Shown here: positions 1 through 58,206 of the stretch, piece after piece
Position numbering within the stretch: the first letter of the stretch is position 1
Layout of the letters: every line of letters begins with the position of its first letter
Source of the DNA: Craspedostauros australis
Lineage: Eukaryota
DNA: 58,206 bases
Assembly: GCA_030167865.1 (NCBI GenBank)
Contig: JALAGF010002173.1
Span: 1-58,206 of the forward strand
Direction: 5' to 3'
Program-made: the position numbers and the translations under genes
The notes under the pieces: model-generated
What the model saw: only the letters and a program-made list of their open reading frames with translations
What the model was told of the DNA's origin: nothing
Databases searched by the model: none

Positions 1-982
1 TTATTCACGAGTGATTGAGGCTGCTCCAATAGAACTGCGCTGGGCCCAATAACTCTTCATTTTTTGGAGCGAAACTCATTAATGAGAAACGCGTTTTCAT
101 TTACCATTTTATTTTACATTTTCGGGACTGGCTTTTCATTAATGAGAATATGAAAACCATTTTTTATTGTCCTTTTCATTTTTCTTTCCGGAGAGGTGTT
201 GGGCGGGACTCGATAGCTTCAACAACAAATATCAATGTGCCTTGAATGTGTTTGATTAAATATCATTGGCATTTCGATGTTACCCACTACTTAACCTATC
301 ATTCCCAACGCACTTCTGCAGTGGTGGAACTTCAAAATGATCACGAGACGCTGAGACTGAAGAAGAAGCGCGATGAGGTCGCACTAGTCGAATGTATGCT
401 TGTTTGATGTATTTGCCGGGTGTCCCTGGTACTGGCAAAATCTGGCGGGAAATCCATCACACAATTCGCGCTGATGGAGCATATACGGTTAGACTTGCAG
501 ACGTTCGTGCCTGTGTTCTGTTTCTTACGAAATACAACTATTGTTGAGTGGGAAAGACTCTCCAAAGTCCGTCCTTCGTTGCAATTAGTGACAAACAGGA
601 TTGATTGTTCGTAGCTGATTCCTGGTGTAGAGAATCCAGACGTGTTTGATCAGATTGATCATATCCGTCCGTCCATCAGTCGTCAGTATCAACATCCAGA
701 CAGTCTGAATGCCAATCAAGTTTGTCGACAGGCCGTCGAATTGGCGCATCCTTCCACCATCAACTGACCACGAAGGAATGCCCATCACCCCGACGACCAC
801 AATTTGTCTGATCTCGTCTTTGCATTCTGTGGGCCTTCGACAACATCATCAATCGTCAATCACTAACTGCTCATCACTTGCCTGATTGATCATCGGCAGT
901 CACATAGTAAAAGAGGAGACGACGCATTCGGAATCTTGTCGACCTTGGAATTGAACATCGAAAGCGCGAGGCCTGATCCACC

Positions 983-3900
983 ATGATCCGATCAAACCCA
1001 GAGGACTGCGTGGTGCGCAGGCAAATCAGCCGCGTAGACTTTGGGTATGTTGCCATCGGCTTTGCACCACCCTTCCCTTGAGCATTCCAACTTCCGCCAT
1101 TCGCTGCTCCCTTCCTTGAACATCTCATTGCATCCTGGATCTGATCATGATGGCGCCATCACTGTCTCTGCCACGGCGGCCATTCCCAATGCAGGCACAG
1201 CATTGACTATCGCGATAACTTGCGTTGTGGGTGCTGTCGAAATTGGACGGCAGAACATGGCGAGGCACATCTTCCACTTGGTCCACCTTTTGCCCCGCAA
1301 ATGCCATTCCATCTAACGATGTGATCACTTGTCACTTATCACCTTTCCTTGCCACAAAATTAATCGTTCGCAATGCATTGCTCAGATTTTATGTGGACGA
1401 CGACGTCCGCAACCGCAGCGTCTGCGAGATCAAGTCCAACCAGGCCCTGGATGCGGTCGGCACGGCGCTCCCAGGCGGACTGTACGATCCGCGAATGGGA
1501 CCGGCTGGAAGCAAGGACCCACCGTGCCCAACTTGCGCGTGTCAGTTCCTCACCTGCCCGGGACATTTCGGACACATCGAGCTATGCGTGCCTGTGTACC
1601 AACCCCTTCTCTTCAGCAAGATCATGAACATGCTGCAACTCAAGTGCTTCAATTGCCACAGACTGCGAGCCTCGAGCCGAGCCATGGAGATTGTGAAACT
1701 CAAACTGAAGTTGCTGGAGGTTGGACAGTATTCCCGTGCGCTGGAGGTTGATGATATCTTGGCCTCGGTCACGAAGTCAAAGATGGGAACCGATAAGAAG
1801 GTATCCATCCGCGCAGCTGCTGCCGCCATCGACACAGCGCTGAAGGACATCATGGAGTCAATCGCTGGGCTGCCACCGATTGGCGATCCCCCTTCGACCT
1901 TTGAACAGGCTCTGCACCGTGACCTCGTCGCGGAGATATCTTCGGCCTGTAAGTCTGCAAAAAAGTGTCATAGTTGTGGTGCATTCTCGCCGAAGGTCCG
2001 TCACGATTCCAGCAACAAGATCTTCCAGTCACCGCTGGCGGAGGCCTCCAGAAGGTCGAACGAGGCCGAGGGGATCAAACTGGTGGCTGCCATGGGCGCC
2101 AATTCTAAGGAAGTGGCATCCGGCAGCTCTGACGAAGACTCTGCGTCTGACATGGATGTGGAGGACGGGGAAGATTCTCGGGTGAACTCAAAGCGTGACA
2201 AGTACCTCCACTCAGGTGAAGTTCAGGCCCAAATCAAGTTGACATGGAAGCGTAACCCGTACCTCTGCGAGCAACTTTTCGCCCTGCAGGGATACAAACC
2301 ATTCTTCATCCAGGCAGTGCCCGTGCCACCCAGCCGATTCCGTCCTCCGATGCACCTTGGTGGCATGGCGGTGGAGCACTCGCAGAATGCTTACCTTTCC
2401 CGCATCATCACGGCGAACGAACTCGTTCGAGCATCCTTCACCTCCGGAGCCGAAGCGCAGGCGTACAAACATTGGATCGACCTCCAAACTCAGGTCAATT
2501 GCTTTATTGACAGCTCCAAGGACCCGGGCAACAGCCCAAACACGCCATTGGGCATCCGTCAGCTCCTCGAACGAAAGGAGGGAATCTTCCGCAAGCACAT
2601 GATGGGAAAGCGCGTCGACTTCGCATGCCGTTCCGTCATTTCCCCAGATCCGTACGTCGGCACCAACGAAATCGGCCTGCCCAGGCACTTCGCAATCAAC
2701 CTTACTTACCCCACGCCTGTGACCGACATCAACATCGATGAGATGCGAAACCTGGTGGAGCGAGGTCCTGACAACTACCCTGGAGCACGTTGGATCCAGT
2801 TCCCCGATCGCAAGGTGGACCTTGGAAAGATGAATGAGCACAAGAGACAGGCAGTGGCAGCACGATTGCTTGTGAACTTGAAGAAGGGAGGAAAGCCTGC
2901 CATTGTCGGAAGACAGCTGAGGGATGGTGACATGGTGCTGATGAATCGTCAGGTGAGTGCAGCACAATGCTTTCGTGACAACGAAACGCGCGGGCTCATT
3001 TATGCTCTGACTGGCCAGCCACTCCAATGATGACAAAAAGTCATGCACCACTCTGACTTTGGGAGATGAGAAATGACACCTCCAGATTTGTTGCAGCAGA
3101 AATGTTGCACCCTATGCTGGACTGATGGAAGTGAAACTGATCTTTGTCTGAACACTGGTGGAAACATGATGGAACGGACGAACCTCACATACCCTCCGAC
3201 TCCTGCAATCTCTAAACTTCCTCATCATGGAATCTTCTCATTTGACTTCACTTCATGTGATTCAAAATCGTGATCGTTCTTGCTTTGCCCTGGCTCCCTT
3301 CGCTGTCACGTGTTGCATCTATCTATCTCCTCTCGTACCTAGCCAACATTGCACAAGCCTGGAATCATGGCACACGAAGTTCGCGTGCTTCACAACCCGA
3401 CGCAGAAGACAATTCGAATGCACTACGCAAGTAAGTACGAGCAATGGGTGTCGTCTACAATCGCGTTCTGAGGCCAAATTGAGGGATTCATTTCCGTGAC
3501 CCCGCCTTCCTCTTGCATCCGTCACACAATTTTGCACTGGTCACAGCAGAGCCGCGAATTCTCATCAAGCCCCTTTGTTTGTGCATGGCCTTGCATTGAA
3601 CTGCATTGTGTTACATATTCTACATAATTTGCACACTATCCTATTTTGTTGGAAGACTGCAACACCTACAATGCCGATTTCGATGGAGACGAGATGAACT
3701 GCCATTTCCCACAGAGTGATCTCGGACGCGCCGAAGCCGAATTCATCGCCAAGACCGACCTCCAGTACATCGCGCCGACCGACGGTTCACCACTCCGTGG
3801 TTTGATCCAGGATCACGTCGTGGCTGGCGTCAAATTGACCAAACGGGACACCTTCATCGAGAAGTGGGAGTACCAGCAACTGCTGTTTGCCGCGCTCGCA

Positions 3901-6900
3901 AGTTTGCCGCGTCTCGAACTCATTCGTTCGAGCGACGAAATCGAGCTCATGCCACCCACCATCCGGAAACCGAAGGAGCTCTGGACCGGAAAGCAGGTGA
4001 TCACAACTCTTCTGAGGCACTTGGCGAAGGGAAATGACCGCGACTCCGCCAAGGGCATGAACCTGCCAGGCGTGTCCACCGAAAGGAAGACGAAGACCCC
4101 CGGCGCTGCATTCGGAGATGCCAACAAGGAAAACCAGGTGCTGATTCGCGACGGCGAACTGCTTCGTGGCGTGCTGGACAAGGCAGCCTTCGGATCTACG
4201 GACTTCTCTCTCGTCCACTCCGTTTACGAGGCCTACGGTCCAGAGAAGGCAGGGCTGCTTCTGAATTCCTTCGGCAGACTCTTCACAGCATATCTGCAGT
4301 ATTATTCAGGCCATTCGTGCAGAATGGAAGATCTGGTCCTCACACGAGAGGCAGACGCTGCAAGGCGCGAGCTGGTGCAGGTACGTGTTCCTCTTCCGTT
4401 TCCAGTTTCTCCTCCTCGTTGTACCCATGATGCTCTGTATCTGGTGTCTTGGATGCATGCGATATTTGCTCGAGCGCACTACTGGTCGGAGGGCTCGTAG
4501 CAAAGTGCAATGGACTGCGCGCTTCGTTTGACGAGAAAACACTTCGAATCTGCTGCGCTCTTGCATACTCTACCGAAGTTCGAGACGAGTGATTCAAAAG
4601 CCGTATCATCCTCCTTCCTCACACTTACGCACCTATTGCTTGCTCTACGTGCATCGCATGTCAAATCAATACCACATCATGGGATTGCATCCTCCATCTA
4701 TCTCTATGCACATCGGCAATGCAGGAGGCATTTGTGATGGGGTCCCGGTCAGCGAAGGCGTGGGCCGATTCCGAAGGTGGAAAGGTATCCATCGTCGTGG
4801 AGGAGTCGAACAAGAGCAATGACCTGAAACCGGTCGAGGCAGCCGCAGCAGCATCGAAGATCAGAACGCTTCTCTCTGGCAATGAAGGCAAGGAGAATGC
4901 AGCATCGCTCGATGGATTTATGATGTCCAAGCTGAACCCGCTGGCCTCCAAGATCGTCAAGTGCTGCCTCCCTGGCGGCCTGGCCGTTCCATTCCCGACC
5001 AACGTGAGTACTCTTTCTATTCTATCGTATGGTGCTCAATATCGATGATTTCAAGTGCTGTGGAGACCGCTGTGATAGCCTGATCCAACCACATACGTCG
5101 AGCGAGGAATGCGTTCATGCCATCTCACAATTGACCCCATTGTCTTCTTCATGATTCTACACCCACACCTACATTCTTCCGTCACCATTCGCAGACATTT
5201 GGTATCATGGTGACCACCGGCGCGAAAGGATCCATTGTCAATCAATCCCAAGTATCATGCGCGCTCGGTCAGCAGGCGCTTGAGGGACGCAGAGTGCCTC
5301 GAATGAGCAGCGGGCGCACACTGCCGTCATTCGCGCCGTACGATGTGAATCCTCGAGCAGATGGATTCGTGATGGATCGATTCCTCACAGGCATCCGTCC
5401 ACAGGAGTACTACTTCCACTGCATGGCGGGCAGAGAGGGTCTCGTCGACACTGCCGTGAAGACGTCGCGATCTGGATACCTGCAGCGTTGCCTCGTGAAG
5501 CACTTGGAGGAACTCAAGGTTGGCTACGATTTCACCGTTCGAGATGGGGAAGGCGGAGTCGTCCAGTTCCTTTACGGAGAAGATGGAATCGATCCCACGC
5601 AAGCCTCCTACCTTGACTGCACCAAGAAATCGTTCGAATTTATGGCGCGCAACTACGAAGCACTGGGTCGCCGCCAGAAAGCTCTTCCAGGGGCCTCCAT
5701 CCGTGTTGCCGCCGAGGATGCGGAGCGCCGCAAGGAGCTCGCAGCCGAAGATGGTGCCAAGGCGAAGGTGGGTGACTTCGTGCAGGCCAGACGCCTTCGT
5801 TTTGGCGACGAATGGTGTCGTGGTGCCCTTTGCCTTGGCTGGCATGATGCAATCATCGTCGATCTTTACGAGACGAAGAAGGGACGAGCTATCGCTGATT
5901 TGAAGTACCTGAAGGACGATGCGGTCGTCAAGCGCGTTCCGTTCGAAGCCGACTTTGGCGTGCGGGGCAAGGTTGTTCACAGCGTTGCCAAGATCATCAA
6001 GGCTGCTGTGCCGGACCCAGTCATCTCCACGCCGCAACGCGGGGGCATGCTCGGACGAACTGGCATCTCTATCTCTGAAAAAGTTGCAGAATCGGCGGTT
6101 GGGCACATCCAGAAAAGTCCAGCCATGCGCCAAATCTTGGATTCCAAGTCGATCTCTGACGAATCCTTTGGGTCTCTGATTGCTGCAAAGTACAGCTCTT
6201 CGATCTGCGCTCCTGGAGAAGCAGTCGGTAGTATTGCAGCCCAGTCCATCGGAGAGCCGTCCACGCAGATGACCCTCAATACTTTCCATCTTGGTAAGTG
6301 CCCGCAATCATTCATTCTAGGTTGCTCTGGAAGTGTCTTGTGAATGAATTCTGCCCATTGCTCTGCTTTGCTGGTCTTGTCTGAGTGATGCGATTTGATG
6401 TGGTGCGGAGTTATGGTGGAACCTGGGGGATGGATTTCCCGCCATGTGAGCATCATGAATCTGAATTGTTAAACGGCGTGCCATCATTGCATCGACCACT
6501 GGCTTTTGCGGGCTGGATATGGCCTGCACGAGGAGCATAGCGCCGCTGCCCAGCCAATGAACGAACCACCGAACCAACTGCAAAAGAATCCATCTTTCCT
6601 GACCTCACACCCTTTGCGCCTTTCTTCATCGTTTCGTGATCTCAACGTCATCTTCTCATCCCCATCTTCCAATCCTACGCTTGCAGCTGGAGCTGGTGCG
6701 AATGTGACCCTTGGAATTCCTCGACTGAGAGAGATCATCATGACAGCATCGAGGGCAATCAAGACGCCGACGATGTCTGTGCCTTTGGACGACTCTGTTA
6801 CAGACAAGGATGCCACCCGTCTCACCCGTTCGTTTGCCAGACTGACGCTGAACGAGCTGATCAGAGGTGAAAAAGGAGTCGTCGTCAGAGAATCATTGGA

Positions 6901-8062
6901 GAGCAACGGAGGCGGTGAATGGGAGCGATCCTACAAGATCTGCATCTCGTTCCATCCCGCTGAACGCATCCTCGAAGCCTTCGGATTGACCTTGCACGAT
7001 ATCGCCGCAGTTGTGAATCACCAATTCATCAAGGTTCTGAATCACTTGATCAAGACAGAGGTTCGCAGATCATCCACGGGAGATGAGAAGAACCACTCCG
7101 TCGCGGGCGCCGACGAAGCTACGATCATCGGCGACGAAGAGACCAACGACCGTGCCAAGGCGAAGGGCAAGACCAAGTCGGGCGGACGTGGAAACGACGA
7201 CAATTCAGGCGGTGAGTTGTCGGAAGACGAAAGCGTCGATTCCATTTTGAATCAAGAAGATGGCGCTTCCAAGACACAGAAGGATGCCTACGACAGCGAC
7301 GACGACGATGATGATGATGATGATGGAGCAAGGCAAGGCAAATCTGGGAAGGTTGCTACCGGCAAGAACACATCCGGCGGCTCAAAAGATAGCGACATTG
7401 ATGAAGACGACGATGACGATGAAAATGCCGTCCATAACCCTATCGGTGACTCCAAGCATTCGTTGGTCATTGATACGAAGGCGAATTCCATCCAGCTGAA
7501 GCCGATCCGCATCGACCCATCGGCGCGACCACTGCTCATGGTGGGCCTTGTGGAGCAGGCTGCGAGGAAGGCCATTGTCCACAGCAGACCTCGCATCGAT
7601 CAGGCATACATCAATGATGAAGAGGGTCGTGGACGTTGCTTGCAAACGGCAGGAGTGAACTTCGAGGAACTCTGGAAGCTGTCAAACGTCGCGCACAACA
7701 AGCTCATGTCCAACGATGTTTGGGCCGTGCGTACGGCGTATGGTGTGGAGGCCGCCAGGAACAATATCGTCGATCAAGTTCGTAGCGTGTTTGGTGCCTA
7801 CGGTATCGAAGTCGATCCGCGTCACTTGACGCTCATTGCCGATTACATGACATACAGCGGCGGTTACACCGCGATGAACCGTATCGGAATGAAGGACACG
7901 AGCTCTCCATTCTTGCAGATGAGTTTCGAGACCACGGCAACCTTCCTCACACAGGCTGCCCTAAGTGGAACGTGCGATCAGCTCAAGAGTCCAAGTGCCA
8001 ACATCGTCGTTGGACGTCCAATCCGCCATGGAACGGGAGCATTTTCGTTGCTGGTTCAGTAG
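983..8062 (+). CDS. RPA1: DNA-directed RNA polymerase I largest subunit (A190/POLR1A), 7 exons, 1731 aa
   Basis: Exons 983-1044, 1386-2952, 3343-3430, 3656-4380, 4725-5003, 5195-6293, 6687-8062 (5196 nt, in frame, all GT..AG). Motifs: GGLYDPRMG, zinc site CPTC..CPGHFGHIEL, GIFRKHMMGKRVD, NRQ|PTLH, catalytic NADFDGDEMN, bridge helix MAGREGLVDTAVKTSRSGYLQRCLVK, trigger loop SIGEPSTQMTLNTFH..NVTLGIPRLREI, and MSFET. An acidic expander-like insert (about 7080-7440) and the absence of CTD heptads indicate Pol I. Confidence 0.96.
3020..3133 (+). ncRNA. Intronic box C/D snoRNA (snR40/SNORD32-like guide for 18S rRNA) in RPA1 intron 2
   Basis: Box C ATGATGA 3027-3033, D' CTGA 3053-3056, C'-like ATGAGAA 3066-3072, box D CTGA 3122-3125, terminal stem CACTCCA/TGGAAGTG. 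The guide GTCATGCACCAC (3040-3051) is complementary (one G:U) to conserved 18S GUGGUGCAUGGC. Confidence 0.75.
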
Positions 8063-8940
8063 GGGACGGATAGGTGATGAAAATGATAATGATAGCGCAG
8101 AGTGAACGAAGTCGGTTCTTCCAGGGGAGGTATTCGTACCATACGAGCATGGTATGGCACAAGCAGCAATTAACACGTGGGCCATGGCAACACGACATCG
8201 AAAGAACAGCGGCATGATACTCTCTCTCTAGAGTACGAGTACACTGTTGCGCTGTGCACGCTACGAGTACGAGCACGGCGTGTTTGATTCTGAAATTGTC
8301 GAGGTAAGCGAATGCACGTGCTAGTTCTCTGGAGAGGAAAGAAGAGCGCAGCAGAACAGGCGGACCAGAAACAACGACGCGAGGGTTGTATGAAACCGCG
8401 CAACCATACTCTCCTCCGCTCTGCGGGGTTTGGATAAATCAGGCTACTCTACTCTGAAGAGTACTAGTATTATATTGTATGTATTGGTGATCATGTGAAA
8501 TGTGCAGTCGTGGCATCATGGCGCCGAGGGCGTCGTCCGAGCACATTGCGTGATGGGGATCTCTTTTCGAATACGAGCATGTTTGCCGACAGGTGCAGTT
8601 CTGAGTGGACGAACGATCGATCGAGAGAGAGTTGATCTGAGGACAAGCGTGTTATCCACGAACGGATAGCAAGAGCCCTCCGTATAACAACATGCTTCCC
8701 CGACAACAACTTGTTCGCATGAGTGCTGGCGAAGATGCGCTAATCCCTGCGCCGACCATGATGGAGTCTCATCAAGCTGCTGATACGATATGTCCGGTGG
8801 CGCAGGCCAGGCCATGCGTGACGAAAACCAGGGCCGGACATTCCGTGCTGCAGCAGACGATGCCGACGAGCATTCTGTTGTTGTGTAGAGCCGCTGCTGA
8901 GGCCTTCATCTTGTTGGAGTCCTCCCTTCCGTGTGCATCT

Positions 8941-10315
8941 TTATCCCACCATCTCGATGATCTGATTGTGTTTGAGGAGAGTCGCAGGCTTGGACGTTGA
9001 CATGTTGGCAACTGTGCCGCCATTGGGATACGATCGTGAACCGGCCGTTGGGTAGAACTCGAGGAGGAGATTCGCAATCCTGTTGTTAGCGGATGAGAGT
9101 GGATCGAGGATGGGAAGGATTCGCACATCCACGTCACTGTCGGTACGAAGTAGGCTCTTCCACATGTCGCTGTTGCGGAACGGGCCACCTTTGAGTCCAT
9201 GCCGTGCGCGATCCATGGCATCTTGGAGCATGCTGGCAACTGGCTGCCGCAACATGCTCAGTCCCAGCATGTTGGAGTCGTTGGGACCATGCGCCTTCAA
9301 GAACGCCTTGTTCATGTAGATGATCAAGAATGGAGCGTTGGCCGTCACGATCAGTCTGAAATGGCAGAGGCGCGGAACAATGGAACAGAGGATGGTGTAG
9401 AGTGTGACAGTGTGACAGTGGGAAGTAACAAAGGATGAAACGAAACGGCATACGCATGGGTGTGAGAGCGTCGTCAGAACAATCTCGTGACCGCGCAACA
9501 ATCCGGCATCTGTCAACAGAGTTGCAGTCAAACTATGTTCTTCACGACGTGCCGACTCACTTTGGAAAGTTGGAGAGTGACATCGCATTCGACATTGGGA
9601 TGCTCTCGCCAGCGCAAGCATCGCGCAAGATTCCCGCAAGCACAGTCTCCACGCTGAAGTTCTCGATGTGATGGTGATGAAGCAAAGATTTTGGAACTTG
9701 ATTCAAGACCGGGAGGGTGCGTGTGGTGGATGTGGGGACGCCGCTGGGGTTGCCGGAGTTGGCGGAGACCTGGATGCGACCAGTCTTTGTCTTTTTGCTC
9801 ATCTTTGCGTTGTTGCGGCCTCTGTTGTCACGGCTGTTGGAAAGGAGATGCAACACTGAGCTGTTGTCAATCTTGAATCGTTTGCGGTCTGCCTCTCCCG
9901 CAAACGGGAAAGAACCGGCGCCAAGAATCCCGGCTCTGGTTGCATGATTGGCACGAGCTGCGGGCATGCTGTTCTTCCTCTTCTGCTGTCCAGCTTGCTT
10001 GGGTTCCTTCTGACGGTTGAGCACCTCGATCACTTCCCTGGCCTCCTTCCAGATGGGCGATTCGATCTCCTTGTGGTCTCCCTTGGATGCCATCTTCAGC
10101 GCGGTGGATGCCTTGAAGGCTTCCTCATTGATCTTAAATTTCGCGATTCGACCAAAGATGCTCTGTTTTTGTCGAAGGAAGGCGATATCCTGCCGGATAC
10201 CGTCGCTGCAGGCGTGAATGCGTGCCCCCTCCCGCATCTCCGACAAAGATGGGTCCAGGAGAAAGCTGTGGCATCCAGAGGAATCGACGACGCTTCCTGA
10301 AGCTAGTTCCACCAT
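8941..10315 (-). CDS. Uncharacterised protein with C-terminal PAS-like domain (PAS-A), 2 exons, 389 aa
   Basis: Exons 10315-9561 and 9355-8941 (GTGAGT donor, TTCAG acceptor; 1170 nt in frame). The joined sequence ...MSLSNFPK|LIVTANAPFLIIYMNKAFLKAHG...MLG...VDVRILPI...IANLLLEF resembles a PAS fold (I-x-x-x-N-x-A-F motif). Basic NLS-like segments QQKRKN and DRKRFK are present. The start codon is uncertain. Confidence 0.65.
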
Positions 10316-10435
10316 AGTCGTCTTGCCGCCTCCCCCACCTTGCTGGGTTTGCTTACTGCGGTTGGTTTGATTCTGCTTGGCTTCAGCCGCTGGTGCTGCT
10401 GCGTTTCTTGGTTTTGCTTGCGAGAGCTATTGTTG

Positions 10436-10455
10436 TCTCTCTCTCTCTCTCTCTC
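10436..10455. repeat. (CT)n microsatellite
   Basis: tctctctctctctctctctc in the 5' flank of the PAS-A gene. Confidence 0.85.
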
Positions 10456-11677
10456 CTCTCGTATTGAGAGCGTGTGGTATTGGTATTGTTGTTAGTGCTG
10501 TTGTCGTTGCTCCAATTTCGAAGGAGTTTGAATGATTATGATTCAAGAGAGGACTCTTCTCTATTATATGATGCGTTTTGCAGTCTTTGCGAGGTGTCGC
10601 CTCTTGTCATGTCTTGGTTTTCTGCGTGGCCCTCCGTCATCGCTGTCATCGTCTCCGTCTGCTGGTCATGTCAGTCGTTGCTGTCTTTGCTGTCTCCGCT
10701 TCTCTGTTTTGTTCCTCGTTCTGATTCTTGTTCTTTGATGCTTCACGAGGCCTTTTTCCACGTGTGTTGTGGTCACAAGAAGACAGACACAGTCCCACAT
10801 CTTGGAGATTGTCATCGACTGTGGTTCTCATTTTGTCATGCTTGGCGATAATTGGAATTTGTGGTACGCTGTTTTGCATCACAAAGATCAGTCGGATTCG
10901 CATCTCCCAAGGCCGACAACCCAAAAAGTGGACCGGACGGCATCTGACGTGTTCATTTTGTGTCTGGAATGATTGATCGTCATAAATAAGCCTTTATGTA
11001 GCCATCAAACGTCATATTCATGAACCAATCAAAACATCGAAAAAGGACAACGCACGGAAATCATAGCCACATCAGATGGAAAGGGTAATTTTCGGTATTC
11101 GACTTAACGAGAATCGACCTCGTCATGTTCCACAGACGCAAAGACGACCAACGGCATCCACAACGAACAAAAGCCGAAGAGGGCACGATCTGCATGTCTT
11201 GCCTCAAATTGTTGTCACAGAGTCGCCGAATGTCGTAACTTCTTCCAGCCATCAACATCCATGCAATCTCCGGCGTTGTGGGACTGTTGATGCACGGTGC
11301 TCGTGTGGAATGACATGGCGCAGGTCCAGGAGGCCATCGTTGCGTAAAATCGGAGTGTTCCGTGCAGAAAACCGACTGGGGAACTCATCAACAATCGAGC
11401 ACAAAGGTCAGAAGAGACACGAGACGGGAGACGGGAGACGGGGAGGCAAGAAACAGACAACGACACTCGCAGAGGTGTACAAAAACAAACAACAAAGAAA
11501 CGAGAACAATAAGAAGACGAAGCAGCAAGAGAGAAGCGGAGAGACAGAGAGACTGATAGTGCGATAGACACAAAGGAGAGATATCGGAGCAAGAGGCCAA
11601 GCCAAGCTTAGTTCGCACCATCAGCCGCATCAGCTGCGGCATCCATCCACCATCATCATCGTCATCAAAAACGAGCA

Positions 11678-14600
11678 ATGAGGGATTCCGCGGATGAGGA
11701 GAGCCCACTGACGACTGGCGACAGTGAAGCATCGAGTTCGAGCAATGATGCTGAGAAACGTACCGCGTCCTCTTCAAGCAGGATGGCCGAAGCTCCACAA
11801 TTGAACATGAGCGGTTCTGCTATTCACTCTGATGTTGGTGGTGGTGGTGGTGGTGCTGTTTCGGTTGCTGTTACGGTTGCTCTTGCAGTTGCTGACACTG
11901 CCGCAACCGCTGCTCCACAAAAGCCGAGCGATAACCGAAATGATCACGGAGGGAGCAATGGGAGCGGTCAGAGTCAGAACGGCAACAACAGTGGAAGCGG
12001 AAGTGGAGGCTACAGCGCCGATTGTTCATCATCCGACGCTTCGTCTTCGGAAGGTGCCAAGGCCAAGGGTTCCTCCAGCAAGAGCAAAGAGGCAATGTCA
12101 CGAAATGCAACAACTTCAGCTGGTGCCGAACGTCAGAAGAAACGATCTGGCCAAGGCCAACCAATGGAACTGGATAGTAGCCACACTGGTCGGTCGACGC
12201 CGTCCAAGGGGATCGGAGTTGCCACCATTGCTGCAAAACCACGCAAAGGCTCCAAAACTGATACAGGCCATGATCGGCGATCCGAAGCATCACCTGAATC
12301 GTCCATGCTGCCTCAATTCAATGGCTTCCGTATCACGCACCTGTTGGATCCACGGATCGACCTGAGCACAGTGAAGCATGTGCAAGCATCGTCGGTGTTT
12401 TCCTTCCCACACAACGTGGCCGTTCCAACCCAGACGTTGAATGATAATACGGACGTTCCCATCACTGACCAGCCAATGGACACAGATGAGCCTCCCGGGC
12501 CATCAATCGACCAGTATGCAAGCTTGATGGAGGTAGGTACTGTTCTGTCATGCTCGTCCCATCCGTGTCCGCACTTGTGCTCTGCACACGTACGGATAGT
12601 CGTCCAACAAAGCGGTGCGAGTATTCGCACCGACTCCCTCAACGACTTATTCGTGTGTGACTTTGAATCAGCTGATGCATGGGTACCAACGTCAATGCGT
12701 CAATCTTGTTGACACCGTGCAACTCACTGAAGTTGCTCTCCTCAATACTACTGTATATCCTCTACACGTACATCAACCCGTTGAACTGTATGATTGTGTG
12801 TTTTGCAGGTTGTAAAACCTTTCTTTGAGTTCAATGGCATTGACAACATCACATACCCTCCTTCCGACGTGCAAGAAGAAAAGGAGCAGCTTCCATCGAA
12901 TACAGCTGAAGCGATGGCAACCTCAAATGGGATCCACGCTCTGCAGTCATCGGAAGCATCGAGTGACCATGCAGCAACAGACAGACTCAAGGAGCAGCAA
13001 CGAGCTAGCACGACGCAGCGAGGAGATGACAGCCGTTCCATGGATAGCGATTCATCCTCCATGGTCGTCCTCGCTAGAGTCAAGAGGAAGCACATCCGCA
13101 AACATGATGAGGAGCAATGCAACGACGGGTCGAACACGTCCCTCCCCGGGAGTTCCAACTCTTCATCAACCTCTCTCGAAAAGAGAAGCAGCGATCACAA
13201 CCATGAGCAGGCCGTACGTCAATCCGATCATCAAAGGGCTCCAAGCATGAAGCCCGTGGAGAGTTCTGGATCAATGCGACTGCGAGACCCTGGATCAGCA
13301 GCAGGTTGCGATACTGGAGATGGGGCAGCCCAGAAAGCCTCGTCTGGATCGTCACCCTCCCGAAACAACAAGAACCAGAAGAATGGGATCGATAATGAAA
13401 ACAGCAAGAGGCAGAGCAATGGCAAGAGCTTAGACCCACAAGACTTCAATGAACAACGGAGGCAGCAGCATCCACAGCAGCAACAGGTGCATGATGTGCA
13501 GGCCAATCACCACGCGGGGGCACGAAACGCGTTGAATGTCGCTGTGGATGTAGATCCAGGCGTTGGCAATGCAAACCATCCGCCAGACCAAAGTCCAAGC
13601 GCCAACGGTGATAACGGCGACAACGTCAGCGATGGGGACATCAACAACGGCCCAAACCCCAACGTAAACAGGAATCCAAACGCCAATCTGAATGGAAACG
13701 CAAATGCGAACATCGGCCCTGACGCTATGAACGACGAACGAAGCGACAGAGGCGAGAACAACAACCGTGGCCGCGAGCAAAGACGAGTGCCCGAGCACAA
13801 TTTTGGCATGCCAGCCGTCATTTCTGAGTATTCCTCTTCCGCCATTCTTGGAAGCAGCGGAGGAAGCAATACCAACGGGCCGTTGTCAACGTCTGGCTCT
13901 GGGAGTGCTGGTAACACGGGGAGCGGATCAAATCAAGGGGGGAGCTCTGGCAGTGGAAACGATCAGGAGGGCACCTCGTCCAATTCGATCGAGAACAACG
14001 GATCGTCAGGAAGCGGCAACGATGCGAAGGGCAGCAGCGAGGAAGTAAGCGGGGGGAACACTGCGGCACGGAACGGCGCAGGCAATTCCGACGAGACTTC
14101 GTCAAATCAGGGCAAAGATCACAAAGATGCGGACCAACAGCACACAGTTGACGACGGAAACCAAACTACAGCCAGACCGACGACAGGGCAGACGGCGGCA
14201 AACACCGATCAATCACACGAAGGGGAGAAGCACAGAGATGCAGAACGCGAGAAGAAGCTCCAGGACAAGAAACGAAAACGAATGAACATGCGCCGTGAGT
14301 ACGAGGAGAAGGTGCAGCAAGAAATGGGCTCCTCTGAGGGCAGCAGAGACATGAACGAGCCGCTGATTCGCCCAGGGAGGCCAACCACCCTCGACAAGGC
14401 CCTGTCTTTCACAAAGATTGCCCGGTACGTACACTCTCCACGAAGTCGTCAGCATTTCTCAGAATGCCCAACTGCCTCTTTGTCAAGCATGCTACGAGAG
14501 TCCATGCAATCGTTCGTACTTGCACTCATGTAGACACAAACTCACCGTTACTCGCATCAGCTGCTATTCTCATATCCACCTACAAACACAAACACACATC

Positions 14601-15871
14601 AAATTGCAACTTCAGTGTCATCGTCAAGGCAAACTCGCCATACGTTGTTGTAAGTACATTGTGTCCACGTCTTGCGTCTGCCAACCTGTGCCCTACGCCT
14701 GTTTGTTTATTGTGCTTGGTACTTGTCTGTCAATCCAAACACTGCGATTCCCGGTCTCGCGCCATCGTTATTCCTCACTGTTCTCTTCCCGCGTACGATA
14801 CTCCCAACTCACACATATGCATACGCGCGCGCACACACACTCTGCATTTCTATGTTTGCGTTCACCATTCGATGTGCCAATACCACAACGAAGATTTACA
14901 CGAATGCTGCATATACGCGGCTGTCAGGGGTGGATGCGCACTCAGCAGTTGGAAAGCCACTGTCGAATCTCATAGCAGTGCCGTCCGATGAGATTTCCCA
15001 GGGATTGGGGCTACCACCAGGTACTGCAAAGGCCAAGGAAAGCCAAAGCAGCATGGATGACAGCAAGTCAAGCCGTGTTAGTCGCCCCCCAACAAAGTTT
15101 GGAAACCGTCGTCATTCCACGTCCGGTCAGGATCATTCTGAGGCTGCGGCCACAGGACGAACGAAAGCCGAATCCTCCAAGAGTGAGAGTCCAACGCTTG
15201 CCCTCGACCGGTTGCTGACCACCAGCGCAAACACTTCGCCTCACTCTATTCTGGTGGCAGCAAAGCCACACATCATGATGGGCCGCAATGTTACCATCAT
15301 CAAGCAAAGCAACGCAAACGTCAATACGAACACCACTGCAAATAGGCATGGAAATGGTAGTGAAAATGGCAGCGCTCCTCCAAACGACGCTAGTCGCAAC
15401 CGCGAAGAGGGAAGCAACGAAAGCAGCAGCACGTACAGTTACGATGGCTCCTTCCATGCTGTGCCATGCACGATGGTGATATCACCTGTCGTCTCATCTC
15501 CGGAGGCGTACGTTGCCAGCATGCACTCGGACAAGGATTCTGAATCTCACCATCTCCATCACAAATCGAAACGAAGGAAGCATCATGGCCACGCCCATGG
15601 TCATGGGAAAAGCCATCATCACCAGCATCACCAGTATGATGGTCAGAACTCACCTGCGCAGTCTCATAGCACCCGACGCCACTCCCACAGCCATAGCCAC
15701 CAGCACGGCCATTTTCAAACTAGCTTTCACCATCCCCAGGGGAAAGAAGGTCCATCAAATGCCAGGAGGAGGCAACTCGTCACCCACTTTGCCATCCAAC
15801 TCGAACCGCCGGAAGGAAACTCGGAAGATTTTGGCAGTGTGGGATCCCGATCATCTACATCGTCTGGATGA
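11678..15871 (+). CDS. Large low-complexity protein with PAS-like domain and His-rich tract (PAS-B), 4 exons, 1160 aa
   Basis: Exons 11678-12532, 12809-14424, 14616-14649 (34-nt microexon), 14894-15871 (3483 nt in frame; GT..AG). The joined sequence reads ...LSFTKIAR|VIVKANSPYVV|IYTNAAYTRLSGVDAHSAVGKPL, a PAS-type start. It also has a basic coiled segment EKKLQDKKRKRMNMRREYE and Ser/Gly/Asn-rich regions. Confidence 0.75.
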
Positions 15872-16615
15872 TGGGTCGGCGAAGTGAATCTCCTCGGATG
15901 ACACTCCGGGTACACTTGCAATCATGCGCGAGAGGAAGGAAGCTGTCTCCTCCGTGGCCTTTTGCATTCGGTACGTGCGTGATCGTACGTATCATTCTCG
16001 CATACATAGAGCACTATTGGTGTATACAACACTCGTACGCACGAGTACTACATATGCTCAATTCAATGTCTAATCCATCCACTTATGAGAAGACAACTTT
16101 ACAAGAGTGCGGCAGGGTACGTGCATACATGTAGACATAGAGCACTCGACTCGGCTGTTCCCGTGTACATTTCACTTTGCACAAGGTCGTGGAAGGTCGC
16201 ATACTGTCATCTACACAAGTCAAGATACGATACATACGCGGAGGTACTCATGGAGCCCTCGAGGTGTCACCGCACGCCACCACCACGACGATGGCCAAGA
16301 GTTGTTCATGGCATTCTCGTAACATACAACCGCTAGAGTATAGCAGAGACCTCTCAACGCAATTGCTGTTTCTCTTGTTCCGTCAGTGGCATCGTGTCCA
16401 TGCTCTCCTTGTTGGCATTTGATGGCATTTCCCCGTTGCCCACGTCGGCGTACGAGTACGCAACAGTGCGAGCATTGGTACACATATAGTATGTACGGTT
16501 GCCATACATAGTATTCTAGTACATGCTTGTTCTCACAAAAAATACGTATCTCCATATTAGTGGTCGTACCATACCAAGCAAGCAACACCAACGGTGTTCC
16601 CAGGTGCTTTGCTCT

Positions 16616-19600
16616 CTAGTCGATATCCAGCGATGATGCACAGGTCAGAACGTCGCGAAGTTCTGGGAAGATCTCGATCCACAGCATATCGAACAGCATG
16701 TAGAAGAGGCTTTTCATGACGAGCCGGTTTTGAAGCATCTCGTGCAGCATCTCCAGGCCATCGCGCGTGAGTTCAGTCCCAAGGATGGATCTCAGCTGCT
16801 CGGGGAAACCGCGAAGAAGCTTTTCCCGGCACTGTGACTCCAGCTGTTCCTCCTGCTCCTTCGTCAGCGGTGGAGCGAACACCATCCATACTCCATCGGG
16901 CCATAGAATATCCAACAAGAACTTGATCCAGCCGGCGATTGCGTCCGCATTCAGATGCTTCTTGTGGGTTTGGTACAGGAGCTTGCGGAACTCCGACGCC
17001 TTTGTGATAGCCACAAACGAGGCGGCTTCCAATGCAGAGAGCATCCTGCTGCGAAAGAATGAGGCATTCTCGAATCCAAACTGATATTTCACGAGTTCGA
17101 CCATTCGATTGCGCACTTCGCCCAGCGTAACTTGATCAATTTTGTTCATGATGGACTCGATGTTGCCGGCCGCACCGTCGATGGCAGATGCATTCGTGGA
17201 CTCCAACCGATCTGTACCATCAGGCGGTTCCTCACCCAAACCCCCCGCAGCATGAACATCCACAGCGCTGTCGTCTAGTTGAATCTGCGAATAGGCAGAA
17301 GCTCTGTCCCTGTTGACGGCGGTCTGGTTCTTGCTGTTGCTGGCGCTGCCGCCACTGACGCTGCTATTCTTGTTGCCGATGTTACCCCCACTGGTGCTCC
17401 TGCCAATGCCTTGCATGCTGGCTCTGGGTAGATTCGTCTTTGCCAGCGACCTGACGAGCTGAGTGCGACCCAGTGGATCGATGCGGTCGGTTGGGATTGC
17501 TCCGATGAAGATATCCTCCGGGAAGGGATGGTAGGCCCCAAGGAATAGCAACAGCTCTGAGCATCGACTGAGCAAGTGACCTGGAGACAGCATGTACTGC
17601 AGATACTCGTCAAGCAGGTCGCCCCGTTTCGTGATCGCCTTTTTGGTCGCAGCGATTGCCCCGGTTTTGCTAGCTTGCGCCAACGACGGGATCAGTACTT
17701 TGCGCTGGCGTCTGCCCGATCCCGTTGCAGTAAAGGCAGCTGCTGCCGCACCGACCAGGCGAGAACCTGCGCTCGCGGACGCCTCGCTGGTTGCCACCTG
17801 AGACTTGAGGTGTCTGTGAAGCATCTGGAAGTCCTTCATCGATCTGTACACCACCCACTCCTCCCTGTACACACGCGACAGCGTCGTGCCATTGTACTTG
17901 TATGGTTCGAGACTATCCATGCACCGGTTGCGGTTGTCAATCTCGACCAACGCCACGCATCGAATCCTGTAGAATGCGGACGACGCAGCGATCGGTATGT
18001 GCAATGCCAATCCTTTGGGAAGTTCTCGCGGCGTTACGTTGGCCTCGATACAAATTCGAAGGTCCTTGAGGACTGTGGGCGAGCGGGGGAGGAGCAGACC
18101 ATTTCTGCGAAGCTGATCCCTGTCGATGTGATTCACGCCAACCTTCAGATCGCGGAGGACGAAGGAAGATCGAGCATCGCTTGCGAACTCAAGGATCTTC
18201 AACGTTTGCTTCAGCTGTGCTTCTGTCCTGGACTTGGTGGCGCTCTTCGCCGATCCAGCACGGACGCATTCCATTAGGCACTGGTGTTGTGCGGGCAACA
18301 AGTGAGTATGTATCGCATTCACACATCCATACAATCGATGATGCCAGGCGATGTGATTGCGGTGTGATATCCCGCCAAAGGCAGTAATAGGAGCGAACAC
18401 GTCGAATGCTGGTGTGAGTATAGAGTTGTCAAAGTACCCATAGTTGCGGTAATGGTATTGGTAGTGTAGCATTGACAAGTTCGTCACTGTCGTAGCAGCA
18501 GCAGCAGCAATGCAAAATTATCGGTTGTGAAGGACTTGAATTGGGTTGAAAAGAGAGGACAAGGCAAGCTGACAATGGCAAGCTGGGTGTTTGCATCGTT
18601 CCGTCGATGGAAATGATCAATTCTGGTGACCTACCTGGAGCTGTGCTTCCTGCCTCGCTGATGTGACTAACAGAGCTGCCCGAACAAAGGACAGCCTGTA
18701 TGGCTTGATTTCGAAGTTTTTGCTATCCCCTTGCTTCGAACTGAATTTCATGAAGAGCATGGGGTACCCATCAGGTCCCATCTCAATTCTGCTTCTTGGA
18801 TCTGGTCGCGGTGCTGCGTCAGTGCCCTTGGGCGCGGATTTCCCGCTCCGATTGGGAGCATCCCAGTCTTTTCCCAAGGTCAGCAGCAACGCGCTCAATG
18901 CTGGGTCGCTGATTTCCAAACAGCTGGCATCAGCACGATGCGGTCCCCTCGCGCCCGAATCGTAGATTTTGAATCGCTTGCCGCTGAGCTCCACAGTCGG
19001 GCGTTCGAACAGGGACATGCGATAGACGAAGTCCACGGCCTTGCCTGTCCGTGGCATGGCGTTGAAGTCTGTAGTTTCCATGACTGTGCTGGAAAGGAAT
19101 CCTTGGGCAGCTCCGCCTCTCTGTGACCATTTCTGACACAGGTGCCGTTCACGCAGGAACGACCCAGAGATGTAGGACGATGCCAAACCGCTGTTGGATT
19201 CCCCACTGCCTGCGGGGCGTCCTTTCCGTTTGTCAAGTTTGCGGTTGTCGTTCTGGATGGAGACGGATGCAGTTCGATCGATGGGGTAATAATGCACCAG
19301 GCAGCGCCTGATGTATCTACCTCCTTTGAATTTGGTAGAGCCATGGGCCAGCGCAGGCTCTTCGTACGTTGCAATGTAGCACTTGTAGCTTAATTCGGAA
19401 TTCCTGTCATCGCGATGGACACTCACAGGATTCAACGATCGTGGCTGCAGGGCATGGTATCAGAGTGGATATTACAAGGAAAGAGGCACAGACGTATTAT
19501 ACGAGTCGACCGTTTTGTTCGTGCAGAGAGCGCAAGATGTTAGTAAGTAGGGCATCATGAGTGCCAAAGCAAAGGTTATTGAAGATAGGCTTGCTGCTCT

Positions 19601-22600
19601 TTCACTTTCAGTACTCGCATTTGCATGCAAGTGACATGACATCGCACAATGCGTTGGAGGCAAAGCAGAGAGCAGTCATTCATAGCATAGAAAGCAGCAG
19701 TAGTAAGACGAGGAGTGTCGCACAAACGCCGCAGAGCTGCGAAGTAGGGCATCCATGCACGTGCACATGCACATGCACAGATAGATGTTGGTGCGCGGTT
19801 CGGACAGAGCACTCGTACATACCTGTGCCTTCAGCAAGAACGAGGAATCGTCATCTGGCACCTCGATACGCCTTCGGTTGCCTGCCATCTCGACGGTCAA
19901 GAGAGCAACCCTCGCTTGACTACCGTCTTGCTGCTTCGACTCGTCGCCATCGTCCGCATCCTTGCGTCTTGCTGCATCTCGCACAGCCATCATGTTGGTT
20001 CCGCTGTAGAAGATCCGAGCGAGACTGTGAAGTTCCGAGAAGAGTTCGGCCTCGACTGCTGACGCATTCTTGTGTTGGACTGGGCGGACGCTTGGGTCCA
20101 CCTCCCTGGTTTCCCACGCCTGCAGTCTCCGCTCTCGTTCGGATCGAAGACTGGAGGCAAAGGCGGAGTTTCTGTGGAAATCCAAATGTCGCGGCGTGGA
20201 TGAACTGCTGGCCTGATGTAACGCAACATCATGGCTGCTGTGAGTGCCAGGTTCCTCGCTGGTCAGCCGCGACAGGCTGGACTTGAGGAATAGCAATTTC
20301 CTACTCGAGTTCTCTTGCGACGTGGCCGTGCCCGTGGAGCTACTTCTGCCCAGCTTCTGCATGGATGGGATGCCTCTTGGCATGGTCCCGACCGCGTTTC
20401 CGACGTCATCGTCCGGAACGGCATTCAAGTCCAGCCGAGGACTGGCAAGCACCTCGGTCGTCTCCACGATGATGTCCAAGCCGTCGAACGTTCGTATTTG
20501 CGACATGAGCACTTCTATTGAGTCGCCGTCGTTGAAGAAGGCGTTTGGTGAAAAGTACTTTCGGAGGGTTGATTCCATGCCCAATGAAATGCACAAGATG
20601 GCGTTGTAGAGTTGGCCAGTGTGGAGCCAGGTGGATATCAACGTTCGAACCGTCGCGATTTCATTTTCATCAGGTTCGAAAGGTTCCTCGTACATATGCT
20701 CTGGAGTCAACGGAGGTGACGAAGCGTTACGTGCAGCCTCGTGTCGCTCCATCTTCCGTTTGAAGTCGTCCATGTCGGCTGTCATTTGCATCAGCTGCTC
20801 GATGAACGGCAAATCTTCATCTTCCTCCATGCCCCGTCGGGAATATTCGTCTTCGCCAGTCTCGGTTCCCACCTCGATGGTGGAAGGTCTGCATCGACCA
20901 TGGAGTATGCAACGTTCGAGTGTAAGCACCAACCGCACAACCAATGCATGGAAATCGTCGCCACCATGGTTGAAGGGTTCGTCACGATTTGCCTTGTCGG
21001 TGGAATTGAATTCGACGAACTGAGGAACCTGCTGCATTTCAAAGATGGTGATGCTGAGCAGGGTAAGAATTTGGCGCCGTTCGTAGAGATCGTCCGTCTC
21101 CATGGCACTCATGGAATCCTGTGACATGGCGCGTTTGGTGGAAGGCGTGCTGACCTCCTTCGAAGAAACAATGGAGCTGTGGCTTCGGTTGAAATCTGGA
21201 CTGTCGATGGTCGAGGGGTGCTGCATAGATGTGTCAACTTCTTCCGTCGCGTCGCTTCCAGAGTTTGCGCCTGTAGCGAGTACTGCCGATCCCGTTATTC
21301 CTGTCGTAGCCCTCAATTCCAACTCTACGGATGGGTCAAAGTCGGAAGCCTCTTGTGCTGATGCGCTGTATTGATCTTCCGATGCTGCGGCTGCCTCGGC
21401 TCCTGCCGCCGACGTTGATTGATTCAATATATCGTCAGCGGCAGCGGCATCGGCAGCGGCATTAGTATAAGCATCTCCAACTGCTGCATCTTCAGTACTG
21501 TTGCCGTCGTTGTCTGCTGTCGCGCTTTGGTCGCCGAGCTTGTCCATGCCCATGGAAATCCACGAGTTCAGGGTGGTGGGAACGAACAGATTCATGAGTG
21601 GCTGCAGCACGCAGCCGGCAAAGATCTCAATCACAAGAGCTGCGACGATGGGTGAATTGAAGTCTTGTCGTGGCAGCAACGCCCGGACCAGCCGATGGCC
21701 CAGAACTCGATTGTAATCGAGCTCGCAGCTGCGTGCCATGCCGGAGTCGAAGAGTCTCTCTTCCAGGATGTCATTTTCGGTTTGCCTGCCACCTTGCTGC
21801 CGACGTTCGTCTTCGGTTGCAAACTCGGTACCCGCTGGATCAGCAAAGAGCAAGGACGGGACGTCGAGTCCGAATGTGACGGATCGGTGCAGACGACGCG
21901 CGATGAGGTACTCGCGGAGGACGTCCATCTCGGTCGGCTTTTGCGTCGCATCGTCCAGCTTATCCACCGCATTCTTTCGCATCTCTCTGTACACTTTGAA
22001 TGTGTGCGCCAGCACGTGCGGCCACTTGAGCAGCAGCAACGACCAGAGGTTGACATGCTCAGTTCTCATGGCGAGGTTGCCAAAGGCATGCGACAAGACC
22101 TTGTACGCGCTCCCAAGGAACGGTGTCGTCCGGAACTGCGATATGTCCATGGTAAGATTTCTTTGGCCTGGCTGTTGCTGCTGCTGCTGCTGCTGTTGCT
22201 GTTGCTGGGAGCTACCTGCCTTACTCCTGTCACCAGCATAATCCTTCTGCGATTGCACATCTGAATCAGATGATGGCGATGTGCCCGCCATTGCTGACGA
22301 TGTGCGGCCTGTGCCGTCTCTTGCGATGCCATCGTCCCGCTTTTCCCTCTCAGGCCGGAACTTGCACCCGGCATCGATGATCGAATACCACCCACTGTGA
22401 GTGGAAGCAAGCAAAGGAGCGTGATGCGGGGTGCGATGGAAGCCAGGGCGGAAGGACACGAGAGGAAGGGGAACGGGACACTGGCGGGTCAGTGTGTTTG
22501 GCGTTTGCTTTCGATTGATGCAGAATACAATGTTCTACCAATATTCCACTTGCATGTCCATGTGGGAACAGCAGCACCATAAGAAGGACATGATCATGAA

Positions 22601-23379
22601 CATGGATATGAACATGGATACGGACATGAAGTACACGGAGCATACGTGCAGAGAGTGGTGGCATGCAATGCAATCCGACGCAAGCATCTTCCGAATCCGA
22701 TCCATCATCGGCAACAGGACGAAACGCGGGCGTACCTGATGTAGTCTCTCATGATATGCTCCACAAAACGACCCAGCTCCGTTGCCACCGGCTCCGGCAG
22801 ACCCGGCCAGTCCTCTTGAATTGTGACGACCGCTGCTTGCTGATCGATGACGGCATCCGTGAAGGGATACCTCGGGAGCTCGGATGTGGCCGGCTGCTTC
22901 GTGACCTGCGCCCGAAGGATCTTGCGCTCCACGTGGTAGCCGGCAGATTCCATGAGCGACCAGTAGGTGGTGCTGTCCTCCAGGATGCTGGATGTCTGCG
23001 CGCGGACGGGATTAGCGGCCTTGGGTCTGGGAATGGCGAGATTGCGGTTGGCACCGTTCGTTCCGGCGGCGTCCATCTGCTGCATGCGGTGTGCGTGGTC
23101 CAACCCCTGCAGAGTTTCGTAGACGTGCATCGCCAAGCCCAGGCCCAGACCGATTCCCAGCGTGACACCGATCGCCGTGAGCACCGCTCGCACGAGCATG
23201 GTGACGAGCACCACGATCCATGTCTTGTCCGTCACGGCGATGATCGCGACGAGGCAGACGCCGGCTCCCTGAACCCTCCTATCCTGCAGCGCATCGTTGA
23301 TCTTTTGGCGTTTCACAGGATCGATCTTGTCCAGGGCGGATGCCATCGCCGCCTTGGCCTTCTCCATGGTCGTCGCCAT
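16616..23379 (-). CDS. PXA/PX/PXC sorting nexin (SNX13/14/25, Mdm1-like) with N-terminal membrane anchor, 4 exons, 1896 aa
   Basis: Exons 23379-22736, 22394-19823, 19444-18635, 18280-16616 (5691 nt in frame). N-terminal hydrophobic segments are followed by the PXA motif IMRDYI|SGWY and ALLPRQDFNSPIVAALVIEIFAGCVLQP. PX motifs WVVYRSMKDFQMLHRHLK, KRGDLLDEYL and ELLLFL, and PXC motifs WIKFLLDILWPDG and LQNRLVMKSLFYMLFDMLWIEIFPEL are present. Confidence 0.88.
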
Positions 23380-24324
23380 TTCTGCAATCCGTGGTGCAGA
23401 TCCTCGCGCTTGTCTTTTCGCTTTTCCTCTTGATTGATTTGATTTGGTTTGATTTGCTTCGATTTGCCTGCCTTCTGTTTGTACTCGTCCAAGCAATGCC
23501 CCAGTCTTCGAATGTTCATCGATTCCCCCAGTCGCATTGCCAGGGATCAGTGTCGTGATGAGAGAAGAAGCGTCCTCGCATCGAGAGCACTCGCACTCGT
23601 ACTTGTAGTCGTATGCAGAGTACCACTACGGCGTATCAGTAGGTCGTTGGTCGTGCTGCTACAGCGCAACCGATGAGCACGCACAGTGTTTGTGTGTTGC
23701 TGGTTGGCACTGTACGACTACGAGTTGTGCAAGTCGTGGAAGGGTCTCGGATCTTTTCCTTTCGTTCTCTCGTGGGTTTTCGCTCTTTGTGACCGTTGTT
23801 GTTGACACGGTGGCGATTTTCGGTGAAGGTCTTTGATCTTGCGCGATGTTTTTGGCGTTTTCGATTCATCGGACCGCAACAAGCACATTTTGGATATGTG
23901 AACGTCCGTCCGTCTTTCCGCAGTCACGAACAATTCCGGATTCAGGCTTCTCTCGATTTTTGTGGTGTTGGCGCCATCATCCCACATCAAACAACACGAG
24001 AGAGAAAGGGTTGTTGTTGCTGCCTCGGTGGCCACGAGGATGGTGATGGCCACGAAGATGACGGCAGCAACGATGGTGGCAACGATGATGGTGATGAGCA
24101 CATCTTCCCAACAAGTAATTGTACGAGCATGCACACTTCTCTGTGACGATCCAATTGCTCCATCCACTGAAACGAAACACCTTCCATTTCAGAAGAGCGG
24201 CATAGAGTCCACAGACAAACAGCTCAACCAGGTCCAACAAGGTCAGGGAAGATCAGGCTGATCACGCCAGACACCAGCGTATCCAGAGTACTGAGCTGTG
24301 CAATACTCTATTAGTATATCAGCC

Positions 24325-25560
24325 ATGTTCCGACACTCTGCCAGAATGAAAAGAGCACTCCGTCCCACCAGCCGAAGGATAGGGACGCTGGTCAGCATCG
24401 GCAACAGCGGCGGCGTCAACAGTCGCAGGAACGCAAGTGCTGCGCTTTCATCGTTGGGCCGACCATCGATGATTTCGAACTCTGTGGCCATCAATGCTGC
24501 AGGACAGAGCTGGGACGAAGGTTCCCACCGCATCGCAGCGCGATCGCAAGCGGCATTGTTCAGCTCGGCCAGCCCAAAGCTCGATGTGCCTGTCTCGAAC
24601 CTCACGTTCGACAAGAAGTCCTCCTTTGCGCCGCTGGAGCAATCCAATCTTGAAAAGATCGTTTTGGAGGATGTGGACGGTGATGACGAGAATGATGAGA
24701 ATGACGAAGCAGCTGCAAGCGATGATCTGGAGAAGCGTGACAACGACGAAGACGCGGAAGATTACGACGTCCATGAAGATGAAGATGAGGATCTCGATGT
24801 CACGGAGATGTTTTCCAAGCGCCATGTCCCGACCGCTGTCATTCCACTCCCGGAGCGGCTCAAGGTGGACGTGCGCCACGTGCTTGATGGCAGCACGAGC
24901 GGCACCATCCACCTGGATCCAACCGTCTTCGGCATTCAGCACATCCGCGTCGATCTCATCAAGCAGAACGTGGACTACATCCGCAGCAAGATGCGGGGAA
25001 AGCGCAAGGCGAAAACGAAGACGATCGGCGAAGTCAGCGGCAGCGGTCGCAAGGTGCGTCAGCAAAAAGGCACCGGCAAGGCCAGAGCAGGGCATTCGCG
25101 GCCGGCCCATTGGAGGGGCGGAGCCAAGGCGCATGGCCCCAAAAATACCAAGGACTACGGCAACGTCAAAATCAACAAGAAGACCAAGGCGTTGGCAATC
25201 TGCTCGGCCCTGTCCCAAAAGCTCAAGGAAGGCAACCTCATCGTTGTCGATCACATGAAGCTGTCAACCCACAAAACCAAGGAATGGGCAACGATGCTCA
25301 GCGACTACTTCGGCATCGCAGCCAAAGAGTCGTCCGCGCTCATCATCGACCATTACACGGCAGACGACGAGGAAGCGGAATCAGGCGCAGATGCATCCTA
25401 CCTCGGCGTGCCCGTCAATCTCTGGGTGGCATCCGGAAACCTGCACATGGTCAAAGTCGGTGGTACGGGAAAGCTGAATGTCTACGACATCCTCAAGAAG
25501 GACAAGCTCATCATCTCGCTGGCCGCGTTGGAACAGATCGAATCCAGATGGAAGCATTGA
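24325..25560 (+). CDS. MRPL4: Mitochondrial ribosomal protein uL4m (bacterial L4 type), 411 aa, intronless
   Basis: L4 motifs KTKTIGEVSGSGRK, QKGTGKARAGHSRPAHWRGGAKAHGPK, KINKK, LSQK and LNVYDILKKDKLII. The N-terminus (MFRHSARMKRALRPTSRR) is Arg/Ser-rich and acid-free, like a mitochondrial presequence, with no signal peptide. Confidence 0.92.
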   Translation: MFRHSARMKRALRPTSRRIGTLVSIGNSGGVNSRRNASAALSSLGRPSMISNSVAINAAGQSWDEGSHRIAARSQAALFSSASPKLDVPVSNLTFDKKSSFAPLEQSNLEKIVLEDVDGDDENDENDEAAASDDLEKRDNDEDAEDYDVHEDEDEDLDVTEMFSKRHVPTAVIPLPERLKVDVRHVLDGSTSGTIHLDPTVFGIQHIRVDLIKQNVDYIRSKMRGKRKAKTKTIGEVSGSGRKVRQQKGTGKARAGHSRPAHWRGGAKAHGPKNTKDYGNVKINKKTKALAICSALSQKLKEGNLIVVDHMKLSTHKTKEWATMLSDYFGIAAKESSALIIDHYTADDEEAESGADASYLGVPVNLWVASGNLHMVKVGGTGKLNVYDILKKDKLIISLAALEQIESRWKH

Positions 25561-25977
25561 TCGGTGCGCGGCAGAGTGTGGCGCAGGGTTGACTCATCGT
25601 TCTCTTCTATCTCGTTGTTCAAGAGAACATTCCTACTCGTATGTACGAGAAAAACTCGTGGTCTCGTGACATTGCCAGTCCCTTTGGGCCACAGGTGGAG
25701 AAGAAGAGGGAGCAACATAGATCTCTGTTCCTTTTGTAGAGCAGGAATAGGGCTACGGGTAGCAACACAAATACCACTCCAGAGCACTCTTTATTCGTAA
25801 TGGTTGACTGATGCCACGTCTAGCAAGTACACACAATGATTCCTCCATGGTGCACCTGATGCCGTATGCTATGCTATCTCTTTGCATGTCCAATTCGCTG
25901 CAGTCTTCGCCATGTTGGTCACCCTCCCAGTGCTTCCCAATCGCCCCAACTAAGAACGCAAATGTATTTCGAGTACT

Positions 25978-27698
25978 CTATTCCTCACCCCCGCCACCGT
26001 TGCCACCGCCATCACTCCCGCGTGTTATGCCATGCAACCGATTTCTGGTTCGCAAAAGCTTGACCGACGTCTGCTGCCGTAGCCGCTCCACCATCTGCAA
26101 CTGAGCCTCGAGCACTCCGATGGACCGATCCGCCTCCAGCGATGCATGCAGCGTGTTTTGCAAATTCTGCTCACACTCCTTGCCCTGCAGTTCGTTCTGA
26201 CTTACTTTGGCATCCACCTTGGCGAGCAACTTTTCCTGCTTTCGCACCGTGTGCTTCCAGTGCACGATCTCCATGCGCGCTCGCATCTGCTCCTTGCGCT
26301 TTTGCAATGCACTTACCTCGGATGACTTGGAGAGGGTGTTGCTGTTGGTTCTGCTGTTGTTGTTGCCGTTGCGGCTGTTGGTGGGGATAGGGGTGTCGGC
26401 GTTGACCTCGACCTCGACAGCGGCCTCGGTTCTTGCGTCTGTGCTTGATTGGGGAGTCATTTGGGTTGCAGATGCCACGGCTGATCCTGCCCTTTCTTGC
26501 GCTGTGACTGTCGGTTGCTGTTGCAATGGTAGCATGGGGTCAAATGTGTCTTGTTGCATGGATTCAGGATCTTGTCCACACGGAGGTAGTTTGGGATTAT
26601 GTTGTATGGCAGAATACGTTGTGTTGGGATCGATGTATTGCATTTGCATGGATGCACGCACGCACGCACGCGAAATGCACGGATGCAAGAATGGAAGGAA
26701 GGGGGAGGGGAGCATGGAAGAAAGATCGCGGCAGTCCCACAAGCACATGTTGAGACAGACGTGCGAGTAGCAACATATGCTGCATTCTCCGTGTCATTTG
26801 TGCTGGATCCTCTTCACAACTCGATTTACATGGTACATCCATGATGATTTGTACAAGTGCGGGTTGAAATTCCGCAAAGTTACACGCACGCGCTATCATG
26901 GACTATCCGTTCGAGTCATAGCCTGGGCCAGTTCGCCAGCCATCCATCAAGCCAGCCATCCCGCCAATCGACCAACCATGAAGCCTTGCAACGACGCAGA
27001 TCCGTGTCCAATTGCGCGCACAACATGGACTGTCACGATCCATTCTCACCAGTATTGAAGGACGCCGCGTGCAGCGGTTGAATGATCGGCGTGTGCTTCA
27101 TGCCCATGCTGACGCGGTCCATGCCGTACATGCGGGACGCGTAATCATGGTGCGTCGAGGACATGACGTCCAACGGGTTGCGGATGCGCACGAGATCGTC
27201 GGTTCCGCTTTGTCCGATGTTGCCGATGATGATGTCGACACCCAAAGCGGAGATGGGCGGGATCCTCCGTCGTTCGGGGAACGCGGATGTGGCAGCGTCG
27301 CTTGCACCCATCGACGTTGGAGACCGTCTCGATTCCAGCCGACGCAAGGCGCGTTCTCTGTTCTCCTTGGCACCCAGCAAGGCTGCCTTGGCCTTGCGCA
27401 ATGCTTCGAGCTGTCCCGTGCGCGACGAGCCGGTATCTTGTGCTTTTCCGGTCGCCGTCGCAGCGTTGCTGGCATTGCCGCTGTCGTTGCTGTCATTGTC
27501 GCCGTTGCTGACATTGCCGTTGGCATCGGCCAGCGAGGAAGATGCTTTGCTGGACAGCTCGGCAGCAAGCTTCTTCTCCTGGGCTTTTCGCAGCCTCTCC
27601 TTGAGCAATCCCAGGTGCTTGCGCTTGCGACTGTTGGAGCTGTCATCTTGCTGCTGCGGTTTGGTGGACGCTTCGCAGGTGGCCATGGCTTTGCGCAT
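25978..27698 (-). CDS. Uncharacterised coiled-coil protein, 2 exons, about 413 aa
   Basis: Exons 27698-27050 and 26570-25978 joined by a GTGAGA..AAG phase-1 intron (1242 nt in frame). Heptad-like helices include LKERLRKAQEKKLAAEL and VSALQKRKEQMRARMEI...LEAQLQMVERLRQQ. I recognise no family, and both ends are uncertain. Confidence 0.55.
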
Positions 27699-28519
27699 GA
27701 TGATACGGTGTCTCAAGAGCGAGGCAGAATGGAGCAGAATGGAGCAGAAGAGAGCACGAGTCTCTATGGATACACTCGTGCTACGAGTATGCGTGATGAC
27801 TCCTGTTTTGATTGGTTTTCGCCTCTTCCCTTTCCGTTTGGTGGTTTGGTTCCCTTGGCTTCATCCGTCTCTCGGCCTCCTTTTGTTGACATCAACGGAG
27901 GCAGACAGATTTTATCGACAGCTTGCGTGGGGCGTGTTGTTTGTCTCCACGCACAGCCGCACACCTCGCCGAAGGTCAGCGCACTGAAAACCGATGTGAT
28001 TGGTTGGCGCGATTCTGGTGGCTTTGTGATTTGTGTTGTTGGTCGGCTTTGTCTTTGCGTTTGTCTTTGCGCGCAAACGGCCCCTTTTCTTCGCCCCGAA
28101 ATTGTCGTGACTGAAGGTTCTTGACTGATTGAACAATAAAAAAGTAATATACAATACTACCGCATATCCTGTGTGTTCTCGATGACGTGGGCAAGTTGTC
28201 AACGTAATCACCAAAGGAACGCAATTTTTCACGCCACAAATCCGAAATCGTCTTCAAACCACACCTCAATGCCAACCAACAAGCATGTCATCAACATCAT
28301 CCACTGTGACGTTCTTCGTGCGAAACAAACACTCAAAAGCAGAGAGAAATCTCTGATGTCATTGTTGTCTGCAACACATTCTGCAGATCCCCCCACACTG
28401 CCCTTCCAATCTTGCTGACATATCATACCAGACATACAAGTGCCACAAGATTTGTATTGAGAGAGACGACGACGCTGACAACAACGACAACGACAACTGA
28501 AGAGGAGAGAGAAAGAAAA

Positions 28520-29686
28520 ATGAAGCACCACAACCTCCAGAAAGTCCGTGTAGTTGCATCCGTTGCGCTGCTGGTGCTGGCATCATGCTGCATCTCGGGG
28601 ACTGCGGCATTCTCCATGCCTCGATCCCATCCACCCACATCAGTCGCGCTTGCTTCGGCATTGAGAGCAGGCAGCCGCGGTAGCAACGCCAAGGCGCAGC
28701 GCAACAGCGATTCTGCTCTCAAGACTTCCACTGATTCCACCGATGTTGTCTCACCGACGACGGATTCCGAGAAGCCAGCAGACGCAACGACAGATGCATC
28801 GACGGAAGTGGCTTCCGAAGCAGCGCCAGCTGGCATCGCTGCCTCGATCCGCGAGACCTTCAAGATCCAGCCCTTCGTCGCCGTCTTCGTGGGCACCGTC
28901 CTCACTTACCTAGTCAACAACGAGCTGTCCTGGGGACCCATCCGTGCGGCGGCCTCCGTTGGAAGCATCGCAGCCATGGCCCTGCCTCCCAATTTGGCGC
29001 TGGCCACGCTCTGCGGCAGCTACGCTGGCATGGCCCGAACGACCGTCGTTCCCACCGTGGCATCGTCCGCCATTCTCGGCGCCGTCTGTGCCACTATCCT
29101 TGCCATCTTTGATCGTCTCAAGCTCTTCATCGGCATCGGCGGTCGCCTGGGATTCACGGCCCAGTGCGCCTGCACGCTGCAATTCCTCGTGGCCACCACG
29201 ATCTTTGCGTCGTCCGCCACGGGAGCGGCGTTGTTCCAGCCATTCGGCAGCTTCGGCAAGCTCGCCTCGGACCTGCCCTTCGTCGCCTTGTGGACCATCG
29301 TCGGAGCCTTCGGCGTCACGTATTGGCGAAACTTCTTCGCTGCGGAGGGCGAGGTATCCGTTGTGCGCACGCGTCTGTCATCCATGTCGGCGGCCGTCAG
29401 CATCGTCGGCTTGCTGGGCACCTTCGTGTCGCCCGCTGTGGCGGGACCCATCTACTGCGGCACCTTCGTGGCCATGGCGTCGCCGTTGCGCTTGCCCACC
29501 TACGGCAGTCTCCTGCTGGCCAGCATCATGGCCGGCGTGTCTCAGCAGCTTCTGTCCGCCGCGCTGCTTGGTGGATGGGGCGGCAAGCTTGGGACCGGGG
29601 CGTTTCTGGGCGTCGTCAGTTCCATGGGCCTCGCATCCATGTTTCGTGGGAAGAGCAACGACGAGCCGGTGCTTGTTTCGCCATGA
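28520..29686 (+). CDS. Plastid-targeted polytopic membrane protein with internal two-fold repeat, 388 aa, intronless
   Basis: Signal peptide ending TAA|FSM, followed by a Ser/Ala/Arg transit-like region (ASAFAP-type). About 8-10 hydrophobic segments follow. Repeated motifs are TLCGSYAGMA / IYCGTFVAMA and FIGIGGRLG / LGGWGGKLG. Third-position C bias is strong. Confidence 0.8.
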   Translation: MKHHNLQKVRVVASVALLVLASCCISGTAAFSMPRSHPPTSVALASALRAGSRGSNAKAQRNSDSALKTSTDSTDVVSPTTDSEKPADATTDASTEVASEAAPAGIAASIRETFKIQPFVAVFVGTVLTYLVNNELSWGPIRAAASVGSIAAMALPPNLALATLCGSYAGMARTTVVPTVASSAILGAVCATILAIFDRLKLFIGIGGRLGFTAQCACTLQFLVATTIFASSATGAALFQPFGSFGKLASDLPFVALWTIVGAFGVTYWRNFFAAEGEVSVVRTRLSSMSAAVSIVGLLGTFVSPAVAGPIYCGTFVAMASPLRLPTYGSLLLASIMAGVSQQLLSAALLGGWGGKLGTGAFLGVVSSMGLASMFRGKSNDEPVLVSP

Positions 29687-30084
29687 GAACGTCTTGATTA
29701 TGTGGATGTAAGTAGAGCAGTCCACATGCTCTCGTAGTACGAATAGGACGACATCCATTACCATTCGGAGTGCAAGACATAGAGCAGTGTGCTTTTCATG
29801 AGTATTCCATTCGAATTGTTGGTTGTCCAAACCCGCGAAGGTCTGTGCCATCAGTGCCGATCATGCCCACGAGTCTGGGAAGGGGGCCTCCAAAGTCGAC
29901 CAGAAGATTGTGCAATGAACTCTACTGCGTATGATAGTATCCAAGAAGAGTGACCTCAATATTGATGCTCTAGGTTATGGTGGCACTATCGCATTCTGCT
30001 GCTGTATCATATCATAACATACCATGCCATAGCATGTCATGGTGTGTTGGTCTACTGCGCTGTACTCATAGTTGCGGTTCGTGT

Positions 30085-31705
30085 TCAATTCAGGACCACT
30101 GAATTGAGCTTGTCCATCTGCTCCTTGGCCGATGCGGATGTGCCCAACCAGAAGCCCTTGTGGATGGCGGATTCCTTCTCCCAGAACTGTAGCATGGAAG
30201 TCTCGATCTTTCCAGTCAGTGCCTCCACGCCATCTTCCGTCACCAGCAGGGTATGCTCGAACTGGGCCGATTTCTTGCCATCAGTGGTCGTCGCTGTCCA
30301 ATCATCGGGCCAGTTCAGCACTCGAGCCGAGCCTTCGCAGATCATGGGCTCGATCGTGAAGGTGTGGCCGGCGCTCATCTGGCCGTTGGGTTCGTTGTTG
30401 CGGTAATGCAGGATGTTGGGTGTGGTATGAAAGACGCTACCGATTCCGTGACCGCAAAAGTTCTTGACCGACGAGTATCCCCGGTGCACGACGTACTCCT
30501 CCATGATGGCACCGAGATCCTTGTAGTCGCGTCCGGGCCGAACGTATTGGCATGCCGATATCCAGCAATCGTAAGTGGCCTGCAACAGCTTCTTCGTGCT
30601 CTCAGATGCTTCACCGGCGACAAACATCTCGCTGCAATCGCCGTGGTATCCATCGAGGTAGACGGTGATGTCCATGTTGACGACGTCACCATCCTGGAGC
30701 TTGCGGTCGTCCGGGATACCGTGGCAAATCACTTCGTTGACCGATGTGCAGCACGATTTGGGAAAGCCGTGGTAGTTGAGGGGGGATGGGTACGCACCTG
30801 CCTGTTCTTACCAGTTCGTCGTCGATTCGTATGCAAGAGCAAGAGTGGTTGCCACATTCACGTTCAAGTTCATGTTCACGTGAGTTGGTTTGATTTGATT
30901 TCGTATCCGCCAATTGCCAATTGCCATGGGCGAAATCAAGGAGAGAACAGAGTGCAGCGGAGAAGAATACAGTAGCACAGTGTGTCAGGTAATGATGGCG
31001 ATATGATACGGCGATATGATACGGTGATGAAGATACAATAGACAAGATCAATAGGAAGAAACTTGAAAGAATGGAAGGATCGAGTGTGCAAACAAGCAGG
31101 GCGTGTATAGCAATCTGTCTCTCTTCAGAGAGCATGTGGAACAGACACCACTGCTCCGCAACTAGCCAAGAATTTCCACATGAGCGCACCTTCACAATCT
31201 CGTTATGCACGATGGTATCGATCTCATCCGTGGTGACGCCCACCTGGACGGCTCGGCCCGCAATGTCGAGGATCTTGCGCGCGAGCCTCCCGGAGGCTCT
31301 CATCTTCTTGATTTCTTCCGGGGACTTGACCTCGATGACCCACGGCAACAGACCAGGCCCCTTCTTCTTGGGTATTCCATCCAAGGCGTAATCCGGCTTG
31401 ACGATGGATTCATCCAACACCAACCGTTGCGGACTCTGGATGCCCGGTCGGACGTCTCCGGCGTACGGGAATCTATCGAGCGTGGGACTGCTGGCGATCG
31501 CCGCAGCTCCAAAGCCGCCTCCAGTGACCTTTTTCTTGCCACCCTTCTTCTTTCCGCCGCTCTTCTTCTTGTTCATGAACAGCTGCGTGCGGGATGCGGT
31601 CGTCACGCTGCCAGACGCGGAAGGCTTGGCAGCGAGGAATCCATCCGTTCCGGCGACGAGGCAGCTCAGAACGAGCAGCGTTTGTACTGTGGAGGAGGTG
31701 ACCAT
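30085..31705 (-). CDS. MAP1: Methionine aminopeptidase type 1, plastid-targeted, 2 exons, 410 aa
   Basis: Exons 31705-31190 and 30801-30085 (GTGCGC..CAG; 1233 nt). Motifs GVTTDEID, GAYPSPLNY..SVNEVICHGIPD, metal ligands in NMDITVYLDGYHGDCS, GHGIG, FTIEPM and SAQFEHT. The presequence TDG|FLAA has F at +1. Confidence 0.95.
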
Positions 31706-34122
31706 GTTTGGATTCTGCGTGTTCGAGTACGAGCTATGATCTAATATGTCCTAATATGGTTTGAATGCAAGTTCGGTTTCCGAAGATGGCACTTGTTGCT
31801 GATGCAAGATGCAAGGTGACGTCAACTCGTTCGATGAGCGTGTTGGAGCGTGTTACGCTGCGTATGATTGAGAGCGCAAGTCCTTTTCCACTTGAGGATG
31901 CAATTGCTGTACGGATACACGGAGATCGATGTCCGCGATACGAGAACAAGCACAGCAAAGCACGATCTACTCTGCTCTGCTGTACGGCTGTTTTAGGGCT
32001 GTTCTGCCAAATCCTACGACGCCGTTGCTGATGCTGTCACCATGGTCGATCCATCTTGCGACGAACGATTCCGAAACGCGGTGTTGCTGTTTGCTTGGTT
32101 GACGTTTGCTGTTTGTTTTGTTTTGTTTTTCCTGGTTTCGTCAGCGTGTCACGGAAATTGAGACAATCGATTCGATGGACCCAAACACGGATCTTCGACT
32201 CGATGGACCAAATCATGTCCTTTTCGGAGCGGCATCAACGCACCTCATCCTGCTTCCCGCCAAAAATGACCAGTTGTTGGCGCTTGTGTTGGGCTCGTCC
32301 GTTGCGTATTTCGTCGACAAATCGTGCGGGAAGATGGTGGACGAAGTTGGTTGTTCTTTCGATCGTCATGTCGATCAAGGTGCCGACCAAGATGCGGATC
32401 TTGGCGCAAGCGTTTTGACTGCCACGCGAAGAAGAAGAAGAAGAAGACGCGGTCTTGTTTGTGACACATTGTGCTGTGCATTCGATCATGACTTCCCGCA
32501 TCGGCGAGGATATGTCGGTATCAGAAACGCTTCACATGTATCGCCATGCTGTGCAGAACATTCGATTCCGCGGTTGGGGACAGCAATCGGATTCAAAAAT
32601 TGGTGACATTCATGTTCCACCGCCTCCTTGGCGTTCATGCGCCTTCCAGATCTGATGTCAGCGTCAGTTGGTTTCTTCATTTTTGAATGCGGTGGCCAGA
32701 GCGGGGTGGAAATCGCGTAGCGACAGTGGCAAAATACACGACGAGAACGACGACGAACCAGAAGAAGAACAAAGGCGAGAAGACTGCTGTGTGCTACTCT
32801 ACGACCAAGGCCATGGAAAGGAGAAGAAAAACAGGAAGACGAGGCAATGACACTGGAACTGCGGGCGAGTCATCGTCGGTCGGAGTCCTGGCGGGGAGGC
32901 TTGGAAAGATCGTCGAACGCGATTCGTCGTCTGCCATAGATGTAAGGATGGACTCGTGCGAAAGTATACGTAATTCGGAAGCTGACTCTCCGATGCTTGT
33001 GTGTGGAAGTGCACGAGTGGCATACTTTGGCGCTTTGTATGAGGCGGGCTGCAAATTTACATGCTAATCAATGCATGTGGATGCCCATGTGATCGTGTGT
33101 TTCTCGACAATCCAATCGTATAGAGATCCACCACGCTGTATCTCTTTCCATCTGTTCCATCTGCATTGTTGCTTTACACCCAATGCCAATCGGTGTCGAC
33201 CATGGGTAACCCATGAGTGGCCCACATGCATCCGAGCTACATACCGCCCTCCTTTTTGTCCAGCGCCCCAAGGCCCAGTCGACGGAGTATCATCTGACGC
33301 ATTGAGTGGTGACTACCATACTGTACTATTATACTGAAGACAAAGCGTCCAGGCGTTGTACTATACGGATGAAACGGAAGAGAGTGGGATGAGTAGCATC
33401 CTTCCACCCACGAGCGACTATGTGCCATGCCCGTACCATCCATACTCGTGTCACCCTTTTCCCATGATCCGATTAGTGCCATCAATGGGGCATTCTTGTC
33501 CCACCGTCCCTCCATTGCCTCGCATTCTCTATTCTGCGATACAAACACCGAGTCATGAAGCCGACAAATTTTTCATGGTCCAACTCCGACAAAAATGGAA
33601 GAGAGGCACCACATGCATTAAAATGTGAGAGAAGTAATGTCATCAAATGCAACGGCACTTTGGTGCGCGGAGTCACGATTTTCTGGCTCCGTGCGCTGCC
33701 CAACGCACCGGTTCGGACAATCAATGTCGTTATGTCAGTATCCGGTTTCCGTCGTGTCAGTGTCCGGATGATAAAATTGTGCCTCAACCGGCCAATGAAT
33801 GTGCCCACACGTAACAGGAATCGGAGCACACGTACTAATGGGACTAAAGCCCGGGCATTTCAAAAATTAAACACATCCAACTCATCGCAGTCTCACTCTC
33901 GACGAAAAAACGACGAGACGAAACAACGCCGACGAGTGAACGACAAAATTATCTGCAGGGAGGGGGAAAACAACAACAGAAACAACGCGCAGTGAGGACC
34001 AACGGAGACATCGGAGTCCAACAAGGAGACAGATGATCGATGAATCCATTGGCTTCTGTTGTCCAACAACAGAGGCGCTCATACCACAGAGCATATCGTC
34101 GTAGCATCGTACTATACTATGT

Positions 34123-34148
34123 ACCATACCATACCATACCATACCATA
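34123..34148. repeat. (ATACC)n pentanucleotide microsatellite
   Basis: accataccataccataccataccata read directly from the sequence. Confidence 0.85.
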
Positions 34149-34770
34149 CACGCAAGCAAAGACAGATGAGGAACGCAACCAATAATTGTTGAGAGTGAAC
34201 CCAGCAGACGCATGTCAGCGAAGCAAGCAAGCAGGCATTCGATTCGTACATACTGCTGCAACAGCAGACTCGGTGCATACTCTACACGCCAAGTGCCGAC
34301 GCTGTAAAAGACGACACCGATCAAGTGAATTGGGAGAGACGAAGTAGTGATGGGCATGCGAGTGGATCATCATCACCATCATCATCGTCATCATCCAAAA
34401 GAACAGCATCCAAGCAACGCCAAAGAAACCACGAAACAGCGATTACACTAGTGACATTACCAGTGATAACGCGGGGCACAACGACGCCAAAAAAGCAGAC
34501 CCACCACTTCTGCTTCCGAGCTGCTCATAATCTCATCAGAAGAACAATCTGCACTCGTCCCAGCCGAAAACGCAGCCGCAATCGCCAACTGAAACGAAGC
34601 AAAGCCAGCAAGGTGAGTGCTCATCCAACATCGTTGATTTTCATCATCGTCGATTTTCCGCGGCGTCGGTGTTCATCATCGTCATTGCGCATTGCGTCGC
34701 ACTGCGTTGCCGTGCATTCCATTGCTTCCGAGTTTCATCATTGGCTTTCCGACTGGAAATGCCACGTTTC

Positions 34771-34809
34771 GCTTGCCCATTGAGCTTGCCCATTGAGCTT
34801 GCCCATTGA
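34771..34809. repeat. 13-bp tandem repeat x3 (GCTTGCCCATTGA)
   Basis: Three exact consecutive copies at 34771, 34784 and 34797. Confidence 0.9.
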
Positions 34810-35150
34810 ACTGCCTGCCTGTTTGCTGCCGTTGCATGCATTCATTGTCCGCATTTCTTCGCTTGCGTTCCATACCATGCCGATACCATACATGCCATTC
34901 ATGCCATTTTCATGCCATGCGTATCATGGTCGCAGACCAACACAATCCAACACATTCCGACACAATCCAACAACAACAACACCCCCACTCACGATTTTGT
35001 TCATCTGCGCGCTCGCTATGTCACACGATGATTCCTTCGCTCATGACATCTACTCACACAATGGCAATTCAAAACTCTGAGGTGCGCCCAGAAACGCCCG
35101 ACACAACGCAGACCAGCACGGCGACACGAGAAGTTCCCATCATACTCACA

Positions 35151-36968
35151 ATGTTCACAATGCAGAGGATCTTCTCAACTCTTTTAGTGGCGGTTGCCTT
35201 CTGTTGTGTCGTCATCACCAACAACAACGGTTTTGCCGCCGCTGTCGACGATGTCTACGATGCTGGCTCTGCCGTTGCTGGTCACCAGTGCAAACTGCTC
35301 ACCAGCAATGCGGGGCACAGTGGTACGGGCTACTGCGACTTCCAAGGCCAGGACGACTGGATCGAGTGGATGCTGGACATCGAAGAGGACGGTGTCTACG
35401 ATCTCATCGTCCGATACTCGTCAGCGAATGCGCGTCCCTTGGACGTCATTGTCAACGGCGAAGTGAGGGGCGAGCTCGAAATCGAGGCCACCTACTCGTG
35501 GACCAACTGGCTGGAGGAGGCCTTCGTCACCGATCTTGAGGCGGGCAGGAACATCATACGTCTCTTCGCACGCCGCAGCGTCGGACCCAACATCGACTGG
35601 CTCCGGGTGCGCAAGATAGGTGAGAGCACCACCACCACCACCACCACCACAACAACAACAACAACAGCCGCAACGACTACCGCACCGCCACAAACCACCA
35701 CAACTACCACGCCGACCACAACGCAACCAGGCAACGAGCACCCAGGCCTCATAACGTTCGACACGTCCACGGTCCTCAAGTCAGGGACCTTCTTGAAGAA
35801 GGGACAGTTTGTCAAATCGCCAAACGGCCGCTACAGCGCTGGCATGGAACCAAACTCAGGAGACTTCGTCTTCAAAGACCGCAACACCGTGGTTTGGCGA
35901 GCCAACACCAACGGGGGGCATCGACTCTACCTCCAGTCCGACGGAAATCTCGTCCTTCGCGACGTGCACCTCAAGGCGCTCTGGGTCAGCAATACCCACC
36001 GATACGCCGGTGGCATCTTGGTCGTCGACGATGGTGGTCAGACCGCTATCTTGAAGGATGGCGGGTACGCATGGCTCATCGGCAAACCACGCGGCGTCTA
36101 CGCCGGCCCGCCATCGGATGACATGCAGCTCAAGCCCCTCGATGCGCCCGTCCGAGCTGCCTTCTACTACCCGTGGTTCCCAGAAACATGGACGGTCGGC
36201 GGTGAGACCGTCAGATTCGTTCCGGATCTCGGTCTCTACAACAGCGGCAACCCCGCCGTCGTGAAGAATCACATCGATGCTCTCGAGTACGCTCACGTCG
36301 ACCTGGGCATCGCATCGTGGTGGGGACCTGACACCAACAAGGAACGCGCCCGCATCTCCATGCTCATGGACGAGACCATCCGACAGGGCAGCGACATGAA
36401 GTGGACCGTCTACTACGAGGATGAATTTGGCCACAATTACTCGGCGCAACAGATTCGTAGGGATCTGGACTATCTCAAGAAGTGGTTCGCATGGCACCCG
36501 ACCTGGGCTCACATTGATGACAAGCCCGTCATCTTTGTCTACAACGAGGACAACAAGGACTGCGATGTCATCGACCGATGGAACGCGGCCGCTGGTGATG
36601 ACTGGTACGTCGTGCTCAAGATCGTCACTAACTCTGATGAGTGCAACAACGAACCAGATTCGTGGCATCAGTACGGCCCGGCCTTTGCGGAGGTGGAGAG
36701 TGACTGGTCCTTCGGTGTCTCGCCGGGATTCTGGCAGGCCAACATCGCCGATCCAAGGCTCGACCGCGTGGACCCAGCAGTCTTCGAACAGAATGTCATC
36801 AACATGATCTCCAAGACCCACGTCCAGTGGCATCTCATCACCACCTTCAACGAAGCCGGCGAGGGAACGCATGTCGAGTCCTGCCCCGAGTGGAGCAGCG
36901 CATCTGGATACGGCGAGTACCTCGACGCCCTGCATCGGCATCCCGAGTCGTCTCGGAGGCTTGCCTGA
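35151..36968 (+). CDS. Secreted modular glycoside hydrolase: signal peptide, CBM6/35-like module, Thr-rich linker, bulb-type (B) lectin, GH99/GH71-like catalytic domain, 605 aa
   Basis: Hydrophobic signal MFTMQRIFSTLLVAVAFCCVVI. CBM-like segment GHSGTGYCDF..WIEW..GVYDLIVRYS..TYSWTNW..GRNIIRL..GPNIDWL, then poly-Thr. B-lectin segments VVWRANT, LYLQSDGNLVL and ALWVSNT. GH99-like motifs FYYPWF, IASWWG, KPVIFVY, VSPGF and ITTFNEAGEGT. Confidence 0.85.
   Translation: MFTMQRIFSTLLVAVAFCCVVITNNNGFAAAVDDVYDAGSAVAGHQCKLLTSNAGHSGTGYCDFQGQDDWIEWMLDIEEDGVYDLIVRYSSANARPLDVIVNGEVRGELEIEATYSWTNWLEEAFVTDLEAGRNIIRLFARRSVGPNIDWLRVRKIGESTTTTTTTTTTTTTAATTTAPPQTTTTTTPTTTQPGNEHPGLITFDTSTVLKSGTFLKKGQFVKSPNGRYSAGMEPNSGDFVFKDRNTVVWRANTNGGHRLYLQSDGNLVLRDVHLKALWVSNTHRYAGGILVVDDGGQTAILKDGGYAWLIGKPRGVYAGPPSDDMQLKPLDAPVRAAFYYPWFPETWTVGGETVRFVPDLGLYNSGNPAVVKNHIDALEYAHVDLGIASWWGPDTNKERARISMLMDETIRQGSDMKWTVYYEDEFGHNYSAQQIRRDLDYLKKWFAWHPTWAHIDDKPVIFVYNEDNKDCDVIDRWNAAAGDDWYVVLKIVTNSDECNNEPDSWHQYGPAFAEVESDWSFGVSPGFWQANIADPRLDRVDPAVFEQNVINMISKTHVQWHLITTFNEAGEGTHVESCPEWSSASGYGEYLDALHRHPESSRRLA
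35627..35727 (+). repeat. (ACC)n/(ACA)n coding repeat encoding a Thr-rich linker
   Basis: Runs of accaccacc then acaacaaca encode TTTTTTTTTTTTTTAATTTAPPQTTTTTTPTTTQ between the CBM-like and lectin modules. Confidence 0.9.
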
Positions 36969-37969
36969 AGACCAATGCACGAATAACAGCGATGACGACA
37001 AACGCGCATCACCTGCGACCACGCGTCACGAGCAAAGTCATGGCATCGTTCCATGCACGACGACCTGCCTTCTCTTTTGGGCGATCCTTTGAGATTGGCA
37101 CGTATGCATGCGGCGCTTCCACGCGCAACATGCATGAATGCTCTACTCCATCAGAGTACAGCGTACCCCTTTTGGCAGTGTTAACCTACCATCCACAAAA
37201 AATGAGGTGAGGAAAGATGCAAGGGCTGTGATCCACGACGGATCGCCTGCACTTTCCACTTGAGCACCACCGCAATTACCACAATTGAATGAGAGCCGGA
37301 TCTCATGGACGTCCAAGAGTCCACAGAGTCCGTCTCAATGTGATGAAACGTCCGTCCCGATCGGACGAACGAAATGAAAGAATGAATGAGGCAATAGCCA
37401 ATTCGATCAACCCTGCCCGCAGAAGCGCGGCAGACGCATCGCTGATGCGCAAGGTTGATCCTCCACCACACCCAGACATGCACTCGTATGTACCGGTTTA
37501 TCCCACATGTACCATACTCAAACATACGCTCGCACGTACTGTATGTAAATTCTTAACGCATTAGCAATAAACTTTTGAAATCAAGTCAAGTCAAAGAATG
37601 ATGGAAAGCACCGCGCGAAAAAGTGAAGAGATTGACATCAAACACTCTTGTCTCGCGGTTTCTAAACACGCTGGACGGGATCTATCGTATCCATTGGCGC
37701 GAGTCTGAAGAGCCTAGAGAATGGTCTTGCCGTCATCCGTTTGTTGACGTCAGACAGCCATCACGTATCTTTTCTTTGGTGGCGCCTCGCCCACGAGTAT
37801 TCCGACAATCCACCACCATACCCACCAACAGAGTTGTCGTAGAGCATGGAGAGGATTGCAACCTCCGACGACATCTCCACCCTCGGACTGCTGGCACCTA
37901 CCATACGAATACTCACATAAAATCCACTCACACCCAAAGACAACGCACCTCGACGGTTGGATAAGCAGA

Positions 37970-39724
37970 ATGGTACCGCTCACCAAGATGGCACTGTCGG
38001 CGCTCCTGCTGACGTGGGGCAGCCAGCAGATCGATGCATGGTCACCGTCTGCATTCGTTCGACAGCAACAACAACAAAAGCAGCAGCAGCCGCAACTCGC
38101 ATTCGCGACGCATCGGCGACTTCGCACGACGTTGGAAGTGGCCACCAGCACGGAATCCGCAGCAACCAGCAACCAGAATGTTGACCTCATGCTGTACAAC
38201 TCCAAAACTCGAACGAAGGAACGATTGGAGCCCTTGACGCCGAACAAAGTCACCATGTACACCTGCGGACCCACGGTGTACGATTTCGCGCACGTTGGCA
38301 ACTTCCGCGCCTTCCTCACGTACGATCTCGTCAAGCGGGCGCTGCTGTATTTTGGATACAACGTGCGACACGTCTGCAACATCACCGATGTGGACGACAA
38401 GATCATCAATCGTGCCAACGAGCGATCCATTACGGACATCACGGATCTGACGATCAAATTTGAGAATCTTTTCATGGAGGATCTCAAGGCGCTCAACATC
38501 ATCCCGGCGGAGCTCTATCCACGGGCGACGGAGCACATCGAGGAGATGATGAAGATGATCCTCCAGCTGCGAGACAACGGCCTTGCCTACGAGACCGAGG
38601 ATGGATCATGGTACTTCGCCACCGACAAGAAGGAAGGCTACGGTCAGCAGCTCGTGAACATCAACTGGGACGAGATGGAATCGACAGAGCGCGGTGAGAA
38701 TGATCTCAAACGCAACGAGAACGACTTTTGCTTGTGGAAGGCCTACAAACCGGGCATCGATCGAGATGACTCATCGTGGCAATCGGATGAAATCCAGAAG
38801 GGCAGGCCCGGATGGCACTTGGAATGTTCCGCCATGGCGCGCAAGTACCTGGGTGAAACGATTGACATTCACTGCGGTGGCGTCGATCTCAAGTTCCCGC
38901 ATCACGAAAACGAAATCGCCCAAAGCGAAGGCGCCAACGGCCAGCCATTCTGCGAGTGCTGGCTTCACAACGGTTTTGTCAACATCAACGATGAAAAGAT
39001 GTCCAAGTCGCTTGGCAACTTCTTGACGTTGAGGAACGCCTGTCCCAACAATGCGCAGGTCCGGGCCTACCGGTATTTGGTCATCGCATCGCAGTACCGC
39101 AACCCGCTCAGTTTCACGCCCAAGGCCATGGAGGCAGCTGAGAATGCGCTCAAGCGGATCGACAAGGTCGTCGGTCAGATATCGGCAGCGTTGGAGGCAG
39201 ATGTTGGCGAGCCATCAACCGAATCCAGCAGCGGCGATGGCGATGGCGGCGACCAATCCGTCATTGCCACACAAGATGTCCCAAAAGCCATCCAGAATTT
39301 CGAAGCGGCGCTCCTGGACGATCTGAGCATGCCGCGCGCATCTGCGGCGATGTTCGGACTGGTCAAGTTGGCGGAGACCGAATTCAAGCGCGTGGCGAAA
39401 GCAGCGAAGTCCAACGAAGATGCCTCGTTGGACATCGCCGGTCTGGAAGCCATCCAGCAGGCCTTGCAGCAGCTGGATAAAGTATTCGGCATATTTTACG
39501 ACGTGCCGTCAACACACAATGGAGACTCATCAGACGGCGACAACGACGGCAACGAAGATGACGGCGTTGTGCCGGATTCCATCATGGAGATGGTGAAAGC
39601 TCGAGTTTCGGCAAAGGAAAGCAAGGATTGGGCACTGGCGGATTCGTTGCGAACTCAGGTGCTGGAAGAAGGCTATGCCATCAAGGATGTCAAGGGCGGG
39701 GATCCGATCGTATCTAAAGCATAG
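37970..39724 (+). CDS. cysS: Cysteinyl-tRNA synthetase, organellar (bacterial-type), 584 aa, intronless
   Basis: MYTCGPTVYDFAHVGNFR (HIGH-like), NITDVDDKII, PRATEHI, DFCLWK, GRPGWHLECSAM, DIHCGGVDLKFPHHENEIAQ, KMSKSLGNF, and the anticodon domain KDWALADSLR. The presequence has a signal peptide ending IDA|WSP (aromatic at +1), suggesting plastid targeting. Confidence 0.96.
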   Translation: MVPLTKMALSALLLTWGSQQIDAWSPSAFVRQQQQQKQQQPQLAFATHRRLRTTLEVATSTESAATSNQNVDLMLYNSKTRTKERLEPLTPNKVTMYTCGPTVYDFAHVGNFRAFLTYDLVKRALLYFGYNVRHVCNITDVDDKIINRANERSITDITDLTIKFENLFMEDLKALNIIPAELYPRATEHIEEMMKMILQLRDNGLAYETEDGSWYFATDKKEGYGQQLVNINWDEMESTERGENDLKRNENDFCLWKAYKPGIDRDDSSWQSDEIQKGRPGWHLECSAMARKYLGETIDIHCGGVDLKFPHHENEIAQSEGANGQPFCECWLHNGFVNINDEKMSKSLGNFLTLRNACPNNAQVRAYRYLVIASQYRNPLSFTPKAMEAAENALKRIDKVVGQISAALEADVGEPSTESSSGDGDGGDQSVIATQDVPKAIQNFEAALLDDLSMPRASAAMFGLVKLAETEFKRVAKAAKSNEDASLDIAGLEAIQQALQQLDKVFGIFYDVPSTHNGDSSDGDNDGNEDDGVVPDSIMEMVKARVSAKESKDWALADSLRTQVLEEGYAIKDVKGGDPIVSKA

Positions 39725-39979
39725 AAATTATGATATGCAAGTATAATGCCATGCTGGAGCAAGTGACGATGGGTTCTGAGCAGAACCACCTTCGTGCTGT
39801 ATCGTACAATTGCGCTTCATCTCTCCACTAGAGTGTAGAGTACGCACGAGTACCGCTCCAGAGTTGGAATTTCCTCCATCAACGTCGCCGCTCGTGCGTT
39901 CGGACGGGTGTCTTGGACATGGCTGTGGTGCTTGTTGCTGTACGAGTACCTACGTACTCTACTATTCGTAGTATGAGTA

Positions 39980-41299
39980 CTATTTAGCGACGATGAAGCA
40001 GGAATTTCGTGGAAGGATAGTCTTCACCGAGTGGTTCACCATGTGATGGAAGCCTGCCTTGTCCATCCATTTCTTCGCCAGCGTTGGTGGGAATCCGCAG
40101 ACACCGAGCGCCGCTCCATCCTTCGTTGACGAGGAGCATGCCAAGCATAGGAAGCACGAGAATCCGTACATGGTGGCGGCTGAAGGGTTCTCCAGATTCG
40201 CAATCTCATCATCGCTGCAGTCGATGTCCACGATGACCCAGCAGCCCCTGTCCGAAAGTCGGTGGTAGACATCCCGAATGAGAGCCTTGGGATTCGTCAT
40301 ATCGTGCACCACATCGTGTGCGTAGACAAAGTCAAAGACATTCTTCTCCTTCTCTACTTCGCCAGAAGGGCAGGGGCCATCACCCACGGTGCGCTCCGCC
40401 ACGTCGCAGATTGTGATGTTACTGATACCCTCCTCCTGGATGCGACGTTGGAAGATTCCGATGGCGCGCTCAGAAGATTCGTAGGCGAAGACATGCGCGT
40501 GGGGAAAACGCTTTGCCAAGGCAATGCTGGATGCTCCACAGCCACAACCAACGTCAGCGATGCGCACGGGTCCTGCAGTAGTGGAGGATAGCATTTGCAA
40601 CAGCGGCACACCTGTGGATGGAATGATGATCGTCGACAGAACATCATCCACCAGACTATGGGTGAACCAGTTTCTGTTCTTTCTGTCCATGGCGACGACG
40701 ATATCATCGGCATGATTCTCAGCCCAGTCGTAGTCCACTCCGACACCCGATTGAATGGCCTTCACCACAGCATCCGATCGATTGAGGAGAGGCAGCAGGA
40801 GCTGGAACATCCCGGCCAAACTCATGCGCTCCTCCGAGGGCTGCCTCAAGAACGGCGCGTAGTCTGGATTGAGAGAGAACTCTAGCTCCTTCGTTCCACC
40901 ATCCTGCTTGTGATAGCTGCAGATGCCCGCGCTTGCGGCTTGCATGAGAAATTCCCGCACCCATCGAGCCGACCAGCCGTTCTGGGTCGCCAGTTCCGTC
41001 GCAGAAGTCCGTTTGGCATTATGCAGCTTCTCGTAAATGCCGAGCTTGTCTCCTGCGCGGATGAGCGCCCCCGAAAATGAATACTGCACTATCTTCCACA
41101 GATGGGCTTCGGCATCGAGCGGTGGCGAAGGTTCAGGCTCAGGCTTGTCCGTGGTGGTCGAACGATCTCGATACCTCGCAACAAGACTGCCGAGTGCCAA
41201 TGTCATCGCAGACCCCGCGAGAAAACCCAGAGTTGCAGGCAGAGCGAATGATGAATTCAGCGTGAGCGGCGAGGCCGATGGCGACGAAGATGATGACAT
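39980..41299 (-). CDS. Class I SAM-dependent methyltransferase, Rv2258c-like (winged helix + MTase), with N-terminal hydrophobic anchor, 439 aa
   Basis: Winged-helix segment GDKLGIYEKL..SATELA..RWVREFL..ASAGI; motif I IADVGCGCG; FDFVYAHDVVHDMTNP; AATMYGFSCFLCL..GAALG..AGF. N-terminal segment FALPATLGFLAGSAMTLALGSLV is hydrophobic. Confidence 0.88.
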   Translation of the reverse strand: MSSSSSPSASPLTLNSSFALPATLGFLAGSAMTLALGSLVARYRDRSTTTDKPEPEPSPPLDAEAHLWKIVQYSFSGALIRAGDKLGIYEKLHNAKRTSATELATQNGWSARWVREFLMQAASAGICSYHKQDGGTKELEFSLNPDYAPFLRQPSEERMSLAGMFQLLLPLLNRSDAVVKAIQSGVGVDYDWAENHADDIVVAMDRKNRNWFTHSLVDDVLSTIIIPSTGVPLLQMLSSTTAGPVRIADVGCGCGASSIALAKRFPHAHVFAYESSERAIGIFQRRIQEEGISNITICDVAERTVGDGPCPSGEVEKEKNVFDFVYAHDVVHDMTNPKALIRDVYHRLSDRGCWVIVDIDCSDDEIANLENPSAATMYGFSCFLCLACSSSTKDGAALGVCGFPPTLAKKWMDKAGFHHMVNHSVKTILPRNSCFIVAK

Positions 41300-41821
41300 C
41301 TTTTGGAAAGCAATGCGGATGTATACGTATTCACCAGCGCGGAACGGGACGCACTGAACCGATACAGCAACGTAACTTTTTGTGGATCTGCGGTTGCCGA
41401 TCAGCCGTGCAACGACCTTTGAGTGGAAGACGTGAAGTGCTCGTATGCCTCGACTCGTAGAGAGAGGGAGAGAGAGCCGAGCCTGGTGTGTAAGTGGGGC
41501 AGTGAATGGGTGGGCGCTGTCGAACACTCGTACGGCTGCTCGTGGCCGCGCTCATTCTGCTGTGACGACTCCAGTAGGGGGAGAAATGGGTGATGTCTGT
41601 TCGAACAGTGGCCAAAAGGTATCCTTTTCTCTGACACAATGTCCACAAAGCGAACCTCGACAAGTTCGAACACATTGTTGGAATTCCAACGAACAAGCTA
41701 GAGATTCTAACCAAAGAGTAGAGAAGAAGAATTGCGCAGACCCATGCGGGAAGCAATTGAGTAAGGCTGGTATGCTCTGCTCTAATACGACTATTACTAG
41801 TATACATGTCTATCACTCTCC

Positions 41822-44800
41822 CTAAGGGTTTGGATTGCTTTGTTTCACGGCTTGGATTCTGGCGCGGAGGGCAGCTGCACGGCTGCTCGCGTTCATCGCT
41901 CCGCCCGTTGCCGTGGGTGCGGGAATAGCTGCCGACCTCATGTCGGAATCGGTGGGGTCTCTCATCACTTCGCTCTCCTCAGGTGGATTGGATGCGCTGT
42001 CGCCACCTGCTGTTGCGAATCCTCCTGTGCGTCTTTCCTGGGCTGCTGCGAGCCGCTCTCGGAATGCTCGAAGCGTCCTATTGGGAGCATCCTCGCCAGA
42101 AGCTGGGGCTTGCTGCGGCACAGGCGGCGATGGCGCCGACGGTACACGAGACAAAGGTGAAGCTTGGTTCATGCCTGAGGAGGGGCTAGGAAACGACTGT
42201 TGCTGTGCTTGGATTTGGAATTGGGGCTGCGACAATGTTGGTTCGGGCTCAGCCGTGGACTGCATCACCGCTTCGGTGGCTGACAGTTTCGACCTCAGAT
42301 TCTTCAGACGTTCCGACATCGATCCTGCCGTGTGCTTGCTCGCGCCATCGCCCGATGACGTCCCTTGCTGGGGTGCGTTGGAAAGCTGGTCCAGTATGAA
42401 CTGGCGGAATGCCGATGACACTCCCTGCAAATGCGCCGTTAGCTCGATCTCTCCATGCACCTCCTTGTACCTGCGCAGCGCGCCAACCGCCTCGTCACGT
42501 TCTGCTCCCGCAGCGGCGCTTCCCACAGCCGAGACGAGGGTGGCGATGTCGACCGATGGGGTTCTTGCGCCACCCGCGCGTGGCGATGGTGCTGGGGGCG
42601 GCGCCATGTTGAGCTCAGCAGCGCAGTTGGACATCAACCGTCCCAAGGACGAAGTCACGGGATCGATGCCCACATCTTCCATCGACGACTTCAGCGTGAC
42701 TGTTCCACCTTTCGCTTGAAGGATGGCAACAAGGAGGGTCTTGATGTTCTGCGTGACAGCTGCGACTCCATCGGCGAATGCTGGATCCATCTCCACCTTA
42801 TCGCATCTCGCGAGCGTGTCCTCGAGGCAACAAAGAACTGTCTCCATGTCCACAGCAAGCGACGAGAACGGGATGCTCGCGCTCTCCTCCGCCTTGATGA
42901 CTCTCGCAAACAACTTACTGACAACTCGCGATAGTCTGCTGTTGAAGACGACGTTCGTATTGTCCTCGGAAGGATGCAACCGAAGCTGGACCTGGAGAGA
43001 GAGCAGCGCCTGGATGGACGAGTCCCGTGTTGATCCTGTCGCCGCCTGAACCGCTAGTTTGTTGATGGCACGCACGAGCTGTGTGCTGGTTGCATCGTCA
43101 AGGCGTTCCACATCGGTCAGCTGCGACGGACTGGCAAGCCGTGGATCCAAAAGTGCCTTTCCTGCTTCCCGAATCAGCATCGCGAGCTGATCTTGGTGCA
43201 CCTGCTTCGACGTGTCTTCAGCCCTGAAGATTGCCATGAGACAGGCCAGGTCGACCGACAGCAGCGGCACAGACATGCCGGCAGAGCAAACATGCTGGTG
43301 GCATTGGAAGCCGAAATCGATGAGGGAGGTAAGCCCCGCGACGGTGTCGTTGGTGTTGACGATAATGGCGTCCCTCAAGTAGGCGATTTCTTGCGAGTCG
43401 ACGTTGGAAACGAGGTTGGGCTGGGAGGATATCGCTGCGTGGATTGCCTTCAAGGACTCGGTACAAGACACGAGATCGTCATCGTCTTCGGCCAGAGGAG
43501 TTTCCTTCTGCACTAGGCGGTTGATCGATGCCATCACATCATCGAAAAGGGTTCGGTTGTAGCCATGGTAGACGGCATAAGACGCATGTTGCCCTTCAGA
43601 CACGAGGTCTGATCCATCCCCAGTCATGGCATCCTGTACGTTATCGGTGATGTTAGGATGCATGCTTGATGCATGCCCTGCTTCCCTCTGAAGTGCGCCA
43701 CCGTCAGAGGCACCCCCGGACGTCGCCAAGGAGCCACCATTCGGGTCATTGTGTGTTGGAGGTTGCGACGGTGTTTCTGTGCTCTGTTTATGCTCGCTTC
43801 GGGGGATAGGGGGTGCGGTCTTGTTGCGCTCGCGGATCTTGAGCAGTCTCGCACGCAATGAGGCTGCAGCACCCGCAGCTTCAGGTGGCATGTTGCCCTT
43901 GCTCGCTGCCAAGGTGGCCTTGGCAGAAACTCGTGCTGTCCCTGATGGCATGAGATTCGATTTCAAGCTATCCAGCGTTGACACGAGAACCCCGGTCCTG
44001 CTTGTGCGGGTTTCGCTATCCCAAGACGCGGGGTTGGATAATTGTGCCGTTGCCCTGTCGGGTGTTGAGTGTCCTATGCCATGATGGTCATTGTGAGACT
44101 GACCGCCCATCGCGGCGTTTGCCTTGCTGTCCACCCCTCCGCGATAGCCTTCGGGTGCACTTTCATGATGGGAATCAAAGGCCGCCGGTACAGGTGCTGC
44201 TGCGCCCGTCAACTCGTAGTCTTGATCATCTCGATGTCTTGCTCTTGGTGAAGCCCTTGGCGACGCTCTCGGGATTCCCGTGCCTCGCTTGCTAAAGCGC
44301 AAGTCAAGAGACGGGAGCTCATCGCCGAAAGATCCCGTCGCACCGTCCTTGAATTGCTGTTTTTCCGGAGATCTTTGCACAGGTCTTGCGATGTTGGTCT
44401 TCGCGATTTTGGATGCCGTTGCAGGCGGCGCCGCCAGACGAGACACACGCCGTGTTGACGACGCTGCGGTGGTGGATGCCATTCCGCTACCACCGGCAAC
44501 CGAGGCACCCCCAAGAGGTCGTGATGGCTTCGACATCTTCGATGCAGGCCTTGAAGTGTCGGCCGCTGCATGCGCCGACGTAGTGGATGCTTTCTTGAGC
44601 TGTTCTTCGATCAAATTCCTTGCCTTGTCGCTTAAATTCGGACCACAAATCCGAGCAAAGCGTTGCATGTCGTCGTTCATTCTGGAGAGCAAGATAATGA
44701 CGAGGTCAAGGAGCGCATGGCGGTTGTCTGGTAGCTTTTCTTCAGAGAGCGATTTCGACACGACCAGCACCCCCTTCTTTCCAATTCCGCTGAGACCAAT

Positions 44801-47800
44801 CTTCTCGACGCATGATGAGCAGTCCTTGCAAGCTTGGAGCCGCGCCTTTGCATGCACCGACGATTCGATCAAACCGACGCACACCAATGGGCCAAGTTTC
44901 TTCGTGGGGAGGAGACTCTCATGCTTGATCTGCGCAAGTAGGTCATTGTACGTATCCTTGAACCGACCCTTCGCGGCGCTGGCCTTGTCGAAGAGGAAAG
45001 GGACCACGGAGATGACATCGAAATCACTGAACTCGTAGCTTTGCTCTCGAAGAAAGTCGAAAAGGCTGGACAGGAATGTCAGAAGTGCCTGCAACCCAAC
45101 AGTACTTTCCTTGGTGCAAAGGACGAAAGTGATCCACTTCAGAATGATGCCAATCTGATTCATGATCATGGGCTCTCCCTCTCCGGTTCTTTCAAGGTCA
45201 ACCGCCTTCGAGAGGAGTTCACACCCAGCCTTGGCATCGTCCTGCTTCCTGAAGCCACCACTGGGGAAGAGGATTGGTGTGGAGGCTGCCGGCAGCAAGG
45301 GAACCCAAGATTTCTTCAGGCCGTTAAAGAGAGACGACCCACTCGATTCTTCGGGATACTCAGGCCATGTCAGCATTCGAAGAGCGGCGCGTGATCGCTG
45401 GACACCGGCAGAGCCTGGACTTCCGTCCAACGGGTGCGCACCAGTAGAATCATCGGTTGGAGTTTCATCTGTTCCGGCTGATCCCTTCGTCCCCAACGAT
45501 GCACGTCTCCGGGTATTCGCATGTGGTCGTTCATTGCCAATTGCGCCGGTGCCTGTGCCCGTGCCCGTTCCGTTGCCTGTGGGGAGGACGCTTGATCTCT
45601 TCGCCGCAGACAACCGGCTCGCGAAGGTTTTCTTCGGTGACCCTTGTGCTGCTGCACTTGGCGAAGGCGAGGGTGACGGTGCTTCATCTTCGTCGCCCAC
45701 GTGGCTGGCAGCTTTCTTGCTCAATTTCGTGATGATCGGTGCAACGCTTCGTTGCTTCGCTGGTTTCATCCTACCCAATGCTTTCTTGAGACCCTCGATA
45801 CTGATGCAGCGATTCTCTACACACGCCGACAAGAGCGCTTCGCCGGCTGCTCTAACATCGGACTTCGATGACATTAAGCTTTCAATCACAACCTGGGAGA
45901 AGCGCTCGCCGAGAGTCAAGCCACCTTGCGATGCAATGGCATCCAGACTGGGGATGCTGCTTGCCATCTCACTTGTCATGCGAAGCACATCAGCAATGCC
46001 ATTCGACTATTGTGTGCGAGCACCCGTCGAGAGTGGATGAACGCGCATGCGTATGCATAAACGCACGAAAATTGGATCGAAGACACCAAAAGGAGTGTTA
46101 GTCACAGGAAAGGAGGGTACGCGCTATCTTGCCCCCAAGATTCCTCGCTTCATTGTTTGTCGTGTCCCTTGACCGTCGAGGACTCCAACTGAACTGCATC
46201 CAACACAGCACTCACCTGGAACTTGGATTCGGCCAGTTCGCCAACGAGAGAGACGACGAATGGTTCCACGGACATTTCGTTGATCCCCCCGCCAACGATG
46301 GCTGGTTTCGACGTGGCATCTTTCAGCGCCTTCATGGATGCATCGTGCATCGTCTTTTTCCCATCGTTCATGGCACCGCTCAGAACTGCACCGTAGACAA
46401 CCCTGCCAAGTTTGCCTTGCATTACTGCATCGATCTTACCAAGGAGAGATCCGATCAGCCGCACAGCAAGTGGCCGCAGGTTGCTTTGTGAATCAGAAAG
46501 CCGTTCTTTCATACCCTTCAAGATGTCTGCGACTCCCTTGGGATGGGCTGTATCGATGAGACCGTTGCAATTCTTCAGCGATTTCTCCACTTCTTCCAGA
46601 GCTGCTTTACGTTGCTTCCATGCAGTCTTGCTGTCCTTCAATGCCATCCTCTTCATGCAGTCTTTGGGGAGCGAGGCCACCAAGTCGAATTTTGGAAGTT
46701 CCAACGTGAGGCCCGGGGAGCCGGTATCACCAGCACCATCGCTTCCGTCGCCAACGCCCCCGCCGTTTCTGCCAACACCGTGTGCCAGAGAGGACTTGGG
46801 CCAAGGCTGACTCGCCAATGACGGATCAAAATCGGCCTTCGAGAATGTCTGCCCGAGCTGGTCCTTCAAGCCTTGATCAGTGGTCGCGCTCATTGCAATT
46901 GCTTCGAAGGCTGGTCCAAGATGAACGAACATGATGGCAAAGGCAGATTGAGCCGCTCGCTTGATCTTCAAGTTGGAAGATTTGCCTTCCTTCACCAACC
47001 ATTCGACAGTATCATTCATGGCGCCTCCGATCGTTCCTGATCCAAAGTCGCCACAGAACGAAGCGAACCATTTGAGGAGCTCTTCGTGGGGAAGAGGTGC
47101 CCTGACACCATCGATTGAGCTGAAGCTGCCTGTGAGAATACTGCTTGGCTGCTGCACGGTGCAAAGCTTCGTCAATAGCTCCTTCGATGTCGCCATGAGC
47201 TTCTTGTCGGCAATCTTCGGCACGGCGATGCGCACAGCGTCTTTGGTCAAGGTCTCAGAGAACACACGTCTGTGCTCGTAATGCTGATCGATGGCCGCAA
47301 TGAACAGTTGCATGATTGCCTTCATAATGTTCACATTCGTATCCTTGAAATCCTTCGTATGATTGCGAGCGAGGGTGAAGATCGCTGCCGTATCCGATGG
47401 AAGCTTATTTGGATCTGACGAGTAGTCCGACGATGTGATGAAGGCCGCAAACGAGTCGATCGCACCCTTCCGAAACGCCCATTTCGATGCTGTTGTGGTT
47501 TGTTCAGGCAGTAAAAGAGAGCACAGTTCGAGTAGAGTGGAGAGATTTAACAGTAATGATGATCCAAGCAGTTTTGGCGTGAAGCGAGGTAAGATGAGCG
47601 ATCGAAGCAGCGACACCAGCACCAGCAGCAACAGTGGCAGAGTCAACAACGACACTTCAAGACGCTTCGGAGAAAACGAAAATCGGGAAGTGGCACGTCA
47701 GGCAAGTACGAACCTTGGAGACCTGCTAACACACCCCCCTCATCGTCTTCTGCGGACCAATTTGGGATGTTCAGATCTTCGCAATGTTGCATGGCCTGAT

Positions 47801-50800
47801 CGCCGTCAGGTAAATCATCCATGGATTCGGCGACTGGTCCGGCGGATGATGCCGTCGATGCTCCAGTTTGCAATGATGTTGCTACTGGTACTGCAGCTGG
47901 ACGTGGCGGCTTGGCTGTGGGTGCCCTGGATTGCGGTCTCGCTGTTGTTGCGCTCGGCTGTGTTCGCTTCGGAGGTGCACCTCGTGTTGTGGCATTCGCA
48001 GGTTTTGGCGGTCCTGGAGCTCTCGATTGCGTGCCCTTGCTTGTATTTGGCTTCGATGCTTGCGCAGAGGATTTGCCGTTCCCTTGGCCTTGGCCTTGAC
48101 CTTGGCTCTGACCCTCTTGCATCTTCGTCTTCATCAGTGATTTGTAAGCTCTCGCATTCTTCGCCTGCAACGTGTCGATGATGCCGTTCACGACATTTCG
48201 CACGCCTTCCGCATTTGCACTTTGGAGGCTTTGCAGGACGCCCATCGCGGCCTTTCGTACGGAGGCGTCGGAGTCTTCCAACTTCATGACGCCAAGCTTT
48301 GCGCATTTGTCAGCCGCTCCCACCGAGAGCACGCCACGGGGACCAGCGTTCTCTGCCCGACTCACGCATCGATTTAGAAAGTCCAACGCCGCCGTTCGCG
48401 CTAGCGCATTCTTCTGCTTTTTCTCGTTCACCGCGTCTGGGAGAGCGTCCTGATCGACTACATGATCGATCGACAACACCTTGCCGAAAAGAGAATCAAG
48501 GCACTGACCTGATGGCTTCGTCAGCTTCTTGTCTTTCGCTAGAGATAGCAATTTGCCAATCAGTGGACGCAGGTTCGGGAACAGCTTGTCACCGACGCCT
48601 TCAGCCAACATGGATAGAACCTGCATTGCCTTGCTGCAGACTGCAAAGTGCGTATGTGAAAGCAGCCCCTTCATGTCGCTGATCAGTGGAGCGTAATTGG
48701 AGTTCGAAGATGGCGGCGTGAGCTTGTACGGTTTGTCGCCCCCGGTTTGAAGCGCGATGTCGAGCGCCCCAACCTTTTCTGACCACTTTGCCAACTGCAG
48801 CTTTGCTGAGTAATCGGTTTTTGGAAGTGTTGCCATAAGATTGACTGCCGGGCGCTTTGCTAGCCGCTCCATCTCCAACTCCTTCGCCCCAGCCTCCAAA
48901 GCAGCAAGAGCATCAGCAGCGGATGCAGGCGCTCCACCGGCTTGGCCGTTCTGCTGCATGTATCGCAACGTTCGTGTTGGTGGTGCTGCGCTTGGCTGGC
49001 TAGCAAGCTGCGAATCCACATGCTTCGCCTGCGATTTCTGCATCTTGCCGATCACGCCTTCCATTGGCGCCTTGGAACCAAAGGCCCGGCAGAATTCGAC
49101 GACGGTGTCAACTGCTACATCACGGACCTTCTTGTTCGTGTTGGAAAGAAGCTTTGGCAGCGATGTTGTGATGGACGCAAGCGGCAGGCATGCTGCTCCA
49201 AATGCTTTGGCAGCATTCAGGACGAGCGTGGCGCTCTGGAGAACCACCTTTGGCTTTCTCGACGTGAGGCCATGGTCTAGCACCGCCTGCGCGACTGCCT
49301 TGATGGAGGCACCATCTTCAGCGAATTCAATCAGTTTCATCGCAATTTCATCGGAACACTTGATCGTGGCTGGTCTTGACGATCCGAACGCTGTTCCCTT
49401 TACCAATGACTGGGTGATCTTCGCTGCCTGTTCCAAGGGAAGGGCATCTGCGGACGTGTTCACGTACACCAGTGTCATATCCAAACATGATTCAAGAGCG
49501 CTGGCATTCTTATCCATGAGGAGTGCGGACAGTTGACCTCCAACTTCAGATATCAATGATCCGACCGATGCTGGATCTTCACCGGTGCCTTTCATTGCCG
49601 CAGCCACATAACCGTACGCGGCTTTTCGAATCTTCCACTTCTTATCCACAAGCATGGACGAGACGGTATCTCGTGTTACGACGATTTCGTCCTCCGACTC
49701 CGCCTGCAGCGGCGGCGTGCTCTGGGTTGATCCACCAATCCCCATCATGCTCTGTCCCAGCGGCTGCGAACTATGTTGCTGTTGCTGCTGCTGCTGCTGT
49801 GGCCGCGGCTGTGCCTGCTGTCCAAGTCCATGTCCAAGCGTTTGTTCATGTTCGTAGTTGTCTGGCGGACTGTTGGAATCGTCAAATCGTGCCATTCCCC
49901 CACGATTGGATATCGCCTGCAATTCTCGAAGAAGCTCTTCATCTTCGGCTGCTCCCCCGCGATCCCCTTTGAAAGTTTGGGGTAAATCTGACTTGATGGT
50001 GTTCGGAGGAGGAGCGGTTGCGGCTGGACGCATCGTCGGGGCTGCCGCCATCACATCATCACTGTTTCCTGTTTGCTGCATTTGCTGTTGCTTTCCTCGT
50101 TTCCATGGTGGAACCCCTCTGGACTGCGTGTTTTGAGATCGTCGCGTCGGCTTTGAAGCAGCCCGAGCAGCAGGTGGGGCTGACAGTGTGGCATCCATTG
50201 CACCACCAATACCATTTGCATCATCGCCGCCCGCAAATCTATCTGTTCCTCCGGATTTTGCTGATATTGCCTGCAGCTCGCGTAGCAGTTCTTCGTCTTC
50301 AGCTACGCCGCCGCGGTCTCCTTTGAAAGTTTGCGGCAAATCTGATTTCATAGTTCGTGGAGGTCCCGAAGGCACGGGTGCTGGTGGGGCCGCAATGACA
50401 ACATCTTCGTTCATTGCATCCACGTTTTCGAATGGCGAATGCTGTGCCTGCGCCTGCGTTTGTGTTTGCTTGCCACGCTTCCACGGTGGGACACCTCCAG
50501 GCCGACCGCGAGGTGTTCGTTGCTTGGGTTTGGGCCTGCTGGTTTCTGTTGGACTTGGACGTGCTGCAAAGTTGCTGTCCGTCACTACGGCATCCATCCC
50601 AGCTTCGTCGTCACCACCAACAAATCGATCACCGCCTCCTGATCGTGACGAAATCGCTTGCAGCTCTCGCAACAGGTCTTCATCTTCTGCAGCCCCGCCA
50701 CGATCTCCCTTGAAAGTCTGGGGGAGATCTGATTTGATGGTTCGTGGAGGTCCAGCTGGAACCTCCGAAACTAGCTCTGGAGCGCTCCTTTCCACATGTG

Positions 50801-52439
50801 CTGGGGTGTTGGGAGTTGCCACGCCAAATCCATCGGCTGCGCCATCATCATCTGCGAATCTATCTCCTCCTCCTCCGGATCGATTTGAAATTGCCTGCAG
50901 TTCTCGTAGCAACTCTTCATCTTCCGCCGCCCCGCCACGATCTCCTCGAAAAGTGTTTGGTAAATTTGATTTGATGGTTTGAGGTGGGCCGTACGCAATT
51001 GGTCCTGGTGCTGGAGCAGGTGCAGGCACAGGCACAGGCGGAGCCGCGATGACAACATCGTCGTTTGGGAACGGCGTGGACATGTCTTTGTGCTGATTTT
51101 GTGCTTGCTTTCCACGCTTCCACGGTGGGACACCACCGGCGCGATTGCGTGGCGTTCGGGATTTCGGTTTTGGAGCAGAAGTCGCGACTGATGTGTTTTG
51201 AGGTGGCACTTCCGTTGCTGTTGCTTGCATTCCCATGCCATCATCATCGCCGTCGCCTCCTGCGAATCGATCTCCACCTCCGGATCGGTTCGATATGGCT
51301 TGTAGTTCCCTGAGAAGTTCTTCATCTTCGGCTGCTCCGCCGCGATCTCCGCGAAACGTGTTTGGCAAATTTGATTTGATGGTTTGTGGAGGTCCTGAAG
51401 GCATTGGTGTTGGCGTAGGTGCGGGCGCAGGCGTGGGTGCTGGTGGAGCTGCAACAACAACATCCTCACTCATAGCATCCACGTTTCCAAAAGGTGATTG
51501 CTGTGCAGGTGGTTGTGCTTGCTTCCCACGCTTCCACGGTGGGACACCACCGGCACGATTGCGTGGCGTTCGAGATTTCGGTTTTGGAGCAGAAGTCGCG
51601 ACTGATGTGTTTTGAGGTGGCACTTCCGTTGCTACTGCTTGCATTCCCATGCCACCATCATCGTCATCGTCGCCTCCTGCGAATCGATCTCCACCTCCGG
51701 ATCGGTTCGATATTGCTTGTAGTTCCCTGAGAAGTTCTTCATCTTCGGCTGTGCCACCGCGATCTCCTCGAAAAGTGTTGGGCAAATTCGATTTGATGGT
51801 TTGTGGAGGTCCTGAAGGCATTGGTGTTGGCGCAGGCGTGGGTGCTGGTGGAGCTGCGATGACCACATCGTCATTTGGGAACGGTGCTGGCATCTCACTT
51901 TTTGGACTCTGCGCTTGCTTGCCACGTTTCCACGGTGGAACTCCTCCTGGTCGGTTACGTGATGTTCTCGGCTTGGGAGCAGGTTGCTGCACAGCAAGTC
52001 GAGCCGGAGCTGAGATATCAGAAGCACCCGTGTTCGTGTCCATCGAATTTCTGCGCTGGTTGGGCAAAGTGTTGAAGTCGTCAACAACATCATCGTTGTC
52101 GTCGCCTCCCGCGAATCGGTCTGCGCCGCCGGATCTTGCAGAGATTGCCTGCAGTTCCCTGAGAAGTTCTTCGTCCTCGGCGGATCCACCACGATCGCCC
52201 TGGAAGGTATTGGGTAGGTTCGATCGAATGGTATTCGGCGGTGCAAAATGTGCGGTCTGAGGAAATGGCGCTGACGCGTTGTTCTGGAAGCCACCATCCG
52301 CAACACCACCGTTGGCGTTCATTGCAGCACCGAAACCATCCTTCTGAGGTTCGTCCTCATCAGCATCAAAACGGTTGGGCGCCGATTGGTTAGAAATGGC
52401 CCGCATTTCCGCAAGCAGCGCAGCCTCTTCCGCGTCCAT
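41822..52439 (-). CDS. CKAP5: XMAP215/ch-TOG/MOR1 family microtubule polymerase with long N-terminal repeat extension, 3 exons, 3394 aa
   Basis: Exons 52439-47714, 47489-46216, 46006-41822 (10185 nt in frame). TOG HEAT-A tryptophan motifs occur as DKKWKIRKAAY, AKWSEKVGAL, SKWAFRKGAI and TAWKQRKAAL. Other TOG loops include SRKPKVV, KDTNVNI, DSQSNL and LEDSDASVR. A TOG5-like region and the C-terminal AALRARIQAVK helix are present. Confidence 0.92.
49890..52439 (-). repeat. Coding tandem repeat array (7 copies of core motif plus one degenerate N-terminal copy)
   Basis: The core (I/M)(K/R)S(N/D)LP(N/Q)TF(R/K/Q)GDRGGxAEDE(E/D)LLRELQAIS..(D/A)RF occurs 7 times and GVPPWKRGKQ 5 times. Two adjacent units are near-identical in DNA with a 414-bp offset (e.g. 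51161 vs 51575). Confidence 0.95.
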
Positions 52440-54089
52440 CGTTAAATCTGAATGCCAAAAACAGAAGCTGATCAATCCAGTGTTTGCGATCGAATCGAAT
52501 CAAATTGAATCGATTGGAGCAGAGGAGAACTGAATGGAGTCTTGATAGAGAGGAGAGGAGAGGGCAGAACTGCGGCCGCACTCGAGATTCACACCAATGC
52601 TTCACGACCACACGGAATGGCGTATTGCAGAATAGAGAGCAGAGAGTGGAGAACCCGCGAAGTGGTGTGCTTGTTTGGTTTGAAGGCGTCGTCGTCGATA
52701 ACGCAATGGCAACAGCACGAAGTCTCCCTGTTAGCTGAGGAGCAACTGTATCTCTTTGATGCCTCTGATTGCGATGGTGATGATGGTGATCCCTCGTCCT
52801 CTTTCAATTGTGGAACGTACGTGTACTGCCACGCGAAGACACAAGACGTATAGCGCCCTTGTTTTTGGCCTTGCCTTTGCCTTTGCCCTTGTGATGCTGT
52901 GTGATACTATGCGAGCTATGAGTACGACTTTGATGGCATTGTGGTGTGATGTGATCTTCGATGGGGAGAAGCCTGCCTTCCCCCCTTGTCGGCCTGCTGG
53001 TGCTTTGTGTACGGTGTTTGAAATCTTGGTTTTGGCAATTTCAAAATCGAACCGTTATCCAGCTATGTGATCGAGCGATTCAAAGTTGGAATGAATGGAT
53101 TCAGTGCGTGTTTGATCGCGCTAGTCGTAGACTACACGACCATTGGACAAACGTGGTACGACCACACCTTCGAAGAGACAGTGGAAGGCAATTGCGACAT
53201 GGTTCAAGCAAGCAGCATACTCTACACACGTCAGTAATATACCTGAACAATCCAGTGATGAACGATTTACTCTGCTTTGCTATCGTGTAGCTGTGCCACC
53301 TGTCTTGCCATTCGCTTGAGACACCGTGTCCGTCTTGCTCCTCTCTTTCGAGAAAGAAAGAGTACTCTTCCTGGGAACTCGCATCTTGCAAATCATTGAT
53401 CTAATCGTTGAATGGATCACTTCGGCTTACGAAGAGAGAGAGAGAGATCGATCGCGCTTTTACGATCAAGAATCCGTTGGAGGAAACAAACGCTCAGCCA
53501 TCAGCACATGGTGTCTTGGTCTCTGTCTTTCTTGCTTGGTGTCTTGTTTTCTCTTGGTTCCTCCTTGTGGTTGCCTCCTTTGCTGCTCTGGCGATTTTTT
53601 GTGACTGAATGAACAGAGGCATGTCGCATGACGACATACCGACGCGGATGTGACATCAACACGACAACGACGGCTTATGTGCACCGATCATAAATCTTGC
53701 CAAGGGAGATCTTTGTGGAACAGACAGCAACGTCATGGCGAATTTGCGTGGTGGTCATTCCATCACTGCGCGCGGTTTGTTGCTTGCTCAGACCTCTCTC
53801 TTTCTTGCTCCCTCATGCGTTCATTCATTCGTTCTGTCGTTCATTCCTTCTGCTTCGGTCACAAGACATCGATGGATCCTGCGGCCTCTCTCGCGCTTCG
53901 ACCATCGCAGGGCATGACATGCCACCGCATCGCATGGCGTCGTGCTGCATCGCATCATGATGTTGTCACGACCACCACAGCACCAAACTCGCATGTGACC
54001 TCATGATCCCACAATTCGTCGAAGACGCACTTGGATGAACAGTAACTCGCGCACCCACATCATCCGCAACGAGAACGGCGATTCCCATC

Positions 54090-55478
54090 ATGGCGCTTGC
54101 ATCATTCTTCGCTCATCTTCTGCAAAGCAAGGGATGCGATGTCGCGATCTTCGTGCATGACAACGCTGGTGGGATCTCCACTCACATCCATGCCTCCAAT
54201 CAAGCAGCCATCCATGAGCGACAGAAGCACCTCGTCGGCTCGAAGACCGGATCTCACCATCGGCAGAATCACTCTTCAAGCCGCTGGGAAGGAAGCCTAG
54301 ATCCAGCTGCTGTGGCAACTGGCGATGCAGCACCAAGATCCTCGATGCCACCCATCTTGCAGGCACCAGCAGCATCAGCTCCCGCTGCAATGACCGACGC
54401 CAAGCCCAACGCATCGTCATCGTCATGCAACAAGAAGCTGCCTCGGGTGCCGTCAGCATCGCGGCCAGTGGTCTTTCCAACGCCGCCCAAACAGGAAGAG
54501 TCAAAGCCGGTTCTCACCTCCGCAGCAGGGAGCGCTTCCGCATCCAACCGAGCAGCCGAGCAGGTCGCGCCGCAGGACAGCATCTTCGCAAAGTACAGCT
54601 CCACGAAGCCGACTCCGAGCCAATCAACGAGCAACAACAGCAAATGTTTGCCTAGGCGCCACCACCACGCCATCTTGCCGTACCCCGTGCGACAGCCATC
54701 GCTCAGCAGCGTGGCATCGTTCAGCAGCGACGACAACAAGAGCAACAATGGCGATGACGAAGAAGAGGGGCGTGTCATGGACGACCGCAACGACCAAACC
54801 AAGTGTCGCACGCCGTTCCGTCTTCTCCAAATCAACGGTGGCCACAACGGCGGCCACAGCGGTGACCACAACAACAGCGGCAAGGCCGCGTCGCGTACTG
54901 GTGGCAGCAGAGCCGAAGACTTGGACTATACGGAACCTCCAACATGCCCGAAGCGGCTGCCTTCCATGGATTCTGAGGCTCTGTACCTCGACACGAAAGG
55001 AATCCAAGCGGCGAGCTTCTCACCACATCGATCCCCGACGAAGAAGATGAACACGGCCACCGCTGCACTCAGCATCCAAGTGCGCGCGACGGCATCCATG
55101 TCGATGATGACCACCAAGGCCAGCGCACCCGCACCGCGCTCACAGCCGACGCCGCTGCAAGCTTCCTTCTCAACCGGCGGCTTCGTCTCCCCCATCCGCC
55201 ACACCCGCAAACTCACAGACCTGGTCCTCAGCCCTCTGCGACCTCCGCTCAAGCCATCGTCCACCGTCTCGCCCATCGTCCTGCAAGCACGCCGCCGGCT
55301 CTCCCATATCATGACGGAGTTTCCATTGTGCGGCAAGGCGCCATGCTGCCCGCGTCGCCTCCCCTCCCCGGCCCCGATCTGTCCAAAGATGCACCACACC
55401 GCGCATTCAATGAAAAGCACAAGTGCTGCACCGACGCGCTTCCCGGATCTATACCATGCATCCAAGGCGCAGGCTTGA
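54090..55478 (+). CDS. Uncharacterised Ser/Pro-rich low-complexity protein, 462 aa, intronless
   Basis: Long ATG-initiated ORF with coding-like codon use. It has short motifs VAIFVHDNA and SSRWE, and repeated PxRxPS (PVRQPS, PKRLPS, PRRLPS). Confidence 0.65.
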   Translation: MALASFFAHLLQSKGCDVAIFVHDNAGGISTHIHASNQAAIHERQKHLVGSKTGSHHRQNHSSSRWEGSLDPAAVATGDAAPRSSMPPILQAPAASAPAAMTDAKPNASSSSCNKKLPRVPSASRPVVFPTPPKQEESKPVLTSAAGSASASNRAAEQVAPQDSIFAKYSSTKPTPSQSTSNNSKCLPRRHHHAILPYPVRQPSLSSVASFSSDDNKSNNGDDEEEGRVMDDRNDQTKCRTPFRLLQINGGHNGGHSGDHNNSGKAASRTGGSRAEDLDYTEPPTCPKRLPSMDSEALYLDTKGIQAASFSPHRSPTKKMNTATAALSIQVRATASMSMMTTKASAPAPRSQPTPLQASFSTGGFVSPIRHTRKLTDLVLSPLRPPLKPSSTVSPIVLQARRRLSHIMTEFPLCGKAPCCPRRLPSPAPICPKMHHTAHSMKSTSAAPTRFPDLYHASKAQA

Positions 55479-57229
55479 ATTGCGCTCCATGCTGCATCTG
55501 AGCAAACGTACGCAAGTCGTCGCCGTCAATGGAGGGGCCACAGACAAGTATTATATCATATGTCAGCAGCCTCTCTCCCAAGGCTCTGATGTGCAAATCG
55601 CAAGTTAATTTTAGGACAGCCAGCCAAAACTTCGAAAATAATGGGAGTTTCAGAATACTAGTATGGAATTTTTCATTGAACATCGAATTGCAATGTCTTT
55701 TTGGAAGTATTAGCGCAACGCTAAATCTCTAACAATAGCGACACCCGTCGACCAATCAGAAATCTCCACTTTTCTTACCTTTTCCGTTCCGAACGGAAAT
55801 TTTGGTCGAAAATCCGTTGTGTCAAATTTGTGTCACATTTCGCGTCGCGAGAACCGTTTTCCCGTCAATCCCAGTTCCAACATGTCGCGGAAATGGATTT
55901 CTTACCAAGATGAACCACTCTGCCCAATCAGGACAGACTTGGATCTTGGGTGCGACACGTGCGAATCTTACCAAGACCTTCTCAAGTGAACATGATCAAT
56001 CGTGTGATTGTACTACTAGCAACATCGTGAGAAGACGTACTTCACAACACGGGGTATCGCAGTGTTTTGTTCATTGACTTCTGCTAACTCTACTTCATGC
56101 AGTAACACACATATTTGTCGTGTTGTCTCCGTGTTAATTTTGATTGCAATTGCATGAGACCATGTCATGTCTCTCTCATGCTCACAGTTCCAAGAATACA
56201 ATCTTGTGATCTCAACAGCATCCTACCACTCATATGAATAATACTCAATAACAACACTCATCCTCACCCAACAACAAAGATTTGATCATTCTACGTTCTC
56301 GGTGCGGAATCCCATCCTTGATTTCGTTCTACCACTCTGCCCGTACTTCATCCACCAAAACGGCTCATGATCGCTGAAATTAATGCTCTGCCGGCTTCCA
56401 TGGTGTACCAATTCGATTGCGACGCTCGTTTCCGCCATGGACTGTGATTCTCAATCACTGGCTCTCCATTTTCATCACAAATTGTGGTGCCAATAACAGA
56501 TATCACCCCGAACTGCAATTCAGACCATCATCCAGTAGAAACTGCACGATGTTCAAGTTCAAGGCAATCCTCCTTGGCACGCTCCTGCGTGCAAGTGCGG
56601 GATCCACAGAGGCTGTGCTGTGCGGCAGCAGAGCTGTGGGGCAGACCAAAGAGCTTCACGTCATGATGCATGCCACCTGTACCCTCAATGTTGGCAAGTT
56701 CCATGATTGGAAGCCTATGATTGTGGAAGGTGGTGTTGGTTGATAGTCGTTCTGTTTGCTATTTCACTACTTGGCTACTCCGATCCTCTTTGTGTACACT
56801 CATTCTCTTGCCTGATGCTCTTGGCATGTTTGTCTACCTTGTAGATTGGGTTGTCCAACTATGAGTTGGTGTGCGAGATGCTCTCTCACTCCTCTCTGTA
56901 TTCTCTCTCTCTCTCTCTCTCAGTATCATGTACTCATGTTTCACGATACTTCATGTTTGATGCATTCTCTGCATTCGACACTCTGTTCATTCCTTACTGG
57001 TTCCTACTCCATGAGTACTTACCATTTGAACTTCTCCTTCTGTATCCATGATCTTGATGCCCTTCAGTCATCGGATCTTTGCCTCATGCTCTGACCTGGA
57101 GACAGATGTTGACGTGGTGACACGATGACATCCTGTCGATGTCAGTAGGCGTCCTTCTGCTCTCCAGATGTCATGTTCCATTGGTGATGCAGCAGTCTGT
57201 CAGATGATATCGTCATCTGAGGTTTAGTT

Positions 57230-57296
57230 NNNNNNNNNNNNNNNNNNNNNNNNNNNNNNNNNNNNNNNNNNNNNNNNNNNNNNNNNNNNNNNNNNN
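57230..57296. other. Assembly gap (67 N)
   Basis: Run of n characters. Confidence 1.
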
Positions 57297-58206
57297 ATTC
57301 TCTCAGAAATCGTCGATTGCAAATTTCCTCCAGAAATTCTGCTCATTTTCGTGTGTTCCATTTCCACTGTAATTCTGACGAAGCACAGCATACTATTGAC
57401 ACGAATGTAGTTATACCGTCCAAGTGCGCATGAGAGAATAACGGGTGAACGATGCACATATACATGTACATCTCGACAAATACTCACATGTACATCTCGA
57501 AAAACCCAAGCGCATGCTCCAACAACTAAGCACGAAGCATGGTCTGGCCATGACACGCGCGCGCATGTACAAGCCACGGCGCCGGTATCTGCCCCCCAAG
57601 CCCTACGCGCTGCTGCCAATCCTCAGTTGTTGAGAGGACGGCGAGGCACGCGAATCAACGGACCAACCACTTGGGTCGGCCTGTGCCCGAAGATTGTGTC
57701 ACGCTCACTTCCACACTCACACTCATACTCACATCCACAAACATCCCATCAATTGAAACGCCACACCATCGAACCAAAAGAAAACAACCAGAAAACGGGT
57801 CACTTCTAGACATAATTGACTGGTTGATACAGCCGACTCATACGACTCCAGGGCATCATCCGCAGGAAGAAGACGGGACACACAACGGGAATGCAAGCCA
57901 TGTGCATCACCCCGCAATGGAGACCCAAACTCAACGGTTATAACGGCCACACATGGGCCAATATCCTAAGTAAGGACAATTCGAACCATGTGCGACAACG
58001 GCCATTTGATGGCAATGCGGAGCTCACAAAATGATCGCCCGCGGCGACAAAATCGACACACAAACAAAAACTCAAAAACACGGAATGCGCTATCGATGAC
58101 ACCAATTGCAAACCCATCAGAGAAGATGCAATCGGATAGTGAAGCCGGACCAAGACCCGCTTCGAGCAAATGAGAAACGAAGGAGGTCGAACACGAGGAG
58201 ATTGAG

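Follow-up and report, generated by a model that had tools for sequence, protein, structure and literature searches.

Nucleotides 3020..3133 (+ strand) of the window, by which we mean the whole 58,206-nucleotide stretch of Craspedostauros australis DNA that was analysed, very probably encode an intron-borne box C/D snoRNA of about 105-114 nt, which would work by the 18S methylation-guide mechanism. The segment has the anatomy of this RNA class in an arrangement that is statistically unlikely, it contains a stretch complementary to 18S rRNA in the proper register, it lies in an intron of the gene of the RNA polymerase I largest subunit (RPA1), and it is conserved among ochrophytes. From these sequence features we infer that the RNA is expressed, processed, assembled into a snoRNP and active in methylation. 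The snoRNA class is already known; what is new is that the snoRNA of this pennate diatom recurs in RPA1 introns of centric diatoms and of an ochrophyte outside the diatoms.

Anatomy of the candidate snoRNA

The initial annotation had placed C, D', C'-like and D boxes and a terminal stem in this segment, and all of them were found there on the + strand:

3020..3026 (+), terminal stem, 5' strand CACTCCA, pairing with 3126-3133
3027..3033 (+), C box ATGATGA, read directly; fits RUGAUGA, and TCCAATGATGA is common to the metagenome loci L005 and L028
3040..3052 (+), D' antisense element GTCATGCACCACT, 13 nt, complementary to SSU rRNA
3053..3056 (+), D' box CTGA (exact), read directly; aligns with the D' box of three Rfam families
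3064..3069 (+), presumed C'-like box AGATGA, a 5/6 match to TGATGA, 7 nt past D'
3073..3079 (+), conserved ATGACAC, common to the window and all centric homologues; outside the search pattern
3092..3109 (+), internal hairpin TGCAGCA GAAA TGTTGCA, 7 bp with a GAAA loop, in the minimum-free-energy and centroid folds
3110..3121 (+), putative D antisense element CCCTATGCTGGA, directly before the D box
3122..3125 (+), D box CTGA, read directly; the 3' stem strand follows immediately
3126..3133 (+), terminal stem, 3' strand TGGAAGTG, 7 bp with 3020-3026 and one bulged A

A counterpart of the C'-like box, AGATGT or TGACGA, was present 5-7 nt past D' in 6/6 centric homologues (see below). The minimum-free-energy fold contains the terminal stem (3020-3026/3126-3133) and also pairs the AUGAC of 3073-3079 with 3041-3045, the GUCAU of the guide to which it is complementary. 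With a z of -1.55 the fold energy of 3020-3133 does not stand out, which is normal for C/D RNAs. An alternative, distal D box at 3149-3152 was rejected for its poor flank pairing in comparison with 3122-3125.

Host gene and host intron

1366..8059 (+), RPA1, RNA polymerase I largest subunit; Pfam Rpb1 domains 1-5 and structure matches
1366-2952, 3343-3431, ~3650-4380+, 4719-5006, 5192-6322, 6662-8059 (+), RPA1 exons, approximate
2953..3342 (+), host intron, 390 nt, GT...AG, phase 0, between ...GDMVLMNRQ and PTLHKPGIMAH...

That the host encodes the largest subunit of Pol I, as first proposed, was borne out by the Rpb1 domains and by the best matches among solved structures, which were Pol I RPA190/RPA1 (E 1e-76 to 1e-66, versus 2.5e-44 for RPB1 and 5e-35 for RPC1). 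The protein is about 60-63% identical to RPA1 of Cylindrotheca and Pseudo-nitzschia. In the tree, the window's RPA1 is that of a raphid pennate; its sister group is the Bacillariales (Cylindrotheca, Fragilariopsis and Pseudo-nitzschia), at an SH-aLRT support of 98%.

The proposed intron 2953-3342 likewise stands: besides its GT...AG ends, the Pfam RNA_pol_Rpb1_2 profile runs on without a gap, the upstream exon ending at profile position 106 and base 3343 taking up position 107, and diatom RPA1 proteins align on both sides of the junction, to 1366-2952 and 3343-3432. The first 15-20 residues of the homologues are missing from the exon beginning near 1366, so at least one RPA1 exon should lie further upstream, and numbering the host intron as intron 2 is plausible. 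From the end of the snoRNA to the 3' splice site there are 209 nt, a longer distance than the optimum of roughly 70-80 nt for vertebrate intronic C/D snoRNAs.

Predicted pairing of the D' guide with 18S rRNA

The D' guide (3040-3052) pairs with GGTGGTGCATGGC of SSU rRNA over 13 bp, made up of 11 Watson-Crick and 2 G-U pairs; the paired 18S sequence is GGUGGUGCAUGGC. C3048, the guide nucleotide at position 5 counted back from the D' box, stands opposite a G of the target, and the nucleotide selected in this way is the bracketed G of 18S GGUG[G]UGCAUGGC. Thus, the previously claimed pairing with a G at D'+5 holds. The complement of the guide was found in 42/42 eukaryotic rDNA pieces fetched, a count that demonstrates the existence of the site in 18S and not its frequency, as the pieces were picked by a motif containing it. 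Five of them (L123, L137, L161, L164 and L165) were confirmed as SSU_rRNA_eukarya.

The target had been equated with yeast Gm1271 (snR40) and human Gm1328 (SNORD32), and this equivalence agrees with the register of the Rfam alignments (see below) and with the available text of two papers. According to PMC4344503, Gm1271 is directed by the D' guide of snR40, whose human homologue is U32A; according to PMC8817022, Dictyostelium, yeast, human (Gm1328) and Arabidopsis (Gm1272) all carry a Gm at the equivalent site. Judged from this complementarity, the guide should direct 2'-O-methylation of one conserved 18S G.

Chance expectation and Rfam scores

A chance resemblance, or a cis-acting element of the RPA1 intron that serves splicing or autoregulation and not a trans-acting guide, would be an alternative reading of the segment. 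It can draw on a crude scan in which a bare C box, D box and 4-bp stem occurred at 6 sites of the window on both strands, and on Rfam scores below threshold. The bare C/D architecture with a short stem is indeed not rare, and the weight is carried by the guide and its conservation. The pattern TGATGA-N(2-16)-CATGCACCACTCTGA, which combines C box, guide and D' box, occurred once in the window and in 0/100 dinucleotide shuffles. Moreover, this same 18S-antisense element with proper boxes is present at more than 100 metagenome loci outside RPA1, in many eukaryotes. In one ochrophyte the snoRNA sits in a different RPA1 intron (L015, see below), which argues for the RNA as the selected unit rather than for a position-specific splicing signal. 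We therefore regard this alternative as hardly credible and a guide RNA as the preferred reading.

All 4227 Rfam families were scanned against the whole window on both strands. At gathering thresholds there was no match in the whole window, rRNA included. The sole match with E <= 0.5 was the plant family snoZ221_snoR21b (RF00300) at 3022-3096, with 29.2 bits (E 0.038) against a gathering score of 44, only the 5' half being aligned. Weaker matches in a local scan were snoMe18S-Gm1358 (18.1 bits) and snR40 (17.4 bits), for both of which the gathering score is 50. The alignments to these three families place the guide and the D' box in one common register. RF00133, which shares clan CL00054 with RF01201 (snR40), had no match in the window at E <= 10; the centric homologues scored 21.9-26.6 bits against it, the gathering score being 44. 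As the default thresholds miss the window's snoRNA, diatom genome annotations probably lack it. Matches to archaeal sR families and, on the minus strand, a snoR71-like match (3181-3233, E 2.8) were at chance level, had no D box or stem, and were discarded.

Conservation in other RPA1 genes

A metagenome scan for the pattern of C box, guide and D' box yielded at least 122 loci, whereas the same scan of viral contigs gave no matches. RPA1 exons flank the match in 9 among the 122 matches listed. In seven of these (L005, L028, L057, L076, L062, L089 and L095) ...GDMVLMNRQ precedes the snoRNA and PTLHKPGIMAHRV follows it, as at the intron position of the window; in L109 only the downstream RPA1 exon is visible. 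L028, L057 and L076 are identical, leaving at least five distinct intron sequences, from Thalassiosirales-like centric diatoms. In the RPA1 tree L005, L028 and L062 fall within Thalassiosirales and the window among raphid pennates; no pennate relative was present among the at least 122 metagenome loci listed. The ninth locus, L015, carries a canonical snoRNA with an identical guide in the neighbouring (next) RPA1 intron, and its RPA1 belongs to a non-diatom ochrophyte clade with 100% support. That guide and boxes should recur at this intron in the RPA1 of other diatoms had been named as a test of the initial annotation, and these centric introns bear it out. The window and the at least five Thalassiosirales-like introns, with the same guide on the sense strand, form an orthologue group, the RPA1-intron snoRNA of diatoms.

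In the 5' module, 45-49 nt of 60-64 are identical between the window and the centric loci, a comparison that is partly circular as a test of conservation since the search itself demanded 21 pattern bases, which are thus no independent match in the relatives. Independent conservation is seen in the host gene and intron, TCCAA, AGT and ATGACAC. Identity in the flanks was 29-34/67 upstream and 68-82/209 downstream.

These comparisons bear on the possibility that the window holds a decaying or silent copy, a relic or retro-copy, while another locus of the genome encodes the functional guide. Families of several copies, some of them dead, do occur, as centric diatoms have further copies that are not in RPA1 (L100 and, in truncated form, L011/L114). 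In the window, on the other hand, every box is intact, as are the stem and the guide over its full length, and the site in the RPA1 intron is conserved between pennate and centric diatoms while the remaining intron is at background identity. A silent copy thus appears quite improbable, and we continue with an active snoRNA gene.

The 3' end

The centric homologues are about 50 nt longer than the window's snoRNA and have CAGA in place of its CTGA and a GAAA-capped hairpin of 16-18 bp at the place of its 7-bp hairpin. Their 3' half is poorly alignable, and therefore the 3' end in the window is drawn from the window sequence itself. It is conceivable that the mature RNA is longer than 114 nt and reaches a distal D-type box as in the centrics, with the CTGA at 3122 internal. 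Six centric-type homologues do share a conserved 3' end, TCGTACAGAGGA with a terminal stem, which lies 128-150 nt downstream of the first base of the TGATGA in the C box, and the window's CTGATGG resembles the TTGATGG of the centric hairpin, so that the CTGA could belong to a homologous TGATGG motif. Downstream in the window, however, there is no CAGAGGA-like motif with flank pairing, whereas the strand right behind the CTGA at 3122 pairs with the C-box flank over 7 bp. With the C box taken as fixed, 21/20000 shuffles of 3057-3342 produced a CTGA 30-200 nt downstream of D' and, behind it, 7 bp or more of pairing with the 5' flank. The window's own GAAA hairpin precedes this CTGA, which is consistent with a shorter homologue of the centric layout. 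A longer RNA is therefore considered unlikely, and the end at 3133 is retained.

The element upstream of the D box

A second guide had also been proposed, directed by the element upstream of the D box to the UAUAGGG region of LSU rRNA. This part of the initial annotation did not hold up: the best LSU match of the 12-nt element has 1 mismatch and 3 G-U pairs, which is at chance level, and the element (3110-3121) is not conserved among the centric homologues. In 109,511 nt of rDNA-bearing contigs, from eukaryotes not known to be diatoms and with LSU coverage verified in three (model positions 1-2467, 1-1901 and 1-1491 of 3401), the 12-nt element had 79 sites with up to 2 mismatches and up to 3 G-U pairs, 8 of them with up to 1 mismatch. 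The proposed LSU site, seen in L149 and L162, is among these 8 chance-level sites and was rejected as evidence. Versions of 14 and 18 nt had no site with up to 1 mismatch and up to 3 G-U pairs in the rDNA pieces. The element may be an orphan, without an established target. One further piece, L125, with about 110 nt of LSU-like sequence in all, had no Rfam match.

Comparison with known guides

In yeast snR40 is an independent gene and in human the host of U32A is the ribosomal-protein gene RPL13A, whereas the window's snoRNA is intronic in RPA1. The D' guide of snR40 (RF01201, clan CL00054) picks the same 18S G as that of the window, in the same register. Its D guide is directed to 25S Um898, according to the available text of PMC4344503; against the LSU region concerned, the window's D element has 1 mismatch and 3 G-U pairs and is shifted by 3 nt, again at chance level. 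Human U32A/SNORD32A (RF00133, Z195/SNORD33/SNORD32), for which the source consulted gives Gm1328 as the equivalent site, is intronic like the window's snoRNA, but RF00133 had no match in the window at E <= 10.

The plant snoZ221/snoR21b (RF00300; AtsnoR21) agrees with the window in C box, guide (AGUCAUGCACCACU) and D' box consensus, but its 3' half is unrelated. Among the matches listed, plant-type metagenome loci are often tandem (L020, L044 and L063 among them) and not RPA1-intronic like the window's. Drosophila snoMe18S-Gm1358 (RF00533) and Dictyostelium CD37 share the 18S site of the window and the guide core CAUGCACCACU-CUGA (PMC8817022, in the text available). In the same text the C/D snoRNAs of Dictyostelium are nearly all intergenic, with the exception of CD38, in contrast to the intronic location in the window.

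Proposed mechanism and linkage with the host gene

In the mechanism that we propose, the snoRNA would be carried by the RPA1 pre-mRNA transcribed by Pol II. Snu13, Nop58, Nop56 and fibrillarin would bind the kink-turn formed by the C/D boxes and the terminal stem, and, after splicing and debranching, exonucleases would trim the intron to the protected snoRNP. In the nucleolus the 13-nt element before D' would pair with 18S rRNA, and fibrillarin would 2'-O-methylate the G opposite the fifth nucleotide from D', the site of yeast Gm1271 and human Gm1328.

The linkage with the host gene is apparently ancient. Our tentative proposal, made with slightly less than even confidence, is that RPA1 and the guide have been linked since before the split of pennates and centrics, and probably since an earlier ochrophyte ancestor. 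If so, the snoRNA kept its host gene in spite of the different intron in L015, and its presence there would be the reason why diatoms still have the NRQ|PTLHKP intron. One guide would be released per RPA1 transcript, so that the snoRNP would be supplied in step with synthesis of the polymerase that produces the rRNA it modifies.

Hosts of snoRNAs tend to be ribosome-biogenesis or translation genes, and RPA1 fits this tendency. It also fits the positional conservation of snoRNA-bearing introns described in the available text of PMC5482813; therefore, the locus extends a known principle and overturns none. A literature search at the level of titles and abstracts found no snoRNA hosted by RPA1 or another Pol I subunit gene and no catalogue of diatom snoRNAs, which is not proof of absence; two papers on diatom small RNAs (PMC4247016, PMC4156623) mention snoRNAs in passing. 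Diatom snoRNAs and their host genes being barely catalogued, the locus offers a concrete guide for a universally conserved 18S methylation and a pairing of snoRNA and host across very deep algal divergences, in which the product of the host makes the substrate of the snoRNA. The long form of the centric diatoms, with its CAGA D box, 16-18 bp GAAA hairpin and guide-complementary segment, may have an added, non-guide role.

Elements of a candidate box C/D snoRNA in the RPA1 gene

The initial annotation had proposed a box C/D snoRNA within an intron of the gene for the largest subunit of RNA polymerase I (RPA1). Direct reading of positions 2700-3600 located every element that it had listed, at the stated coordinates and all on the forward strand; the boxes, the guide and the stem strands were read from the sequence.

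3020-3026, + strand: 5' strand of the terminal stem, CACTCCA
3027-3033, + strand: C box, ATGATGA, followed by a spacer and the guide
3040-3052, + strand: guide, GTCATGCACCACT
3053-3056, + strand: D' box, CTGA
3064-3069, + strand: C'-like box, AGATGA, 7 nt past D'
3110-3121, + strand: D element, CCCTATGCTGGA, candidate second guide
3122-3125, + strand: D box, CTGA
3126-3133, + strand: 3' strand of the terminal stem, TGGAAGTG, 7 bp with 3020-3026, one bulged A

The ViennaRNA fold contained the terminal stem and a GAAA-closed 7-bp hairpin (3092-3109). Its energy was ordinary (z -1.55; 15 of 200 shuffles were equally good), as is usual for RNAs of the C/D class. Both strands of the whole window were scanned crudely for a C box, a D box and a stem of 4 bp or more; this gave 6 sites, thus this architecture alone is weak evidence. 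The pattern of C box, guide and D' box occurred once in the window and in none of 100 shuffles, and, given the C box, 20000 shuffles of the intron downstream of it produced a CTGA with an equally good stem in 21 cases. The combined elements, unlike the bare architecture, are not weak evidence. The window also contains a run of 67 N (assembly gap) at 57230-57296.

Host gene and intron

The proposed intron (2953-3342) has GT...AG ends, is in phase 0 and separates ...GDMVLMNRQ from PTLHKPGIMAH. Position 106 of the Pfam RNA_pol_Rpb1_2 profile ends the upstream exon and position 107 opens the next one at base 3343, and this continuity across the junction identifies the segment as an intron. Pfam Rpb1 domains 1-5 are distributed across the exons, and the host was confirmed as the Pol I largest subunit by solved structures, with RPA190/RPA1 as top matches (1.2e-76 to 1e-66) and RPB1 (2.5e-44) and RPC1 (5e-35) well behind. 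The closest named proteins were the RPA1 of Cylindrotheca closterium, Pseudo-nitzschia and Fragilariopsis (approximately 60-63% identity over the gene). A quick maximum-likelihood tree was built from 43 rows: 38 of 120 retrieved proteins (the named ones and the nearest unnamed ones), the window and the metagenome loci L005, L015, L028 and L062; L089, L095 and L109 were excluded as too short. The window RPA1 was sister to Bacillariales (Cylindrotheca, Fragilariopsis, Pseudo-nitzschia) within the raphid pennates (SH-aLRT support 98-100%), which bears out the diatom origin. The exon starting near 1366 lacks the first 15-20 residues of the homologues, therefore at least one exon and one intron must lie upstream of approximately 1366; the designation "intron 2" is plausible. 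In the rest of the host intron (3166-3236) ATGATGG occurs on the plus and CCATGATGAGG on the minus strand. Neither a D box nor a stem was detected with these motifs, and the match of CCATGATGAGG to snoR71 was at chance level (E 2.8).

Predicted target in 18S rRNA

The 13-nt guide preceding D' is complementary to GGTGGTGCATGGC (11 Watson-Crick and 2 G-U pairs). C3048, the fifth nucleotide upstream of D', is opposite the fifth base of GGTGGTGCATGGC, a G, which is the target previously assigned by the D+5 rule. No rRNA was found in the window; the 18S comparison set was eukaryotic rDNA contaminating viral and prokaryotic collections, fetched with a short conserved 18S motif. Among the matches listed, all 42 rDNA pieces had the site, which is part of the motif used to select them; for five the identity as SSU_rRNA_eukarya was confirmed. 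Eukaryotic 18S/5.8S/LSU rDNA was seen in contigs filed as bacterial genomes or MAGs (at least 40 loci, L126-L165) and in IMG/VR viral contigs (L123-L125), and represents contamination or chimeras. In one of these, L164, Rfam also places a group I intron (85.5 bits) between the matches to SSU and 5.8S.

When all 4227 Rfam families were compared with the whole window, the sole match with E <= 0.5 was plant snoZ221_snoR21b (3022-3096, 29.2 bits, E 0.038). A local scan also matched Drosophila snoMe18S-Gm1358 and yeast snR40, and the three alignments place the guide and the D' box in one register. These matches independently support the 18S site assignment. None of the window's matches reached the Rfam gathering threshold, thus by the Rfam criterion the RNA cannot be filed in any of these families, even though, judged from its sequence, it would work as they do. 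The D' guide of snR40 directs 18S Gm1271 and obeys the D+5 rule, and the human homologue is U32A (PMC4344503). Dictyostelium Gm1266 (CD37), yeast Gm1271 (snR40), human Gm1328 and Arabidopsis Gm1272 (AtsnoR21) are equivalent sites (PMC8817022). These sources and the same-register alignments uphold the suggested equivalence to the yeast and human sites.

The D element had been put forward as a possible second guide with a partial, weaker match to LSU rRNA, and this was not supported. CCCTATGCTGGA pairs with LSU TTGGGTATAGGG (in L149 and L162) with one mismatch at position 3 and 3 G-U pairs; the site adjoins the Um898 region of the snR40 D guide, with the predicted nucleotide shifted. In 109,511 nt of rDNA-bearing contigs there were 8 sites at least as good (at most one mismatch) and 79 with at most two mismatches, 14-nt and 18-nt versions of the element had no site with at most one mismatch in the rDNA pieces, and conservation of the element was not found in the centric homologues. 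The LSU match is thus at chance level and was rejected as evidence. This element may be an orphan; alternatively, its target may lie in the diatom's own rRNA, in the 3' third of LSU or in snRNAs.

Conservation in the same RPA1 intron of centric diatoms

A metagenome scan with the pattern of C box, guide and D' box returned at least 122 loci, most of those listed being evident plant, animal and other eukaryote orthologues that have D boxes and terminal stems of their own. All 122 listed loci were compared by tblastn with the translations of the window's five RPA1 exons, and RPA1 exons were detected at nine (L005, L015, L028, L057, L062, L076, L089, L095 and L109); for the other 113 the flank covered was at most 3 kb among the first 80 loci and at most 300 nt among the rest. 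L005, L028, L057, L076, L062, L089 and L095 have the snoRNA in sense orientation between ...GDMVLMNRQ and PTLHKPGIMAHRV, the window's own intron position. L109 starts within the intron, so that the downstream exon alone is visible. The introns of L028, L057 and L076 are identical and that of L109 is nearly identical to L005, leaving five distinct sequences. The RPA1 of these loci shares 70-81% identity with the proteins of Thalassiosira and Cyclotella, and L005, L028 and L062 fell within the Thalassiosirales clade with 100% support. The snoRNA thus occupies the same RPA1 intron in a pennate diatom and in centric diatoms, the conservation that the initial annotation had named as a check.

Between the window and the centric introns, 45-49 of 60-64 nt are identical in the 5' module, which runs from the stem strand through ATGACAC, 21 of these bases being required by the search pattern, as against 29-34 of 67 in the upstream and 68-82 of 209 in the downstream flank. 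Outside the pattern, identity extends to ATGACAC, to TCCAA preceding the C box and to AGT preceding the guide core of the pattern. As in the window, the Rfam matches of the centric homologues were below threshold (Z221/R21b 26-31 bits, SNORD33/32 22-27, Me18S-Gm1358 21-26).

We consider it very probable that the window element is a functional intronic box C/D snoRNA guiding the 18S G equivalent to yeast Gm1271. It would be expressed; splicing of the RPA1 pre-mRNA and exonucleolytic trimming would free it, and fibrillarin, guided by it, would methylate this G. Box C/D snoRNAs of this kind are already known; what is added is the pairing with the gene of the Pol I catalytic subunit, which is conserved and apparently ancient, and of which no description was found in the literature by title or abstract. 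It fits the general positional conservation of snoRNA-bearing introns (PMC5482813).

A longer form in centric diatoms

The centric homologues exceed the window element in length, and their conserved TCGTACAGAGGA lies 128-150 nt past the start of the C-box TGATGA.

L005, 2868-3045, - strand: long-form homologue
L028, 2008-2191, + strand: long-form homologue
L062, 2866-3046, - strand: long-form homologue
L089, 167-346, - strand: long-form homologue
L095, 287-467, + strand: long-form homologue

TCGTACAGAGGA has CAGA in place of CTGA as its D-type box and is followed by a strand pairing with the C-box flank (GAATCC/GGATTC in L005; ATCC/GGAT and an outer AGTTG/CAACT in L062). The homologues have a GAAA-closed hairpin of 16-18 bp and a conserved AUCGGGUGG; the 3' part of the guide and the D' box of the same RNA are its complement, thus the guide may be masked intramolecularly. 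Covariation support is thin because RNAalifold showed a double compensatory change in 1 of 44 pairs, in a small, closely related set. In the window a shorter GAAA hairpin (3092-3109) is followed by 12 nt, the canonical CTGA and the stem, and alignment by eye suggests that this 3' half is a shortened homologue of the centric layout.

A non-diatom ochrophyte and further copies

The RPA1 of L015 (56% G+C) grouped with five other proteins (100% support) in a clade that belongs to the ochrophytes but not to the diatoms, bolidophytes, brown algae or oomycetes. This gene has no intron at NRQ|P. Its next intron (2835-3283), 49 codons downstream, after ...DEMNAHFVQ, contains a canonical C/D snoRNA (approximately 2991-3111) that shares the guide core. 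Its terminal stem is 6 bp long (GTATTC/GAATAC), its D box is CTGA, and it also has a D' box and a hairpin between D' and C'. As far as this single locus indicates, either the snoRNA shifted between introns of one host or RPA1 was captured twice as its host.

Further centric-type copies without RPA1 flanks were found in L100 (482 nt), where the upstream exon is not RPA1-like, and in L011 and L114, where the copy ends early, after approximately 90 nt, and is preceded by an open frame resembling an amino-acid transporter; all of these may have arisen by transposition. Tandem duplicates of snoRNAs with the same guide occur in L020, L044, L049, L063/L064, L071 and L121, at a spacing of 270-2100 nt. 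Such clusters are typical of plants and some other lineages, whereas the diatoms have a single intronic copy.

Follow-up and report, generated by a model that had tools for sequence, protein, structure and literature searches.

Old paralogues side by side on opposite strands of a diatom genome, with a degenerate LOV-like PAS domain and an inherited intron

In a 58,206-base window of the Craspedostauros australis genome (contig JALAGF010002173.1), two neighbouring genes on opposite strands, here called A and B, are old paralogues that have a degenerate LOV-like PAS domain and an inherited intron in common. We give a probability of about 0.6 to the joint reading that they are ancient paralogues with a LOV-type PAS-like core, in which B would be a nuclear regulator and A a PAS-only partner or modulator. 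The paralogy, the inheritance of the intron, and the fold and splicing of A are the demonstrated part of this reading; nuclear location, DNA binding, coupling between A and B and shared regulation are what we infer beyond it. The two genes are uncharacterised candidate regulators, for which the label 'sensor pair' is not proven.

Gene A lies on the minus strand and, in the scripted gene model built on the sequence, runs from an ATG at 10315 to a stop at 8941–8943 and encodes 389 aa. Exon 1 (9561–10315) and exon 2 (8941–9355, stop included) are separated by a 205-base phase-2 intron (9356–9560, AA/GTGAGT...TTTCAG/A) that splits a Lys codon, AA/A. This junction is confirmed twice, by a transcriptome-derived protein (P0001, a 389-aa UniRef/MMETSP entry of C. 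australis to which the spliced model is letter-for-letter identical) and by a contig of run X1 that covers exon 2 and joins 9355 to 9561, skipping the 205 bases, whose ends read CT..AC on the plus strand. The protein is compact, with an N-terminal helix pair (aa 38–102, 10010–10204), a disordered linker and then an intron-interrupted PAS-like domain (aa 222–357, 9040–9652), of which exon 2 encodes the part from strand A-beta to the C-terminus together with a tail ending in MVG. The helix pair is conserved in the A family (consensus IxFLxEKQxLLKRA...IWxEAK) and is modelled as helices at 38–77 and 87–102 with a block pLDDT of about 55–93 (>85 over aa 41–70 and 91–100); its matches listed in a structure search were non-specific long helices only. 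The A family has 23 relatives at E <= 1e-3 (24 matches counting A itself) among 1.84 billion representatives.

Gene B, on the plus strand, encodes 1160 aa from an ATG at 11678 to a stop at 15869–15871, again according to the sequence and a scripted gene model. Exon 1 (11678–12532) carries the motifs GGYSADCSS (12005–12046) and LPQFNG..DPRIDLSTV (12308–12382). The phase-0 intron 1 (12533–12808, GTAGGT...TTTTGCAG) comes from the gene model; its position after LME/VVKPFF is the same in the B genes of three relatives (L008, L010 and L011). Exon 2 (12809–14424) is mostly low-complexity and includes a conserved Ser/Gly block, a basic helix and helix A'alpha. Intron 2 (14425–14615, 191 bases, phase 2, CG/GTACGT...CTTCAG/T) splits an Arg codon, CG/T, at the codon of the A intron. 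It is followed by a 34-base mini-exon 3 (14616–14649), which encodes the strand A-beta region VIVKANSPYVV and matches the orthologue consensus LVVKAxPPFxV in length, and by the phase-0 intron 3 (GTAAGT...CGAAG), which has no counterpart in gene A and spans 14650–14893, the start at 14651 having been corrected by one base. For exon 4 (14894–15871, stop included), 34 relatives reach E <= 0.01 in a set limited to proteins of 570–2000 aa. Support for the B junctions comes from orthologue alignments, not from transcripts: the orthologous proteins continue across these residues uninterrupted. Every named relative of B comes from a diatom (Nitzschia, Seminavis, Cylindrotheca, Pseudo-nitzschia or a Bacillariaceae assembly).

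B is a long protein dominated by disorder, in which two parts stand out. The basic helix AEREKKLQDKKRKRMNMRREYEEKVQQEM (aa 763–791, 14240–14326), delimited by invariance and by a model, has 14 positions invariant in 36 B sequences, among them the nine-residue run KKRKRMNMR. About 15 residues separate its strongly basic and largely invariant KKRKRMNMRR from helix A'alpha, which follows it, and in the model of one orthologue (P0021) a helix spans residues 265–299 with a block pLDDT of 86–95 over aa 271–300. We conjecture that this helix might bind DNA. The PAS-like region (aa 806–1140, 14369–15808), assigned by homology to the domain of A, contains two long insertions, one of which holds a His-rich tract (15548–15634).

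The similarity between A and B exceeds chance. Local alignment of the two window proteins scores 92 against 34 +/- 5.3 in shuffles, none of 1,000 of which reached 92, and the family profiles align by hhalign with a probability of 98.4% (E 9.5e-15) over 72 columns at the start of the domain. With the gene models, these results bear out an earlier note on this DNA, which had described two genes with alignable segments. The proteins are also colinear outside the domain, with an upstream (K/R)ID-S-V motif followed by helix A'alpha and the PAS-like core. The motif match between the N-terminal halves is weak (28 columns, E 5.3e-4, probability 30.6%) and pairs RKRFKIDNSSV of A (9854–9886), whose I149 is invariant across the A family, with PRIDLSTV of B. 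Later strands had been said to match as well: IANLLLEF/VTHFAIQL, the last strand I-beta, is weakly recovered and colinear with the main match (15 columns, E 9e-4, probability 22%), whereas VRILPI/TMVISPV is not recovered in the same test and is alike solely as parallel family consensus patterns. B is a single clade in a 60-column tree (support 97/92). A and B are members of two separate old families.

The phase-2 intron that the earlier note placed at the same codon in both genes, with a TTCAG acceptor in each, is indeed there. The same Arg/Lys codon is interrupted in phase 2 in both A genes compared (window and L008) and in six independent B genes (window, L008, L009, which is the L010 sequence, L011, L012 and L013). 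Because codon and phase agree throughout, the intron is inherited, and we reject coincidence.

Modelling gives the domain of A a PAS-like fold; by sequence it is nearest to LOV domains, whose flavin cysteine motif it lacks. The AlphaFold2 model has a block pLDDT of 63–91 over aa 221–360, mostly >70, and four strands against the canonical five. Every structural match listed over aa 238–360 is PAS/LOV. All 34 matches listed by Foldseek are PAS/LOV domains (best E 2.4e-3), and all 50 listed by a second structure comparison are PAS-type (Z 8.0, then 6.4–5.2). An unbiased search of 48,161 chains gave PAS-type chains in 16 of the 16 rows that cover aa 238–368 among the best 50 listed (Z 6.7–5.3); these scores are middling and none of the matches listed reached Z >= 8, a range that may reflect a mere common arrangement. 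The top structural match is the N-terminal PAS domain of F plasmid TraJ (4kqd; Z 8.0, rmsd 3.3 over 101 residues, Z 6.7 in the unbiased search). TraJ regulates a bacterial plasmid and is 13–14% identical to A; the likeness is in fold alone.

When the A-family profile was compared with solved structures, the best 25 of the 32 listed chains were LOV or PAS (E 0.002–0.12). The best matches (E 0.002–0.06) are LOV-type PAS domains, such as those of a Brucella LOV histidine kinase (6ph2), Chloroflexus CagFbFP (7oo9/6rhf), NifL (2gj3) and phototropin LOV1/2, which share the fold of the A model and align with A from helix A'alpha via A-beta, B-beta and C-alpha, several chains continuing to the last strands. 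They differ from A and B in their flavin-binding GxNCRFLQ and adduct-forming cysteine: in the A-family alignment GkPiesilq occupies the LOV position of GRN(C)RFLQ, and in both families GKP(I/L)(E/S)(S/N)(I/L)L stands in place of GxNCRFLQ, with cysteine and arginine gone. The absence of the LOV motif had been noticed earlier and holds; since the motif is lost from the core, neither A nor B is a LOV photoreceptor. They also differ in the two long insertions of B and in that A and B are not sensor kinases. The PAS fold proposed for both proteins is upheld for A and unconfirmed for B, an orthologue of which yields an AlphaFold2 model with no confident fold (mean pLDDT 43.8, about 30 in the PAS region); no PAS chain came up when B profiles were compared with solved structures. 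Sub-threshold Pfam PAS matches occur in 8 of 11 B orthologues, and the 10 nearest named Atlas clusters of a B orthologue by language model are all PAS (0.94–0.95, a lead only).

No bHLH, bZIP or kinase domain had been recognised in either protein, and Pfam scans agree: families of these three kinds are missing from the matches of the window exon translations at E <= 10, of full-length A and 11 B orthologues at E <= 0.1, of 22 A relatives at E <= 0.1, and of three basic-helix segments at E <= 10. Pfam PAS models did not reach the curated cut-off in A, the 11 B orthologues or the 22 A relatives (best 22.4 against 22.6 bits). The order of parts in B, a basic helix and then a PAS-like domain, is that of several diatom factors. 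In aureochromes, also found in diatoms, a bZIP precedes a C-terminal LOV domain; B differs in having no detected bZIP, no leucine zipper after its basic helix and no flavin motif. Structural matches of A include the LOV domain of P. tricornutum aureochrome 1a (6t74, 5dkk, 5a8b) at Z 6.4–5.4, a level shared with many other PAS domains. Diatom bHLH-PAS (RITMO1/bHLH1a, bHLH1b) and bZIP-PAS (bZIP5–7) factors have one PAS on the C-terminal side of a basic DNA-binding region and are tied to diel rhythms (PMC6600994, 10.1101/2020.11.23.393678, PMC9054022). Set against these descriptions rather than against their sequences, A, B and their relatives differ in having no Pfam HLH or bZIP. The Atlas cluster nearest to A is from diatoms, with HLH in 98% and PAS in 31% of its members (0.90), followed by animal bHLH-PAS families, a lead only. 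A PER3 cluster is among its neighbours at 0.87, below the trusted level of the tool. An analogy to PER had been drawn, and A does resemble PER-type proteins in having a PAS-like domain without a recognisable DNA-binding domain; the analogy fails on architecture, because A and B each hold one PAS-like domain and PER has PAS-A and PAS-B in tandem.

The two start codons are separated by 1,362 bases (10316–11677), in line with the 1.36 kb first estimated. This putative divergent promoter region has no Rfam match. It contains a 17-base block, TGAACCAATCAAAACAT (11021–11037, plus strand), that includes CCAAT and is identical in the intergenic region of L008, a distant metagenome diatom contig in which an A gene (414 aa) stands head-to-head with a B gene, their ATGs about 870 bases apart. 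The block is the only word of >=13 bases common to the two regions, which are otherwise unalignable, and 0 of 200 shuffles reached 17; a single promoter may serve both genes. The A proteins are 25.6% identical over 348 aligned positions. The short 60-column tree does not make them sisters; their orthology rests on position. Contigs with enough upstream sequence to be informative on the pairing are L008, L010 and L011. The pair recurs in L008 and is absent from the other two, where the 8–9 kb upstream of B hold different plus-strand genes and nothing resembling A at E <= 1. Downstream of B, four minus-strand genes (16619–18517, 18620–19459, 19679–22534 and 22708–23625) keep the same order in L005–L008, L010 and L011, so the pair is not universally kept even where this block is conserved. 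The window and L008 share nothing beyond A, which places a rearrangement breakpoint just outside the pair. Of the old inverted duplication that had been proposed, the old paralogy stands; an inversion in place is conjecture, the pair being missing at two of the three other informative loci.

These loci also bear on a possible, if less favoured, explanation, that A and B are paralogues whose adjacency is functionally meaningless, A bordering a gene block that rearranges slowly and each gene having its own promoter and an independent protein. Retained neighbours are expected without selection where local gene order is as well conserved as in these diatoms, A does not adjoin B at two of the three informative loci, and 1,362 bases leave room for two promoters. 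Yet the pair persists in L008 despite the divergence of A, the breakpoint lies just outside it and the 17-base block survives in DNA that is otherwise unalignable.

Another reading, raised as a possibility in the earlier note, is that A and B are co-expressed and form a PAS heterodimer, one sensor or regulator; A would then tune the basic helix of B. PAS domains commonly dimerise, the two domains are homologous, and the head-to-head order and the shared motif between the genes are conserved in L008; in L010 and L011, however, B has no A beside it, and A evolves far faster than B. Between the window and L008 the A proteins are 25.6% identical, against 75% over 72 aligned residues in the basic-helix region of B, which is unusual for tightly co-evolving partners. 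We consider such a complex unlikely. Less likely still is that the shared domain continues to bind a small ligand or a chromophore, though not a cysteine-linked flavin, making A and B true light, redox or metabolite sensors. The LOV-type core is kept, B retains a (H)(Y/F)(V/A)IQLE strand whose glutamine would lie at the flavin-contacting position of LOV domains, and its His-rich insert could bind metal. Against this stand the GKP-type replacement in both families and the long disordered insertions within the domain.

In the reading that we prefer, of ancient paralogues with a LOV-type PAS-like core, A and B derive from one ancestral gene with a LOV-type PAS domain and, directly in front of strand A-beta of that domain, a phase-2 intron. 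B would have become a nuclear regulator, its basic helix binding nucleic acid or chromatin or, at minimum, serving as a nuclear import signal, and the PAS-like domain would provide dimerisation or partner binding. A, without the basic helix, would be a PAS-only partner or modulator. Transcription of the pair would be divergent, and one lineage at least would have kept the genes side by side, a single conserved CCAAT-containing block lying between them.

Both genes were assembled by script from open frames listed after reading window positions 8500-16500. Gene A lies on the minus strand, with its ATG at 10315, exon 1 from 10315 down to 9561, a 205-base intron at 9356-9560 (GTGAGT...TTTCAG) and exon 2 from 9355 to the stop at 8941-8943, and encodes 389 aa. 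Gene B runs head-to-head with it on the plus strand, from an ATG at 11678 to a stop at 15869-15871, with introns at 12533-12808, 14425-14615 and 14650-14893, and encodes 1160 aa; 1362 bases separate the two start codons. In both genes an intron precedes a (L/V)IV(T/K)AN segment and falls between the second and third bases of a codon (AA then A, Lys, in A; CG then T, Arg, in B), and both acceptors read TTCAG. The coordinates in the earlier note, which had proposed divergent PAS-like paralogues sharing an intron position, are correct, and the shared position and both acceptors are seen in the script-built models. The splice junction of A is real: the spliced model is identical to P0001, a 389-aa Craspedostauros australis protein (UniRef/MMETSP) and the sole match of the exon 2 search, and a 1575-base contig of sequencing run X1 spans 8800-9355 and 9561-10227 while omitting the 205 bases between. 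X1 is the one public run with part of the stretch; it is stored as contigs, is guessed to be RNA and contains A only, and no B transcript was found. The predicted exon-intron structure of B rests on its orthologues, which are continuous across ...SFTKTAK LVVKAxPPFxV IYTNAAY..., and on splice signals that recur at equivalent places in contigs from other diatoms. About 120 bases upstream of the A start codon there is a (CT)n tract (10436-10462).

Each gene belongs to a separate family. Protein A, used as the query of a full HMMER scan against 1.84 billion representatives, gave 24 proteins at E <= 1e-3, A included, mostly of 260-630 aa and matching both in an N-terminal helical part and in the C-terminal domain; an A-family profile search of a word-indexed database returned 2 proteins only. 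Searching with the last exon of B gave 34 longer proteins at E <= 0.01, and every relative with an organism name is from a diatom (Nitzschia inconspicua, Seminavis robusta, Cylindrotheca closterium, Pseudo-nitzschia multiseries and a Bacillariaceae assembly), the one from N. inconspicua being named 'PAS domain-containing protein' in UniRef. The B orthologue of S. robusta (P0014) is probably included in a published diel series for that species (10.1101/2020.11.23.393678). The two family profiles match each other with a probability of 98.4% (E 9.5e-15, 72 columns), over a stretch that opens with the helix preceding the domain and closes at GxP(I)(E/T)S(I/L)L, and the window proteins align with a score of 92, compared with 34 +/- 5.3 for shuffles (0 of 1000 reached 92). 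A and B are paralogues, as had been proposed. Weak colinear matches occur at the last strand (mSHiLVxV in A, ISHYVIQLE in B; E 9e-4, probability 22%) and at an upstream motif (kr..ID.SsV in A, HPMDPRIDLSTVG in B; E 5.3e-4, probability 31%). Most of the shared segment of B is encoded by exons 2-3 together with the opening residues of exon 4; a BLASTP comparison of A exon 2 with B exon 4 gave no match (E 75). In a 60-column tree, too short for finer resolution, all 37 B sequences form one clade (support 97/92) separate from A. P0046, a 627-aa relative with the same domain, is placed between the families as sister to B (support 92/75), a position that hints at further subfamilies. Within the 58-kb window, A and B are the only genes that match either profile.

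The intron is shared well beyond the window. The B-family alignment, run against metagenome contigs, picked out 13 loci (L001-L013), of which L008 also carries an A-family gene. A phase-2 intron at the same Arg/Lys codon interrupts both A genes (205 bases in the window, 88 in L008) and six independent B genes: 191 bases in the window, 72 in L008, 93 in L009 and L010 (which have identical sequence), about 80 in L011, 88 in L012 and 107 in L013. The B genes of L001-L007 have no interruption at the site, where the intron was presumably lost. Because codon and phase agree in both families, the intron is best explained as inherited from an ancestral gene. In L008 the intron of the B gene is in frame and concealed by an open frame, so that the gene (7391-9472) appears as a single frame of 694 codons, yet holds at least one in-frame 72-base intron, a trap for annotation based on open frames.

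Pfam PAS models did not reach their curated cut-offs in the window exons, 11 B orthologues or 22 A relatives. The sub-threshold matches were to PAS_8 in exon 2 of window A (13.5 bits, cut-off 21.8, E 0.071), to PAS in exon 4 of window B (12.7 bits, cut-off 22.6, E 0.13), to PAS or PAS_4 in 8 of the 11 B orthologues (at best 22.4 bits, cut-off 22.6) and to PAS-type models in 8 of the 22 A relatives, all on one part of the models, about positions 6-89, the first half. An AlphaFold2 model of A from a 23-sequence alignment has a mean pLDDT of 61.7 and is better in two helical stretches (38-77 and 87-102) and in the domain (221-360, block pLDDT 63-91). All 34 Foldseek matches listed for this model are PAS or LOV domains (best E 2.4e-3), and in a second structural comparison all 50 rows are PAS-type, with 4kqd at Z 8.0 and the rest at 6.4-5.2. 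In a search of 48,161 representative chains made without Foldseek, the top 11 are PAS-type; among the best 50 listed, all 16 rows covering residues 238-368 are PAS-type (Z 6.7-5.3) and the remaining 34 are single long helices on residues 31-117. The model thus has the antiparallel sheet flanked by helices of a PAS fold, as the earlier note expected; since the Z values are middling and four strands are modelled instead of five, we call the domain PAS-like.

Sequence profiles link this domain to LOV domains, the PAS domains closest to it. Among 32 solved chains listed for the A-family profile, the best 25 are LOV or PAS (E 0.002-0.12), including Brucella LOV kinase, CagFbFP, NifL and phototropin LOV domains, and the A-family GkPiesilq aligns at the position of LOV GRN(C)RFLQ. 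The defining LOV motif itself fails: GxNCRFLQ with its adduct-forming cysteine is absent, the aligned place reading LGLSMLRQPVASMLQ in A and VGKPLSNLIAV in B, with family consensuses IGxPxESxxQ and VGNPITSLLS. The absence of the flavin motif, first noticed in the window genes, therefore holds in both families, and because neither has the cysteine or the arginine at this site, the alignments exclude light sensing through a flavin adduct. The domain of A is thus PAS-like and derived from a LOV domain, but has no flavin motif. For B the case is indirect, built on homology to A, the near-hits in Pfam and language-model neighbours in the Atlas protein cluster resource, 10 of 10 of which are PAS (0.94-0.95). 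B-family profiles searched against solved structures gave low-complexity matches or none, and no PAS chain, and the model of the B orthologue P0021 (mean pLDDT 43.8) is confident in one long helix only, with a pLDDT of about 30 in the PAS region. The claim of two PAS-like domains is borne out by modelling in A and supported indirectly in B. We give the evolutionary and structural part of our explanation a probability of about 0.85.

Outside the domain, B has a basic helix, AEREKKLQDKKRKRMNMRREYEEKVQQEM (aa 763-791, 14240-14326), largely invariant across the family: 14 positions, including the nine-residue run KKRKRMNMR, do not vary in 36 sequences. This is the one helix modelled with confidence in P0021 (residues 265-299, block pLDDT 86-95); it is about 35 residues long, lies about 15 residues ahead of helix A'alpha and continues into a Ser/Glu-rich loop without a zipper. 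The family also conserves a Ser/Gly/Asn-rich block in B exon 2 (window about 13850-14050; SGSGSGGNTGSG...SSGSGND.KGSSEE), where many Ser and Gly do not vary, an unusual feature in sequence of low complexity; that it is a phosphorylation cluster is speculation. B also carries a KRRKH patch, and in the window species a His-rich tract in exon 4, HHLHHKSKRRKHHGHAHGHGKSHHHQHHQ, with further His/Ser repeats (15548-15634), separates the final two strands of the PAS-like region and expands the family's conserved KSKRRKHHH patch. A has a conserved N-terminal helix pair and a basic KR..ID patch. From these basic patches, both proteins may be nuclear. The C-terminus is G(T/A)VG in many A-family proteins and MVG in window A (8944-8961); several B tails are similar (ATVG in L008, TAVG in L011, GSVG 8 residues before the end of window B), and the L008 tails lie at 4135-4150 and 9450-9472. 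Such tails are possibly a C-terminal motif shared by A and B.

The head-to-head arrangement recurs in L008, an 18-kb contig with the ATG of B at 6340 and that of an A-family gene at 5467. The product of the latter (414 aa, intron 4535-4622) is only 25.6% identical to window A over 348 aligned positions, so the two organisms are far apart; the two A genes are not sisters on the 60-column tree. Only L008, L010 and L011 have enough sequence upstream of B, and in the last two no A-like sequence was found within 8-9 kb at E <= 1, the genes there being other plus-strand genes. The pair thus occurs in L008 but not, over that distance, in L010 and L011: the pairing is old, but not universal. Gene order downstream of B is kept in six of the longer loci (L005-L008, L010 and L011), so conserved neighbours are common here. 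This block comprises the minus-strand open frames 16619-18517, 18620-19459, 19679-22534 and 22708-23625 (window 16619-23625), the first of which is matched in 10 of the 13 loci. The region beyond A has nothing common to the window and L008; a long plus-strand frame at 6473-8062, with no counterpart next to A in L008, looks by eye like the C-terminal portion of a large subunit of RNA polymerase.

The intergenic regions of the window and L008 do not align, and a global alignment of the two was uninformative. A single CCAAT-containing word of 17 bases, TGAACCAATCAAAACAT, is common to both in the same orientation, with flanks that are not conserved, and 0 of 200 shuffles reached that length. The divergent orientation and this one conserved block mark the region as a putative bidirectional promoter. 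The minus strand carries a near-copy of the CCAAT block at 27803-27819, AAACCAATCAAAACA, whose 15-base core differs at one position, so that the window holds two such sites compared with 0.2 expected. Rfam gave no match, and a tandem-repeat scan found one small repeat only (11854-11894).

Several known types of regulator resemble this pair. Diatom bZIP-PAS, bHLH-PAS and aureochrome factors have the same order of parts as B (PMC6600994, 10.1101/2020.11.23.393678, PMC9054022), but no bHLH or bZIP was detected in A or B. For HLH, no Pfam family was found at E <= 10 in the window exon translations and three basic-helix segments, and scans of full-length A, 11 B orthologues and 22 A relatives at E <= 0.1 gave none either; for bZIP, none was reported in A, the 11 orthologues or the basic-helix segments. 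These scans agree with the first reading of the window, in which neither domain was recognizable. A hidden bHLH or bZIP was considered, since a TLDKALSF helix resembles bHLH helix 2 by eye, and was set aside as no profile supports it; a bZIP moreover joins its basic region to a leucine zipper, whereas the basic helix of B has none. The Atlas places A nearest to a diatom cluster of which 98% of members have HLH and 31% PAS (0.90), followed by animal bHLH-PAS families, neighbours that serve as a lead and no test. The number of PAS domains also separates the candidates. Animal bHLH-PAS proteins have tandem PAS-A and PAS-B and the algal type a single PAS (PMC6600994); A and B, with one PAS-like domain each, correspond to the algal and not the tandem type. 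The suggested analogy to PER fails on the same count, as PER has two such domains.

We favour paralogues with a LOV-derived PAS-like domain, and propose that B would be a nuclear regulator, its basic helix making contact with nucleic acid or acting in nuclear import and its PAS-like domain binding partners, with A as a PAS-only partner or modulator. This functional part is tentative, and we lean against it somewhat more than towards it. A complex prediction that paired A (residues 215-362) with the B domain of another species (L007) in place of the window's own scored 0.00, with the fold of the partner itself uncertain, and speaks neither for nor against a heterodimer. A far bolder version, which we regard as very improbable, would make A and B two parts of an undescribed raphid-diatom timing or light-signalling module: B as a chromatin- or DNA-bound PAS regulator with its Ser/Gly-rich blocks as phosphorylation clusters, A as its PAS-only partner, and one CCAAT-bearing divergent promoter driving both, with feedback on that promoter. 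If true, it would be a clock-like loop made of degenerate LOV domains and not of bHLH-PAS proteins.

Diatoms have strong daily rhythms, but only a few of the proteins that serve their timing and light signalling are known. Those of the PAS type are RITMO1 and other bHLH-PAS proteins, bZIP-PAS proteins and aureochromes (PMC6600994, 10.1101/2020.11.23.393678), and we found no description of the A and B families in the portions of the open-access literature searched. Both families are missed by standard domain annotation, because the domain is split by introns, degenerate and, in B, broken up by extended insertions. The two families supply further candidate PAS regulators, whose evolutionary tie to LOV domains is clear, and the A-B pair is a conserved gene pair that is directly testable for co-regulation and interaction. 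Should the proteins be ordinary scaffolds, the work would still provide a useful annotation of an uncharacterised diatom family. As they stand, A and B are a useful lead for research on diatom signalling and rhythms, and no surprise.

Follow-up and report, generated by a model that had tools for sequence, protein, structure and literature searches.

What does a diatom microtubule polymerase do with some 900 repetitive residues placed ahead of its first TOG domain, and do these residues belong to the protein at all? XMAP215/ch-TOG is a conserved microtubule polymerase, and the means by which it reaches plus ends, kinetochores and organising centres depend on the lineage, with TACC, SLAIN2/Sentin, the direct Dis1-EB1 contact and the Stu2 tail as examples. 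The central spindle of diatoms is distinctive and arises from a microtubule centre that has no centrioles; few of the molecules involved are known, and a literature search found nothing on diatom XMAP215. The gene analysed here lies on contig JALAGF010002173.1 of Craspedostauros australis, the 58,206 nucleotides of which are called the window.

Gene structure and family membership

The whole gene occupies 41822..52439 of the minus strand and comprises three exons encoding 3394 residues in an open joined frame. Exon 1 (52439-47714), exon 2 (47489-46216) and exon 3 (46006-41822, stop included), all on the minus strand, were delimited by splice sites read from the sequence (GT..AG). Intron 1 (47490..47713, minus strand, phase 1) directly follows ...GVLAGLQ, a position at which many orthologous exon-1 open reading frames end, for instance those of P0003 (...GGILSGLEGKFA) and P0007 (...GVLAGIQCKI); intron 2 (46007..46215, minus strand) has GT..AG borders and keeps the joined frame open. 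Over about 2000-2700 residues the product is colinear with diatom orthologues of 2700-3200 residues, and BLASTP finds 36-42% identity with diatom proteins over 1500-2700 residues. Array and TOG1 are translated in a single minus-strand frame, free of stops, from the ATG at 52439. This is the first in-frame start, preceded by 20 codons without Met, and it belongs to a stop-to-stop frame at 47643-52499 in which 1618 codons are open. The array itself corresponds to 49890-52439, or aa 1-850. An earlier note on this DNA had placed it in frame with TOG1 and without an intervening intron; the uninterrupted frame bears out the former, and frame continuity together with colinearity with orthologues argues for the latter.

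Pfam identifies TOG1 (PF21041, E 1.7e-27; 97.1 bits, where the cut-off is 27.1) at aa 930-1143 (49011..49652, minus strand), and because the domain starts at residue 930, about 900-920 residues precede it. The TOG2 region (aa 1266-1401; 48237..48644, minus strand) matches CLASP_N (PF12348) below the cut-off (E 1.6e-4) and has many columns that are invariant across orthologues in the alignment, and exon 2 gives a weak TOG-like match. W935, within DKKWKIRKAAY of the TOG1 KxWKxRK loop, is invariant in 31 aligned homologues and aligns by eye with HKNWKARV and HKLWKARL of fungal and marsupial homologues; we take it to be the conserved tubulin-contact tryptophan in the first HEAT loop of TOG1. The BLASTP relatives are diatom proteins, some of them named cytoskeleton-associated protein 5 by their source, and among the distant matches are CKAP5 of a marsupial and TOG proteins of fungi. 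Judged by its sequence, the gene is a member of the XMAP215/ch-TOG family, as had been proposed; the PF21041 match and the colinearity with recognised members agree with this assignment, and polymerase activity is presumed from the family. With XMAP215, ch-TOG (CKAP5), Msps, Stu2, Alp14, Dis1 and MOR1 the protein shares the array of TOG domains and the invariant tryptophan of the KxWKxRK loop, and it weakly but directly matches the Stu2/Alp14 TOG1-TOG2 structure 6MZF (E 0.0046). It differs from the family in its roughly 900 extra N-terminal residues and in its length, which is 3394 residues compared to roughly 2000-2200 in the non-diatom homologues retrieved. The family is known; the N-terminal array is a new variant within it.

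Anatomy of the array

The strict core pattern [KR]S[ND]LP[NQ]TFxGDRGGxAEDE[ED]LLRELQAIS occurs exactly seven times, at aa 72, 216, 355, 490, 569, 698 and 816, and each occurrence is followed by D/A-RF. Combined with an alignment of the units, the pattern delimits seven core copies on the minus strand: copy 1 at 52101..52244 (aa 66-113), copy 2 at 51669..51812 (aa 210-257), copy 3 at 51252..51395 (aa 349-396), copy 4 at 50844..50990 (aa 484-532), copy 5 at 50610..50753 (aa 563-610), copy 6 at 50223..50366 (aa 692-739) and copy 7, nearest to TOG1, at 49872..50012 (aa 810-856). The basic motif GVPPWKRGKQ occurs exactly five times, at aa 166, 298, 436, 649 and 775, and is missing from the units of copies 4 and 7. 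Motif 1 (aa 166-175; 51915..51944), which is preceded by KPRTSRNRPG, lies in a DNA repeat of family D3; motifs 2 (aa 298-307; 51519..51548), 3 (aa 436-445; 51105..51134) and 4 (aa 649-658; 50466..50495) were recognised by the motif pattern and a DNA repeat, and motif 5 (aa 775-784; 50088..50117) by the motif pattern, all on the minus strand. The N-terminus reads MDAEEAALLAEMRAIS..NRF. This cap (MDAEEAALLAEMRAISNQSAPNRF, aa 1-24; 52368..52439, minus strand) consists of the helix and RF half of the core motif without the TFxGDRGG part. Seven core copies, a degenerate N-terminal copy and five basic motifs are also the counts given in the earlier note.

Across the array proteins, in which the median unit length is 130 residues, up to three short motifs, each conserved independently, make up the module. 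The core of about 32 residues, (IKSxLPx)TFxG(D/E)RGGxAEDx(E/D)LLAELRAISxKSxxxRF, is centred on a short acidic amphipathic helix. The second motif is a basic block that closes with LPPWK(R/K)(K/G), and the third, often present, is the strand-like (D)VVVAAPP. PW[KRQ] was found in 371 of 455 inter-core intervals, and a valine-rich motif follows PW in 142 of the 144 intervals that hold both motifs. Nearly all tryptophans of the arrays (557/599) stand in a PW context. The acidic halves carry a charge of -5 to -8 and the basic blocks one of +8.

Age and selection

Purifying selection acts strongly on the cores, which are of old origin. At the DNA level the seven copies share no more than 68-77% identity with the reference copy. 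The unit alignment has 30 invariant columns, none of them beyond unit position 44, so the cores are kept while the spacers drift. Nei-Gojobori estimates over 37-codon cores gave pS values of 0.59-0.98 against pN values of 0.01-0.17 in 20 of 21 pairs, copies 2 and 3 being a younger pair (pS 0.25, pN 0.01). At identical residues the same codon was used in 264 of 622 comparisons, where the codon usage of the gene itself predicts 230. Codon identity is near random and pN is low; synonymous sites have therefore been randomised while the peptide was held, far beyond chance. The pS/pN values and the unit alignment agree with the view that conserved cores between drifting spacers reflect selection.

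Distribution among diatoms

A search with the region retrieved 96 proteins, 92 of which have PF21041. A profile search of the repeat, proposed in the earlier note, was carried out exhaustively on 1,835,955,588 representative proteins and yielded 121 matches at E<=1e-3, all judgeable ones with TOG1 behind the repeat. Core and TOG1 share one chain in 110 of the 177 matched proteins, with a median gap of 53.5 residues from the last core to TOG1; 57 end less than 250 residues past the last core, 10 are short fragments that lack a strict core, and none has a tail of at least 250 residues without TOG1. The motif was found in no protein context other than TOG1 among these 177 proteins, which are mostly open reading frames or gene calls on contigs. 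Carriers with taxon names belong to Skeletonema, Cyclotella, Thalassiosira, Amphora, Fragilariopsis, Fistulifera, Mayamaea and Bacillariaceae. All are diatoms, and both centric and pennate forms are thus represented. A cap-type start, M(D/E/T)..EAALLAELRAIS..RF, is present in 59 of the 173 matched proteins that begin with Met. Eight orthologues were scanned with Pfam, and seven of them, from the Skeletonema group, have a SAP domain at the extreme N-terminus that scores above the cut-off (E 6e-12 to 2.6e-10); the Pfam scan of the window protein found no SAP domain.

The number of cores among relatives ranges from 0 to 9. Going by these gene models, the extension is present in every diatom lineage sampled, although two diatom-type homologues have no strict core: P0199, with a degenerate remnant, and P0201, with none. 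Since both nest inside array-bearing lineages, either the array is dispensable in some lineages or the gene models are truncated. In all five non-diatom homologues retrieved, including three fungal proteins and marsupial CKAP5, the TOG1 match starts at residue 12-19, in keeping with the statement that known family members begin at TOG1. The array also appears to be lineage-specific, as had been suggested, given that all named carriers are diatoms and the motif occurs solely ahead of TOG1.

Predicted fold and resemblance to catalogued domains

An AF2 model of one unit shows a single helix at residues 21-38 and nothing else folded (mean pLDDT 58.7). Neither two single units nor the N-terminal segment matched any Pfam family at E<=10, a search in which HMMER filters may drop very weak matches, and a profile search of the PDB gave a noise match alone (E 1.9). 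By eye, the spacing of the acidic helix (its Ala/Ser and Arg residues) and of PPWKR fits no MIM1, UIM, GoLoco, PPxY or PxxP consensus, and the likeness to ESCRT-III docking motifs and the SH3/WW reading of PPWKR put forward in the earlier note find no support here. The repeat is absent from the five non-diatom homologues. The most fitting interpretation of the array is a disordered, multivalent platform with one short predicted helix per unit, and the proposal of such a platform agrees with the fold prediction.

A WWC1-like helical hairpin (PF25802) was considered and rejected. The whole protein reaches a summed score of 30.9 bits, compared to a cut-off of 27.8, and the family is also precomputed for orthologues P0003 and P0004. 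The best stretch, however, covers 17 of 135 profile positions (50-66), none of the stretches is individually significant, and none of three single segments matches at E<=10. The score adds up the partial likeness of short acidic helices, and there is no hairpin domain.

Possible functions of the array

On balance, the array is probably the true N-terminus of this raphid-pennate diatom XMAP215/ch-TOG protein, a disordered extension of about 900 residues that is built from tandem modules of about 130 residues, each with up to three motifs, and would serve as a tether for binding partners. What is said here about binding is read from the anatomy of the array.

The motif heading each core makes EB1 an obvious candidate partner, and the array could chiefly be a series of SxIP-type plus-end localisation signals in direct contact with EB1, which would perform in cis the task that falls to SLAIN2/Sentin in trans in animals and to the Dis1 tail in fission yeast. 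SxIP motifs act in disordered, basic and non-acidic surroundings. All seven window cores fit [ST]x[IL]P as (K/R)S(N/D)LP, and around all seven there is at least one K/R and no D/E within four residues outside the motif, so that the acidic context held against EB1 binding in the earlier note is not found locally. SxLP also occurs in P0010 (8/8), P0003 (7/7) and Skeletonema (3/7 and 6/9), in centric and other pennate species. Like the SLAIN2/Sentin adaptors, which bridge EB1 and ch-TOG through several SxIP motifs, the array is a disordered, multi-copy SxLP sequence with S/P/basic flanks tied to a TOG polymerase; it differs in being fused to the polymerase, and we know of no counterpart of the conserved acidic helix in SLAIN2. 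Against this explanation, [ST]x[IL]P is present in only 181 of 518 distinct orthologue motif instances and wholly missing from 36 of the 80 orthologues with at least four cores, among them Cyclotella, Fragilariopsis, Fistulifera and Mayamaea proteins. SxLP therefore cannot explain the conserved core. The part that is invariant across orthologues, TF..G.RGG.AED.ELLAEL.AIS..RF, is acidic, lies outside SxIP and is left unexplained, with the reservation that the 100% values at G0, G3, G4, A6, D8, L11, L15 and S19 arise by construction, because the search pattern fixes these positions. Copies 5-7 moreover have Asp at the x position. A link between EB and ch-TOG through SLAIN2 is described (PMC3115796), and the cited part of a study on Dis1 provides a precedent for direct TOG-EB1 binding, stresses its evolutionary plasticity and places L841, P844 and F847 of a C-terminal motif (S-M-L-Q-K-P..F) in the EBH pocket (PMC5201023). 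Dis1, too, is a TOG polymerase that reaches a +TIP partner through an L/P/F-based motif in its own chain, but there the motif is a single C-terminal copy with L841, P844 and F847, compared to seven N-terminal repeats with L+0, P+1 and F+4 here. EB1 recruitment fits the motif in this species and is not supported as a general explanation, and an array devoted chiefly to it is unlikely.

The basic motifs invite another reading, in which LPPWK(R/K)K would be an importin-alpha signal and the polymerase would be held or released near chromatin under Ran control, as TPX2 is. The classical nuclear localisation signal has the consensus K-(K/R)-x-(K/R). All five window motifs read KRGK and fit it, and after the invariant tryptophan the orthologues have K in 90%, R/K in 76% and K/R in 56%. 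The SAP domain of the Skeletonema-group orthologues, a DNA/chromatin-associated domain in the same chain, points the same way, but the window protein is without it. Classical signals lack an invariant Pro-Trp; a minor-site class of the form P-x-x-K-R-(K/R) has been described. K/R clusters suit binding to the lattice or to E-hooks equally well, and the acidic helix is again unexplained. As far as the cited parts of two reports go, TPX2 is regulated by a short KRK-type minor-site signal (PMC3946659) and importin and EB1 sites share the Kif18B tail (PMC10092650). With these factors the array has in common that short KR(K/G)K clusters lie in a disordered part of a protein that regulates microtubules. 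Here the LPPWK motif is fixed, occurs five times and is paired with an acidic helix, and importin-alpha would be a candidate receptor; this reading is unlikely. Still less probable is that the acidic helices bind the protein's own basic TOG surfaces, as an autoinhibitory device, or tubulin dimers, as an antenna feeding the TOG domains. A partner that is self or substrate fits a motif exclusive to this protein, and an extremely conserved partner would account for a core more conserved than the TOG domains (39-54% identical). Tubulin, however, is itself acidic and unlikely to be bound by an acidic motif, and copy number (0-9) shows no relation to how many TOG domains a protein has. It is very improbable that the array lies outside the main product, with translation usually starting just upstream of TOG1 or the array spliced out. 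In-frame Met residues at about aa 894-895, shortly before TOG1, speak for it, and a shorter isoform may start near M894/M895; the 1618-codon open frame, codon-level purifying selection in the array frame, in-frame array-TOG1 continuity in 110 relatives and a start-codon peptide kept in 59 speak against it.

Implications for the diatom spindle

As a multivalent tether, the array would raise the avidity or the local concentration of the polymerase. Its long, near-invariant acidic-helix motif, exclusive to XMAP215, may dock a dedicated and very conserved folded partner, and the +8 basic tryptophan motifs may attach to a polyanionic surface or receptor, for which the microtubule lattice with its tubulin tails and importin-alpha are the two candidates. 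EB1 could additionally be recruited in this species by the SxLP heading each core. Valency would be tuned by the number of copies.

The array adds a clear case of tandem short motifs that are deeply conserved in a disordered region while synonymous sites are fully randomised between copies. The array, or a single 32-residue peptide, offers a bait for diatom-specific partners at the spindle or microtubule-organising centre, and the natural variation from 0 to 9 copies offers a test of valency. A more far-reaching and tentative proposal, rather unlikely as it stands, is a diatom-specific regulatory arm of up to nine modules, in which the 32-residue acidic-helix motif would capture a dedicated, highly conserved partner (for instance tubulin, the TOG surface of the polymerase itself or some part of the diatom microtubule centre) and LPPWKRK, with SAP in the Skeletonema group, would give importin/Ran or chromatin control. 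If true, it would amount to a previously unrecognised way of targeting and regulating a TOG polymerase in the unusual spindle of diatoms.

The array and its gene

The array ahead of TOG1 is a real and robust feature of the window protein. The minus-strand stop-to-stop frame 52499-47643 comprises 1618 codons, and translation from its first in-frame ATG, at 52439, yields 1598 residues. The strict pattern (K/R)S(N/D)LP(N/Q)TFxGDRGGxAEDE(E/D)LLRELQAIS matches exactly seven cores in this product, at residues 72, 216, 355, 490, 569, 698 and 816, each with (D/A)RF no more than about 10 residues further on, and the N-terminus itself, MDAEEAALLAEMRAIS..NRF, is a half-copy of the core. The basic motif GVPPWKRGKQ occurs five times (residues 166, 298, 436, 649 and 775), being absent from units 4 and 7, and a third, V-rich element, PF.N..(D/E)DVV(I/V)AAPP, recurs after it. 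Units are 66-144 residues long, with an acidic block (-5 to -8) alternating with a basic block (+8). In Pfam, TOG1 (PF21041, E 1.7e-27) spans residues 930-1143 and a second TOG-like region covers residues 1266-1401. The motif counts, the coordinates and the extension of about 900 residues before TOG1 described in the earlier note are all correct. Between the final repeat and TOG1 the linker carries a poly-Gln run, QQQQQQQQ (aa ~881-889; 49774-49800, minus strand), which reads as a TGC/TGTTGC repeat on the plus strand. Tandem Repeats Finder returned short simple repeats only and not the array, which was recovered by a separate DNA repeat search.

Splice sites read from the sequence define three minus-strand exons, 52439-47714, 47489-46216 and 46006-41822. 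At 3394 residues the predicted product greatly exceeds the retrieved fungal and animal homologues (roughly 2000-2200 aa); with diatom proteins of 2700-3200 residues it is colinear over stretches of 1500-2700 residues. Among database relatives, many are exon-1 ORFs that stop where exon 1 of the window gene does, at ...GVLAGL(Q/K). A start peptide, M(D/E/T)..EAALLAELRAIS..RF, is shared by 59 of 173 Met-starting relatives, which speaks for the ATG at 52439 being the genuine start. The C-terminal 1394 residues (exon 3, 41825-46006, minus strand) match no Pfam family at E<=0.01, yet show 30-45% identity to the diatom orthologues aligned with them.

The six neighbouring genes are ordinary nuclear genes, none obviously tied to the array: an RNA polymerase largest subunit spread across several ORFs (1219-8062, plus strand), a PXA/Nexin_C sorting-nexin-like gene (16616-22534, minus), ribosomal protein L4 (24295-25560, plus), a GH99 protein with CBM35 and CBM6 (34797-36968, plus), cysteinyl-tRNA synthetase (37748-39724, plus) and a methyltransferase (39980-41551, minus). 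Towards its right-hand end the window has an assembly gap of 67 N (57230-57296).

Distribution and possible loss

A word-seeded search with residues 1-880 as query retrieved 96 proteins, 92 of which carry the TOG family PF21041. The seven-unit profile, run without prefilter on all 1,835,955,588 representatives, matched only 121 proteins at E<=1e-3, 57 of them at E<=1e-30. Among 177 distinct hit proteins, 110 contain at least one strict core together with TOG1 in one chain, with a median core-to-TOG1 gap of 53.5 residues, 57 are fragments ending less than 250 residues past the last core and 10 are short pieces lacking a strict core; a long tail without TOG1 after the core was found in none of the 177. 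All organism-named hits are diatoms (Skeletonema, Cyclotella, Thalassiosira, Amphora, Fragilariopsis, Fistulifera, Mayamaea and Bacillariaceae) and span centric and pennate forms. Named hits are the minority, so that restriction to diatoms is a strong impression rather than proof. In all five non-diatom homologues examined (three fungi, marsupial CKAP5 and one further protein) the match to TOG1 begins between residues 12 and 19; for these, the earlier statement that other family members begin at TOG1 holds.

In a tree built on TOG1-TOG2, the window protein falls inside the raphid-pennate sequences, sister to a group with Fragilariopsis and Bacillariaceae (support 99/97). Two diatom-type homologues, P0199 and P0201, 43-44% identical in TOG1-2, lack the strict core: in P0199 a degenerate remnant is left (MQAQTFNGSRDGSAE...NRF), and P0201, without any core, begins about 40 residues before TOG1. 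The two group together, sister to a 9-copy protein, and are nested inside array-bearing lineages (SH-aLRT 98). Their state points to secondary loss or to truncated gene models. Judged from sequence comparison, the array is the genuine N-terminal arm of a diatom XMAP215, one that is ancient among diatoms and exclusive to XMAP215.

Conservation and selection

The orthologue motif set comprises 545 instances from 149 proteins, 518 of them distinct, and gives the core consensus (G-I-K-S-x-L-P-x)-T-F-x-G-(D/E)-R-G-G-x-A-E-D-x-(E/D)-L-L-A-E-L-R-A-I-S-x-K-S-x-x-x-R-F. Positions G0, G3, G4, A6, D8, L11, L15 and S19 are set by the search pattern and are not measured conservation; positions free of it are T 87%, F 95%, E 84%, A 96% and R 86%. 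The basic motif has the profile (L/V)-P-P-W-K-(R/K/Q)-(K/G/R) with K-rich flanks, and Pro precedes 557 of the 599 Trp residues in the arrays. The order core, PW, V-rich motif, next core is kept: PW[KRQ] is present in 371/455 inter-core intervals, and where an interval holds both PW and the V-rich motif (144 cases), PW comes first in 142. Across species the median unit length is 130 residues.

Within the window, the DNA of the copies shares only 68-77% identity with the reference copy, and all 30 invariant protein columns of the unit alignment are confined to unit positions 1-44. Nei-Gojobori comparison of the 37-codon cores gave pS of 0.59-0.98 against pN of 0.01-0.17 in 20 of 21 pairs; copies 2 and 3 are the sole recent pair (pS 0.25). 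The values of pS above 0.75 prompted the idea of selection for DNA divergence between copies, which was rejected: of 622 comparisons of identical residues, 264 show the same codon, where the gene's own codon usage predicts 230, and this is plain saturation. By these codon statistics the copies are old, their silent sites randomised and the peptide kept by selection in this frame, which argues strongly, if indirectly, for translation of the array.

Comparison with known domains and motifs

The array repeat is not catalogued. A single unit matched no Pfam family even at E<=10 and gave no usable match in the ESM Atlas, and the unit-alignment profile found one noise match in the PDB, a nanobody at E 1.9; phmmer with TOG1 found no PDB match at E<=0.001 and, at E<=10, weak TOG matches only. 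A literature search, in which subscription journals were thinly covered, found nothing on diatom XMAP215 or the array repeat. The whole protein scores 30.9 bits for PF25802 (WWC1 hairpin; cut-off 27.8), a sum of seven 17-position matches of which no stretch is significant alone; homology was rejected as a short-helix resemblance. Compared by eye with the consensus sequences, the conserved positions do not fit UIM, MIU, MIM1, GoLoco, clathrin box, NES, B56 LxxIxE, D-box, LC8 TQT or Sfi1-type centrin sites. The LPPWK of the array is like the [FL]xxW[KR] end of Sfi1 repeats, and an Sfi1-type reading is excluded because the two prolines preclude the required helix.

Candidate partners

The earlier note proposed docking of EB1 through SxLP. 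A direct TOG-EB1 link is described for fission yeast Dis1, the tail placing L841, P844 and F847 into the EBH pocket (PMC5201023). In the window species SxLP stands in a locally permissive context in 7/7 cores, whereas in relatives [ST]x[IL]P is present in only 181 of 518 distinct core instances and absent from 36 of the 80 orthologues with at least four cores, among them Cyclotella, Fragilariopsis, Fistulifera and Mayamaea proteins. With this distribution, EB1 docking cannot explain the near invariance of the acidic helix, of the RGG turn and of both flanking Phe, and may be a lineage-variable extra. The exclusive linkage to TOG1 and the extreme conservation of the core would also fit the polymerase itself or tubulin as a putative partner. 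Complex prediction of core A1 (residues 1-50) with TOG1-TOG2 (aa 905-1450), run without alignments or controls, scored 0.00 in both runs and counts neither way.

The basic motif reads KRGK in 5/5 window copies and K-(R/K)-(K/G/R) in relatives. KRGK matches the consensus of a classical basic nuclear-import (importin-alpha) signal, and the motif would fit such a signal and a lattice- or E-hook-binding patch equally well. TPX2 is described as a spindle factor controlled via a short KRK-type minor-site signal (PMC3946659). Seven Skeletonema-group XMAP215 orthologues (P0007, P0014, P0016, P0050, P0055, P0059 and P0063) have a genuine SAP (DNA/chromatin-associated) domain as their most N-terminal part, before the array (E 6e-12 to 2.6e-10), an indication that in those species the extension associates with chromatin or the nucleus; the window protein has no SAP domain.

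A proposed docking and tethering arm

AlphaFold2 of a single unit gave one sole helix, residues 21-38, spanning AEDEELLRELQAIS, at a mean pLDDT of 58.7. On this prediction the array is a disordered chain in which each module holds a single short, acidic, amphipathic helix. The best-supported reading is that the array would serve as a disordered multivalent docking and tethering platform, in which modules bearing three motif types each would dock putative partners and tether the polymerase.
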